Position numbers and translations under genes: made by a program. The notes beneath the pieces are model-generated. The model saw only the letters and a program-made list of their open reading frames with translations, was not told the origin of the DNA and made no database searches. Below, piece after piece: positions 1-64,000 of a stretch of DNA of 64,000 bases; position 1 is the stretch's first letter, and each line of letters begins with the position of its first letter. Source of the DNA: Candidatus Fervidifonticultor sextus (lineage in GTDB: Bacteria > Sysuimicrobiota > Sysuimicrobiia > Sysuimicrobiales > Humicultoraceae); the NCBI GenBank assembly GCA_031459875.1, contig JAVKHQ010000018.1, positions 1 through 64,000 on the forward strand, read 5' to 3'.

Positions 1-50
1 CGCTGGATGACGGCGAGGCGGTGTCGCAGTACACTCTCCTCGAGGGTCAT
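1..50 (-). CDS. N-terminus of probable IS481-family transposase (runs off the window)
   Basis: Minus-strand ATG at 50 with GGAAGGGG RBS; translates MTLEESVLRHRLAVIQR..., which resembles IS481-type HTH N-termini; lies inside a TGT-terminated end at ~172. Confidence 0.55.
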   Translation of the reverse strand, partial: MTLEESVLRHRLAVIQ

Positions 51-172
51 CTGCCCACCCCTTCCCAAGGTCTTGCTGGTACCAAAACCTCGGTTGGAGC
101 TTGGGCGATGGTCCTCCTGGTTTCACCAAGGCCAGACCCTCAAGTGCAAACACTACGTCCAAACAGGACACA
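1..172 (-). mobile_element. Left end of IS481-like insertion sequence
   Basis: The end reads 5'-TGTGTCCTGTTTGGACGTAG... on the minus strand and abuts CTAG (173-176); IS481 has TGT termini and CTAG-containing targets. Confidence 0.55.
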
Positions 173-1436
173 CTAGATCAGATCCTGTCCGTCCCACCGC
201 ACGATGCGGCCGGCGGCGATGATGCCGTCGATGCGCTGGAGCTCGCCCGGAGCCAGGACCCGCAGGTCCTGCAGCGGGTCGCCGTCGACCACCAGCAGGT
301 CGGCGGCCAGCCCCGGGCGCACCGCACCGGTCACCCGCTCCAGCCGCAGCGCCCGGGCGGCCTGCGCGGTGGCCGCGCTCAGGACCTCGCGCGCGGTGTA
401 CCCGCACCCCGCCAGCAGGAGCATCTCGAGACCGACCGAGCCATAGCGGAACAGCGCGTTGCCGCCGGAATCGGTCCCGGTGACCACCCGCACCCCGGCC
501 TCCCGCGCCAGACGCATCCGCTCCTGCATGCTGGGCACGACGAACCCCATCGCCTCCAGTTCCCGCTGGCGCGCGGCCTGAGCCAGCGGCACGTCGCCGC
601 GGGCTTGCGCCTCCTGCAGGAAGTGGCCGACCGCAAGAGTCGGCACCAGCCACGTCCCCTGCCGGGCCATCTGCGCTGCCAGCGCGCCGTCGAGGAAAGT
701 TCCGTGCTCCAGGGTGTCCACGCCGGCCTCCAGGGCGATCTCGATGCCAGCGCGGGCGTGGGCGTGGGCCGCCACCGGACGGCCCCACCGGTGGGCCTCG
801 TCGACCGCAGCCCGCACCTCCTCCAGCCGGTACTGCGGCAGGCGGGGATCCTGTCCCGGTGAGGCCAGGCCCCCGGTGACGCCCATCACCTTGATCCAGT
901 CGACGCCGTGTGCGATTTGCTCGCGCACGGCGCGCCGCACGGCCTGCTCGCCGTCGGCGGTCAGGCAGCGCCAGTGCACGTGCCCACCGGTGGGCGTGAT
1001 CCCCAGGCCCGCTGCGACGATCCGCGGCCCCGCCACCCACCCGGCGGCCACCGCCTCCCGCAGGTGCACGTCCAAGTACGCCCGGCACCCCAGTACGCGC
1101 ACGGTGGTGACGCCGGCCAGCAGCGTGCGGCGCGCGGCTTCTACGGTGCGGAAGGCGTGCAGCCCCTCGGGTTCGCCCGGGCGCCGCGAGGTCGGGTAGT
1201 CGCCGTAGGGGAGCGGCTCGCCGCCGATCAGGTGGGTGTGGGTGTCGATCAGCCCGGGCATCACCGTCCGATCGCCGACGTCGTAGCGCACAGCGTACTC
1301 CGACGGCACCGCGAGCCCGGCCGCGGCCGCGACGATCCGGCCTGCGTCCACCAGCACTGTAGCGCCGGCGAGTTCACCCCCCCTCTCCGTCGAGCACACG
1401 GGCGCCGGTGGGCGCAAAGCGCGATGGCGCCTTCAC
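173..1436 (-). pseudogene. Metal-dependent amidohydrolase (prolidase-like subgroup) with a frameshift in the N-terminal homopolymer
   Basis: Motifs PGLIDTHTH, WIKV, AAHAH, LEHG, GTDSG; the GTG at 1436 gives ...TGARVLDGEGG then a stop, and removing one base from the C7 run (1377-1383) joins it to the main ORF. Confidence 0.8.
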
Positions 1437-1454
1437 GGCCAGGGCCCTGCCCCG

Positions 1455-1952
1455 TCAGGGTGCCTCGACCAGGTGCATCCACTGCAAGGCGTCGCGGATG
1501 CCGAGGTCCGGGTACCCTTTCACCCGCCTGTTCATGGCCAGGATTTCGGTCTGGTAGTAGATCCACACCACCGGGACGTCCTGGTAGATGAGTTCCTGCA
1601 GCCGGTGGTAGAGCTCGATCCTCCTGCGCCGGTCGATGGTCTGCCGGGCGGCGGCCATGAGCCGGTCGACCTCGGGGTTGGAGTAGCCGTAGTGGTTGTT
1701 GACCCCGCCCGTGGTGTACTCGGGGGTCTTGTCGGGGTCGGGCGGCGTGATGCGCCAGCCCGTGCGCGCGTCGTAGTCCCCCGGCAGGGCGTTGCCGCGC
1801 CGGATGTAGACGGACCATTCCTCGGCTACAAGCCGGATGTCGGCACCCAGCTGCTTCCACGCCTGCTGCGTGACCAGGGCCATCTGCTCCCGCACCGGGT
1901 TGCCCCGGTCGACCATGAGCTCGAACGCCAGCCGCCTGCCGTCCTTGACCTG
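1455..1952 (-). pseudogene. C-terminal fragment of family-5 (peptide/nickel) ABC substrate-binding protein
   Basis: KDGRRLAFEL...NNHYGYSNPEVDRLM...RLQELIYQDVPVVWIYY; about two-thirds of the N-terminal part is missing. Confidence 0.8.
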
Positions 1953-2175
1953 CGGTCCCAACCACGACCTCCCGCCCGCGCACGGTCGCACGCACGCTGT
2001 GTCCGGCGAGGTTCTCAAAGCCGGTCACCTCATCGTCGACAGCGAGCCCCCGGCACTGGGCCTCGTCCAGCACGGCCGTGCTCAGCGGGTGGCCCGAGCG
2101 CGCCTCGGCCGCCGCGGCCAGCTCCAGGACGGCATCGGCGCTCCACCCGTTCACCCCTTCGACGTCGGTGCGACC
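1953..2175 (-). pseudogene. Internal fragment of heavy-metal P1B-type ATPase (N-domain)
   Basis: TDV...VLELAAAAEARSGHPLSTAVL...FENLAGHSVRATVRGREVVVG, matching the SEHPL/GxG region; boundaries approximate. Confidence 0.75.
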
Positions 2176-2199
2176 CTGCTGCCCGGATCCGCGCCGATG

Positions 2200-3325
2200 C
2201 TGCACAGGCCCAGCGCTACGGCAACGCCACCGACGCCGACGAAGATGCCGTGCGCCGCCAGTGCGTCTTCACCACCCACACGCCCGTGCCCGCCGGGCAC
2301 GACCAGTTCGGCATGGACCTCGTCCGCCAGGTGCTGGGCGCCGAGCGCGCCGCGTTCCTGGAGGCATCGCCCGCCTGCCCCGGCGGCCTTTTGAACATGA
2401 CGGCGCTGGCGCTGTACCTCTCGCGCTACGTCAACGGCGTGGCGATGCGCCACAGCGTGATCTCGCGGCATCTCTTCCCTGCCTACCCGATCAACGCCAT
2501 CACCAACGGCGTGCACGCGGTCACCTGGACCTCGCCGCCGTTTGCGCGGGTGTACGACCGGCACATCCCCGAGTGGCGGCGTGATAACCTCTACCTCCGG
2601 TACGCGGTCGGCATCCCGTTGGAGGAGATCCAGGCTGCACACGCCGAGGCCGAGGCCGCGCTGTTTGCCGAGGTGGAGCGCCGCACCGGCCGTCGCCTGG
2701 CGCCCGGGGTGCTCACGCTGGCGTTCGCCCGCCGCGCGCCGCCTACAAGCGGGCCGACCTGCCGCTGACGGACCCCGAACGGCTGCGGCGCATTGCCCGG
2801 CAGAGCGGAGGGCTGCAGGTGCTCTACGCCGGCAAGGCGCATCCGCGCGACGACGACGGCAAGGCGCTCATCCGCCGCGTGTTCGGGATCGCGGCCGCGC
2901 TGCGGGATGCCGTGCCCATCGTCTACCTGGAGGACTACGATCTGGCGCTGGCGCGCCTGCTCTGCGCCGGCGTGGACGTCTGGCTCAACACCCCGCAGAA
3001 GCCGCAGGAAGCCTCGGGCACCAGCGGCATGAAGGCCGCCCTCAACGGCGTGCCCAGCCTAAGCGCCCTCGACGGCTGGTGGATCGAAGGGCATGTTGAA
3101 GGAGTGACCGGGTGGGCGATCGGCAACAGCAGCCCGCGCAGCGACCCCGTCGCCGAGGCCACCAGTCTCTACGACCAGCTCGAAGCGGTCATCGTGCCCC
3201 TCTTCTACCAGCAGCCCGAGGCCTTCCTGCGGGTGCGCCGTGCAGCCATCGCGCTGAACGGCGCGTTCTTCAACGCGCAGCGCATGCTCGATCAGTACAT
3301 CAGGAACGCGTACCAGGCCGAGTAG
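2200..3325 (+). pseudogene. glgP: Alpha-glucan phosphorylase, 5'-truncated and frameshifted near 2738
   Basis: VFTTHTPVPAGHD, ITNGVH, FARR/YKRADL split across frames, [20 protein letters not shown] (PLP lysine), LDGWW. Confidence 0.88.
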
Positions 3326-3403
3326 CGCGCCTGGCGGCGGATTCCGGTACAGCATCCCCTGCACACCCGAGACCTGGGCAATCGGCGCCGACGTGCGGAC
3401 TGT

Positions 3404-4718
3404 GGCTCTTCCGGAAATCGGGTGGGTAGCTGAACCCGGCCGTGCTATGCTCGTGGTCTCACAGGACGAGAGGAGGCCACGAGCGTGCGCGACATCGAGC
3501 TGTACCGAGCGATTTTGGGGCTCACCCCGCCCTGGCAGGTGGTGAACGTAGACCTGGACATCCCCAGCCAACAGGTGACCGTGAAGGTGGACGCCGGTCC
3601 GGGGCCGTTCCCCTGCCCGGAGTGCCAGGCTCCCACTCCTGGATATGACCGGAAACTGCGCCGATGGAGGCATCTTGATACCTGCCAGTTCATCACCTGG
3701 ATCGAGGCCGAAGTCCCCCGCGTCGAATGCCCGCGCCACGGTGTCAAGCAAATCCCAGTCCCGTGGGCAGAAGGCGGCAGCCAGTTCACGGCCCTCTTCG
3801 AGCGCCTGGCGATCGACCTGTTGCGCGAGTGCTCGGTGGAGGGTGCCGCGGCCATCCTGCGGATCAGCTGGGACGAAGCCTGGGGCATCAAGCAGCGGGC
3901 CGTGCGGCGGGGGCTTGCCCGGCGCACTCGCCGGATCCCAGCCCACCTGGGGGTCGATGAAAAGGCCTTCGCCAAGGGCCACCGCTACTTCACCCTCGTT
4001 TCGGACCTGGACGCGGGCTGTGTGCTGTATGTGGGCGACGATCGCAAGCAGGAGAGCCTGGACCAGTACTGGCAGAGTCTCACCCCGGAGCAGCGGGAAG
4101 GGATCGAGGCCATCGCCATGGACATGTGGGAGCCGTATGTCCTGTCCACTTGTGCGCATGTGCCGGAAGCCGAAGAGAAGATCGTGTTCGACAAGTTCCA
4201 CATCGCCAAGCACCTGCACGAGGCGGTGGATCGGGTGCGGCGGCTAGAAGCGCGCCTGCTCCGCCGGGCTGGAGACGATCGGCTGGTGGGCACCAAGTAT
4301 CTGTGGCTGATGCGCCCGAAGGACATGAGACCGGAACAGCGGGCCACGTTCCGAGCGCTGCTGGCTGGCGAGCTCAAGGTGGCGCGGGCCTGGGCGCTGA
4401 AGGAGCGCTTCCGTCAGTTCTGGGAGTACACATACTTGGGAGCGGCGCAGCGGTTCTTCGGTCGCTGGTTCTGGCGGGCGAGCCACAGCCGGTTGAAGCC
4501 GATGGCAGAGGTAGCCTGGATGATCCGCCGCCACCTGCCCAACGTCCTGACCTACCTGCGCCATCGGATCACCAATGCGGGGCTAGAAGCTGTGAACGCG
4601 ATGATCCAGTGGGTGAAGAGGACCGCCCGGGGGTTCCGGAATGCCGAGAACTTCAAGACGGCGATCTACTTCCATTGCGGAGGGCTCGACCTCTGCCCAC
4701 ACGAAAGCCGGTAGAGCC
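3404..4718 (+). mobile_element. ISL3-family insertion sequence
   Basis: Imperfect terminal IRs GGCTCTTCCGGAAATCGGGTGGGTAG and (reverse complement) GGCTCTACCGGCTTTCGTGTGGGCAG; no target-site duplication seen. Confidence 0.92.
3485..4714 (+). CDS. ISL3-family transposase, apparently intact
   Basis: CPEC zinc finger, RRWRHLD, GVDE, AMDMWEPY, FDKFH, TNAGLEAVN, ARGFRN. Confidence 0.95.
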   Translation: MRDIELYRAILGLTPPWQVVNVDLDIPSQQVTVKVDAGPGPFPCPECQAPTPGYDRKLRRWRHLDTCQFITWIEAEVPRVECPRHGVKQIPVPWAEGGSQFTALFERLAIDLLRECSVEGAAAILRISWDEAWGIKQRAVRRGLARRTRRIPAHLGVDEKAFAKGHRYFTLVSDLDAGCVLYVGDDRKQESLDQYWQSLTPEQREGIEAIAMDMWEPYVLSTCAHVPEAEEKIVFDKFHIAKHLHEAVDRVRRLEARLLRRAGDDRLVGTKYLWLMRPKDMRPEQRATFRALLAGELKVARAWALKERFRQFWEYTYLGAAQRFFGRWFWRASHSRLKPMAEVAWMIRRHLPNVLTYLRHRITNAGLEAVNAMIQWVKRTARGFRNAENFKTAIYFHCGGLDLCPHESR

Positions 4719-4917
4719 TACCAGCGAGTCCTCGACTCGCCCGCCGTCTTGGCAGCAGACAAGCAGGCGCTCCGAGACCTCTACCTCACCCTCAATCCCA
4801 TCAGCATCCGGGACGAGCTCAACCACCGGCTGCAGAGGCTCTGGGCCCTCCGCTCAGAGTAAGATCTACGATGAGTCAACAGGTCCACGGAAAGTAAGGT
4901 TTTCAGATGAGTCAACA
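4719..4917 (+). mobile_element. Right-end remnant of a second IS (ISNCY/IS1202-like rve transposase C-terminus plus repeated end motif)
   Basis: YQRVLDSP...LRDLYLTLNP...LWALRSE* (4719-4862), followed by two copies of GATGAGTCAACA (4870-4881, 4906-4917) ending in ACA. Confidence 0.6.
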
Positions 4918-5213
4918 CGGGGGGGAGCCATTGCCTCCCGACTCGACGTGGGATGAGCCGCGGTTAGGCGGAACGTCGCACAGAGCAGCACTGACGCGGC
5001 CGGGGTGGGGAAGGCAGATGGGGATGCGACGGTGCGCCTCAGTTGCCCGCTGGGCGCCGCGGGAAGTTCACGTGCGTCGCTGCGCCACACCGCCGTGCCG
5101 GATTCGGCGGCGGGCACGTCTCCCCCAGCATCCCGGCCGCGCCATCTTGCGCTGCGTGACGATGATTCAGCCGACGGGCAACCCCACAAAGAAGCGAAAA
5201 CGCGAGCGCGAAT

Positions 5214-5240
5214 GGAAGCACTCGCCCTCGCGGTGCTTCC
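5214..5240 (-). terminator. Hairpin immediately downstream of the riboswitch (possible expression platform)
   Basis: 8-bp stem GGAAGCAC/GTGCTTCC, with a U-rich stretch about 13 nt downstream on the minus strand. Confidence 0.4.
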
Positions 5241-5242
5241 TC

Positions 5243-5325
5243 TTCGGCAACCCAGCCGGCCACCTTGGTCTTCGTGGCCCTGAGGCTTTGCGTCCCCGGA
5301 TCGCTCCGGGTTTGCCCGTTCGGAG
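5243..5325 (-). ncRNA. Cyclic-di-GMP-I (GEMM) riboswitch
   Basis: Minus strand reads GGGCAAACCCGGA-GCGA-TCCGGGGACGCAAAGCCTCAGGGCC...GGCTGGGTTGCCGAA; GGGCAAACC and GACGCAAAGCC cores plus a GNRA-capped P2. Confidence 0.9.
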
Positions 5326-5350
5326 GTCCGCCAGTATTCAGTTACCTCAC

Positions 5351-5379
5351 AGTATACCCGACTCCGCCGATTCTAGCAA
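5351..5379 (-). promoter_or_regulatory. Sigma70-type promoter for the riboswitch transcript
   Basis: TTGCTA-17 nt-TATACT. Confidence 0.7.
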
Positions 5380-5553
5380 CAATCTTTTTGGGCGCACCGG
5401 CGGGACCGCCGTGCGAACTTCCCGAGAAGTTCTTCCAAACCGCTCGCGTCTTCGAAGTCTCGTAGCAGGGTACATACCGAAGTGCCACCGGCTGGCCGTG
5501 CCGGGGAGCCCGCGCGGCCGCCGGGATCTCTGCCGGGAGAAAAGAGGACCACG

Positions 5554-5994
5554 ATGTCGGGAGGAAGTCTACTGCGTCTGTGCGAAGACGCACCTGCGGT
5601 GCACCGCCCCGTTGTCATCCTGCTGCTCATCGCCGTCCTCGCCGCCTCGGCCTGCGGCCGGCCCCCCGGTCTCAGCCGGGCGGGCCGCGAGCCCCTGATC
5701 GCACCGGCTCCGCCGGCGCCGACGTCTTCGGTGGTCATCGAGGTCTTCGGCACGCCGGGGCTGCGCTTTGGAGGTTCCTACGGCGAACTCGGCGCGCCCC
5801 AGACGGTGATCGGCGTCATCCCGTCCAAGTACACCTTCCACACGAGGTCGGGATTCTCAGTCTCGTTGCAGAAGCGCGGCGACGGGGGCGAACTCGGCAT
5901 CCTCGTCACGGTGGACGGACGCATCCTGCACCGGTCCACGACGAAGAAGGAGTCCGGGCTCGTCACGTTCGTCTATCAGATCTCGTCCAAGTAG
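5554..5994 (+). CDS. Hypothetical lipoprotein
   Basis: Hydrophobic signal ending LAASA-C, a Pro-rich linker and a beta-rich domain; stop is 1 nt before nadE; alternative start at GTG 5599. Confidence 0.65.
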   Translation: MSGGSLLRLCEDAPAVHRPVVILLLIAVLAASACGRPPGLSRAGREPLIAPAPPAPTSSVVIEVFGTPGLRFGGSYGELGAPQTVIGVIPSKYTFHTRSGFSVSLQKRGDGGELGILVTVDGRILHRSTTKKESGLVTFVYQISSK

Positions 5995-5995
5995 C

Positions 5996-6736
5996 ATGCC
6001 TCGGCCTACCGTCGCCGAGACCGCTGAGCACCTGGTGGCCTGGCTGCGCCGCCGCGCCGACGAGGCCGGCGCGCTGGGCGCCGTGGTGGGCGTCTCCGGC
6101 GGCGTGGACTCGGCGGTGGCGGCCGCGTTGTGCGTGCGCGCCTTCCCGCAGGCCACCCTGGGTGTGCTATTGCCCTGCCACAGCGACCCGCGCGACCTGG
6201 CCGACGCTGGGGAGGTGTGCGCGGCGCTGGGGGTCCCGCACGCGACCGTCACCCTCGACGGCGTCTACGACGCCCTCGTCGACGCGCTCCGGGCCTCAGG
6301 GCAGTTCGCGGAGCACCCCCTGGCGCTGGCCAACCTTCGTCCTCGCCTGCGGATGACGACCCTCTACTACTTCGCCAACCGGCTCAATCGCCTCGTCGTC
6401 GGCACCGGCAACCGTAGCGAGGCCTACGTGGGCTACTTCACCAAGTACGGCGACGGCGGGGTGGACGTGCTACCGATCGGCGGGCTGGTGAAGGCCGAGG
6501 TGCGGGCGCTGGCGGCGCACCTGGGGGTCCCGCGGGCCGTCATCGAGCGTGCCCCCTCGGCCGGGCTGTGGCCGGGGCAGACCGATGAAGACGATTTGGG
6601 ACTCACCTATGAGGCCCTGGACCACTTCCTCCTGACCGGTGAGGCCCCCGCCCCGATGCGCGCGCGCATCGAGCAGTTGCATGCCGCCAGCGAGCACAAG
6701 CGCCGCCCGCCGTCTGCGGCCGATCTCCCGCGATAA
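5996..6736 (+). CDS. nadE: NH3-dependent NAD+ synthetase
   Basis: GVSGGVDS, ANLRPRLRM, GTGNRSE, GYFTKYGDG, PSAGLWPGQTDE. Confidence 0.96.
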   Translation: MPRPTVAETAEHLVAWLRRRADEAGALGAVVGVSGGVDSAVAAALCVRAFPQATLGVLLPCHSDPRDLADAGEVCAALGVPHATVTLDGVYDALVDALRASGQFAEHPLALANLRPRLRMTTLYYFANRLNRLVVGTGNRSEAYVGYFTKYGDGGVDVLPIGGLVKAEVRALAAHLGVPRAVIERAPSAGLWPGQTDEDDLGLTYEALDHFLLTGEAPAPMRARIEQLHAASEHKRRPPSAADLPR

Positions 6737-6807
6737 CCCGCCGCGTTCGCATTTCCGCGTGCGCTCTTCAGCGGTACAATAAAAGTTACGGCATCGCTGG
6801 AGCGACC

Positions 6808-10095
<3,288 letters not shown>

Positions 10096-10167
10096 CGGCC
10101 GGCCCTAGCCGCCGCCGTCGGGCTGCGGTATGCTTGACCCTGTTCTTCTGAGGAGGGACCGGATTCC

Positions 10168-11148
10168 ATGAAGATGCGCAGCGCGCTCCTGATCGCCGGC
10201 GCCGTCGTGGTCGTCGCGGCTGCCGGGGTCGGGGCCTGGATGCTGACCACCATCGCCCGGCGCGGCGCCGCGGTGGCCGCCACGGTGAACGGCGCGCCCA
10301 TCTACTGGTCCCAGGTGGACGCGGAAATCAGGCGCACCGCCGCCCAGCTCGGCATCGACCCCGCCGGCCAGGAGTTCGCCAAGCAGCGCGACGAGATCAC
10401 GAAGGCGGTCGTCGACCAACTCGTCGCCCGCCAGCTCATCATGCAGGAAGCCCGCAAGCGGCACCTCGTCGCCGCCGATAAAGACGTGGACGAACAGCTG
10501 GCCGCGATCAAGCAACGGCTGCCCTCAGAGAAGGCCTTCAATGACGCCCTGGCGCAGTACGGGTTCACCCTCCAGACGCTGCGCGACCTCATCAGGATGG
10601 ACCTGACGCAGCGCCGCGTGGCCGACGTCGTGGCGCCGGTCGCTGTGTCGGACGACGAGGTGCGCACGCAGTTCGAGCGCAACAGGGCCCAGTACGACCG
10701 GCCGGCCCAGATCAGGGTGGGACACATCCTGTTCCGCGGCGGCGACAAGAGCCAGGAGGCGGTGGCGCAGGCCAAGCTCAAGATCGTCTTGGCGAAGCTG
10801 GCCGAGGGAGCCAGGTTCGAGGACCTGGCCTCGCAGTACTCCGACGACCCCGGCAGCGCCGCGCAGGGCGGCTCGCTGGGCTTCGTGGCGAAGGGCACGC
10901 TGGTCAAGGAGTTCGAGGAGGCGGCATGGGCGTTGCGGCCCGGCCAGGTCAGCGGACCGGTGAAGACCCAGTACGGGGTGCACCTCATCAAGGTCTACGA
11001 GACCAAGGACGCCGAGAAGGCCACCCTCGAGAAGGTCAAGGAGCAGATCCGGGCCCAGTTGCTCCAGAGCAAGCGCGAGAAGGCGTTCGAGGCCTGGCTG
11101 GAGGCGCAGCGGAAGAGCGCCAGGATCGAGCGCTTCCCTCGATCGTAG
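10168..11148 (+). CDS. PrsA/SurA-like parvulin peptidyl-prolyl isomerase
   Basis: N-terminal TM anchor, ATVNG, HILF, YSDDPGSAAQGGSLG, PVKTQYGVHLIKV. Confidence 0.92.
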   Translation: MKMRSALLIAGAVVVVAAAGVGAWMLTTIARRGAAVAATVNGAPIYWSQVDAEIRRTAAQLGIDPAGQEFAKQRDEITKAVVDQLVARQLIMQEARKRHLVAADKDVDEQLAAIKQRLPSEKAFNDALAQYGFTLQTLRDLIRMDLTQRRVADVVAPVAVSDDEVRTQFERNRAQYDRPAQIRVGHILFRGGDKSQEAVAQAKLKIVLAKLAEGARFEDLASQYSDDPGSAAQGGSLGFVAKGTLVKEFEEAAWALRPGQVSGPVKTQYGVHLIKVYETKDAEKATLEKVKEQIRAQLLQSKREKAFEAWLEAQRKSARIERFPRS

Positions 11149-11154
11149 GCCGGC

Positions 11155-11874
11155 GTGCGATTCACCTTCGACGACCTCGTCGCCGTCATGGCCCGCCTGC
11201 GCGGCCCGGGGGGTTGTCCGTGGGACCGCGAGCAGACCCACGCCTCGCTGGCGCCCTACCTGCTGGAGGAAGCCCACGAGGTGCTGGAGGCGATCTCCCA
11301 CAACGATCTCAAAGCCCTGCGCGCCGAGCTCGGCGACCTGCTGCTCCAGGTCGTCTTCCACGCACAGATGGCCAGGGAGGCGGGCCGGTTCGACGCCGGG
11401 GCTGTCGTGGATGGTCTCGCACGCAAACTCATCGACCGTCACCCGCACGTCTTCGGCGACGTGCGAGTGGGGACAGCTGATGAGGTGCTGGCGCAGTGGC
11501 ACGAACTCAAGCGCCGCGAAGACCCGCAACGCGGCGCTTTCGACGGCATTCCCGCGTCGCTGCCCGCGCTGGCGCGAGCGCAGAAGGTGCTGGCGCGGGC
11601 CGCCTCGCGCACGGCCGGCGAACACGATGCGGCGGGCCAGGCGCCGCTGGCCCTGGCACAGGCTGCAGGGGCGGCCCGCCGCCACCTGGACCGCCTGATC
11701 GGCGCGCTGGCGCAGCCGGGCGACGCCCGGGAGGGAGCGGGCGATGTGCCGGAGCATCTGGGCGACCTCCTGATGGCCGTCGTCGCGCTGGCCAGCGCCG
11801 CCGGGCTGGACGCGGAGTCGGTCCTGCGCGAGGCCTGCGATCGCTTCATCACCGCCCAAACGGCCCCCGGATAA
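11155..11874 (+). CDS. mazG: MazG nucleoside triphosphate pyrophosphohydrolase
   Basis: LRGPGGCPWDREQT, EEAHE, ELGDLLLQVVFH, RHPHVF; second domain degenerate. Confidence 0.92.
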   Translation: MRFTFDDLVAVMARLRGPGGCPWDREQTHASLAPYLLEEAHEVLEAISHNDLKALRAELGDLLLQVVFHAQMAREAGRFDAGAVVDGLARKLIDRHPHVFGDVRVGTADEVLAQWHELKRREDPQRGAFDGIPASLPALARAQKVLARAASRTAGEHDAAGQAPLALAQAAGAARRHLDRLIGALAQPGDAREGAGDVPEHLGDLLMAVVALASAAGLDAESVLREACDRFITAQTAPG

Positions 11875-11879
11875 CGGGC

Positions 11880-12335
11880 TTACGGGCATCCGCTCGCCCG
11901 CCAGAGCAGGAGTCCTGCGGCGGCGGCCACGATGGCCTGCGTGAGCACGCCCCACACCCAGCGCCGGCGTGCCACCGCCCAGTGCAGGCGCGGCGGGTGG
12001 GCCATGTCCGCCCCGACGAACCGGAGCGTCAGCAGGGCGATCAGGTCCGGAGCCAGCCCGCCCAGCGCCCCGAGCCCCACCCGGAGCGCCTGGGCGCCCG
12101 GACAGGCGACGACCAGCCACACGAGGACCGCGGTCCCGACCAGCAGTTCGAGCCCTGCCTCGATGAGGTCGGGGCGCAGGCCTCGACGGGACGCCGTCCC
12201 GAATGTCTCGGCGTCGGTGTGGGGGATCGCATCGAGGGCCAGGTGGCTGAGGAGGCCCCCGAGGGCGGCGGCGGCGGGGCTGGGGCCAGTCTGGCCGACG
12301 AGCGCGCCGGTCAGGATGTGGGCCAGCGGATGCAT
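11880..12335 (-). CDS. Small membrane protein, metal-dependent hydrolase-like
   Basis: AHILTGA, SHLALDAIPH, APD motifs; hydrophobic. Confidence 0.7.
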   Translation of the reverse strand: MHPLAHILTGALVGQTGPSPAAAALGGLLSHLALDAIPHTDAETFGTASRRGLRPDLIEAGLELLVGTAVLVWLVVACPGAQALRVGLGALGGLAPDLIALLTLRFVGADMAHPPRLHWAVARRRWVWGVLTQAIVAAAAGLLLWRASGCP

Positions 12336-12494
12336 GCGTTCTGGTTCGTGAAGGGCACCACGTAATCCCCCGAGGACTCACCATGCACCGGGACAATTAA
12401 GGAGTCGGCAACCAACTCCGAACGCAGGGCGGCGTGGTACCATCAGTGTGGAGGCCCCAGCACAGGAACGGGCTTCTCGCCTCCACCGCGTTTG

Positions 12495-14083
<1,589 letters not shown>

Positions 14084-14090
14084 CGGGCGG

Positions 14091-14133
14091 GGCAGACCGG
14101 GCGGGACAGACCGGGCAGACCGGGCAGGACCGG
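14091..14133 (+). repeat. Short imperfect tandem repeat, about 4 copies of a ~9-bp (G)CAGACCGG unit
   Basis: GGCAGACCGG-GCGG-GACAGACCGG-GCAGACCGG-GCAGGACCGG downstream of eno. Confidence 0.6.
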
Positions 14134-14223
14134 ACCCGGGCGCCGGCAGGATTCCAGGCCGGCACCGCGAATCGCGCGCATGGGGTACCAGGTCATCCCT
14201 GAGCATTCGCTGCCGCATCCGTC

Positions 14224-14634
14224 GTGCCACCGGTCGCCGCGCCTCGTCTGCACCTGCCTCCCGGCCGACGTCGCCGTTCTACGCCGCGGTGGCTGGGTCC
14301 GCTGGCGGCCGGCGCCCTGCTGCTGGCGCTGACCGCGGCCCTGATCGGGGCCTACTGGGATGGCTACCAGCTCAGACGCGAGGTCATGCGGCTGGCGCGG
14401 GAACGGGAGCAGCTGCAGAGGCGCAACGCGCAGCTGCGGGAGGAGATCAGGCTGCTCGGGGAGCCGGGATACATCGAGCGCATCGCCCGGGAGCAACTGG
14501 GGCTGCTGCGTCCCGACGAGATCGCGGTGATCCTGGTGCAGCCGACCCCGGTGCCGCCAGCTCCACCGGCCGACAGGACGGACCAGGACGCCGCGACCTG
14601 GTGGAGGCGGTTGATCGAGCGTCCGCGCGATTGA
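14224..14634 (+). CDS. Septum formation initiator (DivIC/FtsB family)
   Basis: TM helix, coiled coil, YIERIAREQLGLLRPDE; follows eno. Confidence 0.9.
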   Translation: MPPVAAPRLHLPPGRRRRSTPRWLGPLAAGALLLALTAALIGAYWDGYQLRREVMRLAREREQLQRRNAQLREEIRLLGEPGYIERIAREQLGLLRPDEIAVILVQPTPVPPAPPADRTDQDAATWWRRLIERPRD

Positions 14635-14660
14635 CACCCCGCGCGGCCGGCGCGTATAAT
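14631..14660 (+). promoter_or_regulatory. Consensus sigma70 promoter for the S1-domain gene
   Basis: TTGACA-18 nt-TATAAT; the -35 box overlaps the divIC stop codon. Confidence 0.8.
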
Positions 14661-14716
14661 CCGTCGCGCGCCGGGTGCACGAGGCAGGCGCGGGAAAGGA
14701 GCGTGACATCGCCAGG

Positions 14717-15103
14717 ATGGAAGTGTCCGCCGACAGTTTGATCGGCAGCATCGTCGAGGGCACTGTGGTCAAGATCACGCACTACGGGGCCTTCGTCGAA
14801 CTCCCGGGCGGCAAGAGCGGTCTCGTCCATATCTCCGAGATCGCCGATACCTACGTCAAAGACGTCAAGGACTACCTGAAGGAACAGGAAAAGGTCAGGG
14901 TCAAGGTCCTCGGCCTCAACGAGAAGGGGAAACTCGACCTCTCGGTCAAGCAGGCGCTGTCGCCGGAAGAGCGGCAGGCCCGCACCAAGGCGCGTTCCTC
15001 GTTCGAAGAGAAGCTCAAGGCCTTCATGAAGGAGAGCGAGGAGCGGCTGCTCGACCTCAAGCGGAACACCGAGGCGAAGCGAGGCGGCCGGCGCCGCAAG
15101 TAG
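14717..15103 (+). CDS. S1 RNA-binding domain protein (YabR/YugI-like)
   Basis: GSIVEGTVVKITHYGAFVEL, GLVHISEIAD, SFEEKLKAFMKESEERL. Confidence 0.93.
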   Translation: MEVSADSLIGSIVEGTVVKITHYGAFVELPGGKSGLVHISEIADTYVKDVKDYLKEQEKVRVKVLGLNEKGKLDLSVKQALSPEERQARTKARSSFEEKLKAFMKESEERLLDLKRNTEAKRGGRRRK

Positions 15104-15112
15104 CCCGCGCGC

Positions 15113-15463
15113 CTACTCGATCCCCAGCAGCCAGACCACCTCTTCAAACGCCCGCCAGGTGATGTCGTCGCGCTCGAGCTGGCGCGAGAGCTCGGTGATG
15201 TCGTCCCGCGCGTCCAGGGCCCGGATCTGCTCGTCCATGCGCTCCAGCCGGTTGCGGATGCCGATGATCTCCGCCGACAGGGTGGCCTGGGGGAGGGCGG
15301 CCCGGATCTTCTCCAGGGCGTCCAGCTCGACCCTGCGGGCCAGCCGGTCCATCTCCTGGGCGTCCATCCGCGAATAGACCACCAGGCCGCGGCGTTCCTC
15401 CAGCGCCGCAATCGCCATCTCGCGCAGCATCTTGAGCAGCGGATCGCTGGTCCGAGCCGTCAC
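15113..15463 (-). CDS. Hypothetical helical protein
   Basis: 116-aa ORF with GGAGAGG RBS, in line with the upstream ABC genes. Confidence 0.7.
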   Translation of the reverse strand: MTARTSDPLLKMLREMAIAALEERRGLVVYSRMDAQEMDRLARRVELDALEKIRAALPQATLSAEIIGIRNRLERMDEQIRALDARDDITELSRQLERDDITWRAFEEVVWLLGIE

Positions 15464-15472
15464 GCCTCTCCC

Positions 15473-17299
15473 TCACTCCCCCGGATGCCCGCCCGGTCCG
15501 GCTCCTGCTCCGGCCGGCCGCCGTTCCTGATCACGATATTGCAGTTCGTAGAGCTTGCTGTAAATGCCGCCGCGGGCCAGCAGGCTCCTGTGGGTGCCTT
15601 CCTCGACGATCCGCCCCTTGTGGATCACCACGATGCGGTCTACGTGCTGGATCGTCGAGAGCCGGTGCGCGATGATGATCGAGGTGCGGTTGCGCAACAC
15701 GCGGCGCAGGGCCTCCTGGATGAGAGTCTCGGTCTCGGTGTCCACGCTGCTGGTGGCCTCGTCCAGCACCAGCAGCACCTCGGGGTTGTGGGCGATGGCC
15801 CGGGCAAAGGCGATCAGCTGCTTCTGGCCCACCGAGAGGGTGGCACCCCGCTCCTGGACGGCCGCCCGGTAGCCTCCGGGCAGCCGCTCGATGAACGGAG
15901 CGGCATTGACGAACTCCGCCGCGCGACGCACCTGGTCGTCGCCAATCGCCGCCGTCCCCAACCGGATGTTGTCCTCGATGGTGCCCGAGAACAGGAAGAC
16001 GTCCTGGAGGACCAGGCCGATGTGCCGGCGGAGATCCCGCTGCGCCCACCGCCGGACGTCGATGCCGTCCACCAACACCTGGCCGCGCTGCGGGTCGTAA
16101 AACCGCATGATCAGGTTGATGATCGAGGACTTCCCGGCGCCGGTGTGCCCGACCAGCGCCACACTCTCGCCGGGCCGGATGCGAAACGAGACCCCGCGCA
16201 GCACCCAGTCGCCCGGCTCGTAGGCGAACCAGACATCCCGGAACTCGATCTCGCCCCGCACGCGCTCGACGCGCACCGGCTCCGGCGGATCGGACACGTC
16301 GACCGGCTCGTCCAGCAGCCGGAAGATGCGCTCCGACGACGCCATGGCCGCCTGCAGGATGTTGTACTTCTCGGCCAGGTCCTCGATCGGCTCGAAGAAC
16401 CGCTGCGCGTACTGGACGAACGCCACGACCAGCCCCACGCTGGCGGCACCGGCGAGGACCCGCACGCCGCCGTAGCCGACGATGACGGCCACCGAGGCGG
16501 CACTCAGCACGCCCACCGTGGGGTGGAAGACGGCAAACGAGCGCAGGGCCGCCAGGCTGGCGGCCAGGTGGTCACGGTTCAGCGCGTCGAACCGCTCCTG
16601 CTCCCGGGCCTCCCGCCCGAAGAGCTGCACGACGCCCATCCCCATGATGTGCTCGTTGAGGAAGGCGTTGATGCGCGCCAGGCGCACCCGCACGGCGCGG
16701 TACGACTCCCGCGCCTGGGCGCGGAACCGCGCGGTGAACCCCACGATGGCCGGCAACACGGCCAGGGCGGCCAGGGCCAGCCGCCAGTCCAGATACACCA
16801 TGACGCCCACGATGAGCACCAGGGTGAACAGGTCGCCGAAGACCGCCACCACCCCCTGCGTGATCATCTCGTTGAGGGCGTCGATGTCGTTGGTGATGCG
16901 CGTCACCAACCGACCGACCGGCTGCCGGGTGTAGAATGCGACGGAGAGCCGCTGGAGGTGCCCGAACAGCTCCATGCGCAGGCGATACATCGCCTGCTGC
17001 CCGACCCACTGCATGACGTACGACTCCCCGTAGCGCGCCAGGAACGCCGCCACCAGGGCGCCCACGTAGGCCAGGATGACCGCCCCCAGCCCGTCGAGGC
17101 GACCGGGGGCGATGTGGTCGTCGATGGCGATCCGCACCAGGTAGGGGCCGGCCAGGCTGAACGCCGAGGTGAGCACCAGCAGGACCACGGCCAGGGCCAC
17201 CGCCGGGCGGTACGGGCGGACGTAGCCCAGCAGCCGGCGCATGAGGCGCGCGTCGTAGGCGCGGCCGACCAGTTCGTCCTCGTGGAACATCACGCTCAC
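15473..17299 (-). CDS. ABC exporter fused permease/ATPase (MdlB-like)
   Basis: TM domain, GHTGAGKS, LSVGQKQ, LDEATSSVD. Confidence 0.95.
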   Translation of the reverse strand: MSVMFHEDELVGRAYDARLMRRLLGYVRPYRPAVALAVVLLVLTSAFSLAGPYLVRIAIDDHIAPGRLDGLGAVILAYVGALVAAFLARYGESYVMQWVGQQAMYRLRMELFGHLQRLSVAFYTRQPVGRLVTRITNDIDALNEMITQGVVAVFGDLFTLVLIVGVMVYLDWRLALAALAVLPAIVGFTARFRAQARESYRAVRVRLARINAFLNEHIMGMGVVQLFGREAREQERFDALNRDHLAASLAALRSFAVFHPTVGVLSAASVAVIVGYGGVRVLAGAASVGLVVAFVQYAQRFFEPIEDLAEKYNILQAAMASSERIFRLLDEPVDVSDPPEPVRVERVRGEIEFRDVWFAYEPGDWVLRGVSFRIRPGESVALVGHTGAGKSSIINLIMRFYDPQRGQVLVDGIDVRRWAQRDLRRHIGLVLQDVFLFSGTIEDNIRLGTAAIGDDQVRRAAEFVNAAPFIERLPGGYRAAVQERGATLSVGQKQLIAFARAIAHNPEVLLVLDEATSSVDTETETLIQEALRRVLRNRTSIIIAHRLSTIQHVDRIVVIHKGRIVEEGTHRSLLARGGIYSKLYELQYRDQERRPAGAGAGPGGHPGE

Positions 17300-19044
17300 G
17301 GCGCGCCGGCCTCCTCGGCCTCCAGGGCCTCCTGGAGCAGCTGTTTCTGGTACAGGTCGGCGTAGAGGCCGCCGGCGGCCAGCAGGGCTTCGTGGGTGCC
17401 CTGCTCCACGATGCGGCCGGCCTCCAGCACGACGATCAGATCGGCCCCCCGGACCGTGGAGATCCGGTGGGAGATGATCAGGCTGGTGCGGGTGGCGACG
17501 AACCGGCGCAGACCCCGGAGGATCTCTTCCTCGGTGCGTGCATCCACGCTGGACAGCGCGTCGTCGAGGATCAGGATGGCCGGGTCGCGGGCCAGCGCCC
17601 GCGCCAGGGTCGCCCGCTGCTTCTGGCCGCCCGACAGCGTGACCCCGCGCTCGCCGAGGACGGTCTGGTAGCCCAGGGGGAAGTCTCCCACGTCCCGGGC
17701 GAGTTGCGCGATCTCGGCGGCCTCGCGGACCCGCTGCCCGTCGGGGGCGTCGAGACCGAAGGCCAGGTTCTCCTCCAGCGTGTCCGAGAACAGGAACGGT
17801 TCCTGCGGGACCAGGCCGATCTGCCCCCGCAGGCTCGCCAGGGGGAGCCGGCGGACGTCCACCCCGTCGATCAGCACGGCGCCGTGCGTCGGGTCGAACA
17901 GGCGCGGGATGAGCGAGACCAGCGTCGTCTTGCCGGCCCCGGTCGGACCGACGATGGCGACGGTGGCACCGGCGGGAATCCGAAGGTTGATCCCGCGCAG
18001 CACCGGTGTCCCGTCATAGGCCACCGCCACGTCGCGGAACTCGATCTCCCCGCGCAGCCGGCCGCGCGCCACCGGGGCCGGGGGGTCGGCGACGGCCGGC
18101 TTCACCTCCAGGATTTCTTCCAGGCGCCCCATGGAGGCCAGCCCCTGCTGGAAGAGCGTCACCGTCCACCCCAGGGCGATCATCGGCCACGACAGCATCA
18201 TGAGGTAGCCGAAGAACTGGACGAGTTGCCCCAGGGTGATGCGCCCCGCCGCGACGGCCGTCCCGCCCTGCCAGAGGACGGCGGCGGCGGCCAGGCCGAG
18301 GATCAGGGTCATCGCCGGCCACAGCGCCCCGGAGGTCCGGGCCTGCCGCAGGGACCGCAGGACGTACTCGCGGCTGGCGCGGTCGAACGCCCGGATTTCA
18401 GCCTCCTCCTGCGCGTAGGCCTTGACGACCCGGACGCCCGAGAAGTTCTCCTGCGCCCGCGCCGACAGGGCGCTGAACTGCTCCTGGACCGCCTCGAACT
18501 GGCGGTGGATGCGCCGTCCGAGGGCGACGAAGACGACGCTCACCATCGGCAGGATCAAGAGCACCACCAGTGCCAGCGGCGGATCGATGGCCACCATCAG
18601 CGCGCTGGCAGCCAGGAACATCACCACCGTGTTGGCGGAGTGCATCAGGCCCGCCGAGACCATCCGGCTCACCGCGTTGAGGTCGTTGATGGCCCGGGCC
18701 ATCAGGTCGCCGGTGCGGGTGTGCTGGAAGAAGCCCTGGTGCAGCCGCTGCAGGTGGGCGAAGTAGTCGTTGCGGATCTCGTACTCGATCCGCCGGCCCG
18801 CGCCCAGCATCTTCATCCGCCAGTGGAACCGCACGAAGGCACCCCCCAGCGCGACCCCGACGTAGGCGGCCGCCAGACCCACCAGCACCCGGGGCGGGAC
18901 GCCCGCGCGGATGCCGTCGATGGCCTGCCGGAGGATCCACGGGTTCACCAGCGAGAGCCCGATGGAGCCCAGGCTCAGGACGAAGCCGGTCAGATAGGCC
19001 CGACGGTGCCGCAGGAGGTAGGCGCGCAGCCGCCGGGTCTTCAT
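17296..19044 (-). CDS. ABC exporter fused permease/ATPase (MdlA-like)
   Basis: TGDLMAR, GPTGAGKT, LSGGQKQR, LDDALSSVD (degenerate site typical of heterodimers). Confidence 0.95.
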   Translation of the reverse strand: MKTRRLRAYLLRHRRAYLTGFVLSLGSIGLSLVNPWILRQAIDGIRAGVPPRVLVGLAAAYVGVALGGAFVRFHWRMKMLGAGRRIEYEIRNDYFAHLQRLHQGFFQHTRTGDLMARAINDLNAVSRMVSAGLMHSANTVVMFLAASALMVAIDPPLALVVLLILPMVSVVFVALGRRIHRQFEAVQEQFSALSARAQENFSGVRVVKAYAQEEAEIRAFDRASREYVLRSLRQARTSGALWPAMTLILGLAAAAVLWQGGTAVAAGRITLGQLVQFFGYLMMLSWPMIALGWTVTLFQQGLASMGRLEEILEVKPAVADPPAPVARGRLRGEIEFRDVAVAYDGTPVLRGINLRIPAGATVAIVGPTGAGKTTLVSLIPRLFDPTHGAVLIDGVDVRRLPLASLRGQIGLVPQEPFLFSDTLEENLAFGLDAPDGQRVREAAEIAQLARDVGDFPLGYQTVLGERGVTLSGGQKQRATLARALARDPAILILDDALSSVDARTEEEILRGLRRFVATRTSLIISHRISTVRGADLIVVLEAGRIVEQGTHEALLAAGGLYADLYQKQLLQEALEAEEAGAP

Positions 19045-19045
19045 C

Positions 19046-19813
19046 TCAGGCCTGGGCGTGGGGCGGGGCCAGGGAGACGCCCGCCGCCTCCAGCGCTGCC
19101 TGCGCCGCAGCTGCGAGCTGGGGAGCGCCGGGCGTGTCGCTGTGAATGCACAGCGTGCGCGGCCGCACGGTGATGGTCGTCCCGTCAGGCGTCGTGACCG
19201 TCCCATCGAGGGCCGCCTGAACCGCGCGAGCGGCCACCTGCGCGGGGTCGGTGATCAGGCTGCCGGGTTCGGATCGGGGCACGAGCGTCCCGTCCCGCCG
19301 GTAGGCCCGGTCCAGGAACGCCTCGTAGACCACCGGCACGCCCCGCGCACGGGCGGCGGCGGCCATGGCGGAATTCAGCGGCGCGAACACCGCGAGGCCT
19401 TCAAACGCGGCCGCGGCCTCGGCGATGGCGTCGGCCAGCCCGGCATCGGCCACCGCCATATTGTAGAGCGCCCCGTGCGCCTTGAGGTGCCGCAGGCGCG
19501 TGCCCTCGGCGGCCGCCAGCGCGGCGACAGCGCCGATCTGGTAGATCAGCATCGCCGTCAGGTCCGCCGGCGCAATGTGCATGGGCCGCCGGCCGAACCC
19601 CTGCAGGTCGGGGAACCCCGGATGCGCCCCCACCGCGACGCCGCTGGCGGCGGCGGCCCGGACCGTCCTGCGGATGACCACCGGATCGCCGCCGTGGAAT
19701 CCGCAGGCCACGTTGAGGGAGGTCACGACCTTCAGCAACTCGGCATCGGCGCCGATCGCGTACGCCCCGAACCCCTCACCGCCGTCGGCATTGAGGTCGA
19801 TGGATCGCGTCAT
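19046..19813 (-). CDS. pxpA: 5-oxoprolinase subunit A (LamB/YcsF family)
   Basis: IDLNADGGE, NVACGFHGGDP, GAHPGFPD, HLKAHGALYN, LCIHSDTPGA. Confidence 0.93.
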   Translation of the reverse strand: MTRSIDLNADGGEGFGAYAIGADAELLKVVTSLNVACGFHGGDPVVIRRTVRAAAASGVAVGAHPGFPDLQGFGRRPMHIAPADLTAMLIYQIGAVAALAAAEGTRLRHLKAHGALYNMAVADAGLADAIAEAAAAFEGLAVFAPLNSAMAAAARARGVPVVYEAFLDRAYRRDGTLVPRSEPGSLITDPAQVAARAVQAALDGTVTTPDGTTITVRPRTLCIHSDTPGAPQLAAAAQAALEAAGVSLAPPHAQA

Positions 19814-20532
19814 CGTCGGGCCTCCCGGTCCAGGCGCTGCAGAAACCTCCGAATCGCGGCGTTGGTCGCCTGCGGCTGCTCCAGCATGACCATGTGGCCG
19901 GCCCCCTCCACGATGACCAGATCGGAACCAGGGATCCGCTCGTGGAGGTACCGGCTGTACCTGACCGGCGTCAGCCGGTCGTCCCCGCCGCAGAGGACGA
20001 GGGTCGGCTGCCGGATCCGGCCAACCTCCTCCATGACGTCGAACCGGTCTGCGGCTTCCAGATCGGCCAGCAGCGTCGGAAGGGGCACAGACCGCAGCAA
20101 CGCCAGCGACTTCTCCTTCAACCGGGCCGGAGCCTGCGGCGCAAACCACATGGCGCCGAACGCGTCCACGGCGTCGGCCCGCCCGTTCCGGATTCCCTCC
20201 AGCAGGGCGGGGCCGACCCGCAGCCGCGCCCCCGTACCGACCAGGATGAGGGCGAAGACCTCCTGCGGATACCGCAGCGCCCACCGCAGCACCATCGCCC
20301 CGCCCAGGGAGTGTCCGGCCACGATCCATCCGCGGCCGTGGCGAGGGATCCCCAGGGACGCCCGCAGCGCGTCGAGATACCCGTCGACGCCTTCGGGAGG
20401 GTCGCCGGCACGGCCGGGCAGGTCCGCCGCCTGGGCCCTGGGGAACGCCAGGACCTGATGCTGCCAGACTAGACGGCCCCCGCCGGCTCCGTGCAGGAAC
20501 AGCAGACCCTGACCCTCAACCAGCGCGGTCAC
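19810..20532 (-). CDS. Alpha/beta hydrolase
   Basis: LHGAGG, GHSLGG, D and GH catalytic positions. Confidence 0.92.
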   Translation of the reverse strand: MTALVEGQGLLFLHGAGGGRLVWQHQVLAFPRAQAADLPGRAGDPPEGVDGYLDALRASLGIPRHGRGWIVAGHSLGGAMVLRWALRYPQEVFALILVGTGARLRVGPALLEGIRNGRADAVDAFGAMWFAPQAPARLKEKSLALLRSVPLPTLLADLEAADRFDVMEEVGRIRQPTLVLCGGDDRLTPVRYSRYLHERIPGSDLVIVEGAGHMVMLEQPQATNAAIRRFLQRLDREARR

Positions 20533-21197
20533 CGCTCGCCGGCCCAGACTCCCGGTCGCTCATCGCCTCCCAGCCCGACCAGGAACGGATTGGTGCGGCG
20601 TTCGGCGCCCACGGTCGTGGGGGGCCCGTGGCCGTTGTAGAGCACCGTGTCATCGGGCAGGGTCAGGATGTGCGTCGCAATCGACCGCATCAGGGTCTCG
20701 TAGTCCCCTCCGGGCAGGTCGGTGCGGCCGATGCTGCCCTGGAAGACCACGTCCCCCACGAAGGCCACGCTGTCGCCGACCAGGCACATGTGACCGGGGC
20801 TGTGGCCGGGCGTGTGCACGACGCGGAACGGCGCACCGCCCAGCATGAGGACCTCGCCCGCCCGCAGGAGGCGGTCCGGTGCCGGCGGCGGGGGGACCGA
20901 GATCCCGAAGGTGAGCAGGGCACGTTCGGCGGCGACCTGCAGGACCGGCACCTCAGCCTCATAGAGCAGGAAGGGCGCGCCGGTGGCCGCCACCAGGTCG
21001 CGCACGCCGCCCACGTGGTCGAAGTGTGCGTGCGTGGCGATGATGAGCGTCGCGGTCAATCCCAGATCTGCCAGCGCGGCCAGCACCAGCGGGGCGTCGC
21101 CGCCGGGGTCGATGACCGCCGCCTCACCCGTCGCCTCATCGCCCACGATGTAGCTGTTGGTCCCGATCGGACCGAGTTGCAGGCCCTCGATGATCAT
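20529..21197 (-). CDS. MBL-fold metallo-hydrolase (glyoxalase II-like)
   Basis: THAHFDHVGG, HTPGHSPG, GSIGRTDLPGG, GHGPPTT. Confidence 0.93.
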   Translation of the reverse strand: MIIEGLQLGPIGTNSYIVGDEATGEAAVIDPGGDAPLVLAALADLGLTATLIIATHAHFDHVGGVRDLVAATGAPFLLYEAEVPVLQVAAERALLTFGISVPPPPAPDRLLRAGEVLMLGGAPFRVVHTPGHSPGHMCLVGDSVAFVGDVVFQGSIGRTDLPGGDYETLMRSIATHILTLPDDTVLYNGHGPPTTVGAERRTNPFLVGLGGDERPGVWAGER

Positions 21198-21210
21198 GGT
21201 GAGAAATACA

Positions 21211-21477
21211 TCATCGCGCCGCAGGCGCAAACCCGAGCAGGTAGTCGCGCGCCGCTTCCAGCCGCGAGACCAGGCGGGCGGGCCAGTCCGGCCCGGCGAT
21301 GTCGGCCTCCGGCGCGAAGAGCAGCGCGTGGGCACCGCCCAGGGCCAGGCCGAAGGCGGCCCCCGGGTACGGGTCGTCCACCCAGTGGACGGAACCGCGG
21401 TCGACGGCCAGCGCGGGATCGACCGAGCGGGCGGCCTGCACCAGGCGCCGGTAGGCTTCAGCCTCGGCGAGACGCAT
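21211..21477 (-). CDS. Hypothetical protein
   Basis: 88-aa ORF heading the minus-strand operon, with a TACAAT box upstream. Confidence 0.6.
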   Translation of the reverse strand: MRLAEAEAYRRLVQAARSVDPALAVDRGSVHWVDDPYPGAAFGLALGGAHALLFAPEADIAGPDWPARLVSRLEAARDYLLGFAPAAR

Positions 21478-21511
21478 CGCCCTGTCATTGTAGCGCATCG
21501 AGGTGACGAGG

Positions 21512-22072
21512 ATGAACTGGACTGAGGTCTGGAAGGCCGCGCTGCCGTATGCCGCGTTCCTTGAAGCCCACGGCCAGCCGCAGCATCGCGAGCGGTGGCA
21601 CCGCGTCTACGACCAGGTGATCCTGACCGGCGGGCAGCGGTCGCTGCTGGCGGGCTTCGTGCGGAAGATGCACCTGCTGTGCGTGGCCGGGGCCTGGTGC
21701 GGCGACTGCGTGGTGCAGGGGCCGATCCTCCAGCGGATCGCGGAAGCGTCCCCCGCCATCGAGGTGCGGTTTGTCGACCGCGACGCCCACGCGGATGCGC
21801 AGGAGGCGCTGATGATCAACGCGGGGCGACGGGTGCCGGTCGTGGTGTTCCTCAGCGAGGACTTCCAGGAATGCGGCCGGTTCGGGGACCGGACGCTGGC
21901 GATGTATCGCAAGATGGCCCAGGAGCGGCTGGGCCCGGCGTGTCCGACCGGGCTGGTGGTGCCCACCGACGGATACCTGGACGCGGTGGTCGCCGACTGG
22001 GTGGACGAGGTCGAACGGATCCAGTTGCTGCTGCGGCTGTCGCCGCGGCTGCGCGCCCGGCACGGTGACTGA
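21512..22072 (+). CDS. Thioredoxin-family protein
   Basis: WCGDC, RRVPVVVF. Confidence 0.88.
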   Translation: MNWTEVWKAALPYAAFLEAHGQPQHRERWHRVYDQVILTGGQRSLLAGFVRKMHLLCVAGAWCGDCVVQGPILQRIAEASPAIEVRFVDRDAHADAQEALMINAGRRVPVVVFLSEDFQECGRFGDRTLAMYRKMAQERLGPACPTGLVVPTDGYLDAVVADWVDEVERIQLLLRLSPRLRARHGD

Positions 22073-22074
22073 CC

Positions 22075-22794
22075 GTGCGTCCCCTACCCCACACGACGCC
22101 TGCGGTCCTGGCCCGGATGGCCGGCGGGCTCATTGTGTCCTGCCAGGCGCGGCCCGACAGCCCGCTGCACGGCCCGGTCTTCATGGCGGCCATGGCGAAG
22201 GCCGCTGAGGACGGCGGGGCAGTGGGAGTGCGCCTGAACGGCCCCGACGACATCCGCGCGGCCCGCACGGCGACGGCGTTGCCCATCATTGGCCTCTTCA
22301 AGCGGCGCACAGGGCGCTCGCCGGTCGAGATCACGCCCACCTTCGCCGACGCCGCCGCCGTGGTCGAAGCCGGCGCCGATCTCGTAGCGCTGGACGGCAC
22401 CGGCCGGCCCCGGCCAGATGGGATGCCGCTGCCGGCCCTCATCGCCCGCATCCACGAGGAACTGGGGGTGCCGGTCCTGGCCGATGTGGCCGGGGTGGAC
22501 GACGGCCTGGCCGCCGAGGACGCGGGCGCCGATGCGGTCGCCACCACCCTGTCCGGTTACGTCGACCCGGATCTCGCTCCCCCGGAGGATCCCGACCTCG
22601 ACCTGGTGGCCGCGCTCTCCGGCCGCCTCCACGTCCCGGTGGTCGCCGAGGGCCGGATCCGGACGCCCACCCAGGCCCGGGCGGCCCTCGACCGCGGCGC
22701 CTTTGCGGTGGTGGTGGGGACGGCCATCACAAACCCCCGCGAGATCACCCGCTGGTTCGTCCGCGCGCTGGCGGCGGGCGAGCGGACCCGATGA
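22075..22794 (+). CDS. nanE: N-acetylmannosamine-6-phosphate 2-epimerase
   Basis: GLIVSCQA, PIIGLFK, ITPT, TTLSGY, AEGRI, VVGTAITNP. Confidence 0.92.
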   Translation: MRPLPHTTPAVLARMAGGLIVSCQARPDSPLHGPVFMAAMAKAAEDGGAVGVRLNGPDDIRAARTATALPIIGLFKRRTGRSPVEITPTFADAAAVVEAGADLVALDGTGRPRPDGMPLPALIARIHEELGVPVLADVAGVDDGLAAEDAGADAVATTLSGYVDPDLAPPEDPDLDLVAALSGRLHVPVVAEGRIRTPTQARAALDRGAFAVVVGTAITNPREITRWFVRALAAGERTR

Positions 22795-23702
22795 ACCTGG
22801 ACGCCGCCATCGGGGCGGCTTGGGAGTCCCGAGGGGCCGCGGTGGAGGAGTTGCAGCGGGCCCTGCTGCGACTGGGCTATTACGGCATCCGGTTCGCCGT
22901 CGACGGCGACTACGGCCGCAACACCCTGGGCGCGGTCCTGGCGTGCAAGTACGACCTGGTCACCTTTTACGGGGTGCGGGCGGCCGACCTGGGCTACGCG
23001 CCGGTGGCCGGACACCCGGCCAGCCTGATCGCGTCGGGGACGGTCAATGCAGCGTTCGTCTCCTGCCTGCAGACCCTGCTGGCCGGGCAACGCCTGGGCG
23101 GCCACGAGCCCTGGATCCTCCCAACCCGGGCGCAGGTGGCCGACGCCGACCTCGACGTGCGCGCCTTCCTGGCCGCCGAGGCGCAGCGGGCACCGTTTCC
23201 CCCGCAGCTCCTCTGGCAGATCATCGGGGTCGAGAGCGGCGCCAGCCATTTCGACCCTCTGGGCAACGTGAAGTTCGGCATCGACTGGCTCGGCGGGTCG
23301 TACGCCCAGACGGTAAACTTTGCGCCCGCAGCCTCGCGGGAACCCTGGGTGCGCTCGCGCGGGTGGGGCCTCACCCAGTACACGCCCGCCCGGACCGCGG
23401 CCCTGCCGCGGCCGATGCCCGACTACATCCTCTCGGTCGGCGCCAATCTGCGCACAGCGATCCGGGTGTTCATCAACAAGTTCGAGCGGTTCACGGCGCG
23501 ACACCCCTGCTCGTACCCGTCGGCGGCGGCCCCGTCGTACGACTGCCGCACGTGCCTGCGCGAGCGGGGGTTCGACCCGTCAACCTACAGCGACCAGCGT
23601 CAGGAGCCGTGCTCGTGGCTGAAGGGGGTGTGGGCTTACAATGGATTGACGGCGGCCGGGCGGACGTACATGGAACGGCTGATCCGGCAACTCATGTCCT
23701 GA
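22791..23702 (+). CDS. Peptidoglycan-binding domain plus lytic-transglycosylase-like domain protein
   Basis: N-terminal GAAVEELQRALLRLGY..VDGDYGRNT..AV (PG_binding_1-like); C-terminal VESG, GWGLTQ, N-L, AYNG in SLT motif order. Confidence 0.7.
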   Translation: MNLDAAIGAAWESRGAAVEELQRALLRLGYYGIRFAVDGDYGRNTLGAVLACKYDLVTFYGVRAADLGYAPVAGHPASLIASGTVNAAFVSCLQTLLAGQRLGGHEPWILPTRAQVADADLDVRAFLAAEAQRAPFPPQLLWQIIGVESGASHFDPLGNVKFGIDWLGGSYAQTVNFAPAASREPWVRSRGWGLTQYTPARTAALPRPMPDYILSVGANLRTAIRVFINKFERFTARHPCSYPSAAAPSYDCRTCLRERGFDPSTYSDQRQEPCSWLKGVWAYNGLTAAGRTYMERLIRQLMS

Positions 23703-23744
23703 CAGCGCACCGCCAGCGTGCGGTGCCCACAGAGGAGGCGACGC

Positions 23745-25001
23745 ATGATGCGACGAGTCCTGGTGTTCCTGGTGGCGGCGGTATTCACCCTGCCCCTGCT
23801 CCCCTCCGGCGCCTTCGGGCAGGAGCCGGTCAAGTTGACGTTCTGGTCGTGGCGGACCGAGGACAAGTGGGCCTACGACCGGATCATCCGGGTCTTCGAG
23901 CAGCGCAACCCCGGGATCAGGGTCGAGTTCATCCCGTATCGCAACGTGGAGTACAACACGATCCTCTCGTCCGCGCTGACGGCCGGAAGGGGCCCGGATA
24001 TCATCCACCTGCGGGCCTACGGCGGGCTGGAGACGTTTGCGGCGCCCGGGTTCCTGGCCCCCCTGGACGTCGACAAGGTCCCAGAGCTCAAGCGGTTCCC
24101 GCTCCAGACCATGGTCGGCGCGCGCAGCCGGAAGGACGGGAAAATCTACGGCGTGCCGTTCGCCACCCAGACCCTGGTCGTCTTCTACAACAGGAAGATC
24201 TTCCGGGAGCACAACCTGTCGGTGCCCAGGTCGTGGGACGCGTTCCTCGCCCTGATGAAAACCCTCAAGGACAAAGGCATCACCCCGCTGGCCAACGGCG
24301 CCAAGGAAGGCTGGACCCTGGAAGTCCTCTCGGGCGTCGTCGCGCCCAATTTCTACGGCGGGACTACGTTCTTCGAGGCGGTGACCCGCGGCCAGACGAC
24401 CTTCCGGGATCCGACGTACACCAATGCGCTGGCGAAGATGCTGGACCTGCGACCGTACATGCCCCAGGGGTTCATGGGCGTGGACTACGCGACGATGCAG
24501 CAGCTCTTCCTCAACGAACAGGCGGCCATGTTCATCGGCGGCTCGTGGGAGATCGGGTTCTTCAAGGAGCAGAACAGGAACCTGGACTTCGACGTCTTCC
24601 CGGGACCGCCTGAACGGGCCGACCAGGTCCCCTGGGTGTCGTCGTTCGCCGACGGCAACTACGGGATCAACGCCAGGACTCCGCACATGGACGCCGCGGT
24701 GAAGTTCATCCGGTTCACGGCCACGACGGAGTTCGGGCAGATGTTCACCGACCTGCTCAGGCAACTGTCGGCCGTCCCGGGCGTGGTGGTCAGGGACCCG
24801 ATCCTCCAGCACGTCCAGGCCATGAACCGCAAGGCCACGCCGTATATCATGCTGGTCGGCTTCCGCTGGCAGGCCCCCACCGGCTCCACGCTGCTGCAGA
24901 GCGCGCTGCAGGCCATGATGGCCGGGCAGATGACACCGGCGCAGGTGGGCGACGAGGTCACGCGGGGACTGAGTTCCTGGGTTGATGCCTTCAGGCGGTA
25001 G
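23745..25001 (+). CDS. Carbohydrate ABC transporter substrate-binding protein
   Basis: Signal peptide, GPDII, IYGVPF, FYNRKIF, AAMFIGGSW. Confidence 0.93.
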   Translation: MMRRVLVFLVAAVFTLPLLPSGAFGQEPVKLTFWSWRTEDKWAYDRIIRVFEQRNPGIRVEFIPYRNVEYNTILSSALTAGRGPDIIHLRAYGGLETFAAPGFLAPLDVDKVPELKRFPLQTMVGARSRKDGKIYGVPFATQTLVVFYNRKIFREHNLSVPRSWDAFLALMKTLKDKGITPLANGAKEGWTLEVLSGVVAPNFYGGTTFFEAVTRGQTTFRDPTYTNALAKMLDLRPYMPQGFMGVDYATMQQLFLNEQAAMFIGGSWEIGFFKEQNRNLDFDVFPGPPERADQVPWVSSFADGNYGINARTPHMDAAVKFIRFTATTEFGQMFTDLLRQLSAVPGVVVRDPILQHVQAMNRKATPYIMLVGFRWQAPTGSTLLQSALQAMMAGQMTPAQVGDEVTRGLSSWVDAFRR

Positions 25002-25998
25002 GCGGGAGGGGCGGGCGGAGGCCGCTTCGCCCGCCCCTGCGGTCGCGGGGGTCTCTGGAGCGCGCGCTCCTGCCCGAGGCCTGAGCCTGCAGACCAGCCG
25101 GCGGCTCTGGCTGGTCATCTTCTTGGGCCCGGCCGTCGCCCTCTTCGCGACCTTCGTGACCTATCCGATCGTCTCGGCGCTCGCCTACAGCGTCTATGGA
25201 TGGGAAGGCATCGGCCGGCGGGAGTTCGTCGGCCTGGGCAACTTCGTCCGCCTCTTCGAGACCTACCCCTACCCGCGACTGCTGGCGAACGCCTTCTGGC
25301 ACAACGTGATCGTCTTTGCGCTCACCATGCTGGTTCAGAACCTGGCGGGGCTGGGCCTGGCGCTCATCCTGGCGAGGGGCCCCGTGGGGGCGCGCACCTA
25401 CCGGGTCGTCTTCTTCCTGCCGGTGACTCTCTCGCTGGTGATCGTCGGGTTCATGTGGGCGCTGTTCTTGAACCCCGTCTTCGGGATCGTGAACAAGGCG
25501 CTGGCCGCCGCCGGACTGGCCGGCCTGGCGCGGCCCTGGCTGGGTGACCCCCAGACCGCGCTGGTGACCCTGACGCTCATCAACGCCTGGCGGTGGCTCG
25601 GGTTCCCGACGCTGGTCTTCCTGGCCGGGATCCAGGCCGTGCCCGACGAGTACCTGGAGGCGGCGCGGATCGACGGCGCCGGGGAGGGGGAGGTGATCCG
25701 CCGGATCATCCTGCCGCTGCTGGCGCCCTCCGTCACCATCATCGTGACGTTGACGTTCATCGGGGCCTTCAACTGGTTCGAACTGCCCTACGTCGTGCAG
25801 GGCGTCTCCGGCCCGCCCAACCGCGCCACGGACGTGCTCGGGTTGCTCTTCTACCGCACGGCGTTCGGCGAGGTGGACACCGGACTCCAGGATATCGGGG
25901 TCGGCTCGGCCATCGCAGTCCTGATGTTCATCGTGATGGGCGCCGTCGCGACGTTCGGCGCGCTCTACCTCCGGCGTCGAGAGATCGAACTGGCATGA
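24982..25998 (+). CDS. Carbohydrate ABC transporter permease (true start probably further downstream)
   Basis: FVGLGNF and the EAA motif EAARIDGA. Confidence 0.92.
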   Translation: MMPSGGRREGRAEAASPAPAVAGVSGARAPARGLSLQTSRRLWLVIFLGPAVALFATFVTYPIVSALAYSVYGWEGIGRREFVGLGNFVRLFETYPYPRLLANAFWHNVIVFALTMLVQNLAGLGLALILARGPVGARTYRVVFFLPVTLSLVIVGFMWALFLNPVFGIVNKALAAAGLAGLARPWLGDPQTALVTLTLINAWRWLGFPTLVFLAGIQAVPDEYLEAARIDGAGEGEVIRRIILPLLAPSVTIIVTLTFIGAFNWFELPYVVQGVSGPPNRATDVLGLLFYRTAFGEVDTGLQDIGVGSAIAVLMFIVMGAVATFGALYLRRREIELA

Positions 25999-26837
25999 CT
26001 CCCGCCAGCAGACGGCCGCGTTCCCTCTGGTCACCGCTGGCCCACGCGGTGCTGATGGCCAATGCGGTCCTGGTGCTGGTCCCCATGGTGCTCATGGGCC
26101 TGTCGGCATTCAAGACGACCCGCGAGATCTTCCAGCGACCCTTCGGGCTGCCGGCAACGTGGAGCCTGGCCAACTTCCAGCGGGTCTGGGTGGAGGCGCG
26201 TTTTGGAGACTACTTCCAGAACAGCCTCATCGTCACCGTGGCATCGGCCGCGATCCTGGTGGTCCTGGGCGCCATGACCGGCTATGCCCTCGGACGCTTC
26301 CAGTTCAGGGGCAACGACCTGCTCTACGTCTACTTCCTCAGCGGGCTGCTGCTTCCCATCCGGCTCGCCATCATTCCGCTGTTCATCCTGATGCGCAACC
26401 TGAACCTGCTGGACACGCTGTGGTCGCTGATCCTCATCTACGCGGCCTCGGGGCTGCCCAGCGCCGTGTTCATCCTCACGGGATTCTTCCGCACCCTGCC
26501 CGCCGACCTCGACTCCGCGGCCCGCATCGACGGTGCCAGCGAGTGGGTCATCTTCACCCGGGTCATGCTGCCGCTGGTGCGGCCGGCCCTGGTGATCGTC
26601 ACGATCTACAATGTGATCCCGATCTGGAACGACTTCTTCTTCCCGCTGGTCTTCATCAAGTCGGACCGGCTCAAGACGCTGCCCCTGGGGATGACGACCT
26701 TCTTTGGCCAGTACTACACCGACTACGCCGCCCTGTTCGCCGGACTCACGCTGGCGGCGCTGCCGGTCATCGCCCTCTACGTGGTGCTCTCGCAGCACTT
26801 CATCCGGGGCCTGACGGCCGGCGCGGTGAAGGGGTAG
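25995..26837 (+). CDS. Carbohydrate ABC transporter permease
   Basis: SAARIDGA, WNDFFFPL, GLTAGAVKG. Confidence 0.93.
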   Translation: MTPASRRPRSLWSPLAHAVLMANAVLVLVPMVLMGLSAFKTTREIFQRPFGLPATWSLANFQRVWVEARFGDYFQNSLIVTVASAAILVVLGAMTGYALGRFQFRGNDLLYVYFLSGLLLPIRLAIIPLFILMRNLNLLDTLWSLILIYAASGLPSAVFILTGFFRTLPADLDSAARIDGASEWVIFTRVMLPLVRPALVIVTIYNVIPIWNDFFFPLVFIKSDRLKTLPLGMTTFFGQYYTDYAALFAGLTLAALPVIALYVVLSQHFIRGLTAGAVKG

Positions 26838-26879
26838 CTGACCGACCGGCGGGCGGCTTCTGCGTGGAGCGGACCAAGA

Positions 26880-27780
26880 TCAGGCATCGCCACGTCCCCT
26901 CACCTCGATCCGCAGGATGGTTTCAGGACCTCGGATCAACGCCGTACTGTCCTGAGATCCAAACCCCTGCGCCAAGGCCAGCTGGTGCAACTCGACGGCG
27001 CCGTTCATCACCAACATCGGCACTGCCATCTCGCGCGCCAGCGCGGCAACCTGCTGGATGTCCTTGTAGGCCATCTCGAGGCGGAACCCAACCCGATCGA
27101 ACTGGCGGGCCAGAACCTTGGGGACCACGTACTGCAAGAGCGGGCTGTTGGCCGTAGACGACGAGAGCATCTGAAAGAGCTGCTGCACGTCCAGGCCGGC
27201 GACCGCCGCCAGCGCGAAACCCTCCGCGATGCCGGCGCTGGCGATGATCCCGATCATGTTCTGGATGAGTTTGGCGGTATGCCCGGCCCCCACAGGTCCG
27301 GAGTGAGACACACGCTGGCCCACGGCGTGCAGCAGCGGCCGCATCGCCTCCAGCGTGTGTGAATCCCCGCCGACCATGATCGTCAGCGTCTTGTTCCTGG
27401 CCCCTGACGGCCCGCCGGTGACCGGCGCACCGAGGAAGCGCCCCCCATCTCCGCCACCCGCGCCGCGTGTCCGGCGGGAAGCTGGTGCCCATGTCGATCA
27501 CGGTCTAGCCAGGGGTCATCCCCTCGGCCAGACCCTGCCTGCCGAAGATCACCATCTCCACCTCACGAACCGTGGGCAGCATCATGATTGCGGCCTTGCT
27601 CCTGGCGGAGGCCTCGGCAGGCGTCGCCACCTCCGCGGCACCCCGCGCGACGAGGCGATCGACCGGCGCGCGATTGCGATGCGCCACGATCGTCACCTCA
27701 TGTCCGGCTGCCAGCATGTGGCCCGCCATCGGCTCACCCATGAGACCGACGCCAAAGAACGCGACTCGCGCCATGCTCAT
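26880..27780 (-). pseudogene. Beta-hydroxyacid dehydrogenase (3-hydroxyisobutyrate/GarR family) pseudogene
   Basis: GVGLMG...; in-frame TAG at 27505-27507, frame changes at ~27440-27465, FLGAPVTGG (D to G), AKLIQN, YKD. Confidence 0.88.
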
Positions 27781-27816
27781 CCCCCTGTGCTCAGGTCCAG
27801 GTTCGCGAAACCAGCC

Positions 27817-28533
27817 TCAGGGAGATGAGGCTATGCCCAGGTAGGAGGCGACGATCTGCGCGTTGTGCAACAGCGCCGGCCCCGGACCGTCCAGAATAAC
27901 CCGGCCCGTCTCCAGCACGTATGCGCGGTGGGCTATTCGAAGCGCCTGCGTCACCTCCTGAGAGATCAGGAGGATCGTCAATCCCTCATGATTCAACCGT
28001 CGAAGGGCGGCGAAGATCTCGGCGGCCACGCGAGGGGCAAGGCCAAGCGACGGCTCATCGAGCGCCAGCAGCCGCGGCTGAGCCATGAGCGCCCGGGCAA
28101 CGGCCAGCATCTGCTGTTCGCCGCCCGAAAGTGTACCTGCCAGCTGAGCCTGACGCTCGCGCAGGATCGGGAAGAGCGCGAAGACGTGCTCCATCTGCTC
28201 GCGCAGGTGCGTCCGGGCGCGCCGGCTGTAGGCACCAAGTTCCAGGTGTTCGCGCACGCTCATGCTGGGGAAGAGCAGCCGACCTTCCGGCACATGGACG
28301 AAGCCGCGCTCGCAGATGAGGTCTGGGGGGAGCCCGGCGATCGGTTCGCCGTCGAAGACCACCGCGCCCCGGGTGATGGGGTGGAGGCCAGAGAGCACCC
28401 GCAGCAGGGTGGTCTTGCCAGCGCCATTGGGACCAATGACGCTGACGAACTGGCCGGTGTCAACGGTCAAGGATACCCCGTGGAGCACCTCCAGCTCCCC
28501 GTAGGCGGCGCAGAGGCTCTCAACCTGCAGCAT
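27817..28533 (-). CDS. Liv-type ABC ATPase (LivF-like)
   Basis: GPNGAGKTT, VPEGR, LSGGEQQML, DEPSLGLAP. Confidence 0.93.
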   Translation of the reverse strand: MLQVESLCAAYGELEVLHGVSLTVDTGQFVSVIGPNGAGKTTLLRVLSGLHPITRGAVVFDGEPIAGLPPDLICERGFVHVPEGRLLFPSMSVREHLELGAYSRRARTHLREQMEHVFALFPILRERQAQLAGTLSGGEQQMLAVARALMAQPRLLALDEPSLGLAPRVAAEIFAALRRLNHEGLTILLISQEVTQALRIAHRAYVLETGRVILDGPGPALLHNAQIVASYLGIASSP

Positions 28534-29251
28534 CGAAGCCCTCCCCCAGGTAAATGTGGCGGACCTGCGGGTCTGCCTGGATCGCGGCAGGCGAACCCTG
28601 GGCGATGACCTGGCCTGATCCCAGGACCACCACGTGCTCGCACAGGCCCATGACAATGCGGATGACGTGCTCGACCAGCAGCACGGTGATCCCCAGCTCG
28701 TCACGAATCCGTCTCACCAGGGCCACGGCGCCCTCGCTCTCAGCAGGGTTGAGGCCCGCGAAAACCTCGTCCAGCAGCAGCAACCTCGGCCCGGTGGCCA
28801 GCGCCCGGGCCAGCTCCAGGCGCTTCTTGCCGCCCAGCGTCAGCACACTGACGGGCGCGTCCACCGCACCTGCCAGACCTACGTACTGCAGCCAGTGACG
28901 AGCCTCAGCCCGGGCCTCGCGGACGTGGCGTACTCCCCGGCCGTAGAGGACGGCAGCAGCGACGTTGTCGGTGGTGGTCAGCCCGACAAACGGCCGAACC
29001 ACCTGGAAGGTCCGCGCGATACCGGCCCGCGCAATCTGGAACGGAGGCAGGCCCACCAGGCGGCGGCGCATGAAGACCACGTCACCGGCATCCGGCGGAT
29101 GAAAGCCCGTGATGACGTTAAACATGGTCGTCTTGCCCGAGCCGTTAGGACCGATCAGGCCAACGATGGCCCCCTCATCTACCTGGAAGCTCACCGAGCG
29201 CAACACCACCAGGCCGCCGAAGCGCTTGGAGACGCCACCGACGCGCAGCAT
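28520..29251 (-). CDS. Liv-type ABC ATPase (LivG-like)
   Basis: GPNGSGKTT, ARTFQ, LLDEVFAGLN, VEH. Confidence 0.93.
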   Translation of the reverse strand: MLRVGGVSKRFGGLVVLRSVSFQVDEGAIVGLIGPNGSGKTTMFNVITGFHPPDAGDVVFMRRRLVGLPPFQIARAGIARTFQVVRPFVGLTTTDNVAAAVLYGRGVRHVREARAEARHWLQYVGLAGAVDAPVSVLTLGGKKRLELARALATGPRLLLLDEVFAGLNPAESEGAVALVRRIRDELGITVLLVEHVIRIVMGLCEHVVVLGSGQVIAQGSPAAIQADPQVRHIYLGEGFDAAG

Positions 29252-29256
29252 GGCAG

Positions 29257-30219
29257 TTAGAGCCGCGCCTCCGCTGCCGGGACAGCCGCAGGCGGCCGGG
29301 GGGCGCGCCGCCGAAGCCGCTCCAGGTGCGGCAGCAACCCGTCGGGGAGCAGCACAATCACCAGGGCCAGCCCCAGGCCGAAGATGATGCGCGCAGCCTC
29401 TGTCCCCACCCGGACAGTGAGGAGCTCATCGACCAGCCGCACCACCACCGCGCCCAGGATCGGACCGGCCCAGGACTGCCGTCCCCCCAGCAGCGCCATG
29501 AGCACGGCCAGCACTGAGAGGTGGAGGTCGAACATGAAGTCAGGATGGATGTAGGAGCGGTCGTAGGCGTAGATGCCCCCGACCAGGCCGGTCAGCCCGG
29601 CGCTGAGGATCAATGCACTCATCTTCAGCCGCACCACCGGGACGCCGATGCTCTGCGCCGCCTCCTCATCCTCGCGAATCGCCTCCAGGCCGACACCCAT
29701 CTTCCCTAGGCGCACAGCCCGCCCGGCCAGAGCGGTGACCAGGGCCACAGCCAGCATGGCGTAGTAGAAGGCACGCCGCGCCACCAGCGGCTCCCACGGC
29801 GGGAGTGTCATCCACAACCCCTCTGCCGCGCCGGTCCACGGGAGGTTGAGGATGACGGCGCGCACCGCCAGGCCCAGGATCATGGTGACCACGGCGAAGT
29901 ACGGGCCGCGCAGGCGCAGGCACGGGTACCCGGCCAGGGCGGCAAACCCGGCCGCGACCGCAGCGCCAAGTGGCGCGGTGAGGAACGGCGAGAGCCCGGT
30001 CCGGACCAGGAACAATCCGGTTGTGTAGCCACCGAGACCGAAGAAGGTTGCGTGGCCAAAGCTCAGGTAGCCCGCGAACCCGCCGATTACGTTCCAGGCC
30101 ACCGCCAGGGCAGCGTACATGAAGGTGGAGTACAGCAAGGCCAGCGGGTACTCCCCTGTGCCCACCCAGGGGAGGAGAAGCAGGACCACTACCAGGCCAG
30201 CAGCGACCGCCCGGCTCAT
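29257..30219 (-). CDS. Liv-type ABC permease (LivM-like)
   Basis: GYLSFGH, LRLRGPYFA, AIREDEEAA. Confidence 0.93.
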   Translation of the reverse strand: MSRAVAAGLVVVLLLLPWVGTGEYPLALLYSTFMYAALAVAWNVIGGFAGYLSFGHATFFGLGGYTTGLFLVRTGLSPFLTAPLGAAVAAGFAALAGYPCLRLRGPYFAVVTMILGLAVRAVILNLPWTGAAEGLWMTLPPWEPLVARRAFYYAMLAVALVTALAGRAVRLGKMGVGLEAIREDEEAAQSIGVPVVRLKMSALILSAGLTGLVGGIYAYDRSYIHPDFMFDLHLSVLAVLMALLGGRQSWAGPILGAVVVRLVDELLTVRVGTEAARIIFGLGLALVIVLLPDGLLPHLERLRRRAPRPPAAVPAAEARL

Positions 30220-31079
30220 CGTCTAAACAACCCCGTCGGCCGCCACAGCAGCAGCACACCCAGCGAGGCAAACAGGAGGAAAGGCGCCCAGGCGAAGGGG
30301 ATGACCAGCGTGCTGAGGTTGGTCAGTGCCCCTACCAGCATACCGGCCACCACCGCCCCGAGCAGGCTGCCAACTCCGCCCACGATCACGACCAGGAAAA
30401 CGAACACGAGCCACATCAGGTGGGACGCGGGGGAGAAGCTGTAGATCAGGGCCAGGGCCACGCCCGCCACGCCGGCTGAAGCAATGGCCAGGCCGTAGGT
30501 GAGGCTTGTGACCTGGCGGAGATTGATGGCACAGAGCGCGGCACCCTCAGGATTCTGCCAGACCGCGCGCACGGCTTTGCCCGGGAATGTCTTGTGGAGA
30601 AACAGGTACAGTGCCGCGATGGTCACCGCGGCCAGGCCGGCGCCGGCCAGGTGCGTAATCGGCAGAACCAACCCGCGCAGCTGCACCGCCCGGCCGGTAT
30701 AAGCCACGTTGACCACCCGCGGCCCGGGTCCCCAGACAGCGGCCAGGACGTTCTCCAGCGCGGCGGCCAGCCCGAAGGTCAGCACCATGGAGACCAGCAC
30801 CAGGTCACCGCCCCGCCGGACGGCGGGGCGAATGACCCCTTCGTGGAAGCCGACACCCACTAGGAAAAAGAGCGGCACCACCACCGCCAGGCTGGCCAGG
30901 GGATCCACGCCGTGCGCCGCCAGCAGGTAGACCGCATACGCTGCCCCCACTGCCAGCGCCGGGTGGACGATGTTGATGACATGCGCAACGCCCCAGATCA
31001 GGCTGAACCCGGCCCCCAGGAGCGCGTAGACAGTGCCGGTCAGGAGCCCGGTGGCCAGCGCCTGGAGCACCTGGGCCAC
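30216..31079 (-). CDS. Liv-type ABC permease (LivH-like)
   Basis: GFSLIWGV, GKAVRAV, VIVGGVGS. Confidence 0.92.
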   Translation of the reverse strand: MAQVLQALATGLLTGTVYALLGAGFSLIWGVAHVINIVHPALAVGAAYAVYLLAAHGVDPLASLAVVVPLFFLVGVGFHEGVIRPAVRRGGDLVLVSMVLTFGLAAALENVLAAVWGPGPRVVNVAYTGRAVQLRGLVLPITHLAGAGLAAVTIAALYLFLHKTFPGKAVRAVWQNPEGAALCAINLRQVTSLTYGLAIASAGVAGVALALIYSFSPASHLMWLVFVFLVVIVGGVGSLLGAVVAGMLVGALTNLSTLVIPFAWAPFLLFASLGVLLLWRPTGLFRR

Positions 31080-31086
31080 GAGCGGA

Positions 31087-32295
31087 CTACCGCCTCCAGG
31101 GCGGTTTGGGGTAGACCGGCTGCGCCGAGCGGCGCCCGGGCGGCCAGATCAGCTCCACCTCACCGTTGATCACCTGCGTGGCGTACTCGTAGGGTGCCGG
31201 CAGCCCCCTCTCGTCGAAGCGCAACTCTCCGGAGATGGTCTTAAACGTGGTTTCGCGCATGTACCGCACCAGCACGGCATGGCTGAGGCTCCCGGCCCCT
31301 TCGACGGCCTGCTGCAATAACTGGGCCCAGGCATAGCCGAACAGGAAGTACAGCGGTGCCCACTTCAGGTTCCACCGCTCCCGCGCCACCTGGTTCAGCT
31401 CGGCGATGCCGGGATAGGGAAGTTTGTGGTGAATGGCCGTCCCCGAGATGACGTAGTCGCCGTCAGGCCCAAGCTGGGTCACCCACTCCGGGATGAGCGT
31501 ACCTATTGCCTGCAGGATCACCTTGGGATTGTAGTCCAGGGCCTTCATGGCTCTTATGGTCAGGACGCCGTCGGGGAAAAATCCGTTGGCCAGGAACATG
31601 TCCGCGCCAAGGGCCCGGGCCCGCGAGACCAGGGGCTCGGCGGACGCCAGAGGAAGGTCGTACAGCTCATCCATGACCAGCGGGATCTCCAACCGCTTGA
31701 GGCCGTCCTGAATCGATTCGCGCGCGGACATACCTACGGGGTTGTTCACAGTAATGGCCGCCGCACGCGTTGGCCTCTGCGCTTTGGGAATGTTACTCAG
31801 CCACCGCCACGCGCCCTCATACCACCACTGGCCCATCAGCGGGGGGCCGCCAAAACTGTACTTGAACCCGCGGCGGAAGGACGCCATGTGCCCACCCATG
31901 GAGATGTAGACCTTCCGGTACCGCTCGACCAGTGCCATCTGCGCGGCCGCCGCCGTCCCCGGGTACCCGCCGAGGATCAGGTCCACCCGGTCGACCGTGA
32001 TCAACCGCTCGAGCAGGCTCACGGCGCGGTCCACGCTGCTGGCGTCGTCGAGAATCGTTACCTCCACCGGGCGACCGAGCAGGCCACCCTGCCGGTTGAT
32101 CCTCTCGGCCCAGTAGCGGTAGCCGCGCTCCACCCACACGCCGGTATCAGCGAAGGGACCGGTTAGCGGCAGCGTACCTCCCAGGCGAATCGGCCTGGCC
32201 TGGGCCCACACACCATGGCTCAGGACCTGGGGGACCGCCAACGCTGTGGCTCCCAGGGCGGCGGACTTTAAGAACTGCCTGCGGGATAGCCTCAC
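31087..32295 (-). CDS. Liv-type substrate-binding protein with Tat signal
   Basis: LSRRQFLK twin-arginine motif, PLTGPFA, GGLLGRPVE, DD. Confidence 0.92.
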   Translation of the reverse strand: MRLSRRQFLKSAALGATALAVPQVLSHGVWAQARPIRLGGTLPLTGPFADTGVWVERGYRYWAERINRQGGLLGRPVEVTILDDASSVDRAVSLLERLITVDRVDLILGGYPGTAAAAQMALVERYRKVYISMGGHMASFRRGFKYSFGGPPLMGQWWYEGAWRWLSNIPKAQRPTRAAAITVNNPVGMSARESIQDGLKRLEIPLVMDELYDLPLASAEPLVSRARALGADMFLANGFFPDGVLTIRAMKALDYNPKVILQAIGTLIPEWVTQLGPDGDYVISGTAIHHKLPYPGIAELNQVARERWNLKWAPLYFLFGYAWAQLLQQAVEGAGSLSHAVLVRYMRETTFKTISGELRFDERGLPAPYEYATQVINGEVELIWPPGRRSAQPVYPKPPWRR

Positions 32296-32336
32296 CTCTG
32301 CTCCTCCTTTCCCGTCACCCGGCTGGTGACGCCACC

Positions 32337-33152
32337 TCAGACATCAATGGGTTCTTCAATGATGGCCACCGCGCGTGTCCACGCGGCGCTGGCCGCTTTC
32401 AGCTTGTAGGGGAAGCAGGCGACCTTGAACCCAAAGGGTCGGGGGATCTTGTCCAGGTTGGTCAGCTTTTCGATCTGGCAGTACTCCCTCTCCTTGCCGT
32501 AGAAGTGGGATTCCCAGAACCTGCCGCGCACCCCGCTGGCGGCTTCCCGGAACATCACGTCGAACGGACGGTCCAGCCCCCAGGCATCGATACCTATCAC
32601 CTTCACGCCTCGCTCAACCAGGTACTGGGTCGCGCTGCGTTCCAGGCCGGGGTGCAACATGTCGTAGCCGGGCTGCTTGAACGCCTTCCATGTGTCGGTG
32701 CGAACCAGGGCGATGTCGTAGGGCCTGATAACATAGCCCATCGCCGCCAGAGAGGCCTCCACATCGGCCGCAGTGATCCCCTCACCGCGCTGTTTGTGCG
32801 TCATGTCCAGCACGAAGGCGTCGCTGAGGAACCACCGCAAGGGCAACTGCTCGATGGTCCTCGCCGGTTCACCACCAGATGTGGGGCCATAGTGATAGGG
32901 GGCGTCAACATGGGTCCCGGAGTGCGACGAGAGCGTGGCCACCTCTACGGCCCAGGCATGGCCATCGGGAAAAAGGGCAGGGAGCAGGCCCTGGTCGACC
33001 TTAAAGACGTCCACGGTCATGTGCATGCCCTGCACGTGGTCGATGTACTGGATCTGGTGGCGGTTGGGCTCGAAAGCGCTGGTCTCATTCTCCAGCGTGT
33101 CGCTCAGGTCGATGAGCGTCACCCGGGTGCGGCCCACAATGTAGCTCTCCAT
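32337..33152 (-). CDS. Cyclase-family metal hydrolase (kynurenine formamidase-like)
   Basis: HSGTHVDAPYH, GIDAWG, QIEKLTNL. Confidence 0.9.
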   Translation of the reverse strand: MESYIVGRTRVTLIDLSDTLENETSAFEPNRHQIQYIDHVQGMHMTVDVFKVDQGLLPALFPDGHAWAVEVATLSSHSGTHVDAPYHYGPTSGGEPARTIEQLPLRWFLSDAFVLDMTHKQRGEGITAADVEASLAAMGYVIRPYDIALVRTDTWKAFKQPGYDMLHPGLERSATQYLVERGVKVIGIDAWGLDRPFDVMFREAASGVRGRFWESHFYGKEREYCQIEKLTNLDKIPRPFGFKVACFPYKLKAASAAWTRAVAIIEEPIDV

Positions 33153-33193
33153 GGTTCTCCCCCTCCTCCCCCTGCGCGAACCCGGCCAGGCCG

Positions 33194-34504
33194 TTACCGC
33201 TGCGCGGGGGATCGAGCCTCGGATCCGGGCGCCGCCGCCTCCGCGCCCAGCACCTCGCGGATGATGCCCTGGTAGACTGCCGGGGGCAGCGCATTCTTCA
33301 GCCGCAGAGCCACGGCCTTCACCTGCCGCACGATCTCTTCCACCTGCTCCGGGGTGGCGCGCAGGCCCTGCTCTTCCAACGTCATCTCCACGTAATTACG
33401 GCCGGTCCCGCGCCCGGCCAGCAGGCTGGGTCCGTCGCGTCCCACCAGCGCCGGCAGGTAGGGAAACAGCGCCACCTCTCCCAGGGGCGTCGCCCGGAAC
33501 TGCCGCAGAATGTGGATGACGATACCTGACTCGACCTCAAACAGCCCGGGGCCGACGATAGGCTTGTTGGAGGCCGGCCGGATCTTGGAGATTTCGGCCA
33601 CCATCTGGGACAGCCGGTTGAGTCCCTCCAGCCGGATGCCCGTGGGAACGCCCAGCAGGTGTTCGCACGCCACCGCCACCTCCTCCGTGGCCACATTGCC
33701 GGCGCGCTCACCCAGGTTGTTCACCGAGCAGTGCACCTCATCAACACCCGAGGCAACGGCCATCATGGCGCTGGCAGTGGCCTGGCCGTAGTCGTTATGG
33801 ATGTGCAGGCCCAACGGCGTCTCCGGGAACCACTGACGGAGCCTGGAGATGAAAAACCGCATGGCCAGCGGGTGTGCCATGCCGAAGGTGTCCGAGACGG
33901 TGATGCGGTCGATGGCGCCGCGCTCGATGATCTCGCCGAAGAAGCGCTTGATGTACTCCAGGCTGGGGATGCGGAAGGTGTCCCAGCCCATGAACTCCAC
34001 GTACATACCGGTTTCATCCTTGGCCCGGCGGGAGAGGACTACGATCTTCTCGATCAGCTGCTCCGGGGTCATGTTGTACGCGTACTTGATGAGGAACGGG
34101 TTAATACCGAACTCCAGGACCATTCCCGGTGCGCCGCAGGCAATGGCCGCCTGCAGATCGTCGTCACGCACCCGGACCAGCGGGGTCACCCGGGCCCGCA
34201 GCTTCATCTGGGCCAGAGTGCGGATCACCTCTCGGTCCTCCTCTGTGGCTGGCAGGCCCGGTTCAATGGATGGGATGCCGATTTTGTCCATCTCCTGGGC
34301 CAGGAAGAGCTTTTCTTCTACGGTAAAGGCCACACGTGCGGTCTGCTCTCCATCGCGCAGCGTCACATCGTGGATCACCACCCGTGCGGGAAGCCTCATC
34401 TCCCCTCGCACCTCGGGGAGATAGTTTAGCGGCGAAACCCAGCGGCCCGGGCCGAAGTACGGGCCGTCCAGCGTAATGCCAAAGGCCTCTGGTGCTGCCA
34501 TCAT
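33194..34504 (-). CDS. DRE-TIM metallolyase (homocitrate/isopropylmalate synthase-like, no regulatory domain)
   Basis: DVTLRDGEQ, SDTFG, HIHNDYG, LGERAGN, NKPIVG. Confidence 0.88.
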   Translation of the reverse strand: MMAAPEAFGITLDGPYFGPGRWVSPLNYLPEVRGEMRLPARVVIHDVTLRDGEQTARVAFTVEEKLFLAQEMDKIGIPSIEPGLPATEEDREVIRTLAQMKLRARVTPLVRVRDDDLQAAIACGAPGMVLEFGINPFLIKYAYNMTPEQLIEKIVVLSRRAKDETGMYVEFMGWDTFRIPSLEYIKRFFGEIIERGAIDRITVSDTFGMAHPLAMRFFISRLRQWFPETPLGLHIHNDYGQATASAMMAVASGVDEVHCSVNNLGERAGNVATEEVAVACEHLLGVPTGIRLEGLNRLSQMVAEISKIRPASNKPIVGPGLFEVESGIVIHILRQFRATPLGEVALFPYLPALVGRDGPSLLAGRGTGRNYVEMTLEEQGLRATPEQVEEIVRQVKAVALRLKNALPPAVYQGIIREVLGAEAAAPGSEARSPAQR

Positions 34505-34527
34505 CGTCCTCCTTCCCCAGGGGATCA

Positions 34528-35475
34528 CTATGGCCGGTCCGGATGCGTGCCGACCCGCCGCCCCCCACGCTTCGTTTTAGTCCGTGTGATCCCGCGGGTA
34601 ACCCCCCGCACCGCCGAGCCGGCACCGGCCGCCTGACCCGCGCTCATAGACGGCGGCAGGGGCGCTGCGGGAAGCACTCGGTCCGCCGTGACATCGAGCA
34701 GGAGCTCCAGCTCCGGGCCGTACGTCGCATGGAGCAGGTCAGCAAACCGGTAGTAGAGCTTGTTGGCGTAGATGTCGTGCCGGATGTAGTTGCGGATAGT
34801 CCGTAGCACGGCGGGATTCGATGTCCAGACGCCAGACCACCTGCCGTCGGAGTGGTCCATCATCAAGCCCGCGGTATCATCGGCGACCACCAGCATCTGG
34901 CCGCCGTGGCGCTCGTAGACGGTGCGCAGCATCACGTGGTGGACCGTAAACCCGACCTCCAGGTCAGGAGCGTCGAACAGCATGGCCGCAATGTGCACCC
35001 CCTGCTGGTGCGCCTGGTGCAGATCCTGCTGCAAGGCCAGCACCTGATCCCGCCATGCGCTGAGGTAAAGCTCCCGCTTCGCGTCCGCGATGATCCGCCG
35101 TGCCCGGTCCAACAGAAGATCGTAGCCATCCAGGTGCCACAGCATCTCGCGCCAGGGACGCACTGCAGTCGGCCGCAAACCACGGCGAATCGTCGCCGCT
35201 ACGGTCCGAAACCGGGCTTCCCGCAGGTTAAGGTATTCATCGGCCGGCAAGGGGACGTAGGTGACCGGCCGGCCGTCGACGAGGGTGACGAGCCCCCGAT
35301 CCAGCAAACGCCGCAGGGATGCGTAGACCTTGGCGGAGGGTACGCCGGAGCGCTGGCTGATCTGATTCCCGTTAGCCGGATAGGCCTGGTGCAGGGCAAG
35401 GTAGACACGGGCCTCGTAGTCCGTGAGCCCCAGCTCACGCATGGCCTCAAGGAGGCGGGCGACCGAAGGACGCAT
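34528..35475 (-). CDS. TrmB-family transcriptional regulator
   Basis: LGLTDYEARVY..SGVPSAKVY..L HTH, followed by an effector domain. Confidence 0.9.
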   Translation of the reverse strand: MRPSVARLLEAMRELGLTDYEARVYLALHQAYPANGNQISQRSGVPSAKVYASLRRLLDRGLVTLVDGRPVTYVPLPADEYLNLREARFRTVAATIRRGLRPTAVRPWREMLWHLDGYDLLLDRARRIIADAKRELYLSAWRDQVLALQQDLHQAHQQGVHIAAMLFDAPDLEVGFTVHHVMLRTVYERHGGQMLVVADDTAGLMMDHSDGRWSGVWTSNPAVLRTIRNYIRHDIYANKLYYRFADLLHATYGPELELLLDVTADRVLPAAPLPPSMSAGQAAGAGSAVRGVTRGITRTKTKRGGRRVGTHPDRP

Positions 35476-35481
35476 GGTTAC

Positions 35482-35499
35482 TTACTACCAGAGTAGTAA
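35482..35499. promoter_or_regulatory. Palindromic putative TrmB operator
   Basis: TTACTAC-CAGA-GTAGTAA, 6 nt upstream of the trmB ATG. Confidence 0.6.
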
Positions 35500-35707
35500 C
35501 TCCCTTTTCTGCTCGGGCCGGTCCTCACCCTGCCGACCGGGAGGACATTCCAGCGGCCAGCCGCCCCTCCCACGCCTGCCCCGGGACAGGCCTACCTAGT
35601 AAGCCAGGGACGGCGCCGAGATGAGCCGAAAGCCGACCATGAGGTCCCGGCCGCCCCCCTGAGGCATCGCTGCGGAGTACAGGTAGGGGACGCGACAGGA
35701 GGATCCA

Positions 35708-36028
35708 ATGATTCTGGTTCATCAGCGCTACTTCGCCAAACCGGGCCTGTTGGAGCAGGTGATCCAGACGCGGGTGGAGGCGTCTCGCCGGCTCATCGAA
35801 CTCGGCGTGCCCGCCGGTCACATCTGGCTTTCGGCGCGCAGCGAGGCGGGCGGCAGTGGGGTCCTCCCCGACCTCGTCTGGGAGTGCACCTCTCCGAGTC
35901 TGGAGGAACGCGAGCGCATGCGCAGGCTCCAGGAAAGCGATCCGACGTTCCATGCGATCAGGACCCGCCAGGGGACGCAGCTCGTCCAGTGGGTCCGTGA
36001 ACACTACCGCCGGCTCGAGTGGAGATAG
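35708..36028 (+). CDS. Small NIPSNAP/dimeric alpha-beta barrel-like protein
   Basis: AGGAGG RBS; YFAKPG...PDLVWECTSPSLEER pattern. Confidence 0.65.
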   Translation: MILVHQRYFAKPGLLEQVIQTRVEASRRLIELGVPAGHIWLSARSEAGGSGVLPDLVWECTSPSLEERERMRRLQESDPTFHAIRTRQGTQLVQWVREHYRRLEWR

Positions 36029-36042
36029 GAGGCCGTCCTGAC

Positions 36043-36876
36043 GTGCGCCTCGGGGTCTGCGCGTGGATCTACGGGGACGCCCCGCTGGAGGACACCCTGG
36101 CGCGGATCGCCGCCGCCGGCTACGACGGCGTGGAACTGCCCGGCGAGCCGGACCGGTGGCCGGCCGATGAGGTGCGACGACTGCTGGCGCGCTACCGCCT
36201 GGCCCCGCTGGCGCTCACCGCCTCGTGCATGGTCCCGCAGACCCCCCGCGATCTGGCGGATCCCGACCCGCGCATCCGCGGCCAGGCGGTGCGCTACCTG
36301 ACCGACTGCCTGCGCTTCGCCGCCGACGTCGGGGTGCCGCTGGTGCAGATGCTGCCCTCGGGTGAGACGCGCCTGACCCCACTGGCCTCGCGGGACGACG
36401 AGTGGCGCTGGTCGGTGGACGCCATGCGGGAGGCGGCGGTCCAGGCCGAGCGGCTCGGGGTGCGGATCGCTGTGGAGCCGCTCAACCGGTACGAAGCGTA
36501 TCTCGTAACGACGGTCGAGGAAGCGCTGCGGTACGTGACCGACGTGGACTCCCCGTGGGTGGGGGTCACCTTTGACGCCTTCCACGCCAACATCGAGGAG
36601 CCCGACCTGGCCGGGGCGATCCGGGCGGCCGGGCCGCGGCTGTGGCACGTGCACCTGGCGGATTCGAACCGGCAGGGACTGGGACGCGGGCACCTGGACG
36701 TGGCGTCGGTGCTGGAGGCGCTGCGCGGGATCGGCTACCGGGGTGGGGCCGTCCTGGAGGTCATGCCGCCCGGCTCCGACCCGTTCCGCTCCATCAAAGA
36801 TGCGAACTCCGCAGCCGTGCTGGACACGTATCTCGCAGAGTCGCTCGCCCGACTCCGGCGCCTGGACCGCCCCTGA
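36043..36876 (+). CDS. Sugar phosphate isomerase/epimerase (ketose 3-epimerase-like TIM barrel)
   Basis: GYDGVEL, EPLNRYE, DAFHANIEE, HVHLADSNR, LE. Confidence 0.9.
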   Translation: MRLGVCAWIYGDAPLEDTLARIAAAGYDGVELPGEPDRWPADEVRRLLARYRLAPLALTASCMVPQTPRDLADPDPRIRGQAVRYLTDCLRFAADVGVPLVQMLPSGETRLTPLASRDDEWRWSVDAMREAAVQAERLGVRIAVEPLNRYEAYLVTTVEEALRYVTDVDSPWVGVTFDAFHANIEEPDLAGAIRAAGPRLWHVHLADSNRQGLGRGHLDVASVLEALRGIGYRGGAVLEVMPPGSDPFRSIKDANSAAVLDTYLAESLARLRRLDRP

Positions 36877-36922
36877 CGAGGGAAGGCCCCGCGGCAGATC
36901 GAAGGACCTGGTGAGGTGTCCC

Positions 36923-37411
36923 ATGACGAGATCGTGGCGGCGGCGTATCCTCGCGTTGGCCGTGGTGGCCGCGGTCACGGGCGCAACGCTGCCGGAGGGC
37001 ATCCGGGCAGCCGCGCCCTCTACGCCGGCCGTGGGGGAGTGCCGGCCGCAGAGCAGCGGGCAGCGCCCGAACCCCACGGCGGACGACATCGTCGACTGTA
37101 CGGTTGAACAGGCGACCCCCACGCGCCTGCGCGTGCGCGTCGCCTACACCTACGCCTCGCCGTTCGGATCCCAGAACATCTGGATGGGCGCGGACGTGCT
37201 GGCCGGCGGCACCCGCCTCAAGTGGTTCGGGTTCCGGCCGGCGGCCATTACGAAGAGCAGCGGGATCGCGACGATCGAGGTCCTCTACGGGCAGAACAAC
37301 CCGCCGCCGGGAAGACTCGAGACCGACCAGGTGGAGTTCTTCATGTATGTCGGGGGCGGGCAGATCTTCTACCGGAGGCTGTTCACCCTCAGGCACACCT
37401 GGCACCTGTAG
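36923..37411 (+). CDS. Hypothetical secreted protein
   Basis: GAGGTG RBS, signal peptide, beta-rich mature domain with two Cys. Confidence 0.7.
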   Translation: MTRSWRRRILALAVVAAVTGATLPEGIRAAAPSTPAVGECRPQSSGQRPNPTADDIVDCTVEQATPTRLRVRVAYTYASPFGSQNIWMGADVLAGGTRLKWFGFRPAAITKSSGIATIEVLYGQNNPPPGRLETDQVEFFMYVGGGQIFYRRLFTLRHTWHL

Positions 37412-37427
37412 CGTGGGAGGCAGCGGC

Positions 37428-37775
37428 ATGTCGAGACTCTCGATCATCCTGGTGGTCATCCTGGGCGTGGTGGGCCTGGGCGCCGTGGTGGTCGGCGCCG
37501 TACAGATCGTGACCCGGCAACTGCATGCACCGGCGCCCGAAGCCCTGGCGCCCGCGCCGCTGCCCGCCGGCGGGGGCGCCGCGCCGGCCGGGGTCGCGCT
37601 CACCCCGAGCGCGCTGCTCCTCCGGGAGATCATCCGGTCGGTGATGCCGGCGATCATCAGCATCGTCCTCCTCATCCCCTCCAGCGTGGTCGTCCTCTCC
37701 AAGAACCGGCCGCCGGACCACCAGCGCTGGGCCACGGCGACCATCAGCAGCATCGTCACCTACTGGCTGACCTAG
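37428..37775 (+). CDS. Hypothetical membrane protein
   Basis: GGGAGG RBS; 2-3 hydrophobic segments. Confidence 0.65.
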   Translation: MSRLSIILVVILGVVGLGAVVVGAVQIVTRQLHAPAPEALAPAPLPAGGGAAPAGVALTPSALLLREIIRSVMPAIISIVLLIPSSVVVLSKNRPPDHQRWATATISSIVTYWLT

Positions 37776-37832
37776 AGGAAGCCCGCGGCCGAGCGGGAAT
37801 CAGAGGACCAGTCCCGGGGAGGAGGGGGCGCG

Positions 37833-38264
37833 ATGCCGTTCTGGCGGTCCAGGTCCGGCAAGGTGGAGATGCTGAGCAGGGTACGGCTCTTTCGAGGGCT
37901 CTCCCGGAGGCAGCTCGAGCACGTGGCGCGGCTGGCCGACGAGGTCGAGGTTCCGGCGGGAACGCGGCTGGCGACCGAGGGCGAGGTCGGCCACGAACTC
38001 TACGTCATCGTCGAGGGGGAGGCCACGGTGACCGTCGGCCGGCGCACCGTGCGCCTGGGGCCCGGAGAGTTCTTCGGCGAGATGAGCCTGGTGGACGGCG
38101 GGCCGCGGTCCGCAACCGTGACGGCGACCACGCCGATGAAGCTGCTGGTGGTGGGGCACCGGGAGTTCTGGGGGCTGCTCAACGAGGCGCCGCAGTTGGC
38201 CGCCAAGATCATGCGCGCGCTCTCCGAACGACTCCGCGAGGCGGAGAAGGCCCACACGGCGTAG
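37833..38264 (+). CDS. Stand-alone cyclic nucleotide-binding domain protein
   Basis: LYVIVEG, LGPGEFFGEMSL, PRSATV. Confidence 0.92.
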   Translation: MPFWRSRSGKVEMLSRVRLFRGLSRRQLEHVARLADEVEVPAGTRLATEGEVGHELYVIVEGEATVTVGRRTVRLGPGEFFGEMSLVDGGPRSATVTATTPMKLLVVGHREFWGLLNEAPQLAAKIMRALSERLREAEKAHTA

Positions 38265-38291
38265 GACGACCTCCAGCCGGCCGATAGCGCG

Positions 38292-39284
38292 TCAGATGCG
38301 GAACCCCGCCTCGGCCAGCCGCCAGGCCAGCCGCATCGCCTGCGTCATGGGGGCAGGATCGGCCACACCGGTCCCTGCAATGTCGAACGCCGTGCCGTGG
38401 GACGGCGTCGCCAGCACGAAGGGGTAGCCGACGCCCACCGAGACTCCTCGTTCGAAACCCAGCAGTTTCGTGGCAATCTGGGCCTGATCGTGGTACATGG
38501 CGACGACCACATCGAAAGCGCCGGCGCTGGCGCGCCGGAAGACGTGGTCGGCGGGATGGGGCCCCGAGGCGTCGATCCCCTCGGCCGCCGCCATCTCGAC
38601 AGCCGGCCGGATCACCCGGATCTCCTCGTCCCCCAGCAGCCCGCCTTCGCCCGCATGCGGGTTGAAGGCGGCCACCCCGATCCGCGGGGCCCGCATCCCG
38701 GCGGCCGCGGCCACCCGGTGGGCCAGGCGGACGGCGCGCAGGACGCGATCCATCGTCAGCAGGCCCGCGACCTCCCGCAGGGCCGCGTGGGAGGTGACGC
38801 GCGCCACCCACAGGAGGTCGCCGCCGCCTGGATGCGGGATTACGTTGACCTCGTCATGCTCTGCGGCCCCGGCCAGCGCGGCCACCAGGTCGTATTCGTC
38901 GCGGACCGGATAGCCGGCCCGCATGATGGCCTGCTTGTTGAGCGGCGCGAACACGACGGCATCGGCGGCTCCCTCCAGCGCCAGGCGGACCGCGTGCTCC
39001 AGCCACTGCACCGCCGCCCGGCCCGCCGCCGGGCTCATCTGGCCCAACCGCCACGATCGGTCCGCGGGGGGCAGATCCAGGAAGGGCACACCGGCGGAGG
39101 CGGGGCCGGGCCGATCCGCCGGCCGGACGGGCACGGGCACGCCGGCAATCCGCTGCGCTGCAGCCCAGGTCGCCGCGTCACCGATAACGAGGATCTCCGG
39201 CGGCGTCCACGCCGCCAGGGCCTTGACCAGGACCTCGGGGCCGATACCCGCGGGATCTCCGAGGGTCACGGCGAGTCGCGTCAC
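38292..39284 (-). CDS. PdxA-family dehydrogenase
   Basis: GDPAGIGPE, APLNK, NPHAGE, MYHDQ, HGTAFDIAG. Confidence 0.92.
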   Translation of the reverse strand: MTRLAVTLGDPAGIGPEVLVKALAAWTPPEILVIGDAATWAAAQRIAGVPVPVRPADRPGPASAGVPFLDLPPADRSWRLGQMSPAAGRAAVQWLEHAVRLALEGAADAVVFAPLNKQAIMRAGYPVRDEYDLVAALAGAAEHDEVNVIPHPGGGDLLWVARVTSHAALREVAGLLTMDRVLRAVRLAHRVAAAAGMRAPRIGVAAFNPHAGEGGLLGDEEIRVIRPAVEMAAAEGIDASGPHPADHVFRRASAGAFDVVVAMYHDQAQIATKLLGFERGVSVGVGYPFVLATPSHGTAFDIAGTGVADPAPMTQAMRLAWRLAEAGFRI

Positions 39285-39313
39285 GGGCCCTCCTCAGGCA
39301 GGCCTGGGTCCAC

Positions 39314-39364
39314 TTGCGCGCCGCGGGCTCGAAAAGTATACTGTATGCCAATTCAGCAGCATAC
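39314..39364 (+). promoter_or_regulatory. Promoter and putative GntR/FadR-type operator
   Basis: TTGCGC-17 nt-TATACT; palindrome AGTATACT and inverted repeat GTATGC-N10-GCATAC. Confidence 0.55.
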
Positions 39365-39434
39365 GCCCGAACCGCCGGACGCGCAACGTCCGACGGCACC
39401 CACCGGGTGCCGGGGACCGAGGGGGGAGATCGTA

Positions 39435-40190
39435 ATGCGCCTCGTCATGGCCATGGTGCTCAGCGTGGCCCTCATGGTCGTCCCGATCGTCTCGGCCCAA
39501 CAGCGACCGGTCTCCATCCGCTATCTCGGCTGGTCGTTCTTCCTCATCACGGCGGCCGACGGTCTGCGCGTCGCCATCGATCCCTACGGCAACATCGGCT
39601 ATCCCTTCCCGTCGGTCGAGGCGGATGTGGTACTGGTGACCCACGAACACGGCGACCACAACAACGTGGGTCTGATCCGGGGCAGCCCGCAGGTCTTCCG
39701 GGGGCTCGCCCCGGGCGCGCGCGACTGGAACCGCATCTACCAGCGGTTGGGCGGCACGTTGATCTACGCGGTCCCCGGCTTCCACGACAACGAGTTCGGC
39801 ACGACCCCCCGCGGGCTCAACGCCTTCTTCGTCATCGAGTCGGGCGGGCTGCGCATCGCCCATCTCGGCGACATCGGCCAACCGACGCTGAGCGAGGGCC
39901 AGTTGAAAGCGATGAGGACCATCGACGTCCTGATGATCCCTGTCGGCGCCGGGCCGTTCACCGTCAGCGTCGCCGACGCGAACCGGCTGGTGGACCAGAT
40001 CCGCCCGCGGATCGTGATTCCCATGCACTACAAGACTCCCGTGCGGCAGCCGCCGACCTGGCCGGGGGTCGATGAACGGCCGTTCCTGGAGGGCAAGCCA
40101 AACGTCCGCCGGCTGGGCCACCACACCCTGACCCTGACGCCGGACGACCTCCCCCCGACCATGCAGGTGGTCGTCATGGAGTGGCAATGA
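39435..40190 (+). CDS. Exported MBL-fold hydrolase
   Basis: Signal peptide, IDPY, THEHGDHN, HLGDIG, IPMHYK. Confidence 0.88.
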   Translation: MRLVMAMVLSVALMVVPIVSAQQRPVSIRYLGWSFFLITAADGLRVAIDPYGNIGYPFPSVEADVVLVTHEHGDHNNVGLIRGSPQVFRGLAPGARDWNRIYQRLGGTLIYAVPGFHDNEFGTTPRGLNAFFVIESGGLRIAHLGDIGQPTLSEGQLKAMRTIDVLMIPVGAGPFTVSVADANRLVDQIRPRIVIPMHYKTPVRQPPTWPGVDERPFLEGKPNVRRLGHHTLTLTPDDLPPTMQVVVMEWQ

Positions 40191-40325
40191 GGCGTCCCGC
40201 GCACCGGTCCCTGCTCGCGCCTTCCTGGCGCTCCACGACGTGAACAGCGACGTGGAGAAGCATCTCCAGTTCATGCTCGACGACGGTCAGATCCCGTTCA
40301 AACCCCCAGCCAAGGAAGGGCTGCT

Positions 40326-41795
40326 GTGGACGAACAGGTTCATCGTCAAGTAGCCGATCGGCCGGCTCAGGCCGCGGAGCAGTCGACGCAGGCCGCTGCG
40401 GGCGTCACCGAGCAGATCGCCCGCTTCATCGTGGAGGCGCGGGAGGTCCCCGATCAGGTCCGCGCCCTCGCCACCCACCACCTGGTGGACGGCATCGCGG
40501 TCATGCTGGCGGGCGCCACGGAGGAGAGCGGCGCCATGGTGCGGGCGCACCTGGAAGACGTCGGCGGCCGTCCCCAGGCCACCGTGCTCGGGACGCCCCT
40601 GCGGGCACCGCTGCAGCTGGCGGCGTGGGCCAACGGGACCGCCGGCCACGCAATGGACTACGACGACACGCAGCTGGCTACCGATCCCCGGAGCGTCTAC
40701 GGGCTGCTCACCCATCCCACGGTGCCCACGCTGGCCGGTGCGCTGGCGGCCGCCGAAGACGTGGAGGCCTCGGGCGCCGACCTCCTGGACGCCTACATCA
40801 TCGGGGTCGAGGTCGCCTGCCGCATCGCCGATGCCGTCGACCCCCGCCACTACCGCGACGGCTTCCACTCGACGGGCACGATGGGGGTCTTCGGGGCCGC
40901 TGCGGCTGCGGCCCGGCTCTACCGGTGCGATCTCGATCAGACCCTGCGGGCGCTCGGCCTGGCCGCCAGCATGAGCGCGGGGCTGCGCGAGAACTTCGGG
41001 ACGATGACCAAGCCGTTCCACGCGGGCCGCGCGGCCGAGAACGGGCTGCTGGCCGTGCTGCTGGCCCGGCGCGGGTGGACGGCCGCCAGGAACATCCTGG
41101 AAGCCAGGCGCGGCTTCTACAGGGCCGCCGCCGGCGGGTACGACCCTGCGAAGATCGAGGGGGTGTTGGGCCGCCCCTACTTCTTCGTCGCACCCGGCAT
41201 CTCCATCAAGCCCTATCCGTCGGGGTCGCTCTCCCATCCCGCCCAGGATGTTTTGCTGGACCTAGTGCGCCGGCACGACATCCGGCCGGAGCAGGTCGAG
41301 CGCATCGACGTGGGGGTCCACTCGCACGTCCCCCACGCGCTGATCCACACGCGGCCGACCACGGCCCTGGAAGGCAAGTTCAGCCTGCAGTTCCAGATGG
41401 CCATCGGGGTGCTGGACCGGGCGGCCGGGCTGGCGCAGTTCACAGACGCCAAGGTGCAGGATCCCCGCACCCGAATGCTGATGGAGCGGGTGCACGTGCA
41501 CGTGGACCCCGAGATCGACGCGCTCGGGTACAACGAGATGCGGATGACGGTGGCGATCACCCTTGCGGACGGCCGCCGGATCACCGGTCGCGCGGACGCG
41601 GCCAGGGGTCATCCGAGGAAGCCGATGTCCCGCGACGAGCTGGCGGGGAAGTTCATCGAGTGCGCGTCCCTGGTGATGCCCCCGGAGCGGGCGTCGGCCG
41701 CCCTGGCGCGCCTGTGGGCCATCCGGCAGGTCCCGCGGATGAGCGACCTGATGCCGATGCTGGTTGGGGCACCGCCCGGGCCCCGACCGGCCTGA
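40326..41795 (+). CDS. MmgE/PrpD family protein
   Basis: NGTAGHAMDYDD, HP, GFHSTG, GTMTKPFHAG, KPYP, EGKFS. Confidence 0.92.
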   Translation: MDEQVHRQVADRPAQAAEQSTQAAAGVTEQIARFIVEAREVPDQVRALATHHLVDGIAVMLAGATEESGAMVRAHLEDVGGRPQATVLGTPLRAPLQLAAWANGTAGHAMDYDDTQLATDPRSVYGLLTHPTVPTLAGALAAAEDVEASGADLLDAYIIGVEVACRIADAVDPRHYRDGFHSTGTMGVFGAAAAAARLYRCDLDQTLRALGLAASMSAGLRENFGTMTKPFHAGRAAENGLLAVLLARRGWTAARNILEARRGFYRAAAGGYDPAKIEGVLGRPYFFVAPGISIKPYPSGSLSHPAQDVLLDLVRRHDIRPEQVERIDVGVHSHVPHALIHTRPTTALEGKFSLQFQMAIGVLDRAAGLAQFTDAKVQDPRTRMLMERVHVHVDPEIDALGYNEMRMTVAITLADGRRITGRADAARGHPRKPMSRDELAGKFIECASLVMPPERASAALARLWAIRQVPRMSDLMPMLVGAPPGPRPA

Positions 41796-41815
41796 GGAGG
41801 CCCGGGAGCCGCGGC

Positions 41816-42634
41816 GTGAAGACCTACCGCCTCGCCGTCATTCCCAAAGACGGGATCGGCCGCGAGGTGATCCCCGAGGGCCTGAGGGTCCTGCGGGCCG
41901 CCGCCGTGCAGTTCCGGCTCGGCATCGAGGCAGAGGAGTTCCCGTGGGGGTGTGACTACTACCTGCGTTGCGGGACCATGATGCCGCCAGATGCCCTGGT
42001 GACCCTGCAGAGGTTCGACGCGATCTACCTGGGTGTCATCGGCGATCCGCGGGCGCCGGACCACGTCTCGCTGTGGGGGCTGCTGCTCCCCATCCGCAAA
42101 GCCTTCGACCTCTACGCCAACGCCCGGCCCTTCCGGCTCCTGCCGGGGGTCCCGTCGCCGCTGGCGGGTCGTGCGCCCGAGGAGATCGACATCCTGTTCG
42201 TCCGCGAGAACACCGAAGGGGAGTACGCGGGCATCCGCGGCAGGATAGCGGTCGGCACGCCCCATGAGGTGGCGATCCAGACCTCCGTCTACACGCGGCG
42301 GGCCACCGAGCGCATCCTGCGCTACGCCTTCGAGCAGGCGCGGCGTCGCCGGCGTCGGCTGGCGCACATCACCAAGTCGAACGCCCTGCAGTACACGGCG
42401 GTGATGTGGGACGAGATCGCCGCGGAAGTGGCGCGCGACTATCCCGACGTGCACGCATGGAAGCTGCACGTGGACGCGGCCGCCTACCACATGGTGCTGC
42501 ACCCCGACTGGTTCGACGTCATGGTCGGCTCGAATCTCTTCGCCGACATCCTGACCGACCCGGGCGGCGACAGCACCACCGCGCAGGTCGGGGAGGCCGT
42601 CGTCGCAGCCCTGCGGGCCGGAGCGCCTCGATGA
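41816..42634 (+). pseudogene. Tartrate/3-isopropylmalate dehydrogenase family, with an in-frame internal deletion
   Basis: DGIGREV, RENTEGEY, TKSNA, VDA; NLFADILTD is joined directly to PGGDSTTAQVG, so the EPVHGSAPD segment is absent; 272 aa. Confidence 0.85.
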
Positions 42635-43302
42635 GCGACCTGCTGGTCACTGAGAACGTCCCCACGCGCGACCTGGTCCTGCGGAAGCTCCGGGACGCGA
42701 TCCTCTCGGGCCGGTTCCAGCCCGGGCAGCGGTTGCTGGAGCGCGAACTCGTGGAGCAGATGGGGGTCTCCCGCACGCCCATCCGCGAGGCCATGCGCAA
42801 GCTGGAGTTGGAGGGCCTGGTCACGACCACCCCCTACAAAGGTCCGGTCGTGACCACCCCGACGCTGGAGGACGCCCAGGCGCTGTTCGAGGTGCGGGCC
42901 GCGCTGGAGGGCCAGGCGGTGGCGCTGTTCACCCGGCGGGCGAACGGGGTCGCGCTCGAGCGGCTGCGCGCCTGCGTCAGCCAGGCGGAGCGCGGGCTGC
43001 TGCGCCGCCACCTCCGTGAGGTCCTGGCGGCCAACAACGCCTTTCACGATGCGATCGCCGCCGGCTGCGGCAACGCCCTGCTGGAATCCATGCTCGCAAA
43101 CCTGCGGGCCCGCATCGTGCTGCTGCGGGTCGAGTCGCTCTCCTTTCCCGGCCGCCCCCCGCACTCCGTCGCCGAGCACCGTGCCATTGTGCGCCGAATC
43201 GCGCGCCGGGACGCCGCGGGCGCGAAACGGCTGATGGAGGCCCACATCATGCACGCCTGGCGGGCGGCACGGGCGCAGCTGGCGCCGGGCAGAAGCCGAT
43301 GA
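42631..43302 (+). CDS. GntR-family (FCD) regulator
   Basis: GVSRTPIREA, FH, EH motifs. Confidence 0.93.
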   Translation: MSDLLVTENVPTRDLVLRKLRDAILSGRFQPGQRLLERELVEQMGVSRTPIREAMRKLELEGLVTTTPYKGPVVTTPTLEDAQALFEVRAALEGQAVALFTRRANGVALERLRACVSQAERGLLRRHLREVLAANNAFHDAIAAGCGNALLESMLANLRARIVLLRVESLSFPGRPPHSVAEHRAIVRRIARRDAAGAKRLMEAHIMHAWRAARAQLAPGRSR

Positions 43303-43811
43303 ACGCCCCCACCCGCCCGCTGCGCGAACTCCCGGTGGCCGCCTTCCTCGTGGCTTTCGGGAGCCTGGTGGTGGCCGGGGCCAGGCACATCCCCTCGGGG
43401 GTGCCCACCGATCCGCTGGGCCCACGGGCCTTCCCCATGGCGCTGGGAGCCGGCATCGCATGCTGCGGGGCCCTGCTGGCGGCCGCGACCGCGCTGTTCC
43501 GCGGCCAGACGGCGCGCCCCGGCATCCTGGCCGATGCGGATCCGGACGATGAGGCCGCACCGGGCCCCTTCTCCCCGGGGCGCCTGATTGCTGCCGTGGG
43601 CGCGACGCTGGGGTATCTGGCCGCCTTCGAGCCCCTCGGCTACCTGATCACGACCCCCCTCTACGTCGTCGCGATCCTGCTCGTCCACGGCGGCGCGGCG
43701 CGGCGGTCGCTGTGGCTGGCCCCGCTGCTGATCACCGCGGCCCTCTACGCCGTGTTCCGCTTCGGCCTCCTGATCCCCGTGCCGGTGGGACTGCTCGAAC
43801 GCCTCCTGTAG
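43299..43811 (+). CDS. tctB: Tripartite tricarboxylate transporter TctB
   Basis: LGPRAFP, LGYL, VF...P; position next to tctA. Confidence 0.88.
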   Translation: MNAPTRPLRELPVAAFLVAFGSLVVAGARHIPSGVPTDPLGPRAFPMALGAGIACCGALLAAATALFRGQTARPGILADADPDDEAAPGPFSPGRLIAAVGATLGYLAAFEPLGYLITTPLYVVAILLVHGGAARRSLWLAPLLITAALYAVFRFGLLIPVPVGLLERLL

Positions 43812-43824
43812 CGGTGAGGCGCCG

Positions 43825-45339
43825 ATGAACTTCCTGGAGAACCTGCTCGCCGGATTCTCCGCCGCGGTGGCGGGACCGGGGATTCCCGTGATGATCGCCG
43901 GCGTCGCCTGGGGCACCATCGGCGGCGCCATCCCCGGCATCAGCGGGGCGGTGGCGATGTCGCTGGCGCTCCCCTATACCCTCAGCCTCGATGCCGCCAC
44001 CGCCCTCGTGATGCTGGCGGGTGTCTGGGCGGGGGCGAACTACGGCGGCTCGATTCCCGCCATCCTCATGCGGATGCCGGGGACGCCGGGGGCGGCGGCC
44101 GCGCTCTTCGACGGCTACGAACTGAAGCGCCAGGGACTCGCCGCCAAGGCCCTGGGCGTCTCCCTCGTCTGCGGAACCATCGGGGGCCTCATCAGTGTCG
44201 TCGTCCTCATAGCCCTGGTGGTGCCGCTGGGCAACGTCGTGCTGGCCTTCGGGTCCCCGGAGGTCTTTGCGCTGGCGCTCTTCGGCCTCACCCTCCTGGC
44301 CGGCCTCACGGAGCGGAGCTTCCTCAAGGGCCTAGCCTCGGGGTACTTCGGCCTCCTCCTGACGACCGTCGGCATCGACACCCTCACCGGGTCCCTGCGG
44401 TTCACCTTCGGGCGGTCCGAACTGCTGAGCGGGCTCGACATCGTCTCGGTCATGGTCGGCCTGTTCGCCGTCTCGGAGATGCTGGTCCAGATCGCCCACC
44501 CCTCCCGTCGGGAGGCGGTCCCGGAAGGCAACGCCTACACCGCCTTCCCGACGCTGGCCGAACTGCGCAGTGTGTGGCGGGCGACGGTCGTCGGCACCGT
44601 CGTGGGACTCATCGTCGGCATCATGCCCGGCGCCGGCGCGACGGCATCCTCCTTCGTCGCGTATAACGAGGCGCGGCGCTGGTCGAAGCGCCCGGACCTC
44701 TTCGGCAAAGGATCCATGGAAGGCGTGGCCGCGCCCGAGACGGCCAACAACGCGGTACAGGGGGGAGACCTGGTGCCGACGCTGGCCCTTGGCATCCCCG
44801 GCTCGAACTCAGCCGCCATCATGCTGGCCGCGCTGATCCTCCACGGCATCGTCCCGGGACCCTTCCTGCTGAACAAGCACACGCACCTGGTCTTCACCCT
44901 CTTCGCAGGGCTGATCCTGGTGAACCTGTTGATGATCCCCGTGGGGCTGGTCATCCTGCGCGGATGCCTCCTCGTCCTGAGGCTGGACCGGCCGGTGCTC
45001 ATTGCCGCGATCCTGGCCATGATCGTGATCGGGACGTACGCGGCCGACCTCTTCCTCCTCAACCCGCTGCTGGCGCTGTTCTTCGGCGTCGTCGGCTACG
45101 GCATGCGGCGCTACGGATTCTCGCCGGCCGCCGCGGTGCTGGGCTTGGTGCTGGGATTCCTGGTGGAGAGCGAACTCCGGCGGTCGCTGCTCATCTCGTA
45201 CGGCAGCTGGACGATCTTCGTCGTGCGCCCGATCTCGGCCGTACTGCTGGCCCTGACCCTGGGCGCAGTCCTCTACCCAGCCGTCATGTACCTGAGAAGC
45301 CGGCAGCACGCACAGGCGGCCGGCGCAGGCCTGTCGTGA
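43825..45339 (+). CDS. tctA: Tripartite tricarboxylate transporter TctA
   Basis: GAIPG, YGGSIPAIL, PETANNA, LGIPGS. Confidence 0.94.
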   Translation: MNFLENLLAGFSAAVAGPGIPVMIAGVAWGTIGGAIPGISGAVAMSLALPYTLSLDAATALVMLAGVWAGANYGGSIPAILMRMPGTPGAAAALFDGYELKRQGLAAKALGVSLVCGTIGGLISVVVLIALVVPLGNVVLAFGSPEVFALALFGLTLLAGLTERSFLKGLASGYFGLLLTTVGIDTLTGSLRFTFGRSELLSGLDIVSVMVGLFAVSEMLVQIAHPSRREAVPEGNAYTAFPTLAELRSVWRATVVGTVVGLIVGIMPGAGATASSFVAYNEARRWSKRPDLFGKGSMEGVAAPETANNAVQGGDLVPTLALGIPGSNSAAIMLAALILHGIVPGPFLLNKHTHLVFTLFAGLILVNLLMIPVGLVILRGCLLVLRLDRPVLIAAILAMIVIGTYAADLFLLNPLLALFFGVVGYGMRRYGFSPAAAVLGLVLGFLVESELRRSLLISYGSWTIFVVRPISAVLLALTLGAVLYPAVMYLRSRQHAQAAGAGLS

Positions 45340-45368
45340 AGCGCACGAACTCAAAGGGGGGATGAGTC

Positions 45369-46358
45369 GTGAAGATCGGGTGGATCCGTGTCATCTGGGT
45401 GTGCGCCCTGGGGGCGCTCCTTGGGTTCTTCAGCCTCTCGAGGCCGGCGCTCTCGCAGCCGGCTGACTACCCTACCCGACCCATTACCTTCGTCGTCGGG
45501 TTCGCGCCCGGCGGCGGAGCGGACGTGTTCGCCCGGGCCCTGGCCGACGCGCTGAAGGGAATCCTCCCGCAACCGCTGGTCGTCGAGAACCGCCCGGGCG
45601 CGGGCGGTACCGCGGCCAACGCCTACGTCGCCAGCCGGCCGGCCGACGGCTACACGATCCTGTTCGCCCACGCCGGCTCTTCGATCATCACCCCGCTCAT
45701 CACCAACCAGCCGCAGTTGAAGTGGGACGCCTTCGATCCGCTGGCCCGCATCCACGCCGAAGAGGAGTGGTTGATGGTCCGGCCCGACGCGCCGTGGAAG
45801 ACGCCGGAGGAGATGGTGACCTTCGCGAAGGCCAATCCCCGCCGCCTGCGCGTGGCGGGGTCCGCCATCGGGGGGATCGACAGCTTCGTGGCGCTGTCCT
45901 GGGGGAAGGCCGCCGGGATCGAGGTCCAGTACATCCCGCACGAAGGGGGTGGACCGGCCACCCTGACGTTCCTGGGCGGCAACGCCGAGGTCCTCATCGG
46001 GAACGTCTCGGAGGTGTTCCAGCACATCGAGGCCAGGCGGATCGTGCCCTTCGCTGTGGCCAGCGAGCGGCGCAGTTCCATCTTCCCCCACGTGCCGACC
46101 CTCAAAGAGAAGGGGTGGGATGTGGTCTACGTCCAGTGGCGCAGCATCCTCCTGCCTCCCGGCGTGCCGCCGTCCCGCGCGGCCGTGCTGACCGTGGCGC
46201 TCCAGCGGGCGCTGGGCACGGACTCCTGGAAGCGCTTCAACGCCAACGCGAAGGCGATCGACCTGTTCCTCGGGCCGGCCGACTTCCGCCGCTTCCTCAC
46301 CGAGGAGGAGGCGCGGCTGGCGCGGATCATCGACGAACTGGGGCTGCGGCGGCGGTGA
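45369..46358 (+). CDS. tctC: TTT substrate-binding protein TctC
   Basis: YPTRPIT..FAPGGGAD, ENRPGAGG, ADGYT, VPTLKE. Confidence 0.93.
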   Translation: MKIGWIRVIWVCALGALLGFFSLSRPALSQPADYPTRPITFVVGFAPGGGADVFARALADALKGILPQPLVVENRPGAGGTAANAYVASRPADGYTILFAHAGSSIITPLITNQPQLKWDAFDPLARIHAEEEWLMVRPDAPWKTPEEMVTFAKANPRRLRVAGSAIGGIDSFVALSWGKAAGIEVQYIPHEGGGPATLTFLGGNAEVLIGNVSEVFQHIEARRIVPFAVASERRSSIFPHVPTLKEKGWDVVYVQWRSILLPPGVPPSRAAVLTVALQRALGTDSWKRFNANAKAIDLFLGPADFRRFLTEEEARLARIIDELGLRRR

Positions 46359-46399
46359 CCGAGGCCCGGCCATCCAGACACACCGCAGAGGAGGACACC

Positions 46400-46804
46400 G
46401 TGAGCGACCATCCCGAGCCGACCACCACCCAATCCGACGAACGCCTGACACGCGGTCGAAGGGTGCGCGAGCAGATCATGGGGGCGGGAGTTCCCCCGGG
46501 GACCCCCGCCACCCAGGAGCTGGCGCCCTTCTTCTCGCGCTGGATCTACGAGAGCGTCTTCGGCGATCTGTACGGCCGTCCGCACCTCGACCTCAAGACG
46601 CGCGTCCTGATCACCCTGGTGGCCCTCTCCGTCCAGGGGCGGATCCCCCAGCTGCGGGGATACATCGGGGCGGCGCTGCGGCAGGGATGGACGCGTGAGG
46701 AGATCGTGGAGGCCATTGTGCAACTCGCCCCCTACCAGGGCGTGCCGCTGACGCACGACGCACTGGCCGCCGCCAGAGACGTCTTCGAGGCGCCGCCGCG
46801 ATGA
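46400..46804 (+). CDS. Carboxymuconolactone decarboxylase family protein
   Basis: FGDLYGRPHLDLKTR, EEIVE, YQGVP. Confidence 0.88.
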   Translation: MSDHPEPTTTQSDERLTRGRRVREQIMGAGVPPGTPATQELAPFFSRWIYESVFGDLYGRPHLDLKTRVLITLVALSVQGRIPQLRGYIGAALRQGWTREEIVEAIVQLAPYQGVPLTHDALAAARDVFEAPPR

Positions 46805-47778
46805 TCGCCTCCATGGCGCCCACCGCCCGGCGCATCATGGAGCAGGTCCTGGCTCTGCGCCCGGGCGAGCGCCTGGTCATCGTCACCGACTATGAACGGC
46901 CGCGGTCCATCACCGACCTGCTGACCACCACTGCGGTGCTCTACGGAGCGACCCCCGTGGTGGTCATGATGCCGGCCCGGGAGATGGGCGGGGAAGAGCC
47001 GCCGGCCGCGGTGGCGGCGGCCATGCGGGAGGCGGATGCCATTATCGTCCAGACCTCCCACTCCCTGACCCACACCAATGCCGAGCGCCAGGCCCTGCGC
47101 GCCGGGGCGCGCGTGTGCAACATCCGCGAGGTGGACGAGGAGATGATGGTCCGCGGCGGGATGACCGCGGACTACGACGAGGTGGACCGCATCACGCAGC
47201 GCGGCGTCGCGCTGCTGTCGGCGGCCTCTGCCGCGCGCGTCACGACGCCGGAGGGCACCGACCTGCGCATGACGCTGGCGGGCCGACCCGCCTTCGGGCT
47301 CTCGGGCTTTGCCCGGGAACCGGGACAGTTCTCGGGCCTCCCCGATGGCGAGGCGGCCATCGCCCCGGTCGAGGGCACCACCGAGGGCATCCTCGTCAAC
47401 CCGTACCTGATCGAGAAGATCGGGCCGGTCACCGAGCCGTTCACCCTGGAGGCGACCTCCGGCCGCATCGTGCGCGTGGAGGGTGGGGCTCAGGCGCAGA
47501 TGCTCAACGCCATCCTCGCCCGCAAAGATCCGGGAGGCCGGAACTTCGCCGCCGAACTGGCCCTGGGCACCAACCCGGCCTGCCGCCTGATTCCCAAGAG
47601 CCGCGAGGTCAAGAAACGGCTGGGGCAGGCCCACGTGGCCCTGGGCGACAACCTCAGCCTGGGCGGGGAGGTGGACAGCGCGATCCACCTGGATGTCATC
47701 CTGCTCCGCCCGACTGTGGAGCTCGACGGCACCGCCGTCCTGCGCGACGGCGAGCCGCTGTTCGCTGTTGATGGGTAG
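46801..47778 (+). CDS. M29 aminopeptidase/NicX-like fold protein
   Basis: EEPP, SLTHT, GTDL, PDGE, AELALGTN, HVALG, HLD. Confidence 0.8.
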   Translation: MIASMAPTARRIMEQVLALRPGERLVIVTDYERPRSITDLLTTTAVLYGATPVVVMMPAREMGGEEPPAAVAAAMREADAIIVQTSHSLTHTNAERQALRAGARVCNIREVDEEMMVRGGMTADYDEVDRITQRGVALLSAASAARVTTPEGTDLRMTLAGRPAFGLSGFAREPGQFSGLPDGEAAIAPVEGTTEGILVNPYLIEKIGPVTEPFTLEATSGRIVRVEGGAQAQMLNAILARKDPGGRNFAAELALGTNPACRLIPKSREVKKRLGQAHVALGDNLSLGGEVDSAIHLDVILLRPTVELDGTAVLRDGEPLFAVDG

Positions 47779-47813
47779 CACCCTGCAAGATAGCACGCGT
47801 CTCAGAAGGGGGG

Positions 47814-48782
47814 ATGATGACGATGCTGTACGCACTGCGGGCCGTCGCCGCAGCCCTGGTGACCGCCCTGGTGGTCGGCACCGCAGTACTGGCCCAGGGC
47901 ACCTATCCCAGCAAGCCCATCACGCTGGTCACCCACTCCAGCGTGGGCGCGGGGGGCGATCTGTTCCTCCGCAACCTGGCCAAGCACCTGGAGGGCATCG
48001 TCACCGTGCCGATCGTCGTCGAGAACCGGCGCGGCGGCGCGTCGGCCACGGCGGTCTCGTACGTGGCCACGAGCCCCACCGACGGCCACATCCTCTACGG
48101 CTCGACGCCGACCATGCTGCAGACGCCGATGCTCACCCAGACCCGGCACACCTACCTCGACCTGCAGCCGGTGGTCAACGTGTTCTTCGACCCGATGATC
48201 CTCTACGTGCGGGCCGACTCGCCCTGGAAGACCCTTCCGGACGTCATCGCCGCGGCGAAAGGCAAGCCCGGCCAGATCCGCTTCGGCGCCTCGACGCCGG
48301 GCTCGGTGGAGCACATGATCGCCCACCAGATCCAGAAGGTGGCCAAGATCCAGGTCCAGCCGGTCACCTTCGAGGGCGGCGGCGACCTGCTGCTGGCCGT
48401 CCTCGGCGGGCATGTGGACCTGGGCGTCGGCGAGTACGCGGAGGTGGCCGCCCAGGTGGAGGCCCGGCAGGTTCGCGTCATCAACTCCTTCACCGCCACC
48501 CGGATCCCGAAATCCACGATCCCCACAGCCAGGGAACAGGGCATCGACATGGTCGTGGAGAAATTCCGGGGCCTGCTCGGCCCGAAGGGGATGGACCCGG
48601 GCGCCATCGCCTACTGGGAGCAGGCCGTCAAGCGGGTGCTGGACAGGCCGGCCTACAAGCAGTACTACGAGTCGGTCTACCTGGTGCCGGCCTACATGGA
48701 CCACCAGCAGTACCGGTTCTACCTGGACCGGATGAACCAGACGCTCCGTCGCTACCTGAAGGAGATCGGCGTCATCAAGTAG
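47814..48782 (+). CDS. tctC: TTT substrate-binding protein TctC
   Basis: YPSKPIT, GAGGD, ENRRGG, LGGHVD. Confidence 0.92.
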   Translation: MMTMLYALRAVAAALVTALVVGTAVLAQGTYPSKPITLVTHSSVGAGGDLFLRNLAKHLEGIVTVPIVVENRRGGASATAVSYVATSPTDGHILYGSTPTMLQTPMLTQTRHTYLDLQPVVNVFFDPMILYVRADSPWKTLPDVIAAAKGKPGQIRFGASTPGSVEHMIAHQIQKVAKIQVQPVTFEGGGDLLLAVLGGHVDLGVGEYAEVAAQVEARQVRVINSFTATRIPKSTIPTAREQGIDMVVEKFRGLLGPKGMDPGAIAYWEQAVKRVLDRPAYKQYYESVYLVPAYMDHQQYRFYLDRMNQTLRRYLKEIGVIK

Positions 48783-48787
48783 CAGCC

Positions 48788-49237
48788 ATGCGGCGCGCGG
48801 ACCTGCTCGTCGGCGTCGGCCTGCTGGTCGTCGCGATCCTGTACTACCAGCAGACCTTCGCCATCACCGTCGGGTTTGCGTCCGACCGGCTGGGGCCGGC
48901 GTTCTTCCCCCGGCTGCTGGCGCTGGCCCTGGGGTCCTGCGCGGTGGCGCTGAGCTGGCGCTCGATCCGGGGGCGGTCGGACCCCGGTCCCCTGCCACCG
49001 GTCCAGGCTCGTCTGTTTCTGGCGACCCTGGGGCTGACGGTGGCCTACGCCCTCCTCCTCCCATCGCTCGGCTACCTGCTGGCCACCCCGCTCTACGTCG
49101 TCGCGGTCGTGGGCGTGTTGGGCTACCGTCACCCCGGAGGGCTCGCCGCCGCTGCGGTGGGGATCACGGGGGTGTTGTACCTGGTCTTCGTCCGTGCGCT
49201 GAAGGTGCTGGTCCCCATGGGGCCGTTGGGCAGGTAG
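48788..49237 (+). CDS. tctB: Tripartite tricarboxylate transporter TctB
   Basis: LGPAFFP, LGYL, LVF..L.V..P. Confidence 0.88.
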   Translation: MRRADLLVGVGLLVVAILYYQQTFAITVGFASDRLGPAFFPRLLALALGSCAVALSWRSIRGRSDPGPLPPVQARLFLATLGLTVAYALLLPSLGYLLATPLYVVAVVGVLGYRHPGGLAAAAVGITGVLYLVFVRALKVLVPMGPLGR

Positions 49238-49241
49238 GGCG

Positions 49242-50741
49242 ATGCTGGAACGCTTCGCGTTAGGCGCCCAGATCGCCCTCCAGCCGCTCTCGCTGCTGAT
49301 GATGCTGTTCGGGGTCGCCTGGGGCATCATCGGCGGCGCCCTGCCCGGCATCTCGGGGTCCATCGCCATGGCCCTGCTGCTCCCGCTCACGTTCGACATG
49401 GACCCGGCGGTGGCGTTGATGATGCTGGCGGGCGTCTACATCGGGGCGATGTACGGCGGATCCATCACCGCGATCCTCATCCGCACGCCCGGGACGCCGG
49501 GCGCGGCGGCAACCGTCATCGACGGGTACGAACTGCACAAGCGAGGGCTCTCGGGCAAAGCGCTGGGCGTCTCGCTCATCACCGGCACGATCGGCGGGAT
49601 CATCAGCGTTTTCATCCTGGTGGGGTTCGCGGTGCCGCTCTCGCGCCTGGCCCTGGCCTTCGGGCCGCCCGAGTACTTCGCGCTGGGGGTCTTCGGCCTG
49701 GCACTGATCAGCAGCTTCGTGGGACGGGACCTGCTCAAGGGCGCCATCTCGGGCCTGCTGGGGCTGATCGTCGCCACCGCGGGGACTGACCCGTTCTCGG
49801 GCACCCCGAGGTTTACCTTTGGAGGGACCGATCTGCTGACCGGGGTCGAGATCGTCGCCGGCATGATCGGCCTGTTCGCCGTCTCCGAGATGTTCTACCA
49901 GATCGCCGAGTCGGGAGCCTGGGAGACCATCAGGGGGAAGTTCAGCACCGACCTGCCGCGGTGGGTCGAGATTGTCAAACTCAAGACCGCCATGGTCATC
50001 GGCATCATCCTGGGCACCATCGAGGGTCTGCTGCCGGGCGGCGGGGGCGCGATCGCCGCCTTCATCTCCTACAACGAGGCCAAGCGCTGGTCGAAGCACC
50101 CCGAGGAGTTCGGGCACGGCTCCCTGGAGGGGGTGGCCGCGCCGGAGACGGCGAACAACGTCGTGACGGGCACGGCGATGATCCCGCTGCTGACCTTCGG
50201 CATTCCGGGATCGAACTCGGCAGCAGTGATGCTGGCGGCGATGATGCTTCACGGCGTCCAGCCCGGACCGCTCCTGTTCGAGCGGACGCCCCAGATCGTC
50301 TACGGGCTCTTCGTCGGCATGTTCATCGCCAACCTCATGATGCTGGGGCTCGGCTTCCTGTCGCTGCGGCCGGCCATCGCCGTCGTCAACATCCAGCGCC
50401 CGCTGCTGCTGGCCGGGATCCTGGCACTGGTGCTGGTCGGAGCCTACTCCATCAGCAACCGGATGTTCGAGGTGTGGGTGGTCCTGGCCACGGGCCTGCT
50501 GGGCTACGGCATGCGCCGCTACGGCTTCAACATTCTGGCCATGGTGCTGGGGCTGGTGCTGGGGTTCATGGTCGAGGTCAACCTCCGGCGCAGCCTGCTG
50601 ATCTCGCTGGGCAACCCGTGGGTCTTCTTCACGCGGCCCATCTCGGCCGTGCTGCTGCTCTTCGCGCTCATCACGCTGCTGTGGCCGGTCCTGCGGCAAC
50701 TGCGGGAGGACCGGCGGGCGAGGCGGGCGCCGGCGGCCTGA
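49242..50741 (+). CDS. tctA: Tripartite tricarboxylate transporter TctA
   Basis: GALPG, YGGSITAIL, PETANN, FGIPGS. Confidence 0.94.
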   Translation: MLERFALGAQIALQPLSLLMMLFGVAWGIIGGALPGISGSIAMALLLPLTFDMDPAVALMMLAGVYIGAMYGGSITAILIRTPGTPGAAATVIDGYELHKRGLSGKALGVSLITGTIGGIISVFILVGFAVPLSRLALAFGPPEYFALGVFGLALISSFVGRDLLKGAISGLLGLIVATAGTDPFSGTPRFTFGGTDLLTGVEIVAGMIGLFAVSEMFYQIAESGAWETIRGKFSTDLPRWVEIVKLKTAMVIGIILGTIEGLLPGGGGAIAAFISYNEAKRWSKHPEEFGHGSLEGVAAPETANNVVTGTAMIPLLTFGIPGSNSAAVMLAAMMLHGVQPGPLLFERTPQIVYGLFVGMFIANLMMLGLGFLSLRPAIAVVNIQRPLLLAGILALVLVGAYSISNRMFEVWVVLATGLLGYGMRRYGFNILAMVLGLVLGFMVEVNLRRSLLISLGNPWVFFTRPISAVLLLFALITLLWPVLRQLREDRRARRAPAA

Positions 50742-50752
50742 GGGCTGGCGCG

Positions 50753-51529
50753 GTGGACCTGCACCTGCGGGGCAGTGCCGTCCTGCTGGTCGGCGGCACG
50801 CGCGGCGTCGGACGCGAGGTGGCACGGCTGCTGGGCGAGGAGGGCGCCCGCCTGGCCCTGGTCGCCCGCGATCCCGACGCGCTGGACGCCACCGCCCGGG
50901 AGGTCCGCCAGCTCGGGGGCCAGGCGGTCACCATCGCCGCCGACGTGACCGATCCGGACCAGGCGGCGCGCGCGGTGGATCGGGCCGCCGGGGCGCTGGG
51001 GGCTTTCGACGCCTTGATCCACGCGGCGGGCAGGGGGTTCCGCGGGGTCTTCCTGGAGATCCCCGAGGCCACCTGGCGCGAGGCGTTCGATCTGAACGTC
51101 TTGGCACCGGTCCGGATGATCCGCCTGGCCGTGCCCCACCTGCGCAGGGGCGGCCGCATCGTGCTGCTGGGCGCCGCCTCGGCGAAGCAGCCGCAGGAGC
51201 GACAGGCGCCGTCCAATGCCGCCAAGGCGGCGCTGGCCAACCTCACCACCGCGCTGGCGCAGGAACTGGCCCCCAACCTGGTCGTCAACTGCGTCGCGCC
51301 GGGCCGGATTCTCACCGAGCGGCGCCGCGAGCGCGCCGCCGCCGAGGGCCGCGCCGCCGGCGCGACGGTCGAGGAGCAACTCCGCCGCGAAGCCGCCGAG
51401 GTGCCGCTGGGACGTCTGGGGGATCCCCGCGAGGTGGCCGGTCTCGTGGTCTTCCTCGCCTCCCCCTGGGCGTCCTACATCACGGGCCGCTCCATCATCG
51501 TCGACGGCGGACTGGTCCGCTCGGTCTGA
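50753..51529 (+). CDS. SDR-family oxidoreductase
   Basis: GGTRGVG, SNAAK (Tyr replaced by Ser in YxxxK), VNCVAPG, VDGG. Confidence 0.9.
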   Translation: MDLHLRGSAVLLVGGTRGVGREVARLLGEEGARLALVARDPDALDATAREVRQLGGQAVTIAADVTDPDQAARAVDRAAGALGAFDALIHAAGRGFRGVFLEIPEATWREAFDLNVLAPVRMIRLAVPHLRRGGRIVLLGAASAKQPQERQAPSNAAKAALANLTTALAQELAPNLVVNCVAPGRILTERRRERAAAEGRAAGATVEEQLRREAAEVPLGRLGDPREVAGLVVFLASPWASYITGRSIIVDGGLVRSV

Positions 51530-51542
51530 CTCGAATCCTGCG

Positions 51543-52976
51543 ATGCCGGCTGCAGACTCCGACGAACTGGTCGTCCCGCGCGCGCCCTGGCCGACCGCGG
51601 TCTGGCTGGGGGCGGGCGCCCTCTTCGTGCTGGCGGCGCTGCTGCCGCTTCCCGACGGGCTCTCGCGGCCGGGCGCGCAAGCCCTCGCCGGCCTGGCGGC
51701 GGCCGTCCTGTTCTGGGCCAGCGGCGTGCAGGACCCCGCCCATTCCGGCCTGATGATCGTGGCCCTGCTGACCCTGCTGGGGGTCATGCCCTTCGAAGAA
51801 GCCGCAGCCGGCTTCGGCGCGGAGTTCATCTGGCTGCTGGCCGCCACCTTCATCATCGCGCAGGCCATGGCTGACTGCGGGCTCGGCCGGCGGGTGGCGC
51901 TGGGCATCCTGCGCGCGGCGGGCGGCCGACCCTCCGCCGTGCTCCTGGCGCTGCTGGCGGTCGTGCTGGTCCTCTCGTTCATGGTGCCGACCGCGGCCGG
52001 GCGGATCTCGATGGTCCTGCCCGTGTGCCTGGGGATCATCGGCGCCGCGGGCATCCGACCGCCGTCGAACTTCGCCAAGGCCGTCTTGATCGGGACCTCC
52101 CATGCCTCCATCATGGCCGGCACCGGACTGCCCACCGCGGCCGGGGCGACGGTCTACGCCGTGGGGGCCTTCGGGACGCTCATCGGCGCGCGGTGGACGT
52201 ACCTGGGATGGATGGCGGCGTTCTTTCCGCTGGTCGTGGTCTTCACCGTCGGGCTGTGGCGGATCTTGCTGTGGGTCTTCCCGCCCGAGCGTGCGGACCT
52301 GGCGGGCGGCGCCGCCTACGTCCGCGACCAGTGGCGGCGCCTGGGCCCGCTGAGCCCTGGCGAGCGCAAGATGCTGGCTACCCTCGCCGGCATGTACGCG
52401 CTGTGGATCCTGGGGCCCCGCTGGCAGATCACCACCGCCCAGGCCGGGCTGCTGGGCGCACTGGTCCTCCTGCTCCCCGGGATGCAGCTGCTCACCTGGG
52501 AGCGGGCGCTGCGTGCGGTGAAGTGGGACATCCTGATTCTCTTCGCCGTCTCCCTCTCGCTGGCAGAAGCGCTGGAGCGTTCCGGCGCCGGCCGGTGGCT
52601 GGCGGCCTCGACCCTGACGGTCTTCCGCGACCCGTCCCCGCTGCTGGTCGCGGCGGTGCTGGCGCCGCTGATCCTGGTCGTGCGCGTCGGCTTCGTCAAC
52701 AACCTGGGGATGATCGCAGCGGGATTACCCCTGGCCTTCACCCTCGCGCGGGGATGGGGGTTGGACCCGCAGTGGGTCGGGATGCTCGTGGTGGTGGTCG
52801 CGGGGCCCGGATTCCTCCTCCCGACGCAGACGCCGACCGGGATGATCACGCTCGGCTACGAATTCTACGACATGCGGGACTACCTGCGATCGGGACTGCC
52901 GGCCTCGGCGCTGTTGATCCTGCTCGCCTGGGCGGCGGCACTGGCCTACTGGCCCCTGCTTGGGTATACACCCTGA
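51543..52976 (+). CDS. DASS/SLC13 anion permease
   Basis: Multiple TM helices, GLGRRVAL, VPTAAGR, W..L.LF, LPTQTP. Confidence 0.88.
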   Translation: MPAADSDELVVPRAPWPTAVWLGAGALFVLAALLPLPDGLSRPGAQALAGLAAAVLFWASGVQDPAHSGLMIVALLTLLGVMPFEEAAAGFGAEFIWLLAATFIIAQAMADCGLGRRVALGILRAAGGRPSAVLLALLAVVLVLSFMVPTAAGRISMVLPVCLGIIGAAGIRPPSNFAKAVLIGTSHASIMAGTGLPTAAGATVYAVGAFGTLIGARWTYLGWMAAFFPLVVVFTVGLWRILLWVFPPERADLAGGAAYVRDQWRRLGPLSPGERKMLATLAGMYALWILGPRWQITTAQAGLLGALVLLLPGMQLLTWERALRAVKWDILILFAVSLSLAEALERSGAGRWLAASTLTVFRDPSPLLVAAVLAPLILVVRVGFVNNLGMIAAGLPLAFTLARGWGLDPQWVGMLVVVVAGPGFLLPTQTPTGMITLGYEFYDMRDYLRSGLPASALLILLAWAAALAYWPLLGYTP

Positions 52977-53070
52977 GGGACCACGTCCCGGAGCATCCGC
53001 ATCGGCCGGTCGATGACGATGCGCCCGGCACGGGGCACCATACGAGTAGATACCCGCAGGAGGATGAGCC

Positions 53071-53196
53071 GTGAGACGACACCTGCGTGCCGGGATCATG
53101 CTGGCGGGCGTGCTGACCGGTCTGGGCCTCGTCGCCCTGGCCGCGTACATTGCCTACCTGAGCAAACTCTGGAACGAGGCGGCGAACTACGAATGA
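53071..53196 (+). CDS. 41-aa single-TM small protein (below the ORF-track cutoff)
   Basis: AGGAGG RBS; MRRHLRAGIMLAGVLTGLGLVALAAYIAYLSKLWNEAANYE. Confidence 0.6.
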   Translation: MRRHLRAGIMLAGVLTGLGLVALAAYIAYLSKLWNEAANYE

Positions 53197-53683
53197 CGAT
53201 AGTAGGGCAGAACAATTCCGGCGTCGTAGTATGACCGAAATCGTCCCGCGTGCTTCCGCAACCCAGCTCTTGCGGGGTCACCGCGGTTTCAGGGAAGTCC
53301 CCGTATGGTGCGACTCGCGGTGCTAATCATCTCCGGAGGAGGAGGTCGTATGGCCGAGCTGACACTTGCGGATCTCCAGCACGCCGCCGAAGAGGCCGCT
53401 TAATTAACGGGGTAGGGAAGATCACGAGACTCCAGGTGCCGCGCCGCCTGACTGACGACACCCTTCGCTACAGCGAACTGAACGGTGTGTCGTTTCAAGT
53501 GCGACAAGGGCAAGGCGCTTAACACGGTGACCGACCAACGCGACTCCCCTGTTCAAGCTCTGCCCCAAGAAACCAAAGGGGCTCGGGGGAAATTCGGGCG
53601 GGCGAACGTGTGACTGTCGTTAGAAGAGTGTCGGATGATTTTGTCGGCGGCGCTCAAGGTCGTCGCGCGGGAGGGCTGAAGTG

Positions 53684-56107
53684 ATGACTCGCGCGGAGGG
53701 ATACGGCAGGTTGTTCAGAAAGGCCACGGGACAGGAACCCTTTCCATACCAACGGTGCCTGGCCGAGGGGCCCGAGCTCCCGTCACTCGTGCGCGCGCCC
53801 ACCGGCGCCGGCAAGACCGCAGCGGCCGTCCTGGGCTGGCTCTACCGTCGCCGCTTTCACCCCGATGATAAGGTGCGGGCTGCCACCCCACGACGGCTTG
53901 CCTACTGCCTCCCCATGAGGGTTCTGGTCGAACAGACCCTGGATGCGGTGCGCGGGTGGCTGGGGAGGCTCGGCCTCAAAGGTGAGGTGGGCGTCTTCCA
54001 ACTCATGGGTGGTGTTCTCGAAGACGACTGGGTCCGGAGCCCTGGCCGAGATGCCCTCCTCGTGGGGACCATGGACATGCTGCTCTCCCGTGCGCTTAAC
54101 CGGGGTTACGCGGCGAACCGGGCCCGCTGGCCCCTCGAGTTTGGACTTCTCAACAACGACTGCCTGTGGGTCCTGGACGAGGTCCAGCTTATGGGTAACG
54201 GGCTCGCGGCCTCTGCGCAACTGGCCGCCTTCCGGCGGGCTTTCGGCACGGCGCGGCCGTGCCCGTCGCTCTGGATGTCGGCCACGGTGGATTCGACGTG
54301 GCTCGCCACCGTGGACCATTCACCCTCGGCGTCCGCGCTCGCCCTCACCGATGCAGACCGGTCCGGACCGTTGGGTATCCGTCTCCGGGCGACCAAAACG
54401 CTCCGGCGGGTCGCAGGAGGGCGCTGGCCCGACGACGGGCCTCGGGCGATCCTGGAGCGTCACCGCTTCGGGACACTCACCCTGGTCGTGGTGAACACGG
54501 TCGAGAGAGCGCGGAAGCTCCACGCGGCGCTCGAGCGGGCCGCTCCCGACGGCCTCGAGGTGAGGCTCCTCCACTCCCGTTTCCGCCCCCCGGATCGCCG
54601 TGCGGCGGTGAACGCGGCGCTGCGACCCATCGAGGGCACGGGCCGGATTGTGGTTGCCACCCAGGTGGTGGAGGCGGGCGTGGACGTGTCGGCCGCGACA
54701 CTGATCACGGAACTCGCTCCCTGGACGTCGCTTGTCCAGCGGTTTGGACGGTGCAACCGGTTCGGCGAGCACGAAGCCGGTGAGGTCTGGTGGATCGACC
54801 TCGCCACGGAGAGAGAGGTGGCCCCCTACGAACCTGAGGAACTGCGAGACGCACGCAAACGGTTGCGCGGCCTCGAGGGCCGCTCGGTGAACCCGGAAGC
54901 ACTGGAGGGATTAGAACCGGGGAAGCCGCCAGCGGTCCGCCATGTGCTCAGAAGGCCAGACCTCCTCGATCTCTTCGACACCGAGCCGGACCTTGCGGGT
55001 CACGACGTCGACGTCTCGCGCTTTATCCGCGACGACGCTGACGTCGACGTGCAGGTGTTCTGGCGGCGGTGGGAGGGAGACGCCCCGCCCGCCGACTTGT
55101 CCGGAGCATTGCCAGACGAGCTCTGCCCGGTGCCCGTCTGGGAAGTGCGCGAGTTCCTCTTCGGACGCGGCCGGCGGACTAGCGGGCGGATTGGCTACGT
55201 CTGGGACCACCTGGATCGCACCTGGCGACCGCTCACGGCTGAAGCACTCCGCCCTGGGATCGTGCTCCTCCTGCCCGCAGAGGCCGGTGGCTACAGCCCT
55301 GACGCCGGTTGGGACCGCGACAGGACCAGCCCCATAAACTTGGTGGTTGCCGCGGGGTCGCCCTCGCCCGAGGAGGGCTTAGACGACGAGCCTTCGGAGG
55401 AGGTGGCGGGAGCCTGGGTGACGCTTTCCGACCATCTAGGCCACGTAGAGCGGCGACTCGAAGAGCTTGCGGCGTCGGTCGGACCGGAGGTGGAGCCGTG
55501 GGTTCGGAAGGCGTCCAGCGTGGCTGCCCGGTGGCATGACGTGGGGAAGGCGCACCCCGTGTTCCAGCAGGCTCTTCTGGCTGGGGTCCCCGACGACGAG
55601 CGGGCCGTCCGCCAGGGAACCCTTTGGGCCAAGTCAGCCCTGACCGACCGACGTCTCGACTATAAGCGGCGGCACTTCAGGCACGAGCTGGCCAGCGCGC
55701 TCGCGCTCCTGGCCGCACCAGCGGAAGTCCACGGCCTGGGGGGGGAGGCACTGGACCTGGCCGCTTACCTCGCGGCTGCCCACCACGGCAAGGTGCGGAT
55801 GGCCATCCGGGCTCTCAGCGGAGAGAGGCGTCCGACGGAGGCGGGGCGACGCTTCGCCCGGGGCGTGTGGGACGGCGACCTCCTCGGGCCGCTTCAGCTG
55901 AACGGCGCCGTTCTCCCCAGGATTACGCTCGACCTTGGCGTCATGGAGGCGGGGCGCGGTCCTGACGGGCGGCTGTCCTGGTCGGAACGGGTGCTCCGGC
56001 TTCGCGACCGGCTGGGACCGTTCGTTCTCGCGTACCTCGAGGCGTTCCTGCGCGTGGCGGACTGGGAGGCCAGCGCTAACGAAGCATCCGGCGAGGGAGG
56101 TGACTGA
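53684..56107 (+). CDS. cas3: Type I-G Cas3 (SF2 helicase with C-terminal HD nuclease)
   Basis: APTGAGKT, LPMRVLVEQ, MLLSRALNRGY, DEVQ, MSAT, QRFGRCNR; C-terminal DH...WHDVGKA, RHELAS, AHHGK. Confidence 0.95.
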   Translation: MTRAEGYGRLFRKATGQEPFPYQRCLAEGPELPSLVRAPTGAGKTAAAVLGWLYRRRFHPDDKVRAATPRRLAYCLPMRVLVEQTLDAVRGWLGRLGLKGEVGVFQLMGGVLEDDWVRSPGRDALLVGTMDMLLSRALNRGYAANRARWPLEFGLLNNDCLWVLDEVQLMGNGLAASAQLAAFRRAFGTARPCPSLWMSATVDSTWLATVDHSPSASALALTDADRSGPLGIRLRATKTLRRVAGGRWPDDGPRAILERHRFGTLTLVVVNTVERARKLHAALERAAPDGLEVRLLHSRFRPPDRRAAVNAALRPIEGTGRIVVATQVVEAGVDVSAATLITELAPWTSLVQRFGRCNRFGEHEAGEVWWIDLATEREVAPYEPEELRDARKRLRGLEGRSVNPEALEGLEPGKPPAVRHVLRRPDLLDLFDTEPDLAGHDVDVSRFIRDDADVDVQVFWRRWEGDAPPADLSGALPDELCPVPVWEVREFLFGRGRRTSGRIGYVWDHLDRTWRPLTAEALRPGIVLLLPAEAGGYSPDAGWDRDRTSPINLVVAAGSPSPEEGLDDEPSEEVAGAWVTLSDHLGHVERRLEELAASVGPEVEPWVRKASSVAARWHDVGKAHPVFQQALLAGVPDDERAVRQGTLWAKSALTDRRLDYKRRHFRHELASALALLAAPAEVHGLGGEALDLAAYLAAAHHGKVRMAIRALSGERRPTEAGRRFARGVWDGDLLGPLQLNGAVLPRITLDLGVMEAGRGPDGRLSWSERVLRLRDRLGPFVLAYLEAFLRVADWEASANEASGEGGD

Positions 56108-56108
56108 G

Positions 56109-58277
56109 GTGCCTGAGGTACGGCTCTCGGGGTGCCAGCCGGAGCCCCTGGCGAGCTACCTGAAGGCCCTGGGGGTGCTCAAGGTGGTAGGGGAGCAGGG
56201 CGACCCCGAGGCCGTGGGGTGGTGGGACGGTCACGATTTCGTGCTCGCAGGCAAACTTTCGAAAGATGAGCTCGTCCGGTTTTTCTCACAGGACTACCGA
56301 CCCACGCCGATCCTCGCTCCCTGGAACAAGGACAGCGGTTTCTACCGGACCGACACGGCCATCGAGGCCATCGAGCGCACTACCGATCCGCGTCTCAAGG
56401 AGTTCCGGCGAGCGATCGAGGTAGCGCGCCAGGTCCTCGACGAATTCGGGTGGAGCACGGCACCGGGGAGCGGGACGGAGAAGATGGCCTTTGTGGCGGC
56501 GCTCCGTTCGCGTCTGCCGGACGGCTGCCTGGAGGGCCTGGACGCCATGGTGGCCTTGGTCGGAGATGACCTGTCGTGGGCCCCGCTGTTCGTGGCGGGC
56601 GGGGTGGACGGACGCTTCGAGTTCACTCGCCGCTACGCCGAGTCGGTGCTGGCTGCCCTTGACATCGCCGGCGGGCGCCGTTGCCGAGGCGGGCGGCGAT
56701 CATCGCGCGGGACGAGTGCCCCCTCTTCGGCACCCGGCCTCCGCATGGCGCTCTTCGGCGAGCCCGAGCCGGGCGTGGCGGAGGAGGACACGGGCGGCCT
56801 CCTGGCACCCGGCAGCGTGGACGCCCCGAACGCCTCGGAGGGATTCGTGGGCCCAAAACGGCTCAACCCCTGGAACTACGTGCTCGCCCTCGAGGGGGCA
56901 GTCGTCCTCGCCGGGTCCGTGTCTCGCCGGTTCGGGTCGAACTTGACCCGTGCCGCCTTCCCGTTCGCGGTGAGCGCCAGCGCTGCTGGGCACGCCGGGG
57001 TGGGCACTGAGGCCTCGCGCGGAGAGGTCTGGTTACCCCTCTGGGAACAACCCCTCACGGCCCGAGAGGCCAGGCAGCTGTTCCGCGAGGGGCGGGCCGA
57101 GTGGGCAGGGCGGCTCGCGAGCACGGCCGCCGACATGGCGCGGGCTCTCGTCTCTCTCGGTGTGGACCGCGGGCTTCGGGAATTTCGCCGGTACGGCATA
57201 CAGGGCAGGAGTGGCAGGAGCTACCTCGCTGTTGCCCTGGGCCGCTGGCCGGTCGTGGCTCGGCCCGAGGCACCCCTTCTCGCGCAACTAGACGAATTTC
57301 TCGGGGAGCTGCGCGTGGCGGCCTCCCGCAGGAACGCCCCGGCGGCCCTCACCGACGCGCTGCGGCGCGTGGATGCCGCTATCCTGAACTACACAGCCTT
57401 CGGGAGTCGAGATCGCCTGATCGAGGTGCTCGTAGCCACCTCTCAGGCGGAGCACACGTTGGCCCGCCGGCCAGGAGCACGACGAGGTGGTACACCCCGC
57501 CCCCTACCCGGACTCAGCCCCGACTGGGTGGGTGCCGTGGACGACGGGTCGGTGGAGTTCGAGCTGGCCGCCGCCGTAGCCTCGCTGAAACCGGCTGAGT
57601 CCGGTCCGGGCCCTTTTCGTCGGCACCTGGAGCCGCTACTCCTGCGACGGGGGCGATGGGAGTGGGCCGATACGGTGCCCCATGAGGTGGTGTGGTCGGG
57701 CCGCGACGTCCTGCTCGACATGGCCGCCGTACTTGAGCGTAGGCTGGTAGACGCAGCGCGGGAGAGCGTGGTCCCGCCCCTGGACGGATGGGTGAGGGCT
57801 CACCCGTCCGCGGTTGCCGCTCTGGTGGAAGGAGAGGTGGACCTGGCGCGCCTGGCGCGGCTCTGTGAGGCGCTGACCCTGGTCAATTGGCGTGATGCCG
57901 CAGGTGGCTCTTGGCTGTCCGGACGACGGTATCCTTCCCCGGTGGGGGCCTCGAGCTACCCGGTCCTCAAACTCGTCCTACTCGGACGACCGTTCCAAGC
58001 GGGGGAGGTGCAGGTCGTGATCCGGCCGGACCAGACAACCCTCGGGTTGCTGCGGGCCGGGAACGTCTGGGGCGCCGCCGCCCGGGCGGCGCGGCGGTTG
58101 CGCGCCGCGGGATTGTCTGTCCGGGGCATTCCGGACGAGGGGGCGAGCGCGCCCATTCGCCAGGATCCCGAGCTCGGGCAGCGGCTGCTCGCAGCGTTGC
58201 TGGTCCCGGTGTGGGAGGCCCCACTGCTTCGCCAGGCATTGGTGGAAGAAGAGAGACTGGAGGAGGTAGGAGCATGA
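56109..58277 (+). CDS. cas8g: Type I-G large subunit Cas8g (Csx17)
   Basis: LSGCQPEPLASYLKALG, PTPILAPWN, NPWNYVLALEG, RGEVWLPLW, EGRA, LGVDRG. Confidence 0.92.
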   Translation: MPEVRLSGCQPEPLASYLKALGVLKVVGEQGDPEAVGWWDGHDFVLAGKLSKDELVRFFSQDYRPTPILAPWNKDSGFYRTDTAIEAIERTTDPRLKEFRRAIEVARQVLDEFGWSTAPGSGTEKMAFVAALRSRLPDGCLEGLDAMVALVGDDLSWAPLFVAGGVDGRFEFTRRYAESVLAALDIAGGRRCRGGRRSSRGTSAPSSAPGLRMALFGEPEPGVAEEDTGGLLAPGSVDAPNASEGFVGPKRLNPWNYVLALEGAVVLAGSVSRRFGSNLTRAAFPFAVSASAAGHAGVGTEASRGEVWLPLWEQPLTAREARQLFREGRAEWAGRLASTAADMARALVSLGVDRGLREFRRYGIQGRSGRSYLAVALGRWPVVARPEAPLLAQLDEFLGELRVAASRRNAPAALTDALRRVDAAILNYTAFGSRDRLIEVLVATSQAEHTLARRPGARRGGTPRPLPGLSPDWVGAVDDGSVEFELAAAVASLKPAESGPGPFRRHLEPLLLRRGRWEWADTVPHEVVWSGRDVLLDMAAVLERRLVDAARESVVPPLDGWVRAHPSAVAALVEGEVDLARLARLCEALTLVNWRDAAGGSWLSGRRYPSPVGASSYPVLKLVLLGRPFQAGEVQVVIRPDQTTLGLLRAGNVWGAAARAARRLRAAGLSVRGIPDEGASAPIRQDPELGQRLLAALLVPVWEAPLLRQALVEEERLEEVGA

Positions 58278-59368
58278 GTCTGCTGGAGACCATCGAGTCG
58301 CGGATCCTGATCGAGGCCGACCTTTGGCCCCTCCAAGGGGAGCGGTTCCAGCCCACGGGATTTCCGGACTTGGGGGCGGCGGTCTACCGGCTTCCCGACG
58401 GGACGCAGAAGCTCCTCGTGGAGTCGCCACAGTCCATGGCGAACCGGCTGGAGGCCGTCTGCTGGGATGAGGCCAACAACGACCTCGTCGATGAGTTGCG
58501 AGGTCTGCCGTACGTCCGCATCGACCTCGGCCGCTTCGGCATTACCTCTTCGATTCTCGAGTTCCACCGGCTCAACTCGCCTTACATCTGGGAACTGGAG
58601 GGCGATGCGCGCCGGCAGCGGTTCCAGGAGGCTGTGTACCGCGAGCTGGGCGTGGAGGGTCGGCGAGCACCGCGCCGCGGCCGTGGCGCGGATGAGGAGC
58701 AGGAGGGGCGTACGGACGTGCCTGGGGTCGTGGACGTCCGGCGCTTGACGCGCCTCTGCCTCCGCTACGACCCGAACTCCATCGTCCACGGCGTGTTCCT
58801 CGAGAAGATCGCAGGGCGGTTCCGGCTTCCCCGAGCGCTCTCCGCGTTCATCGAAGCCACCAATGTGGCCCCCGCCGAGTCGGGGGGCGTGAAGTTTGAC
58901 CGCGTCTTCCCGGAAGCAGATCGGGGGCGTGGCATCCAGTCGGAGCAGGGATTTGCCAACGTTCCCTTCCCGCGGACCGAGTTCACCGCAACAAGTATCA
59001 CCTCCTACTTCAATCTCGACCTCGCGCTTCTGCGATCCTACGGCCTGCCCCCCGAGGGGGAGCGACTCGTGCGATGCCTCGCGCTCTGGAAGGTCCGGCG
59101 GTTCCTGGACGGGGGCCTGAGGCTTCGGACTGCGTGCGACCTCGAGTGCCGGGCGGTTCGCGTGACGCGCCCGGCGGGCGATGGCCTCCCGGCCGGTCCC
59201 GAGATGGACGCCGCGGTTCGAGAGGCCATCCAGGCCTGTGGTCGCGCCGGCTGCTTCGCCGACCCGCCGGTCACTGAGGTCCAGACACGAGTGCCCGAGC
59301 GATCTGGGGCCAGGCGCCGCGGGGCGGGCGAGAAGGCCGAGGATCGGGAGGAAGACGAGGGGGCTTGA
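58274..59368 (+). CDS. cas7g: Type I-G Cas7g (Csb1)
   Basis: RFQPTGFPDLGAA, LVESPQSMANRLE, HRLNSPY, DPNSIVHG, LRLRTACDL. Confidence 0.93.
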   Translation: MSLLETIESRILIEADLWPLQGERFQPTGFPDLGAAVYRLPDGTQKLLVESPQSMANRLEAVCWDEANNDLVDELRGLPYVRIDLGRFGITSSILEFHRLNSPYIWELEGDARRQRFQEAVYRELGVEGRRAPRRGRGADEEQEGRTDVPGVVDVRRLTRLCLRYDPNSIVHGVFLEKIAGRFRLPRALSAFIEATNVAPAESGGVKFDRVFPEADRGRGIQSEQGFANVPFPRTEFTATSITSYFNLDLALLRSYGLPPEGERLVRCLALWKVRRFLDGGLRLRTACDLECRAVRVTRPAGDGLPAGPEMDAAVREAIQACGRAGCFADPPVTEVQTRVPERSGARRRGAGEKAEDREEDEGA

Positions 59369-59396
59369 GGAGCCGCGCGCCCATAGGAGGTGGACC

Positions 59397-60806
59397 GTGT
59401 CGACCGCTATTGAGGTTAGGCTTCTGGCCGGGCGGTTCCACGCCACGCCCTGGGGCCGGCACGTCAACGAGGCGGCCCTGGAGTGGCCACCGGCTCCGTG
59501 GAGGATCCTGAGGGCGCTGGCGGCGGGGCTGGCGCGTGCAGGGGCAGATACGGATCGCTGCTGTCGCCTCCTGGCGCCGCTTCTCGGTGCGCCCGCATAC
59601 CACCTACCCCATGCCTCCGCGGCGCACATCCGCCACTTCATGCCGTGGGAGAAACAGCCGGGCACCCCGGAGAAAGTGCTCGTGTTCGACGCCTTCGTGG
59701 TGACGCGCGAGCCGCTCGTGGTGTGCTGGGACGCCGACGTGCAAGATCAGGAAGCGCTCGAGAAGGCGCTGGAGCGGGTGGGGTACCTGGGTCGATCCCA
59801 ATCGTGGGCGGAGCTGCGGCTCCTGGAGCGGCCGCCCGAACGCGGGCCGAACTGCGTACTGGCAGGGCCGGGCCAGGTGCGGGAGGATGAAGAGGTCGTG
59901 GAACTCCTCGCCCCGGACCCCACCGACCCGCACGCGGCGTTGAAGGCGCTCTTCGTGACCACCGACGAGGTGCGTAAAGCCGGCCTCGACCGGCCCCTCG
60001 GTAGCCGCTGGCTGCGGTACCGCCGCCCGCGCATCGTGATCGACCCGCTGCCGTCGCGGCCTTCCCAGCGGACGGCTGGTGGGATGCTGCCCACGACCGC
60101 GGTGTACCTGGCTGAGGGGGCTGCCCCCCCTCCCATCACAGAGGCTCTGTACGTCTCTGAGCTCTTTCGCAGGAGTGTCATGGCGTGGTACGGCCGGCTG
60201 AATGAGAGGGCCACATCGTCTGTCCTTTCGGGGAAAGACGCCCTCGGTCGGCCGCTGGAAGGCCACCGTCATGCCTTCTACCTCGCCATTGATGTGGATG
60301 GCGACCGCCGGATCGACCGGGTTGTGATTCACGCCCCTGCGGGTCTTGGGCGGTCTGAGCGGGAGGCGCTTGCAGCGGTCCGGACGCTTGAGTCTGGCAG
60401 GGGAAGGCCGCCACTGCACCTGCATCTCCTCGGCTTCGGGACGCCGGAGCGCTTTACCTCTCAGGCCTTCGGCCCCGCCCGCAGGTGGCGTTCGCACACG
60501 CCCTTCCTCTTGGTCCGCCACCCGAAGGTTCGCGGCGCGGCAGAAGCCCGACGCATCCTCGACAATCCTGCGGACCAGGTGCTCCTAGAGCTGGAACGCA
60601 GAAGGATGCCGCGACCCACCTCAATCAGGCCCGTCCGCGGACCAGGCTTCCAGTGGCTCGAGTTCCGGACCCACCGGTCGGGCGACGCAGGCCCACCCGG
60701 AGCGTGGGGGTTCGAGCTGGAATTCGCAGAGCCCGTGGCCGGGCCCATCGCCCTCGGCCGCCACTGCCACTTCGGAATGGGTGTGTTCCTGCCCGCCGAG
60801 CCATGA
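59397..60806 (+). CDS. csb2: Type I-G Csb2 (Cas5/Cas6 fusion)
   Basis: GRFHATPWG..EWPPAPWRILRAL, YLGRSQSW, GHRHA, C-terminal GPIALGRHCHFGMGVF. Confidence 0.93.
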   Translation: MSTAIEVRLLAGRFHATPWGRHVNEAALEWPPAPWRILRALAAGLARAGADTDRCCRLLAPLLGAPAYHLPHASAAHIRHFMPWEKQPGTPEKVLVFDAFVVTREPLVVCWDADVQDQEALEKALERVGYLGRSQSWAELRLLERPPERGPNCVLAGPGQVREDEEVVELLAPDPTDPHAALKALFVTTDEVRKAGLDRPLGSRWLRYRRPRIVIDPLPSRPSQRTAGGMLPTTAVYLAEGAAPPPITEALYVSELFRRSVMAWYGRLNERATSSVLSGKDALGRPLEGHRHAFYLAIDVDGDRRIDRVVIHAPAGLGRSEREALAAVRTLESGRGRPPLHLHLLGFGTPERFTSQAFGPARRWRSHTPFLLVRHPKVRGAAEARRILDNPADQVLLELERRRMPRPTSIRPVRGPGFQWLEFRTHRSGDAGPPGAWGFELEFAEPVAGPIALGRHCHFGMGVFLPAEP

Positions 60807-62497
60807 TGCTGCTTACGATTCTGGGACAGGAGGCACGGGACGCTGTGTACGCCCTCGGGAGCAGCCACCATCGGGCGCCACTAGCCCCCCTGGCCATCGT
60901 GCACCTGCGCGGCGGTTTCAGCCGTGTGATCGCTTTTTGCACGCCGGAGGCGGAGGAGAGGACCCTACCCGTCCTCCAGAAGGGGCTCCCGCAGGGCGTA
61001 GTCGTGGAGCCAAGGCCGATTTCGTTACCGACGACCGACGCAGGCATCGCGCCTTTCTTGGAGAAGGTGGGCGAGGCGATCCAGGATGCCGGAGGCCCGG
61101 TGATCCTGGACGTGACCCACGGACCCCGCCACTTGCCCCTTCTCGCCTTTACCACCGTTCTCTATCTCTCCGCCCTCGGGCGAGGCCGCGTAGAGGGCGT
61201 CTACTACGCCTACCTCCAGCCCGGCGGCCCCTCGCCCATCATCGATCTAACGCCCCTCCTGGAACTCGCCACCCTCGCCTTCGCCGCGGGCGAGCTCCGT
61301 CGAACCGGCAGCACCGCGGCGCTGGTTGAGCGGCTGGAAAACGACCCTTCGCAGGAAGCCAAGCATGTGCGCTCGCAGCTCCGCGCGCTCGCGGCGGCGT
61401 GCGCCTCCGGCCTGCCCCTTGAGGCAGGGTTGGAGGCGGCCCGGTTCCGCCGGGACTACCGGCGCCGCCTGGAACACTGGCTCCGCAGCCAGGAGATCCC
61501 CCTGGCAGGTGCGCTGGTACAGGCCATCGACGAGGAACTTGCCCGCGTCGCCTTGCGCGAGCACCGGCCCGCCGACGGGGAGAAGGGCGCGATCCCCTTG
61601 ACCAAAGACGAGCTGGAACGGCAGGCCCAGCTCGTTGACATCCTCTTTCAGCGCGAGGCCTACGGCCCCGCAGCCATCGCGGCCCAGGAGTGGGCCGTGT
61701 CCTGGGCGGTCCTCCAGGGTGGCGAAGCCGACCGCTGGCTCGAGAGGGAGACACGCGAGCGGGCCTTGCGCCGGCTCAACGCCCTCGCGGCGCACGCGGA
61801 AGATGCCGGGCTGCGGAACCGGCTCTCAGAGGATCAGACGCGGGTGGCCTGCTTCTGGATCGAACTCAGGGAACTGCGGAACTCCTTTGCCCACGCGGGC
61901 ATGCGAAAAGAGATCGTGGACCCCTGGCGCTCGAAGGGCAAGCTCGCTGAACTTTTGCGCCGGGTGTCCGAGGGGTGGTACTGGGCGAAGCAGATGTCGG
62001 AGGTGAGTTTGCAGATACCGGGTGCCGTGGCACGGATCCTGGTGACGCCCGTGGGCCGGATCCCCGGTGCCTTTTACACGGCCCTCGCGCAGGTCGAGTC
62101 TGTGGACCGGTGCTTCTGCGTCTGCTCGCCGGAGACCGAGGGCAACGTGGACGAAGTCCTGACGAGGGCCTCGCAGCGGCCGAAGGTGGTCCGCGTGTCG
62201 CTCGCCGACCCTTACCGCGATCTCGATGGGGCGCGCCGGCTCGCCAGGAAGGCGCGCGGCGAGCTGGCCCTGGCGGACGAGGTGGTGGTCAACCTGACGG
62301 GTGGAACCACGCTCATGGGGCTGGGGGTGGAGTGGATGGCTGAGGAGGCCAGGCGGCTCGGGCGGCGGGTGCGTCGGCTTGTGGTGCTGGACCGGCGCTC
62401 CCGGGCGGAGCAGGAACGGGACCCCTACGTGGTCGGCGAGGCCGTCTGGCTCGAGGAGGGAGGGCCGTCGGGGTGTTCCTGGTCGGGTACGACGTAG
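60803..62497 (+). CDS. csx1: Csx1-like CARF-HEPN ribonuclease with an additional C-terminal CARF-like domain
   Basis: LDVTHGPR (DxTHG), IIDLTPLL, HEPN RNSFAH; C-terminal ILVTPVGRIPG...VVVNLTGGT. Confidence 0.85.
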   Translation: MMLLTILGQEARDAVYALGSSHHRAPLAPLAIVHLRGGFSRVIAFCTPEAEERTLPVLQKGLPQGVVVEPRPISLPTTDAGIAPFLEKVGEAIQDAGGPVILDVTHGPRHLPLLAFTTVLYLSALGRGRVEGVYYAYLQPGGPSPIIDLTPLLELATLAFAAGELRRTGSTAALVERLENDPSQEAKHVRSQLRALAAACASGLPLEAGLEAARFRRDYRRRLEHWLRSQEIPLAGALVQAIDEELARVALREHRPADGEKGAIPLTKDELERQAQLVDILFQREAYGPAAIAAQEWAVSWAVLQGGEADRWLERETRERALRRLNALAAHAEDAGLRNRLSEDQTRVACFWIELRELRNSFAHAGMRKEIVDPWRSKGKLAELLRRVSEGWYWAKQMSEVSLQIPGAVARILVTPVGRIPGAFYTALAQVESVDRCFCVCSPETEGNVDEVLTRASQRPKVVRVSLADPYRDLDGARRLARKARGELALADEVVVNLTGGTTLMGLGVEWMAEEARRLGRRVRRLVVLDRRSRAEQERDPYVVGEAVWLEEGGPSGCSWSGTT

Positions 62498-63804
62498 CAG
62501 GCGTCCACCGGTACGTGTTCGAGCCCGTGCGGCCCGTGGACATCTTCGGTGGGTCGGCACTGCTGGAGCGGTTCGCTGAGGAGGCGGCGAAGGTCGCGAG
62601 CGAGAAGGGCGCGACTGCCATCTACTCAGCCGGAGGAACGGGGCTCTTCCTGGCGGGAACTGAAGGCGCGGCAGCGTCGCTGGTGGGGAGACTCCCGGAG
62701 ATCTTGGACGGGTTGACCGCGGGCGGGGCGCGGTGTACGGTCGCCCGGGTGCAGTTCCGGGGCGACTTCCGCGCGGATCGCCGGCTGCTAGCAGACCGGC
62801 TCCGCGCCGAGCGGTTCCGGAAGGCCCTGGAGGACCCGCCCCGTGTGCTCCTCCCAATGGGGACCCGACCCGCGCAGGTGTGCGAGGCGTGCGGCAGGGA
62901 AGGGCGGACCGTGACCCGCAGGGTTGGGAACCGGGAAGAGGAGTTAGGGCCGCGCTGTCAGGCTCGTTACATGGCCAGCCGGGGGAGGGCTCCCACCATC
63001 GCCGAGGTGCTGGGGGGAGATGGCGACGACGTTCCGAGGGGCGCCGTCCTGGCGGCGGTCTACGTTGACGCCGACGGGTTGGGGACGCAGCTTGCGGAAG
63101 TCCGAAGCGCGGAAGAGCTCGGCCGCTTCTCGAAGCAGCTGACGCACTCCGTGCAGCGCGCGGTCGAGCGCGCGATTCAGGCGCTGGCTCCCCTTCCCGT
63201 CATTCAGGTGGCGGTCGGTGGGGACGATGCCCTCCTCTTCTGCGACGCCGCGCGGCTGCCGGAGCTTGCCAGCGCCCTGTGGGAGGTGCTCGGGCACGCC
63301 TCCTCGGAGCTCGGCGTACGGTTCTCCACCGGCGTGGTGCTGGGGGAACCCTTCCTCCCCCTCCGGCTTTACTTCGCCGAGGCCGAGGAGGCCCTTCGGG
63401 AGGCGAAGCGGCATAGCCACGCCACCGGTCGGGCTTGCGCAGGCGTACGGGCGCTCATGGCGGGGACGCGTCACGGCGTGCGGGGCGACCTCCTTGGCGG
63501 TCCGCTCCCCCAGGAAGCGTTTACGGGCGAGGGGGGCGTGTGGCGCCTGGTAGAACTGGTCCGGGCCGTCGGTCCATCACAGCGTGCCGGGCTGGGCGAC
63601 GAGCTCGCCCTCAAGTCCCGGGAAGAGGCCGCGCTGTCGGTGGAATACCGGGCCTCCAGGGACAAGGCCGTGGGGGAGGCGTACCTCGGCGCGCGAAACC
63701 TGGCTGAGCTTTATGGGGTCGAACCCCTTGCGCTGCTCGGTGGTGCCCTCGCCCTCAGCGCTGCCAGAGAACGTTGGGAGCCCGCGAGGGAAGGGGAGCG
63801 ATGA
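62473..63804 (+). CDS. cas10: Compact HD-less Cas10 (type III large subunit)
   Basis: DV..V..YVF...GGSALL, IYSAGG (Palm1), CEAC...GPRC, VYVDADGLG, GGDD (63217-63228), FSTGV, AEEAL..AK. Confidence 0.88.
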   Translation: MFLVGYDVAGVHRYVFEPVRPVDIFGGSALLERFAEEAAKVASEKGATAIYSAGGTGLFLAGTEGAAASLVGRLPEILDGLTAGGARCTVARVQFRGDFRADRRLLADRLRAERFRKALEDPPRVLLPMGTRPAQVCEACGREGRTVTRRVGNREEELGPRCQARYMASRGRAPTIAEVLGGDGDDVPRGAVLAAVYVDADGLGTQLAEVRSAEELGRFSKQLTHSVQRAVERAIQALAPLPVIQVAVGGDDALLFCDAARLPELASALWEVLGHASSELGVRFSTGVVLGEPFLPLRLYFAEAEEALREAKRHSHATGRACAGVRALMAGTRHGVRGDLLGGPLPQEAFTGEGGVWRLVELVRAVGPSQRAGLGDELALKSREEAALSVEYRASRDKAVGEAYLGARNLAELYGVEPLALLGGALALSAARERWEPAREGER

Positions 63805-64000
63805 TGAGCGGCTGGGTGCTCGAGTTCCATCCCCGGTCCCCGCTGCTGGTGGCCTCCGTCTGGGATCCGGCCGCAGGAGCCCACCTAGCCTCCGTGTCCC
63901 TGTCCGGCCCCGACGGAGAGCCAAGGGCCCTGCTGCCCGGAAGCTCGCTCCGGGGGGTCCTACGGGAAGCGTTGGCCCGGTTCGCCGAGGCGCGGGGAGG
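63801..64000 (+). CDS. Type III RAMP (Cas7-group) protein, truncated by the window end
   Basis: ...PRSPLLV...LLPGSSLRGVLRE; ATGA overlap with the cas10 stop. Confidence 0.85.
   Translation, partial: MMSGWVLEFHPRSPLLVASVWDPAAGAHLASVSLSGPDGEPRALLPGSSLRGVLREALARFAEARG

Follow-up and report, generated by a model that had tools for sequence, protein, structure and literature searches.

In the hot-spring bacterium Candidatus Fervidifonticultor sextus, two CRISPR systems, a type I-G that cuts DNA and a type III-D that senses RNA and signals alarm, appear to share their processing enzyme, acquisition module and array. The analysed stretch of DNA, hereafter the window, comprises 64,000 nt (contig JAVKHQ010000018.1, positions 1 to 64,000), and at its 3' end cas3g, cas8g/csx17, cas7g/csb1 and csb2 are followed by csx1, cas10 and a cas7-cas5-cas11 fusion gene in one string of genes on the + strand (Table 1). 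The favoured explanation, to which we assign a probability of roughly 70%, is a single horizontally acquired locus in which a III-D-like module resides inside a I-G operon and one crRNA pool cut by Csb2 arms both effectors. On the best reading of the gene order, this module would have entered the operon 3' of csb2 and ahead of the genes for I-G adaptation; it is made up of csx1, a compact HD-less cas10, the cas7-cas5-cas11 fusion and csx7, to which relatives add two cas7 genes and a small ORF.

Table 1. Features of the hybrid I-G/III-D-like locus, in window coordinates.
Feature	Coordinates	Strand	Basis
Non-coding stretch, putative cluster promoter with 5' UTR	53523..53680	+	Position 5' of cas3g
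cas3g, helicase and C-terminal HD nuclease, 808 aa	53681..56107	+	TIGR02621, Pfam, PADLOC
cas8g/csx17, I-G large subunit, 722 aa	56109..58277	+	TIGR04113, PADLOC
cas7g/csb1, I-G backbone subunit, 364 aa	58274..59368	+	PF09617, TIGR02570
csb2, Cas5-Cas6 fusion, 469 aa	59397..60806	+	TIGR02165, PADLOC
csx1, CARF-HEPN-CARF, putative cOA-activated RNase, 564 aa	60803..62497	+	PADLOC, TIGR02549
cas10, compact, HD-less, cyclase-type, 443 aa	62473..63804	+	PF22335, PADLOC, AF2, fold search
cas7-cas5-cas11 fusion, 667 aa	63801..65804 (window: 63801..64000, 5' end)	+	PADLOC, Foldseek
csx7	~65794-66507, reaching contig end at 66509	+	TIGR02581

The interference set of type I-G is complete, and all of its members exceed the curated cut-offs. 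Cas3g (TIGR02621, 780.5 bits versus a cut-off of 400; PADLOC Cas3g, 6.5e-270) features the Pfam domains DEAD and Helicase_C, followed by Cas3_HD at residues 578-800, C-terminal to the helicase domains. Cas8g/Csx17 (TIGR04113, 584 bits versus 150; PADLOC Cas8g, 1.5e-175), Cas7g/Csb1 (PF09617, 119.5 bits; TIGR02570, 93.8 versus 38; PADLOC Cas7g match) and Csb2 (TIGR02165, 144.6 bits versus 45; PADLOC Cas56g, 8e-124) are recognized likewise. The same interference set is described for Thioalkalivibrio sulfidiphilus in the accessible part of PMC9638904, where pre-crRNA is cut by Csb2, whose C-terminal Cas6 domain contains a catalytic histidine, H503. In the Csb2 family aligned here, His 295, 297 and 463 (ORF positions, C-terminal half) are invariant in 16 of 16 sequences. 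Trees showed no single origin for the hybrid I-G backbones, and the two hybrid clades were not resolved with respect to non-hybrid loci.

Downstream of csb2, Csx1 displays the features of a Csx1/Csm6 effector, namely a CARF domain with DxTHG and the HEPN motif R-x4-6-H (PADLOC CARF_HEPN_CARF PDLC01840, 1.5e-107; TIGR02549 DxTHG, 27.9 bits versus 21), and D103-x-T105-H106-G107, R359-N360-x-x-A363-H364 and a C-terminal NLTGGTTLMGL are invariant in all five orthologues. The adjoining Cas10 exceeds the cut-off of the palm2 family (PF22335, 49.5 bits versus 27), matches Cas10 (3e-24) as well as Cas10d models of PADLOC, and is the only Cas10 over the family cut-off in this genome; genome G094 likewise holds exactly one. 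Shared without variation by 18 of 18 sequences, at identities as low as 42%, are the GGDD motif (G249-G250-D251-D252), the zinc cysteines of Cas10 (C137/C140/C162) and the first-palm motif S52-x-G54-G55. In the AF2 model (pLDDT 89.9) a beta-strand already at residue 2 constitutes the first palm strand, leaving no HD domain, which III-D Cas10 usually lacks according to the accessible part of PMC11026444. Among PDB structures, chain C of the III-D complex 8s9u resembles its fold most closely (E 9e-16, TMq 0.71-0.75). The gene cut by the window end, previously recorded as a RAMP gene, turned out to be a Cas7-Cas5(Csx10-like)-Cas11(Csm2-like) fusion, and the same fusion ORF is kept in four loci. 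PADLOC recognizes Csm3 at residues 44-183, Cas5_IIId at 346-519 (2.4e-8) and Csm2 at 554-607, in this order, and the top Foldseek matches of a low-confidence model (pLDDT 59) are chain A of 8s9t-8s9x (E 5e-17 versus 6e-9 for the next entry). A Csx10-type Cas5 is the signature of type III-D; with the NCBIfam Csx10 model TIGR02674 the fusion attains 16.5 bits, far under the cut-off of 177.3. Csx7, in turn, is identified by TIGR02581 (131.6 bits versus 108.05).

It is conceivable, albeit unlikely, that one of the two modules no longer interferes, the I-G genes serving only crRNA processing and adaptation or the Cas10 complex being non-signalling and engaged in RNA cutting or regulation. Such a loss would fit the unusually small, HD-less Cas10 of 443 aa, its weak sequence similarity to solved Cas10s (E ~3e-4, confined to palm2) and the low score of the Csx10-like domain; yet it is opposed by the full length and high scores of Cas3g, Cas8g, Cas7g and Csb2, by the invariance of GGDD, zinc cysteines and SxGG throughout the Cas10 alignment, and by the retention beside cas10, in 5 of 5 loci, of a CARF-HEPN effector whose DxTHG and RNxxAH motifs are intact. 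Keeping such an effector would serve no purpose if no cOA signal were made.

The gene identities and order of the original prediction were borne out by the family scans, and its junctions proved exact when read letter by letter. A 1-nt gap separates cas3g from cas8g (56107/56109) and a 28-nt gap cas7g from csb2 (59368/59397), ATGA overlaps of 4 nt connect cas8g to cas7g (58274), csb2 to csx1 (60803) and cas10 to the fusion gene (63801), and csx1 and cas10 overlap by 25 nt (62473-62497). GGAGG/GAGG-like stretches precede six of the seven starts in the window, the exception being that of csx1. Consensus scans returned no sigma-70-like promoter, and 5 terminator-like sites versus 4.7 expected, hence nothing above chance; an internal promoter may nevertheless exist, as the E. 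coli-type consensus may not fit this phylum. Because the scan gave no sigma-70-like site in the non-coding stretch 5' of cas3g either, we infer the promoter role of that stretch from its position only. The small ORFs just 5' of it had no family match.

The search for csb2-csx1-cas10 adjacency in other genomes, as suggested along with the original prediction, revealed that the layout recurs. By tblastn with the eight window proteins the same gene order was found in L004 (a Gaiellales MAG, Cas10 41% identical), L007 and L009/L008, and the contigs of L011 and L067, which hold part of that order, show it as well. In all five related loci with enough upstream flank, csx1 lies directly 3' of csb2 (L010, at 1.3 kb too short, is excluded from this count), with the 4-nt ATGA overlap in L004 and L007 and a spacing of no more than ~10 nt in L009 and L011; in L067 the two genes lie within ~80 nt of each other.

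The window itself is devoid of cas6, cas1/cas2 and an array, and scanning it for 19 nt taken from the array repeat gave 0 matches at up to 3 mismatches. The contig ends 2.5 kb beyond the window, at position 66509, before the place expected for the distal part of the locus (two cas7 genes, cas4/1, cas2 and leader), which is absent from the assembly of this genome, a metagenome-assembled draft of 67 contigs and 96% completeness; TIGR00287 and tblastn found no cas1/cas2 in these contigs. Following the region 3' of the window, as had been recommended, thus met the contig end in this genome and revealed no cas6, whereas the remaining RAMPs, cas4/1, cas2 and the array came to light in relatives. In L008 and L004 the fusion is succeeded by Csx7, two Csm3-like Cas7 proteins, a small ORF without a Csx19 or other PADLOC match, Cas4/Cas1g (PADLOC Cas1g, 3e-178 and 3e-177, respectively; each with an N-terminal Cas4 domain), Cas2g (a PADLOC match in L008, by tblastn only in L004), a leader of ~250 nt between Cas2g and the repeats, and an array. 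Both loci thereby reach their array without a cas6; each has a single Cas4/Cas1g-Cas2g module and a single array whose repeat is of the I-G type, the repeats after cas2 ending in ...CCCCTTTGAAGC and ...CCCCATTGAAGC. That of L004 is of the type found in the present genome, and L008 has the ...TTTGAAGC variant.

The only CRISPR array of the present genome, according to a whole-genome k-mer scan, is a fragment with four repeats of the I-G type (C25:41-297). Because it sits on a separate contig, its linkage to the cas genes of the window is drawn from the relatives. The repeat of 36 nt ends in ATTGAAGC and agrees with the description of I-G arrays in PMC11237760, i.e., a 36-nt repeat ending TTGAAGC. 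Its predicted fold comprises 4 nt, a stem of 8 bp closed by a loop of 4 nt, and 12 nt (-14.1 kcal/mol, z -2.8), which is the geometry reported for Thioalkalivibrio I-G; common to both are the 36-nt repeat with its stem, the 4-nt spacer and the 8-nt handle, as far as described in the available part of PMC9638904, where the cut by Csb2, 4 nt past the stem on its 3' side, yields this handle. Neither in this genome nor in G094 did two models (TIGR01877 and PF10040) detect a stand-alone Cas6. Csb2 is the only Cas6-like pre-crRNA endonuclease found, and it would be the enzyme that cleaves the repeats here.

Slightly less probable than a loss of interference is the view that two self-sufficient systems merely adjoin, the III-D complex relying for crRNAs on a Cas6 and an array of its own at another place in the genome and the tight spacing reflecting compaction. 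Type III loci are commonly found near type I loci, and two Cas6 models cover the search; since the 67-contig draft misses part of the locus, a cas6 or a second array could sit in unassembled sequence. On the contrary, the type III genes are placed between the I-G interference and adaptation genes instead of beside them, csb2 and csx1 adjoin tightly in 5 of 5 loci, both relatives that reach the array do so without cas6 and with one repeat type, the k-mer scan yielded a single array of the I-G repeat type, and G094 likewise lacks Cas6 by both models. An assembly or binning artefact joining pieces of two organisms, a concern since the window derives from a metagenome-assembled draft of 67 contigs, can practically be dismissed given that other data sets contain independent contigs with the same order, at 41-77% protein identity, that all eight cas genes are uniform in GC and GC3 (0.79-0.85), and that genes overlap across the supposed joint.

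For the single hybrid locus, the original proposal that Csb2 may supply both effectors gains support: neither a cas6 dedicated to the III-D module (by two models in this draft genome, and in the relatives that reach the array) nor another type of repeat came to light, the Csb2 histidines are invariant, and a precedent exists in Haliangium. Transcription of the entire cluster would start from the putative promoter 5' of cas3g, and spacers would enter the single array with its 36-nt I-G-type repeat via Cas4/Cas1g-Cas2g. The Cas6 domain of Csb2 would then cut the repeats 4 nt 3' of the stem, giving rise to crRNAs with an 8-nt AUUGAAGC 5' tag, and this one pool would be loaded into two effectors. 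The I-G Cascade (Cas8g, Cas7g and Csb2) would find PAM-flanked DNA and recruit Cas3g, and the III-D complex (Cas10, Cas7-Cas5-Cas11 and Cas7 proteins) would bind and cut target transcripts. Transcript binding is predicted to trigger synthesis of cyclic oligoadenylate by the GGDD palm of Cas10, which in turn would switch on the HEPN RNase of Csx1. Loading of both complexes has to be weighed against the finding, given in the accessible part of PMC9638904, that I-G Csb2 stays on the 3' hairpin of the crRNA, which counts against a type III complex taking it over.

One of the closest known systems is the III-Dv complex of Synechocystis sp. PCC 6803 (PDB 8s9t-8s9x; PMC11026444, as far as accessible). 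Both loci have an HD-less Cas10 with GGDD, a Cas7-Cas5-Cas11 fusion gene directly 3' of cas10 and CARF-HEPN accessory genes, although similarity to the Synechocystis proteins escapes phmmer in the case of the fusion and is marginal for Cas10, which at 443 versus 575 aa is ~130 residues shorter here. Synechocystis is described there as having its own Cas6-2a, array and genes for adaptation, together with a Cas7-2x fusion and with Csx19. By comparison, the present locus is devoid of cas6, relatives have a small ORF that gave no Csx19 match and, 3' of the fusion, three Cas7 genes that are separate from one another, and the whole III-D module sits within a I-G operon. In Thioalkalivibrio, I-G and III-B are described as separate loci (PMC9638904, accessible part), whereas here the type III genes are situated between csb2 and the adaptation genes.

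Supply of crRNA to a type III effector via Csb2 instead of a stand-alone Cas6 is indicated for Haliangium ochraceum by the available part of a preprint (10.1101/2023.06.23.546230), in which III-B cmr1-6 together with csb2 and a mini-array conferred target-dependent abortive infection in E. coli; that system (Cmr1-6) features SAVED-CHAT and caspase effectors, the present one a III-D module with Csx1. Myxobacterial loci termed 'Hybrid(I-G,III-D)' and 'Hybrid(I-G,III-B)', three of each, appear in supplementary file 2 of PMC11237760, and 6 of the 7 hybrids given there involve I-G. Known from table rows alone, they contain both subtypes in one 16-18 kb cas cluster, with repeats of 36-37 nt ending in (C)ATTGAAGC or GTTGAAGC, and the main text of PMC11237760 gives no analysis of them. 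The novelty of the arrangement had therefore been overrated, as 'Hybrid(I-G,III-D)' was already in a published supplement, but it holds that the arrangement, though catalogued, is rare. A profile search of 5.8 billion proteins for the compact Cas10 subfamily found no myxobacterial or named NCBI member, the sole named exception being a 'hypothetical protein' of a Thermoleophilia MAG. The layout is thus rare, not unprecedented; new are its nested form and the rare compact Cas10 subfamily, labelled hypothetical in databases.

The crRNA-sharing systems of Marinomonas mediterranea and Pyrococcus furiosus reportedly reside in separate operons and depend on a stand-alone Cas6, whereas here a single string of genes encodes both effectors and a Cascade subunit would act as the processing enzyme. 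As far as the accessible parts of the reports go, sharing of crRNA by type I and type III (I-F/III-B in Marinomonas, PMC5576922; Pyrococcus, PMC4666368) combines DNA-targeting and transcript-sensing effectors on one spacer set and offers redundancy against escape mutants. If the proposed mechanism is true, the hybrid I-G/III-D-like locus would provide its host with layered immunity out of one spacer set.

From position 53681 onwards, cas genes follow one another on the plus strand without interruption; those of a type I-G module lead directly into those of a type III module, up to a fusion gene cut by the window end (see table). The contig (C10) itself ends at 66509, beyond the window, and csx7, the gene after the fusion gene, runs off this end. 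The spacings at the six junctions, from which the original prediction had derived a single translationally coupled operon, were confirmed exactly, letter by letter. GGAGG-like purine-rich stretches precede most gene starts of the string, with the start of csx1 as the exception. Consensus scans with an E. coli-type model, which is weak evidence either way, returned no promoter-like site and five terminator-like sites where 4.7 were expected, i.e. no excess, and a scan of the window for a repeat-like element near a promoter gave no match. The 25-nt overlap of csx1 and cas10 is peculiar to this genome (G000, the draft genome of Candidatus Fervidifonticultor sextus); in relatives, the two genes overlap by 4 nt at most or lie up to 1 nt apart, and the C-terminal tail of Csx1 is about 8 residues shorter than in G000. 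Among the sequencing runs listed, the locus sequence is contained in four, all of DNA and from one study, and in none of RNA.

Features of the hybrid locus and of related loci (window coordinates unless a contig or locus is named; spacing to the next gene, negative for overlaps; products marked cm were assigned by curated models)
Feature	Coordinates	Strand	Spacing (nt)	Description
Genes upstream of the cas cluster	42406-52976			GntR/FCD regulator; two tripartite tricarboxylate transporter gene sets (TctB, TctA, TctC; then TctC, TctA); Na/sulfate-citrate type symporter
cas3g	53681-56107	+	+1	Cas3g, HD domain at C-terminus (cm)
cas8g		+	-4	Cas8g/Csx17 (cm)
cas7g		+	+28	Cas7g/Csb1 (cm)
csb2	59397-60806	+	-4	Csb2 (cm)
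csx1	60803-62497	+	-25	CARF-HEPN-CARF Csx1, 564 aa (cm)
csx1/cas10 overlap	62473-62497			25 nt
cas10	62473-63804	+	-4	Cas10, 443 aa (cm)
fusion gene	from 63801	+		667 aa; Csm3-like, then Csx10-like (Cas5 of III-D), then Csm2-like (Cas11) segments
csx7				Csx7
CRISPR array fragment	G000 C25:1-300			4 repeats
Small ORF	L008:7531-7884			~110-117 aa
Small ORF	L004:15799-16122			~110-117 aa
PDC-S01	L004:16422-17723	-		PADLOC candidate defence gene, E 9e-87
PDC-S01	L054:12034-13338			PADLOC candidate defence gene, E 2e-88
Interleaved I-G/III-D-like locus	G272 C1, ~3.262-3.299 Mb (L065:1-20000, L066:1-17000)	-		I-G interleaved with two III-D-like gene sets

What lies beyond the contig end can be read from related contigs, which were fetched starting from an alignment (A1) of the relatives of this Cas10 and compared by tblastn with eight locus proteins. 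The gene order is identical in L004, a locus of a Gaiellales MAG (G094) whose Cas10 is 41% identical to that of G000, in L007, and in the near-identical L008 and L009, which were counted as one locus; L011 and L067 (genome G376) show the same order over the portion their contigs hold, L010 being too short for gene order. All five related loci that include the csb2-to-csx1 junction have the two genes closely packed, with an ATGA overlap in the case of L004 and L007. Onward, L008 and L004 proceed with csx7, two more genes for Csm3-like Cas7 proteins, a small ORF, cas4/cas1g, cas2g, a leader of ~250 nt and an array. The original prediction had left room for a dedicated cas6 downstream of the type III genes; both L008 and L004 are devoid of cas6 and have one array. 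The small ORF, which follows the last cas7 of the type III set and precedes cas4/cas1, is 33% identical between the two loci, gives no PADLOC match and could encode a divergent Cas11- or Csx19-like subunit. A candidate defence gene, PDC-S01, precedes cas4/1 in L004, and a second one occurs in L054, so that it is found inside or beside I-G loci of two unrelated genomes.

Within the 67 contigs of G000 (96% completeness), cas1 was not found with TIGR00287, and tblastn yielded no cas4/1, cas2 or further cas7. A k-mer scan of the whole genome detected one CRISPR array fragment, outside the window on contig C25, with a 36-nt repeat of the GTTTCC...ATTGAAGC type that ends in ATTGAAGC; the repeats in the arrays of L008 and L004 are of the same type. 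Since a partial spacer at the contig start is a copy of the third spacer, which gives this start the appearance of an assembly loop, the true array is probably longer than four repeats. The repeat folds as a stem-loop, 3' of which 12 nt remain as a tail. In the type I-G system of Thioalkalivibrio, Csb2 is described to cut 4 nt beyond the stem, which leaves an 8-nt handle (PMC9638904), and the geometry of the C25 repeat agrees with that of the Csb2-cut repeat presented there. Two Cas6 models detected no Cas6 in G000 or G094, and each of these genomes holds a single Cas10 above the family cut-off. Three histidines in the C-terminal half of Csb2 are invariant in all 16 sequences, taken from hybrid as well as ordinary I-G loci; one of them lies within the terminal glycine-rich motif and is the putative counterpart of the catalytic histidine of the Thioalkalivibrio enzyme. 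A sequence search of Csb2 against solved structures returned no match.

From this arrangement we infer all functional steps of a two-effector scheme. One operon together with one I-G adaptation module would serve one array, for which Csb2 would be the only crRNA-processing enzyme, its cut being predicted to leave the 8-nt tag AUUGAAGC. The same crRNAs would then be used by an I-G Cascade acting with Cas3g against DNA and by a III-D complex directed against transcripts, whose cOA signal would activate Csx1. The nearest experimental support for a type III effector fed by Csb2 comes from a preprint on Haliangium ochraceum, in which cmr1-6, csb2 and a mini-array were reported to be enough to give E. 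coli an abortive infection response that depended on the target (10.1101/2023.06.23.546230). The observation underlying the original prediction is real, and its reading as a hybrid system in which Csb2 possibly serves both effectors is well supported by the comparative evidence.

The type III part is distinguished by its compact Cas10. All 18 aligned Cas10 sequences, down to 42% identity, share the GGDD motif, three zinc-site cysteines and the SxGG of the first palm (S52-x-G54-G55) without variation. An AF2 model of high confidence (pLDDT 89.9) is devoid of an HD domain, because the chain starts with the first palm strand, and its closest fold is that of the Cas10 chains in the Synechocystis type III-D(v) complex (E 9e-16, TMq 0.71-0.75), with III-A and III-B Cas10s ranking behind. 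Among 5.8 billion proteins, 20 relatives were recovered by single sequence and 24 by profile, while an exhaustive profile search of 1.84 billion representatives gave 36 proteins with E values no higher than 1e-30; about 29 of them belong to the subfamily, as near-full-length or fragmentary members. Matches weaker than E 1e-30 form a continuum of 450-600-aa Cas10s that align over the palm-zinc-palm core only (2574 proteins in total at E up to 1e-3). The subfamily is unrecognised as Cas10 by standard annotation: ten of its nearest clusters come from metagenomes and have one or two members, unnamed or termed 'hypothetical protein', and the sole NCBI member in the profile search is a 'hypothetical protein' of a Thermoleophilia MAG. 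Two relatives, P0018 and P0021, bear the public label 'hypothetical protein' and once 'nucleotide-binding universal stress UspA family protein'. As for the neighbouring proteins, the DxTHG, the HEPN RNxxAH and the C-terminal CARF-like NLTGGTTLMGL motifs of Csx1 are kept in all five orthologues, and its sequence matches solved structures at the CARF level only. The fusion protein likewise matches, by sequence, only the Cas7 domains of Cas7-11; its AF2 model is poor (pLDDT 59.4), and the Foldseek result obtained with it serves as a ranking hint only.

A single-protein scan found no close relatives of the compact Cas10 in species genomes. It is absent from 60 relatives of the host and from the remaining 93 genomes of the phylum, among which G045 gives a weak palm2 match within a 757-aa open frame, and the locus is thus not a lineage trait. 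Judged from sequence, it is foreign to the host lineage. With a GC3 of 0.79-0.85, lower than that of the flanking transporter and metabolic genes (0.84-0.95; 0.89-0.95 in seven of eight), the cas cluster looks like a later arrival than the transporter genes upstream of it.

The one strong match to this Cas10 among the 401 genomes searched in the class of G094 is that of G094 itself. Csb2 is present in 23 of these genomes, and 25 stretches around Csb2 matches were mapped by tblastn. In nine loci, csb2 is directly followed by cas4/1, with 15-582 nt between match ends, and nine others display an alternative order with csb2 preceding cas3; one ends at a contig edge, two (partly checked with PADLOC) have neither adaptation genes nor type III matches downstream, and one, L068 on contig C92 of G376, gave no tblastn match. 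The remaining three stretches, one of G376 and two of G272, contain embedded type III genes, so that together with L004 (contig C11 of G094) three of the 23 I-G-bearing genomes carry them; type III genes in ordinary loci were sought with the G000 locus proteins at E 1e-4, a threshold at which divergent ones may be missed where room exists.

The layout of G272 differs in design from the nested locus of G000. A first III-D set, between cas3g and cas8g, comprises a Cas10 divided between two ORFs, a Cas7-Cas5 fusion, a double Cas7 and a large Cas7, and a second one, after csb2, encodes Cas5d, Cas7d, Csx19, a large Cas7d, Csx1 and, as a protein of its own, a Cas6-like half of Csb2. This half-protein (316 aa) adjoins Csx1 and exists beside a full csb2 in the same locus. 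In the trees of Csb2 (20 rows) and Cas7g (17 rows, the fragments L066 and L011 being dropped), which exclude loci whose Csb2 was not matched at 1e-8, G272 is joined to a non-hybrid locus with 100/100 support, and the compact-Cas10 hybrids fall into two clades, each well supported, which the trees neither unite nor separate. A single origin of the hybrid layout is not supported, since the hybrid label needs three changes and the starred branches force at least two. As G272 stands with its non-hybrid relative, apart from the compact-Cas10 hybrids, I-G/III-D merging arose at least twice, and G272 is, on these trees, an independent merger.

The general phenomenon is already known: crRNA sharing between types I and III, catalogued I-G/III hybrids and Csb2 serving a III-B complex are all on record. 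In a myxobacterial survey, supplementary file 2 contains seven hybrid clusters, i.e. three 'Hybrid(I-G,III-D)', three 'Hybrid(I-G,III-B)' and one 'Hybrid(I-C,III-B)', whose repeats end in TTGAAGC, and the main text only mentions 'seven hybridized systems' (PMC11237760). In the table, the I-G/III-D clusters agree with the G000 locus in their subtype labels and resemble it in their repeats. No analysis of a nested I-G/III-D operon was found in the accessible literature naming both Csb2 and Cas10. As far as our searches reach, a III-D module nested in an I-G operon, with a Cas10 subfamily that is compact and lacks annotation, is undescribed. Since six of the seven surveyed hybrid loci involve I-G and three of 23 I-G-bearing genomes carry embedded type III genes, the data suggest that I-G is particularly prone to merge with type III.

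A further-reaching interpretation, which we consider rather unlikely at present, is that the 430-470-aa Cas10 and the Cas7-Cas5-Cas11 fusion constitute a distinct III-D lineage that travels solely as a passenger in I-G operons, having lost a Cas6, adaptation genes, an array and an HD nuclease of its own and depending on Csb2-made crRNA. In a bolder version, the HD-less type III complex would pass the destruction of DNA to the co-encoded Cas3g. It may also be through nested hybrids that some III-D systems gained a Cas6 derived from Csb2 and a Cas4/Cas1 module of the I-G type. Because Csb2 normally remains on the 3' hairpin of the crRNA as a Cascade subunit (PMC9638904), the locus raises the biochemical question of how Csb2 releases crRNA or shares it with a second effector. 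In addition, the HD-less Cas10 of 443 aa might be of use as a minimal cyclase scaffold. If one pool of Csb2-cut crRNAs indeed supplies both effectors from a single operon, two-layer CRISPR immunity would here take about its most compact form in nature, and mutants escaping through the PAM or the seed would still be caught via their transcripts.
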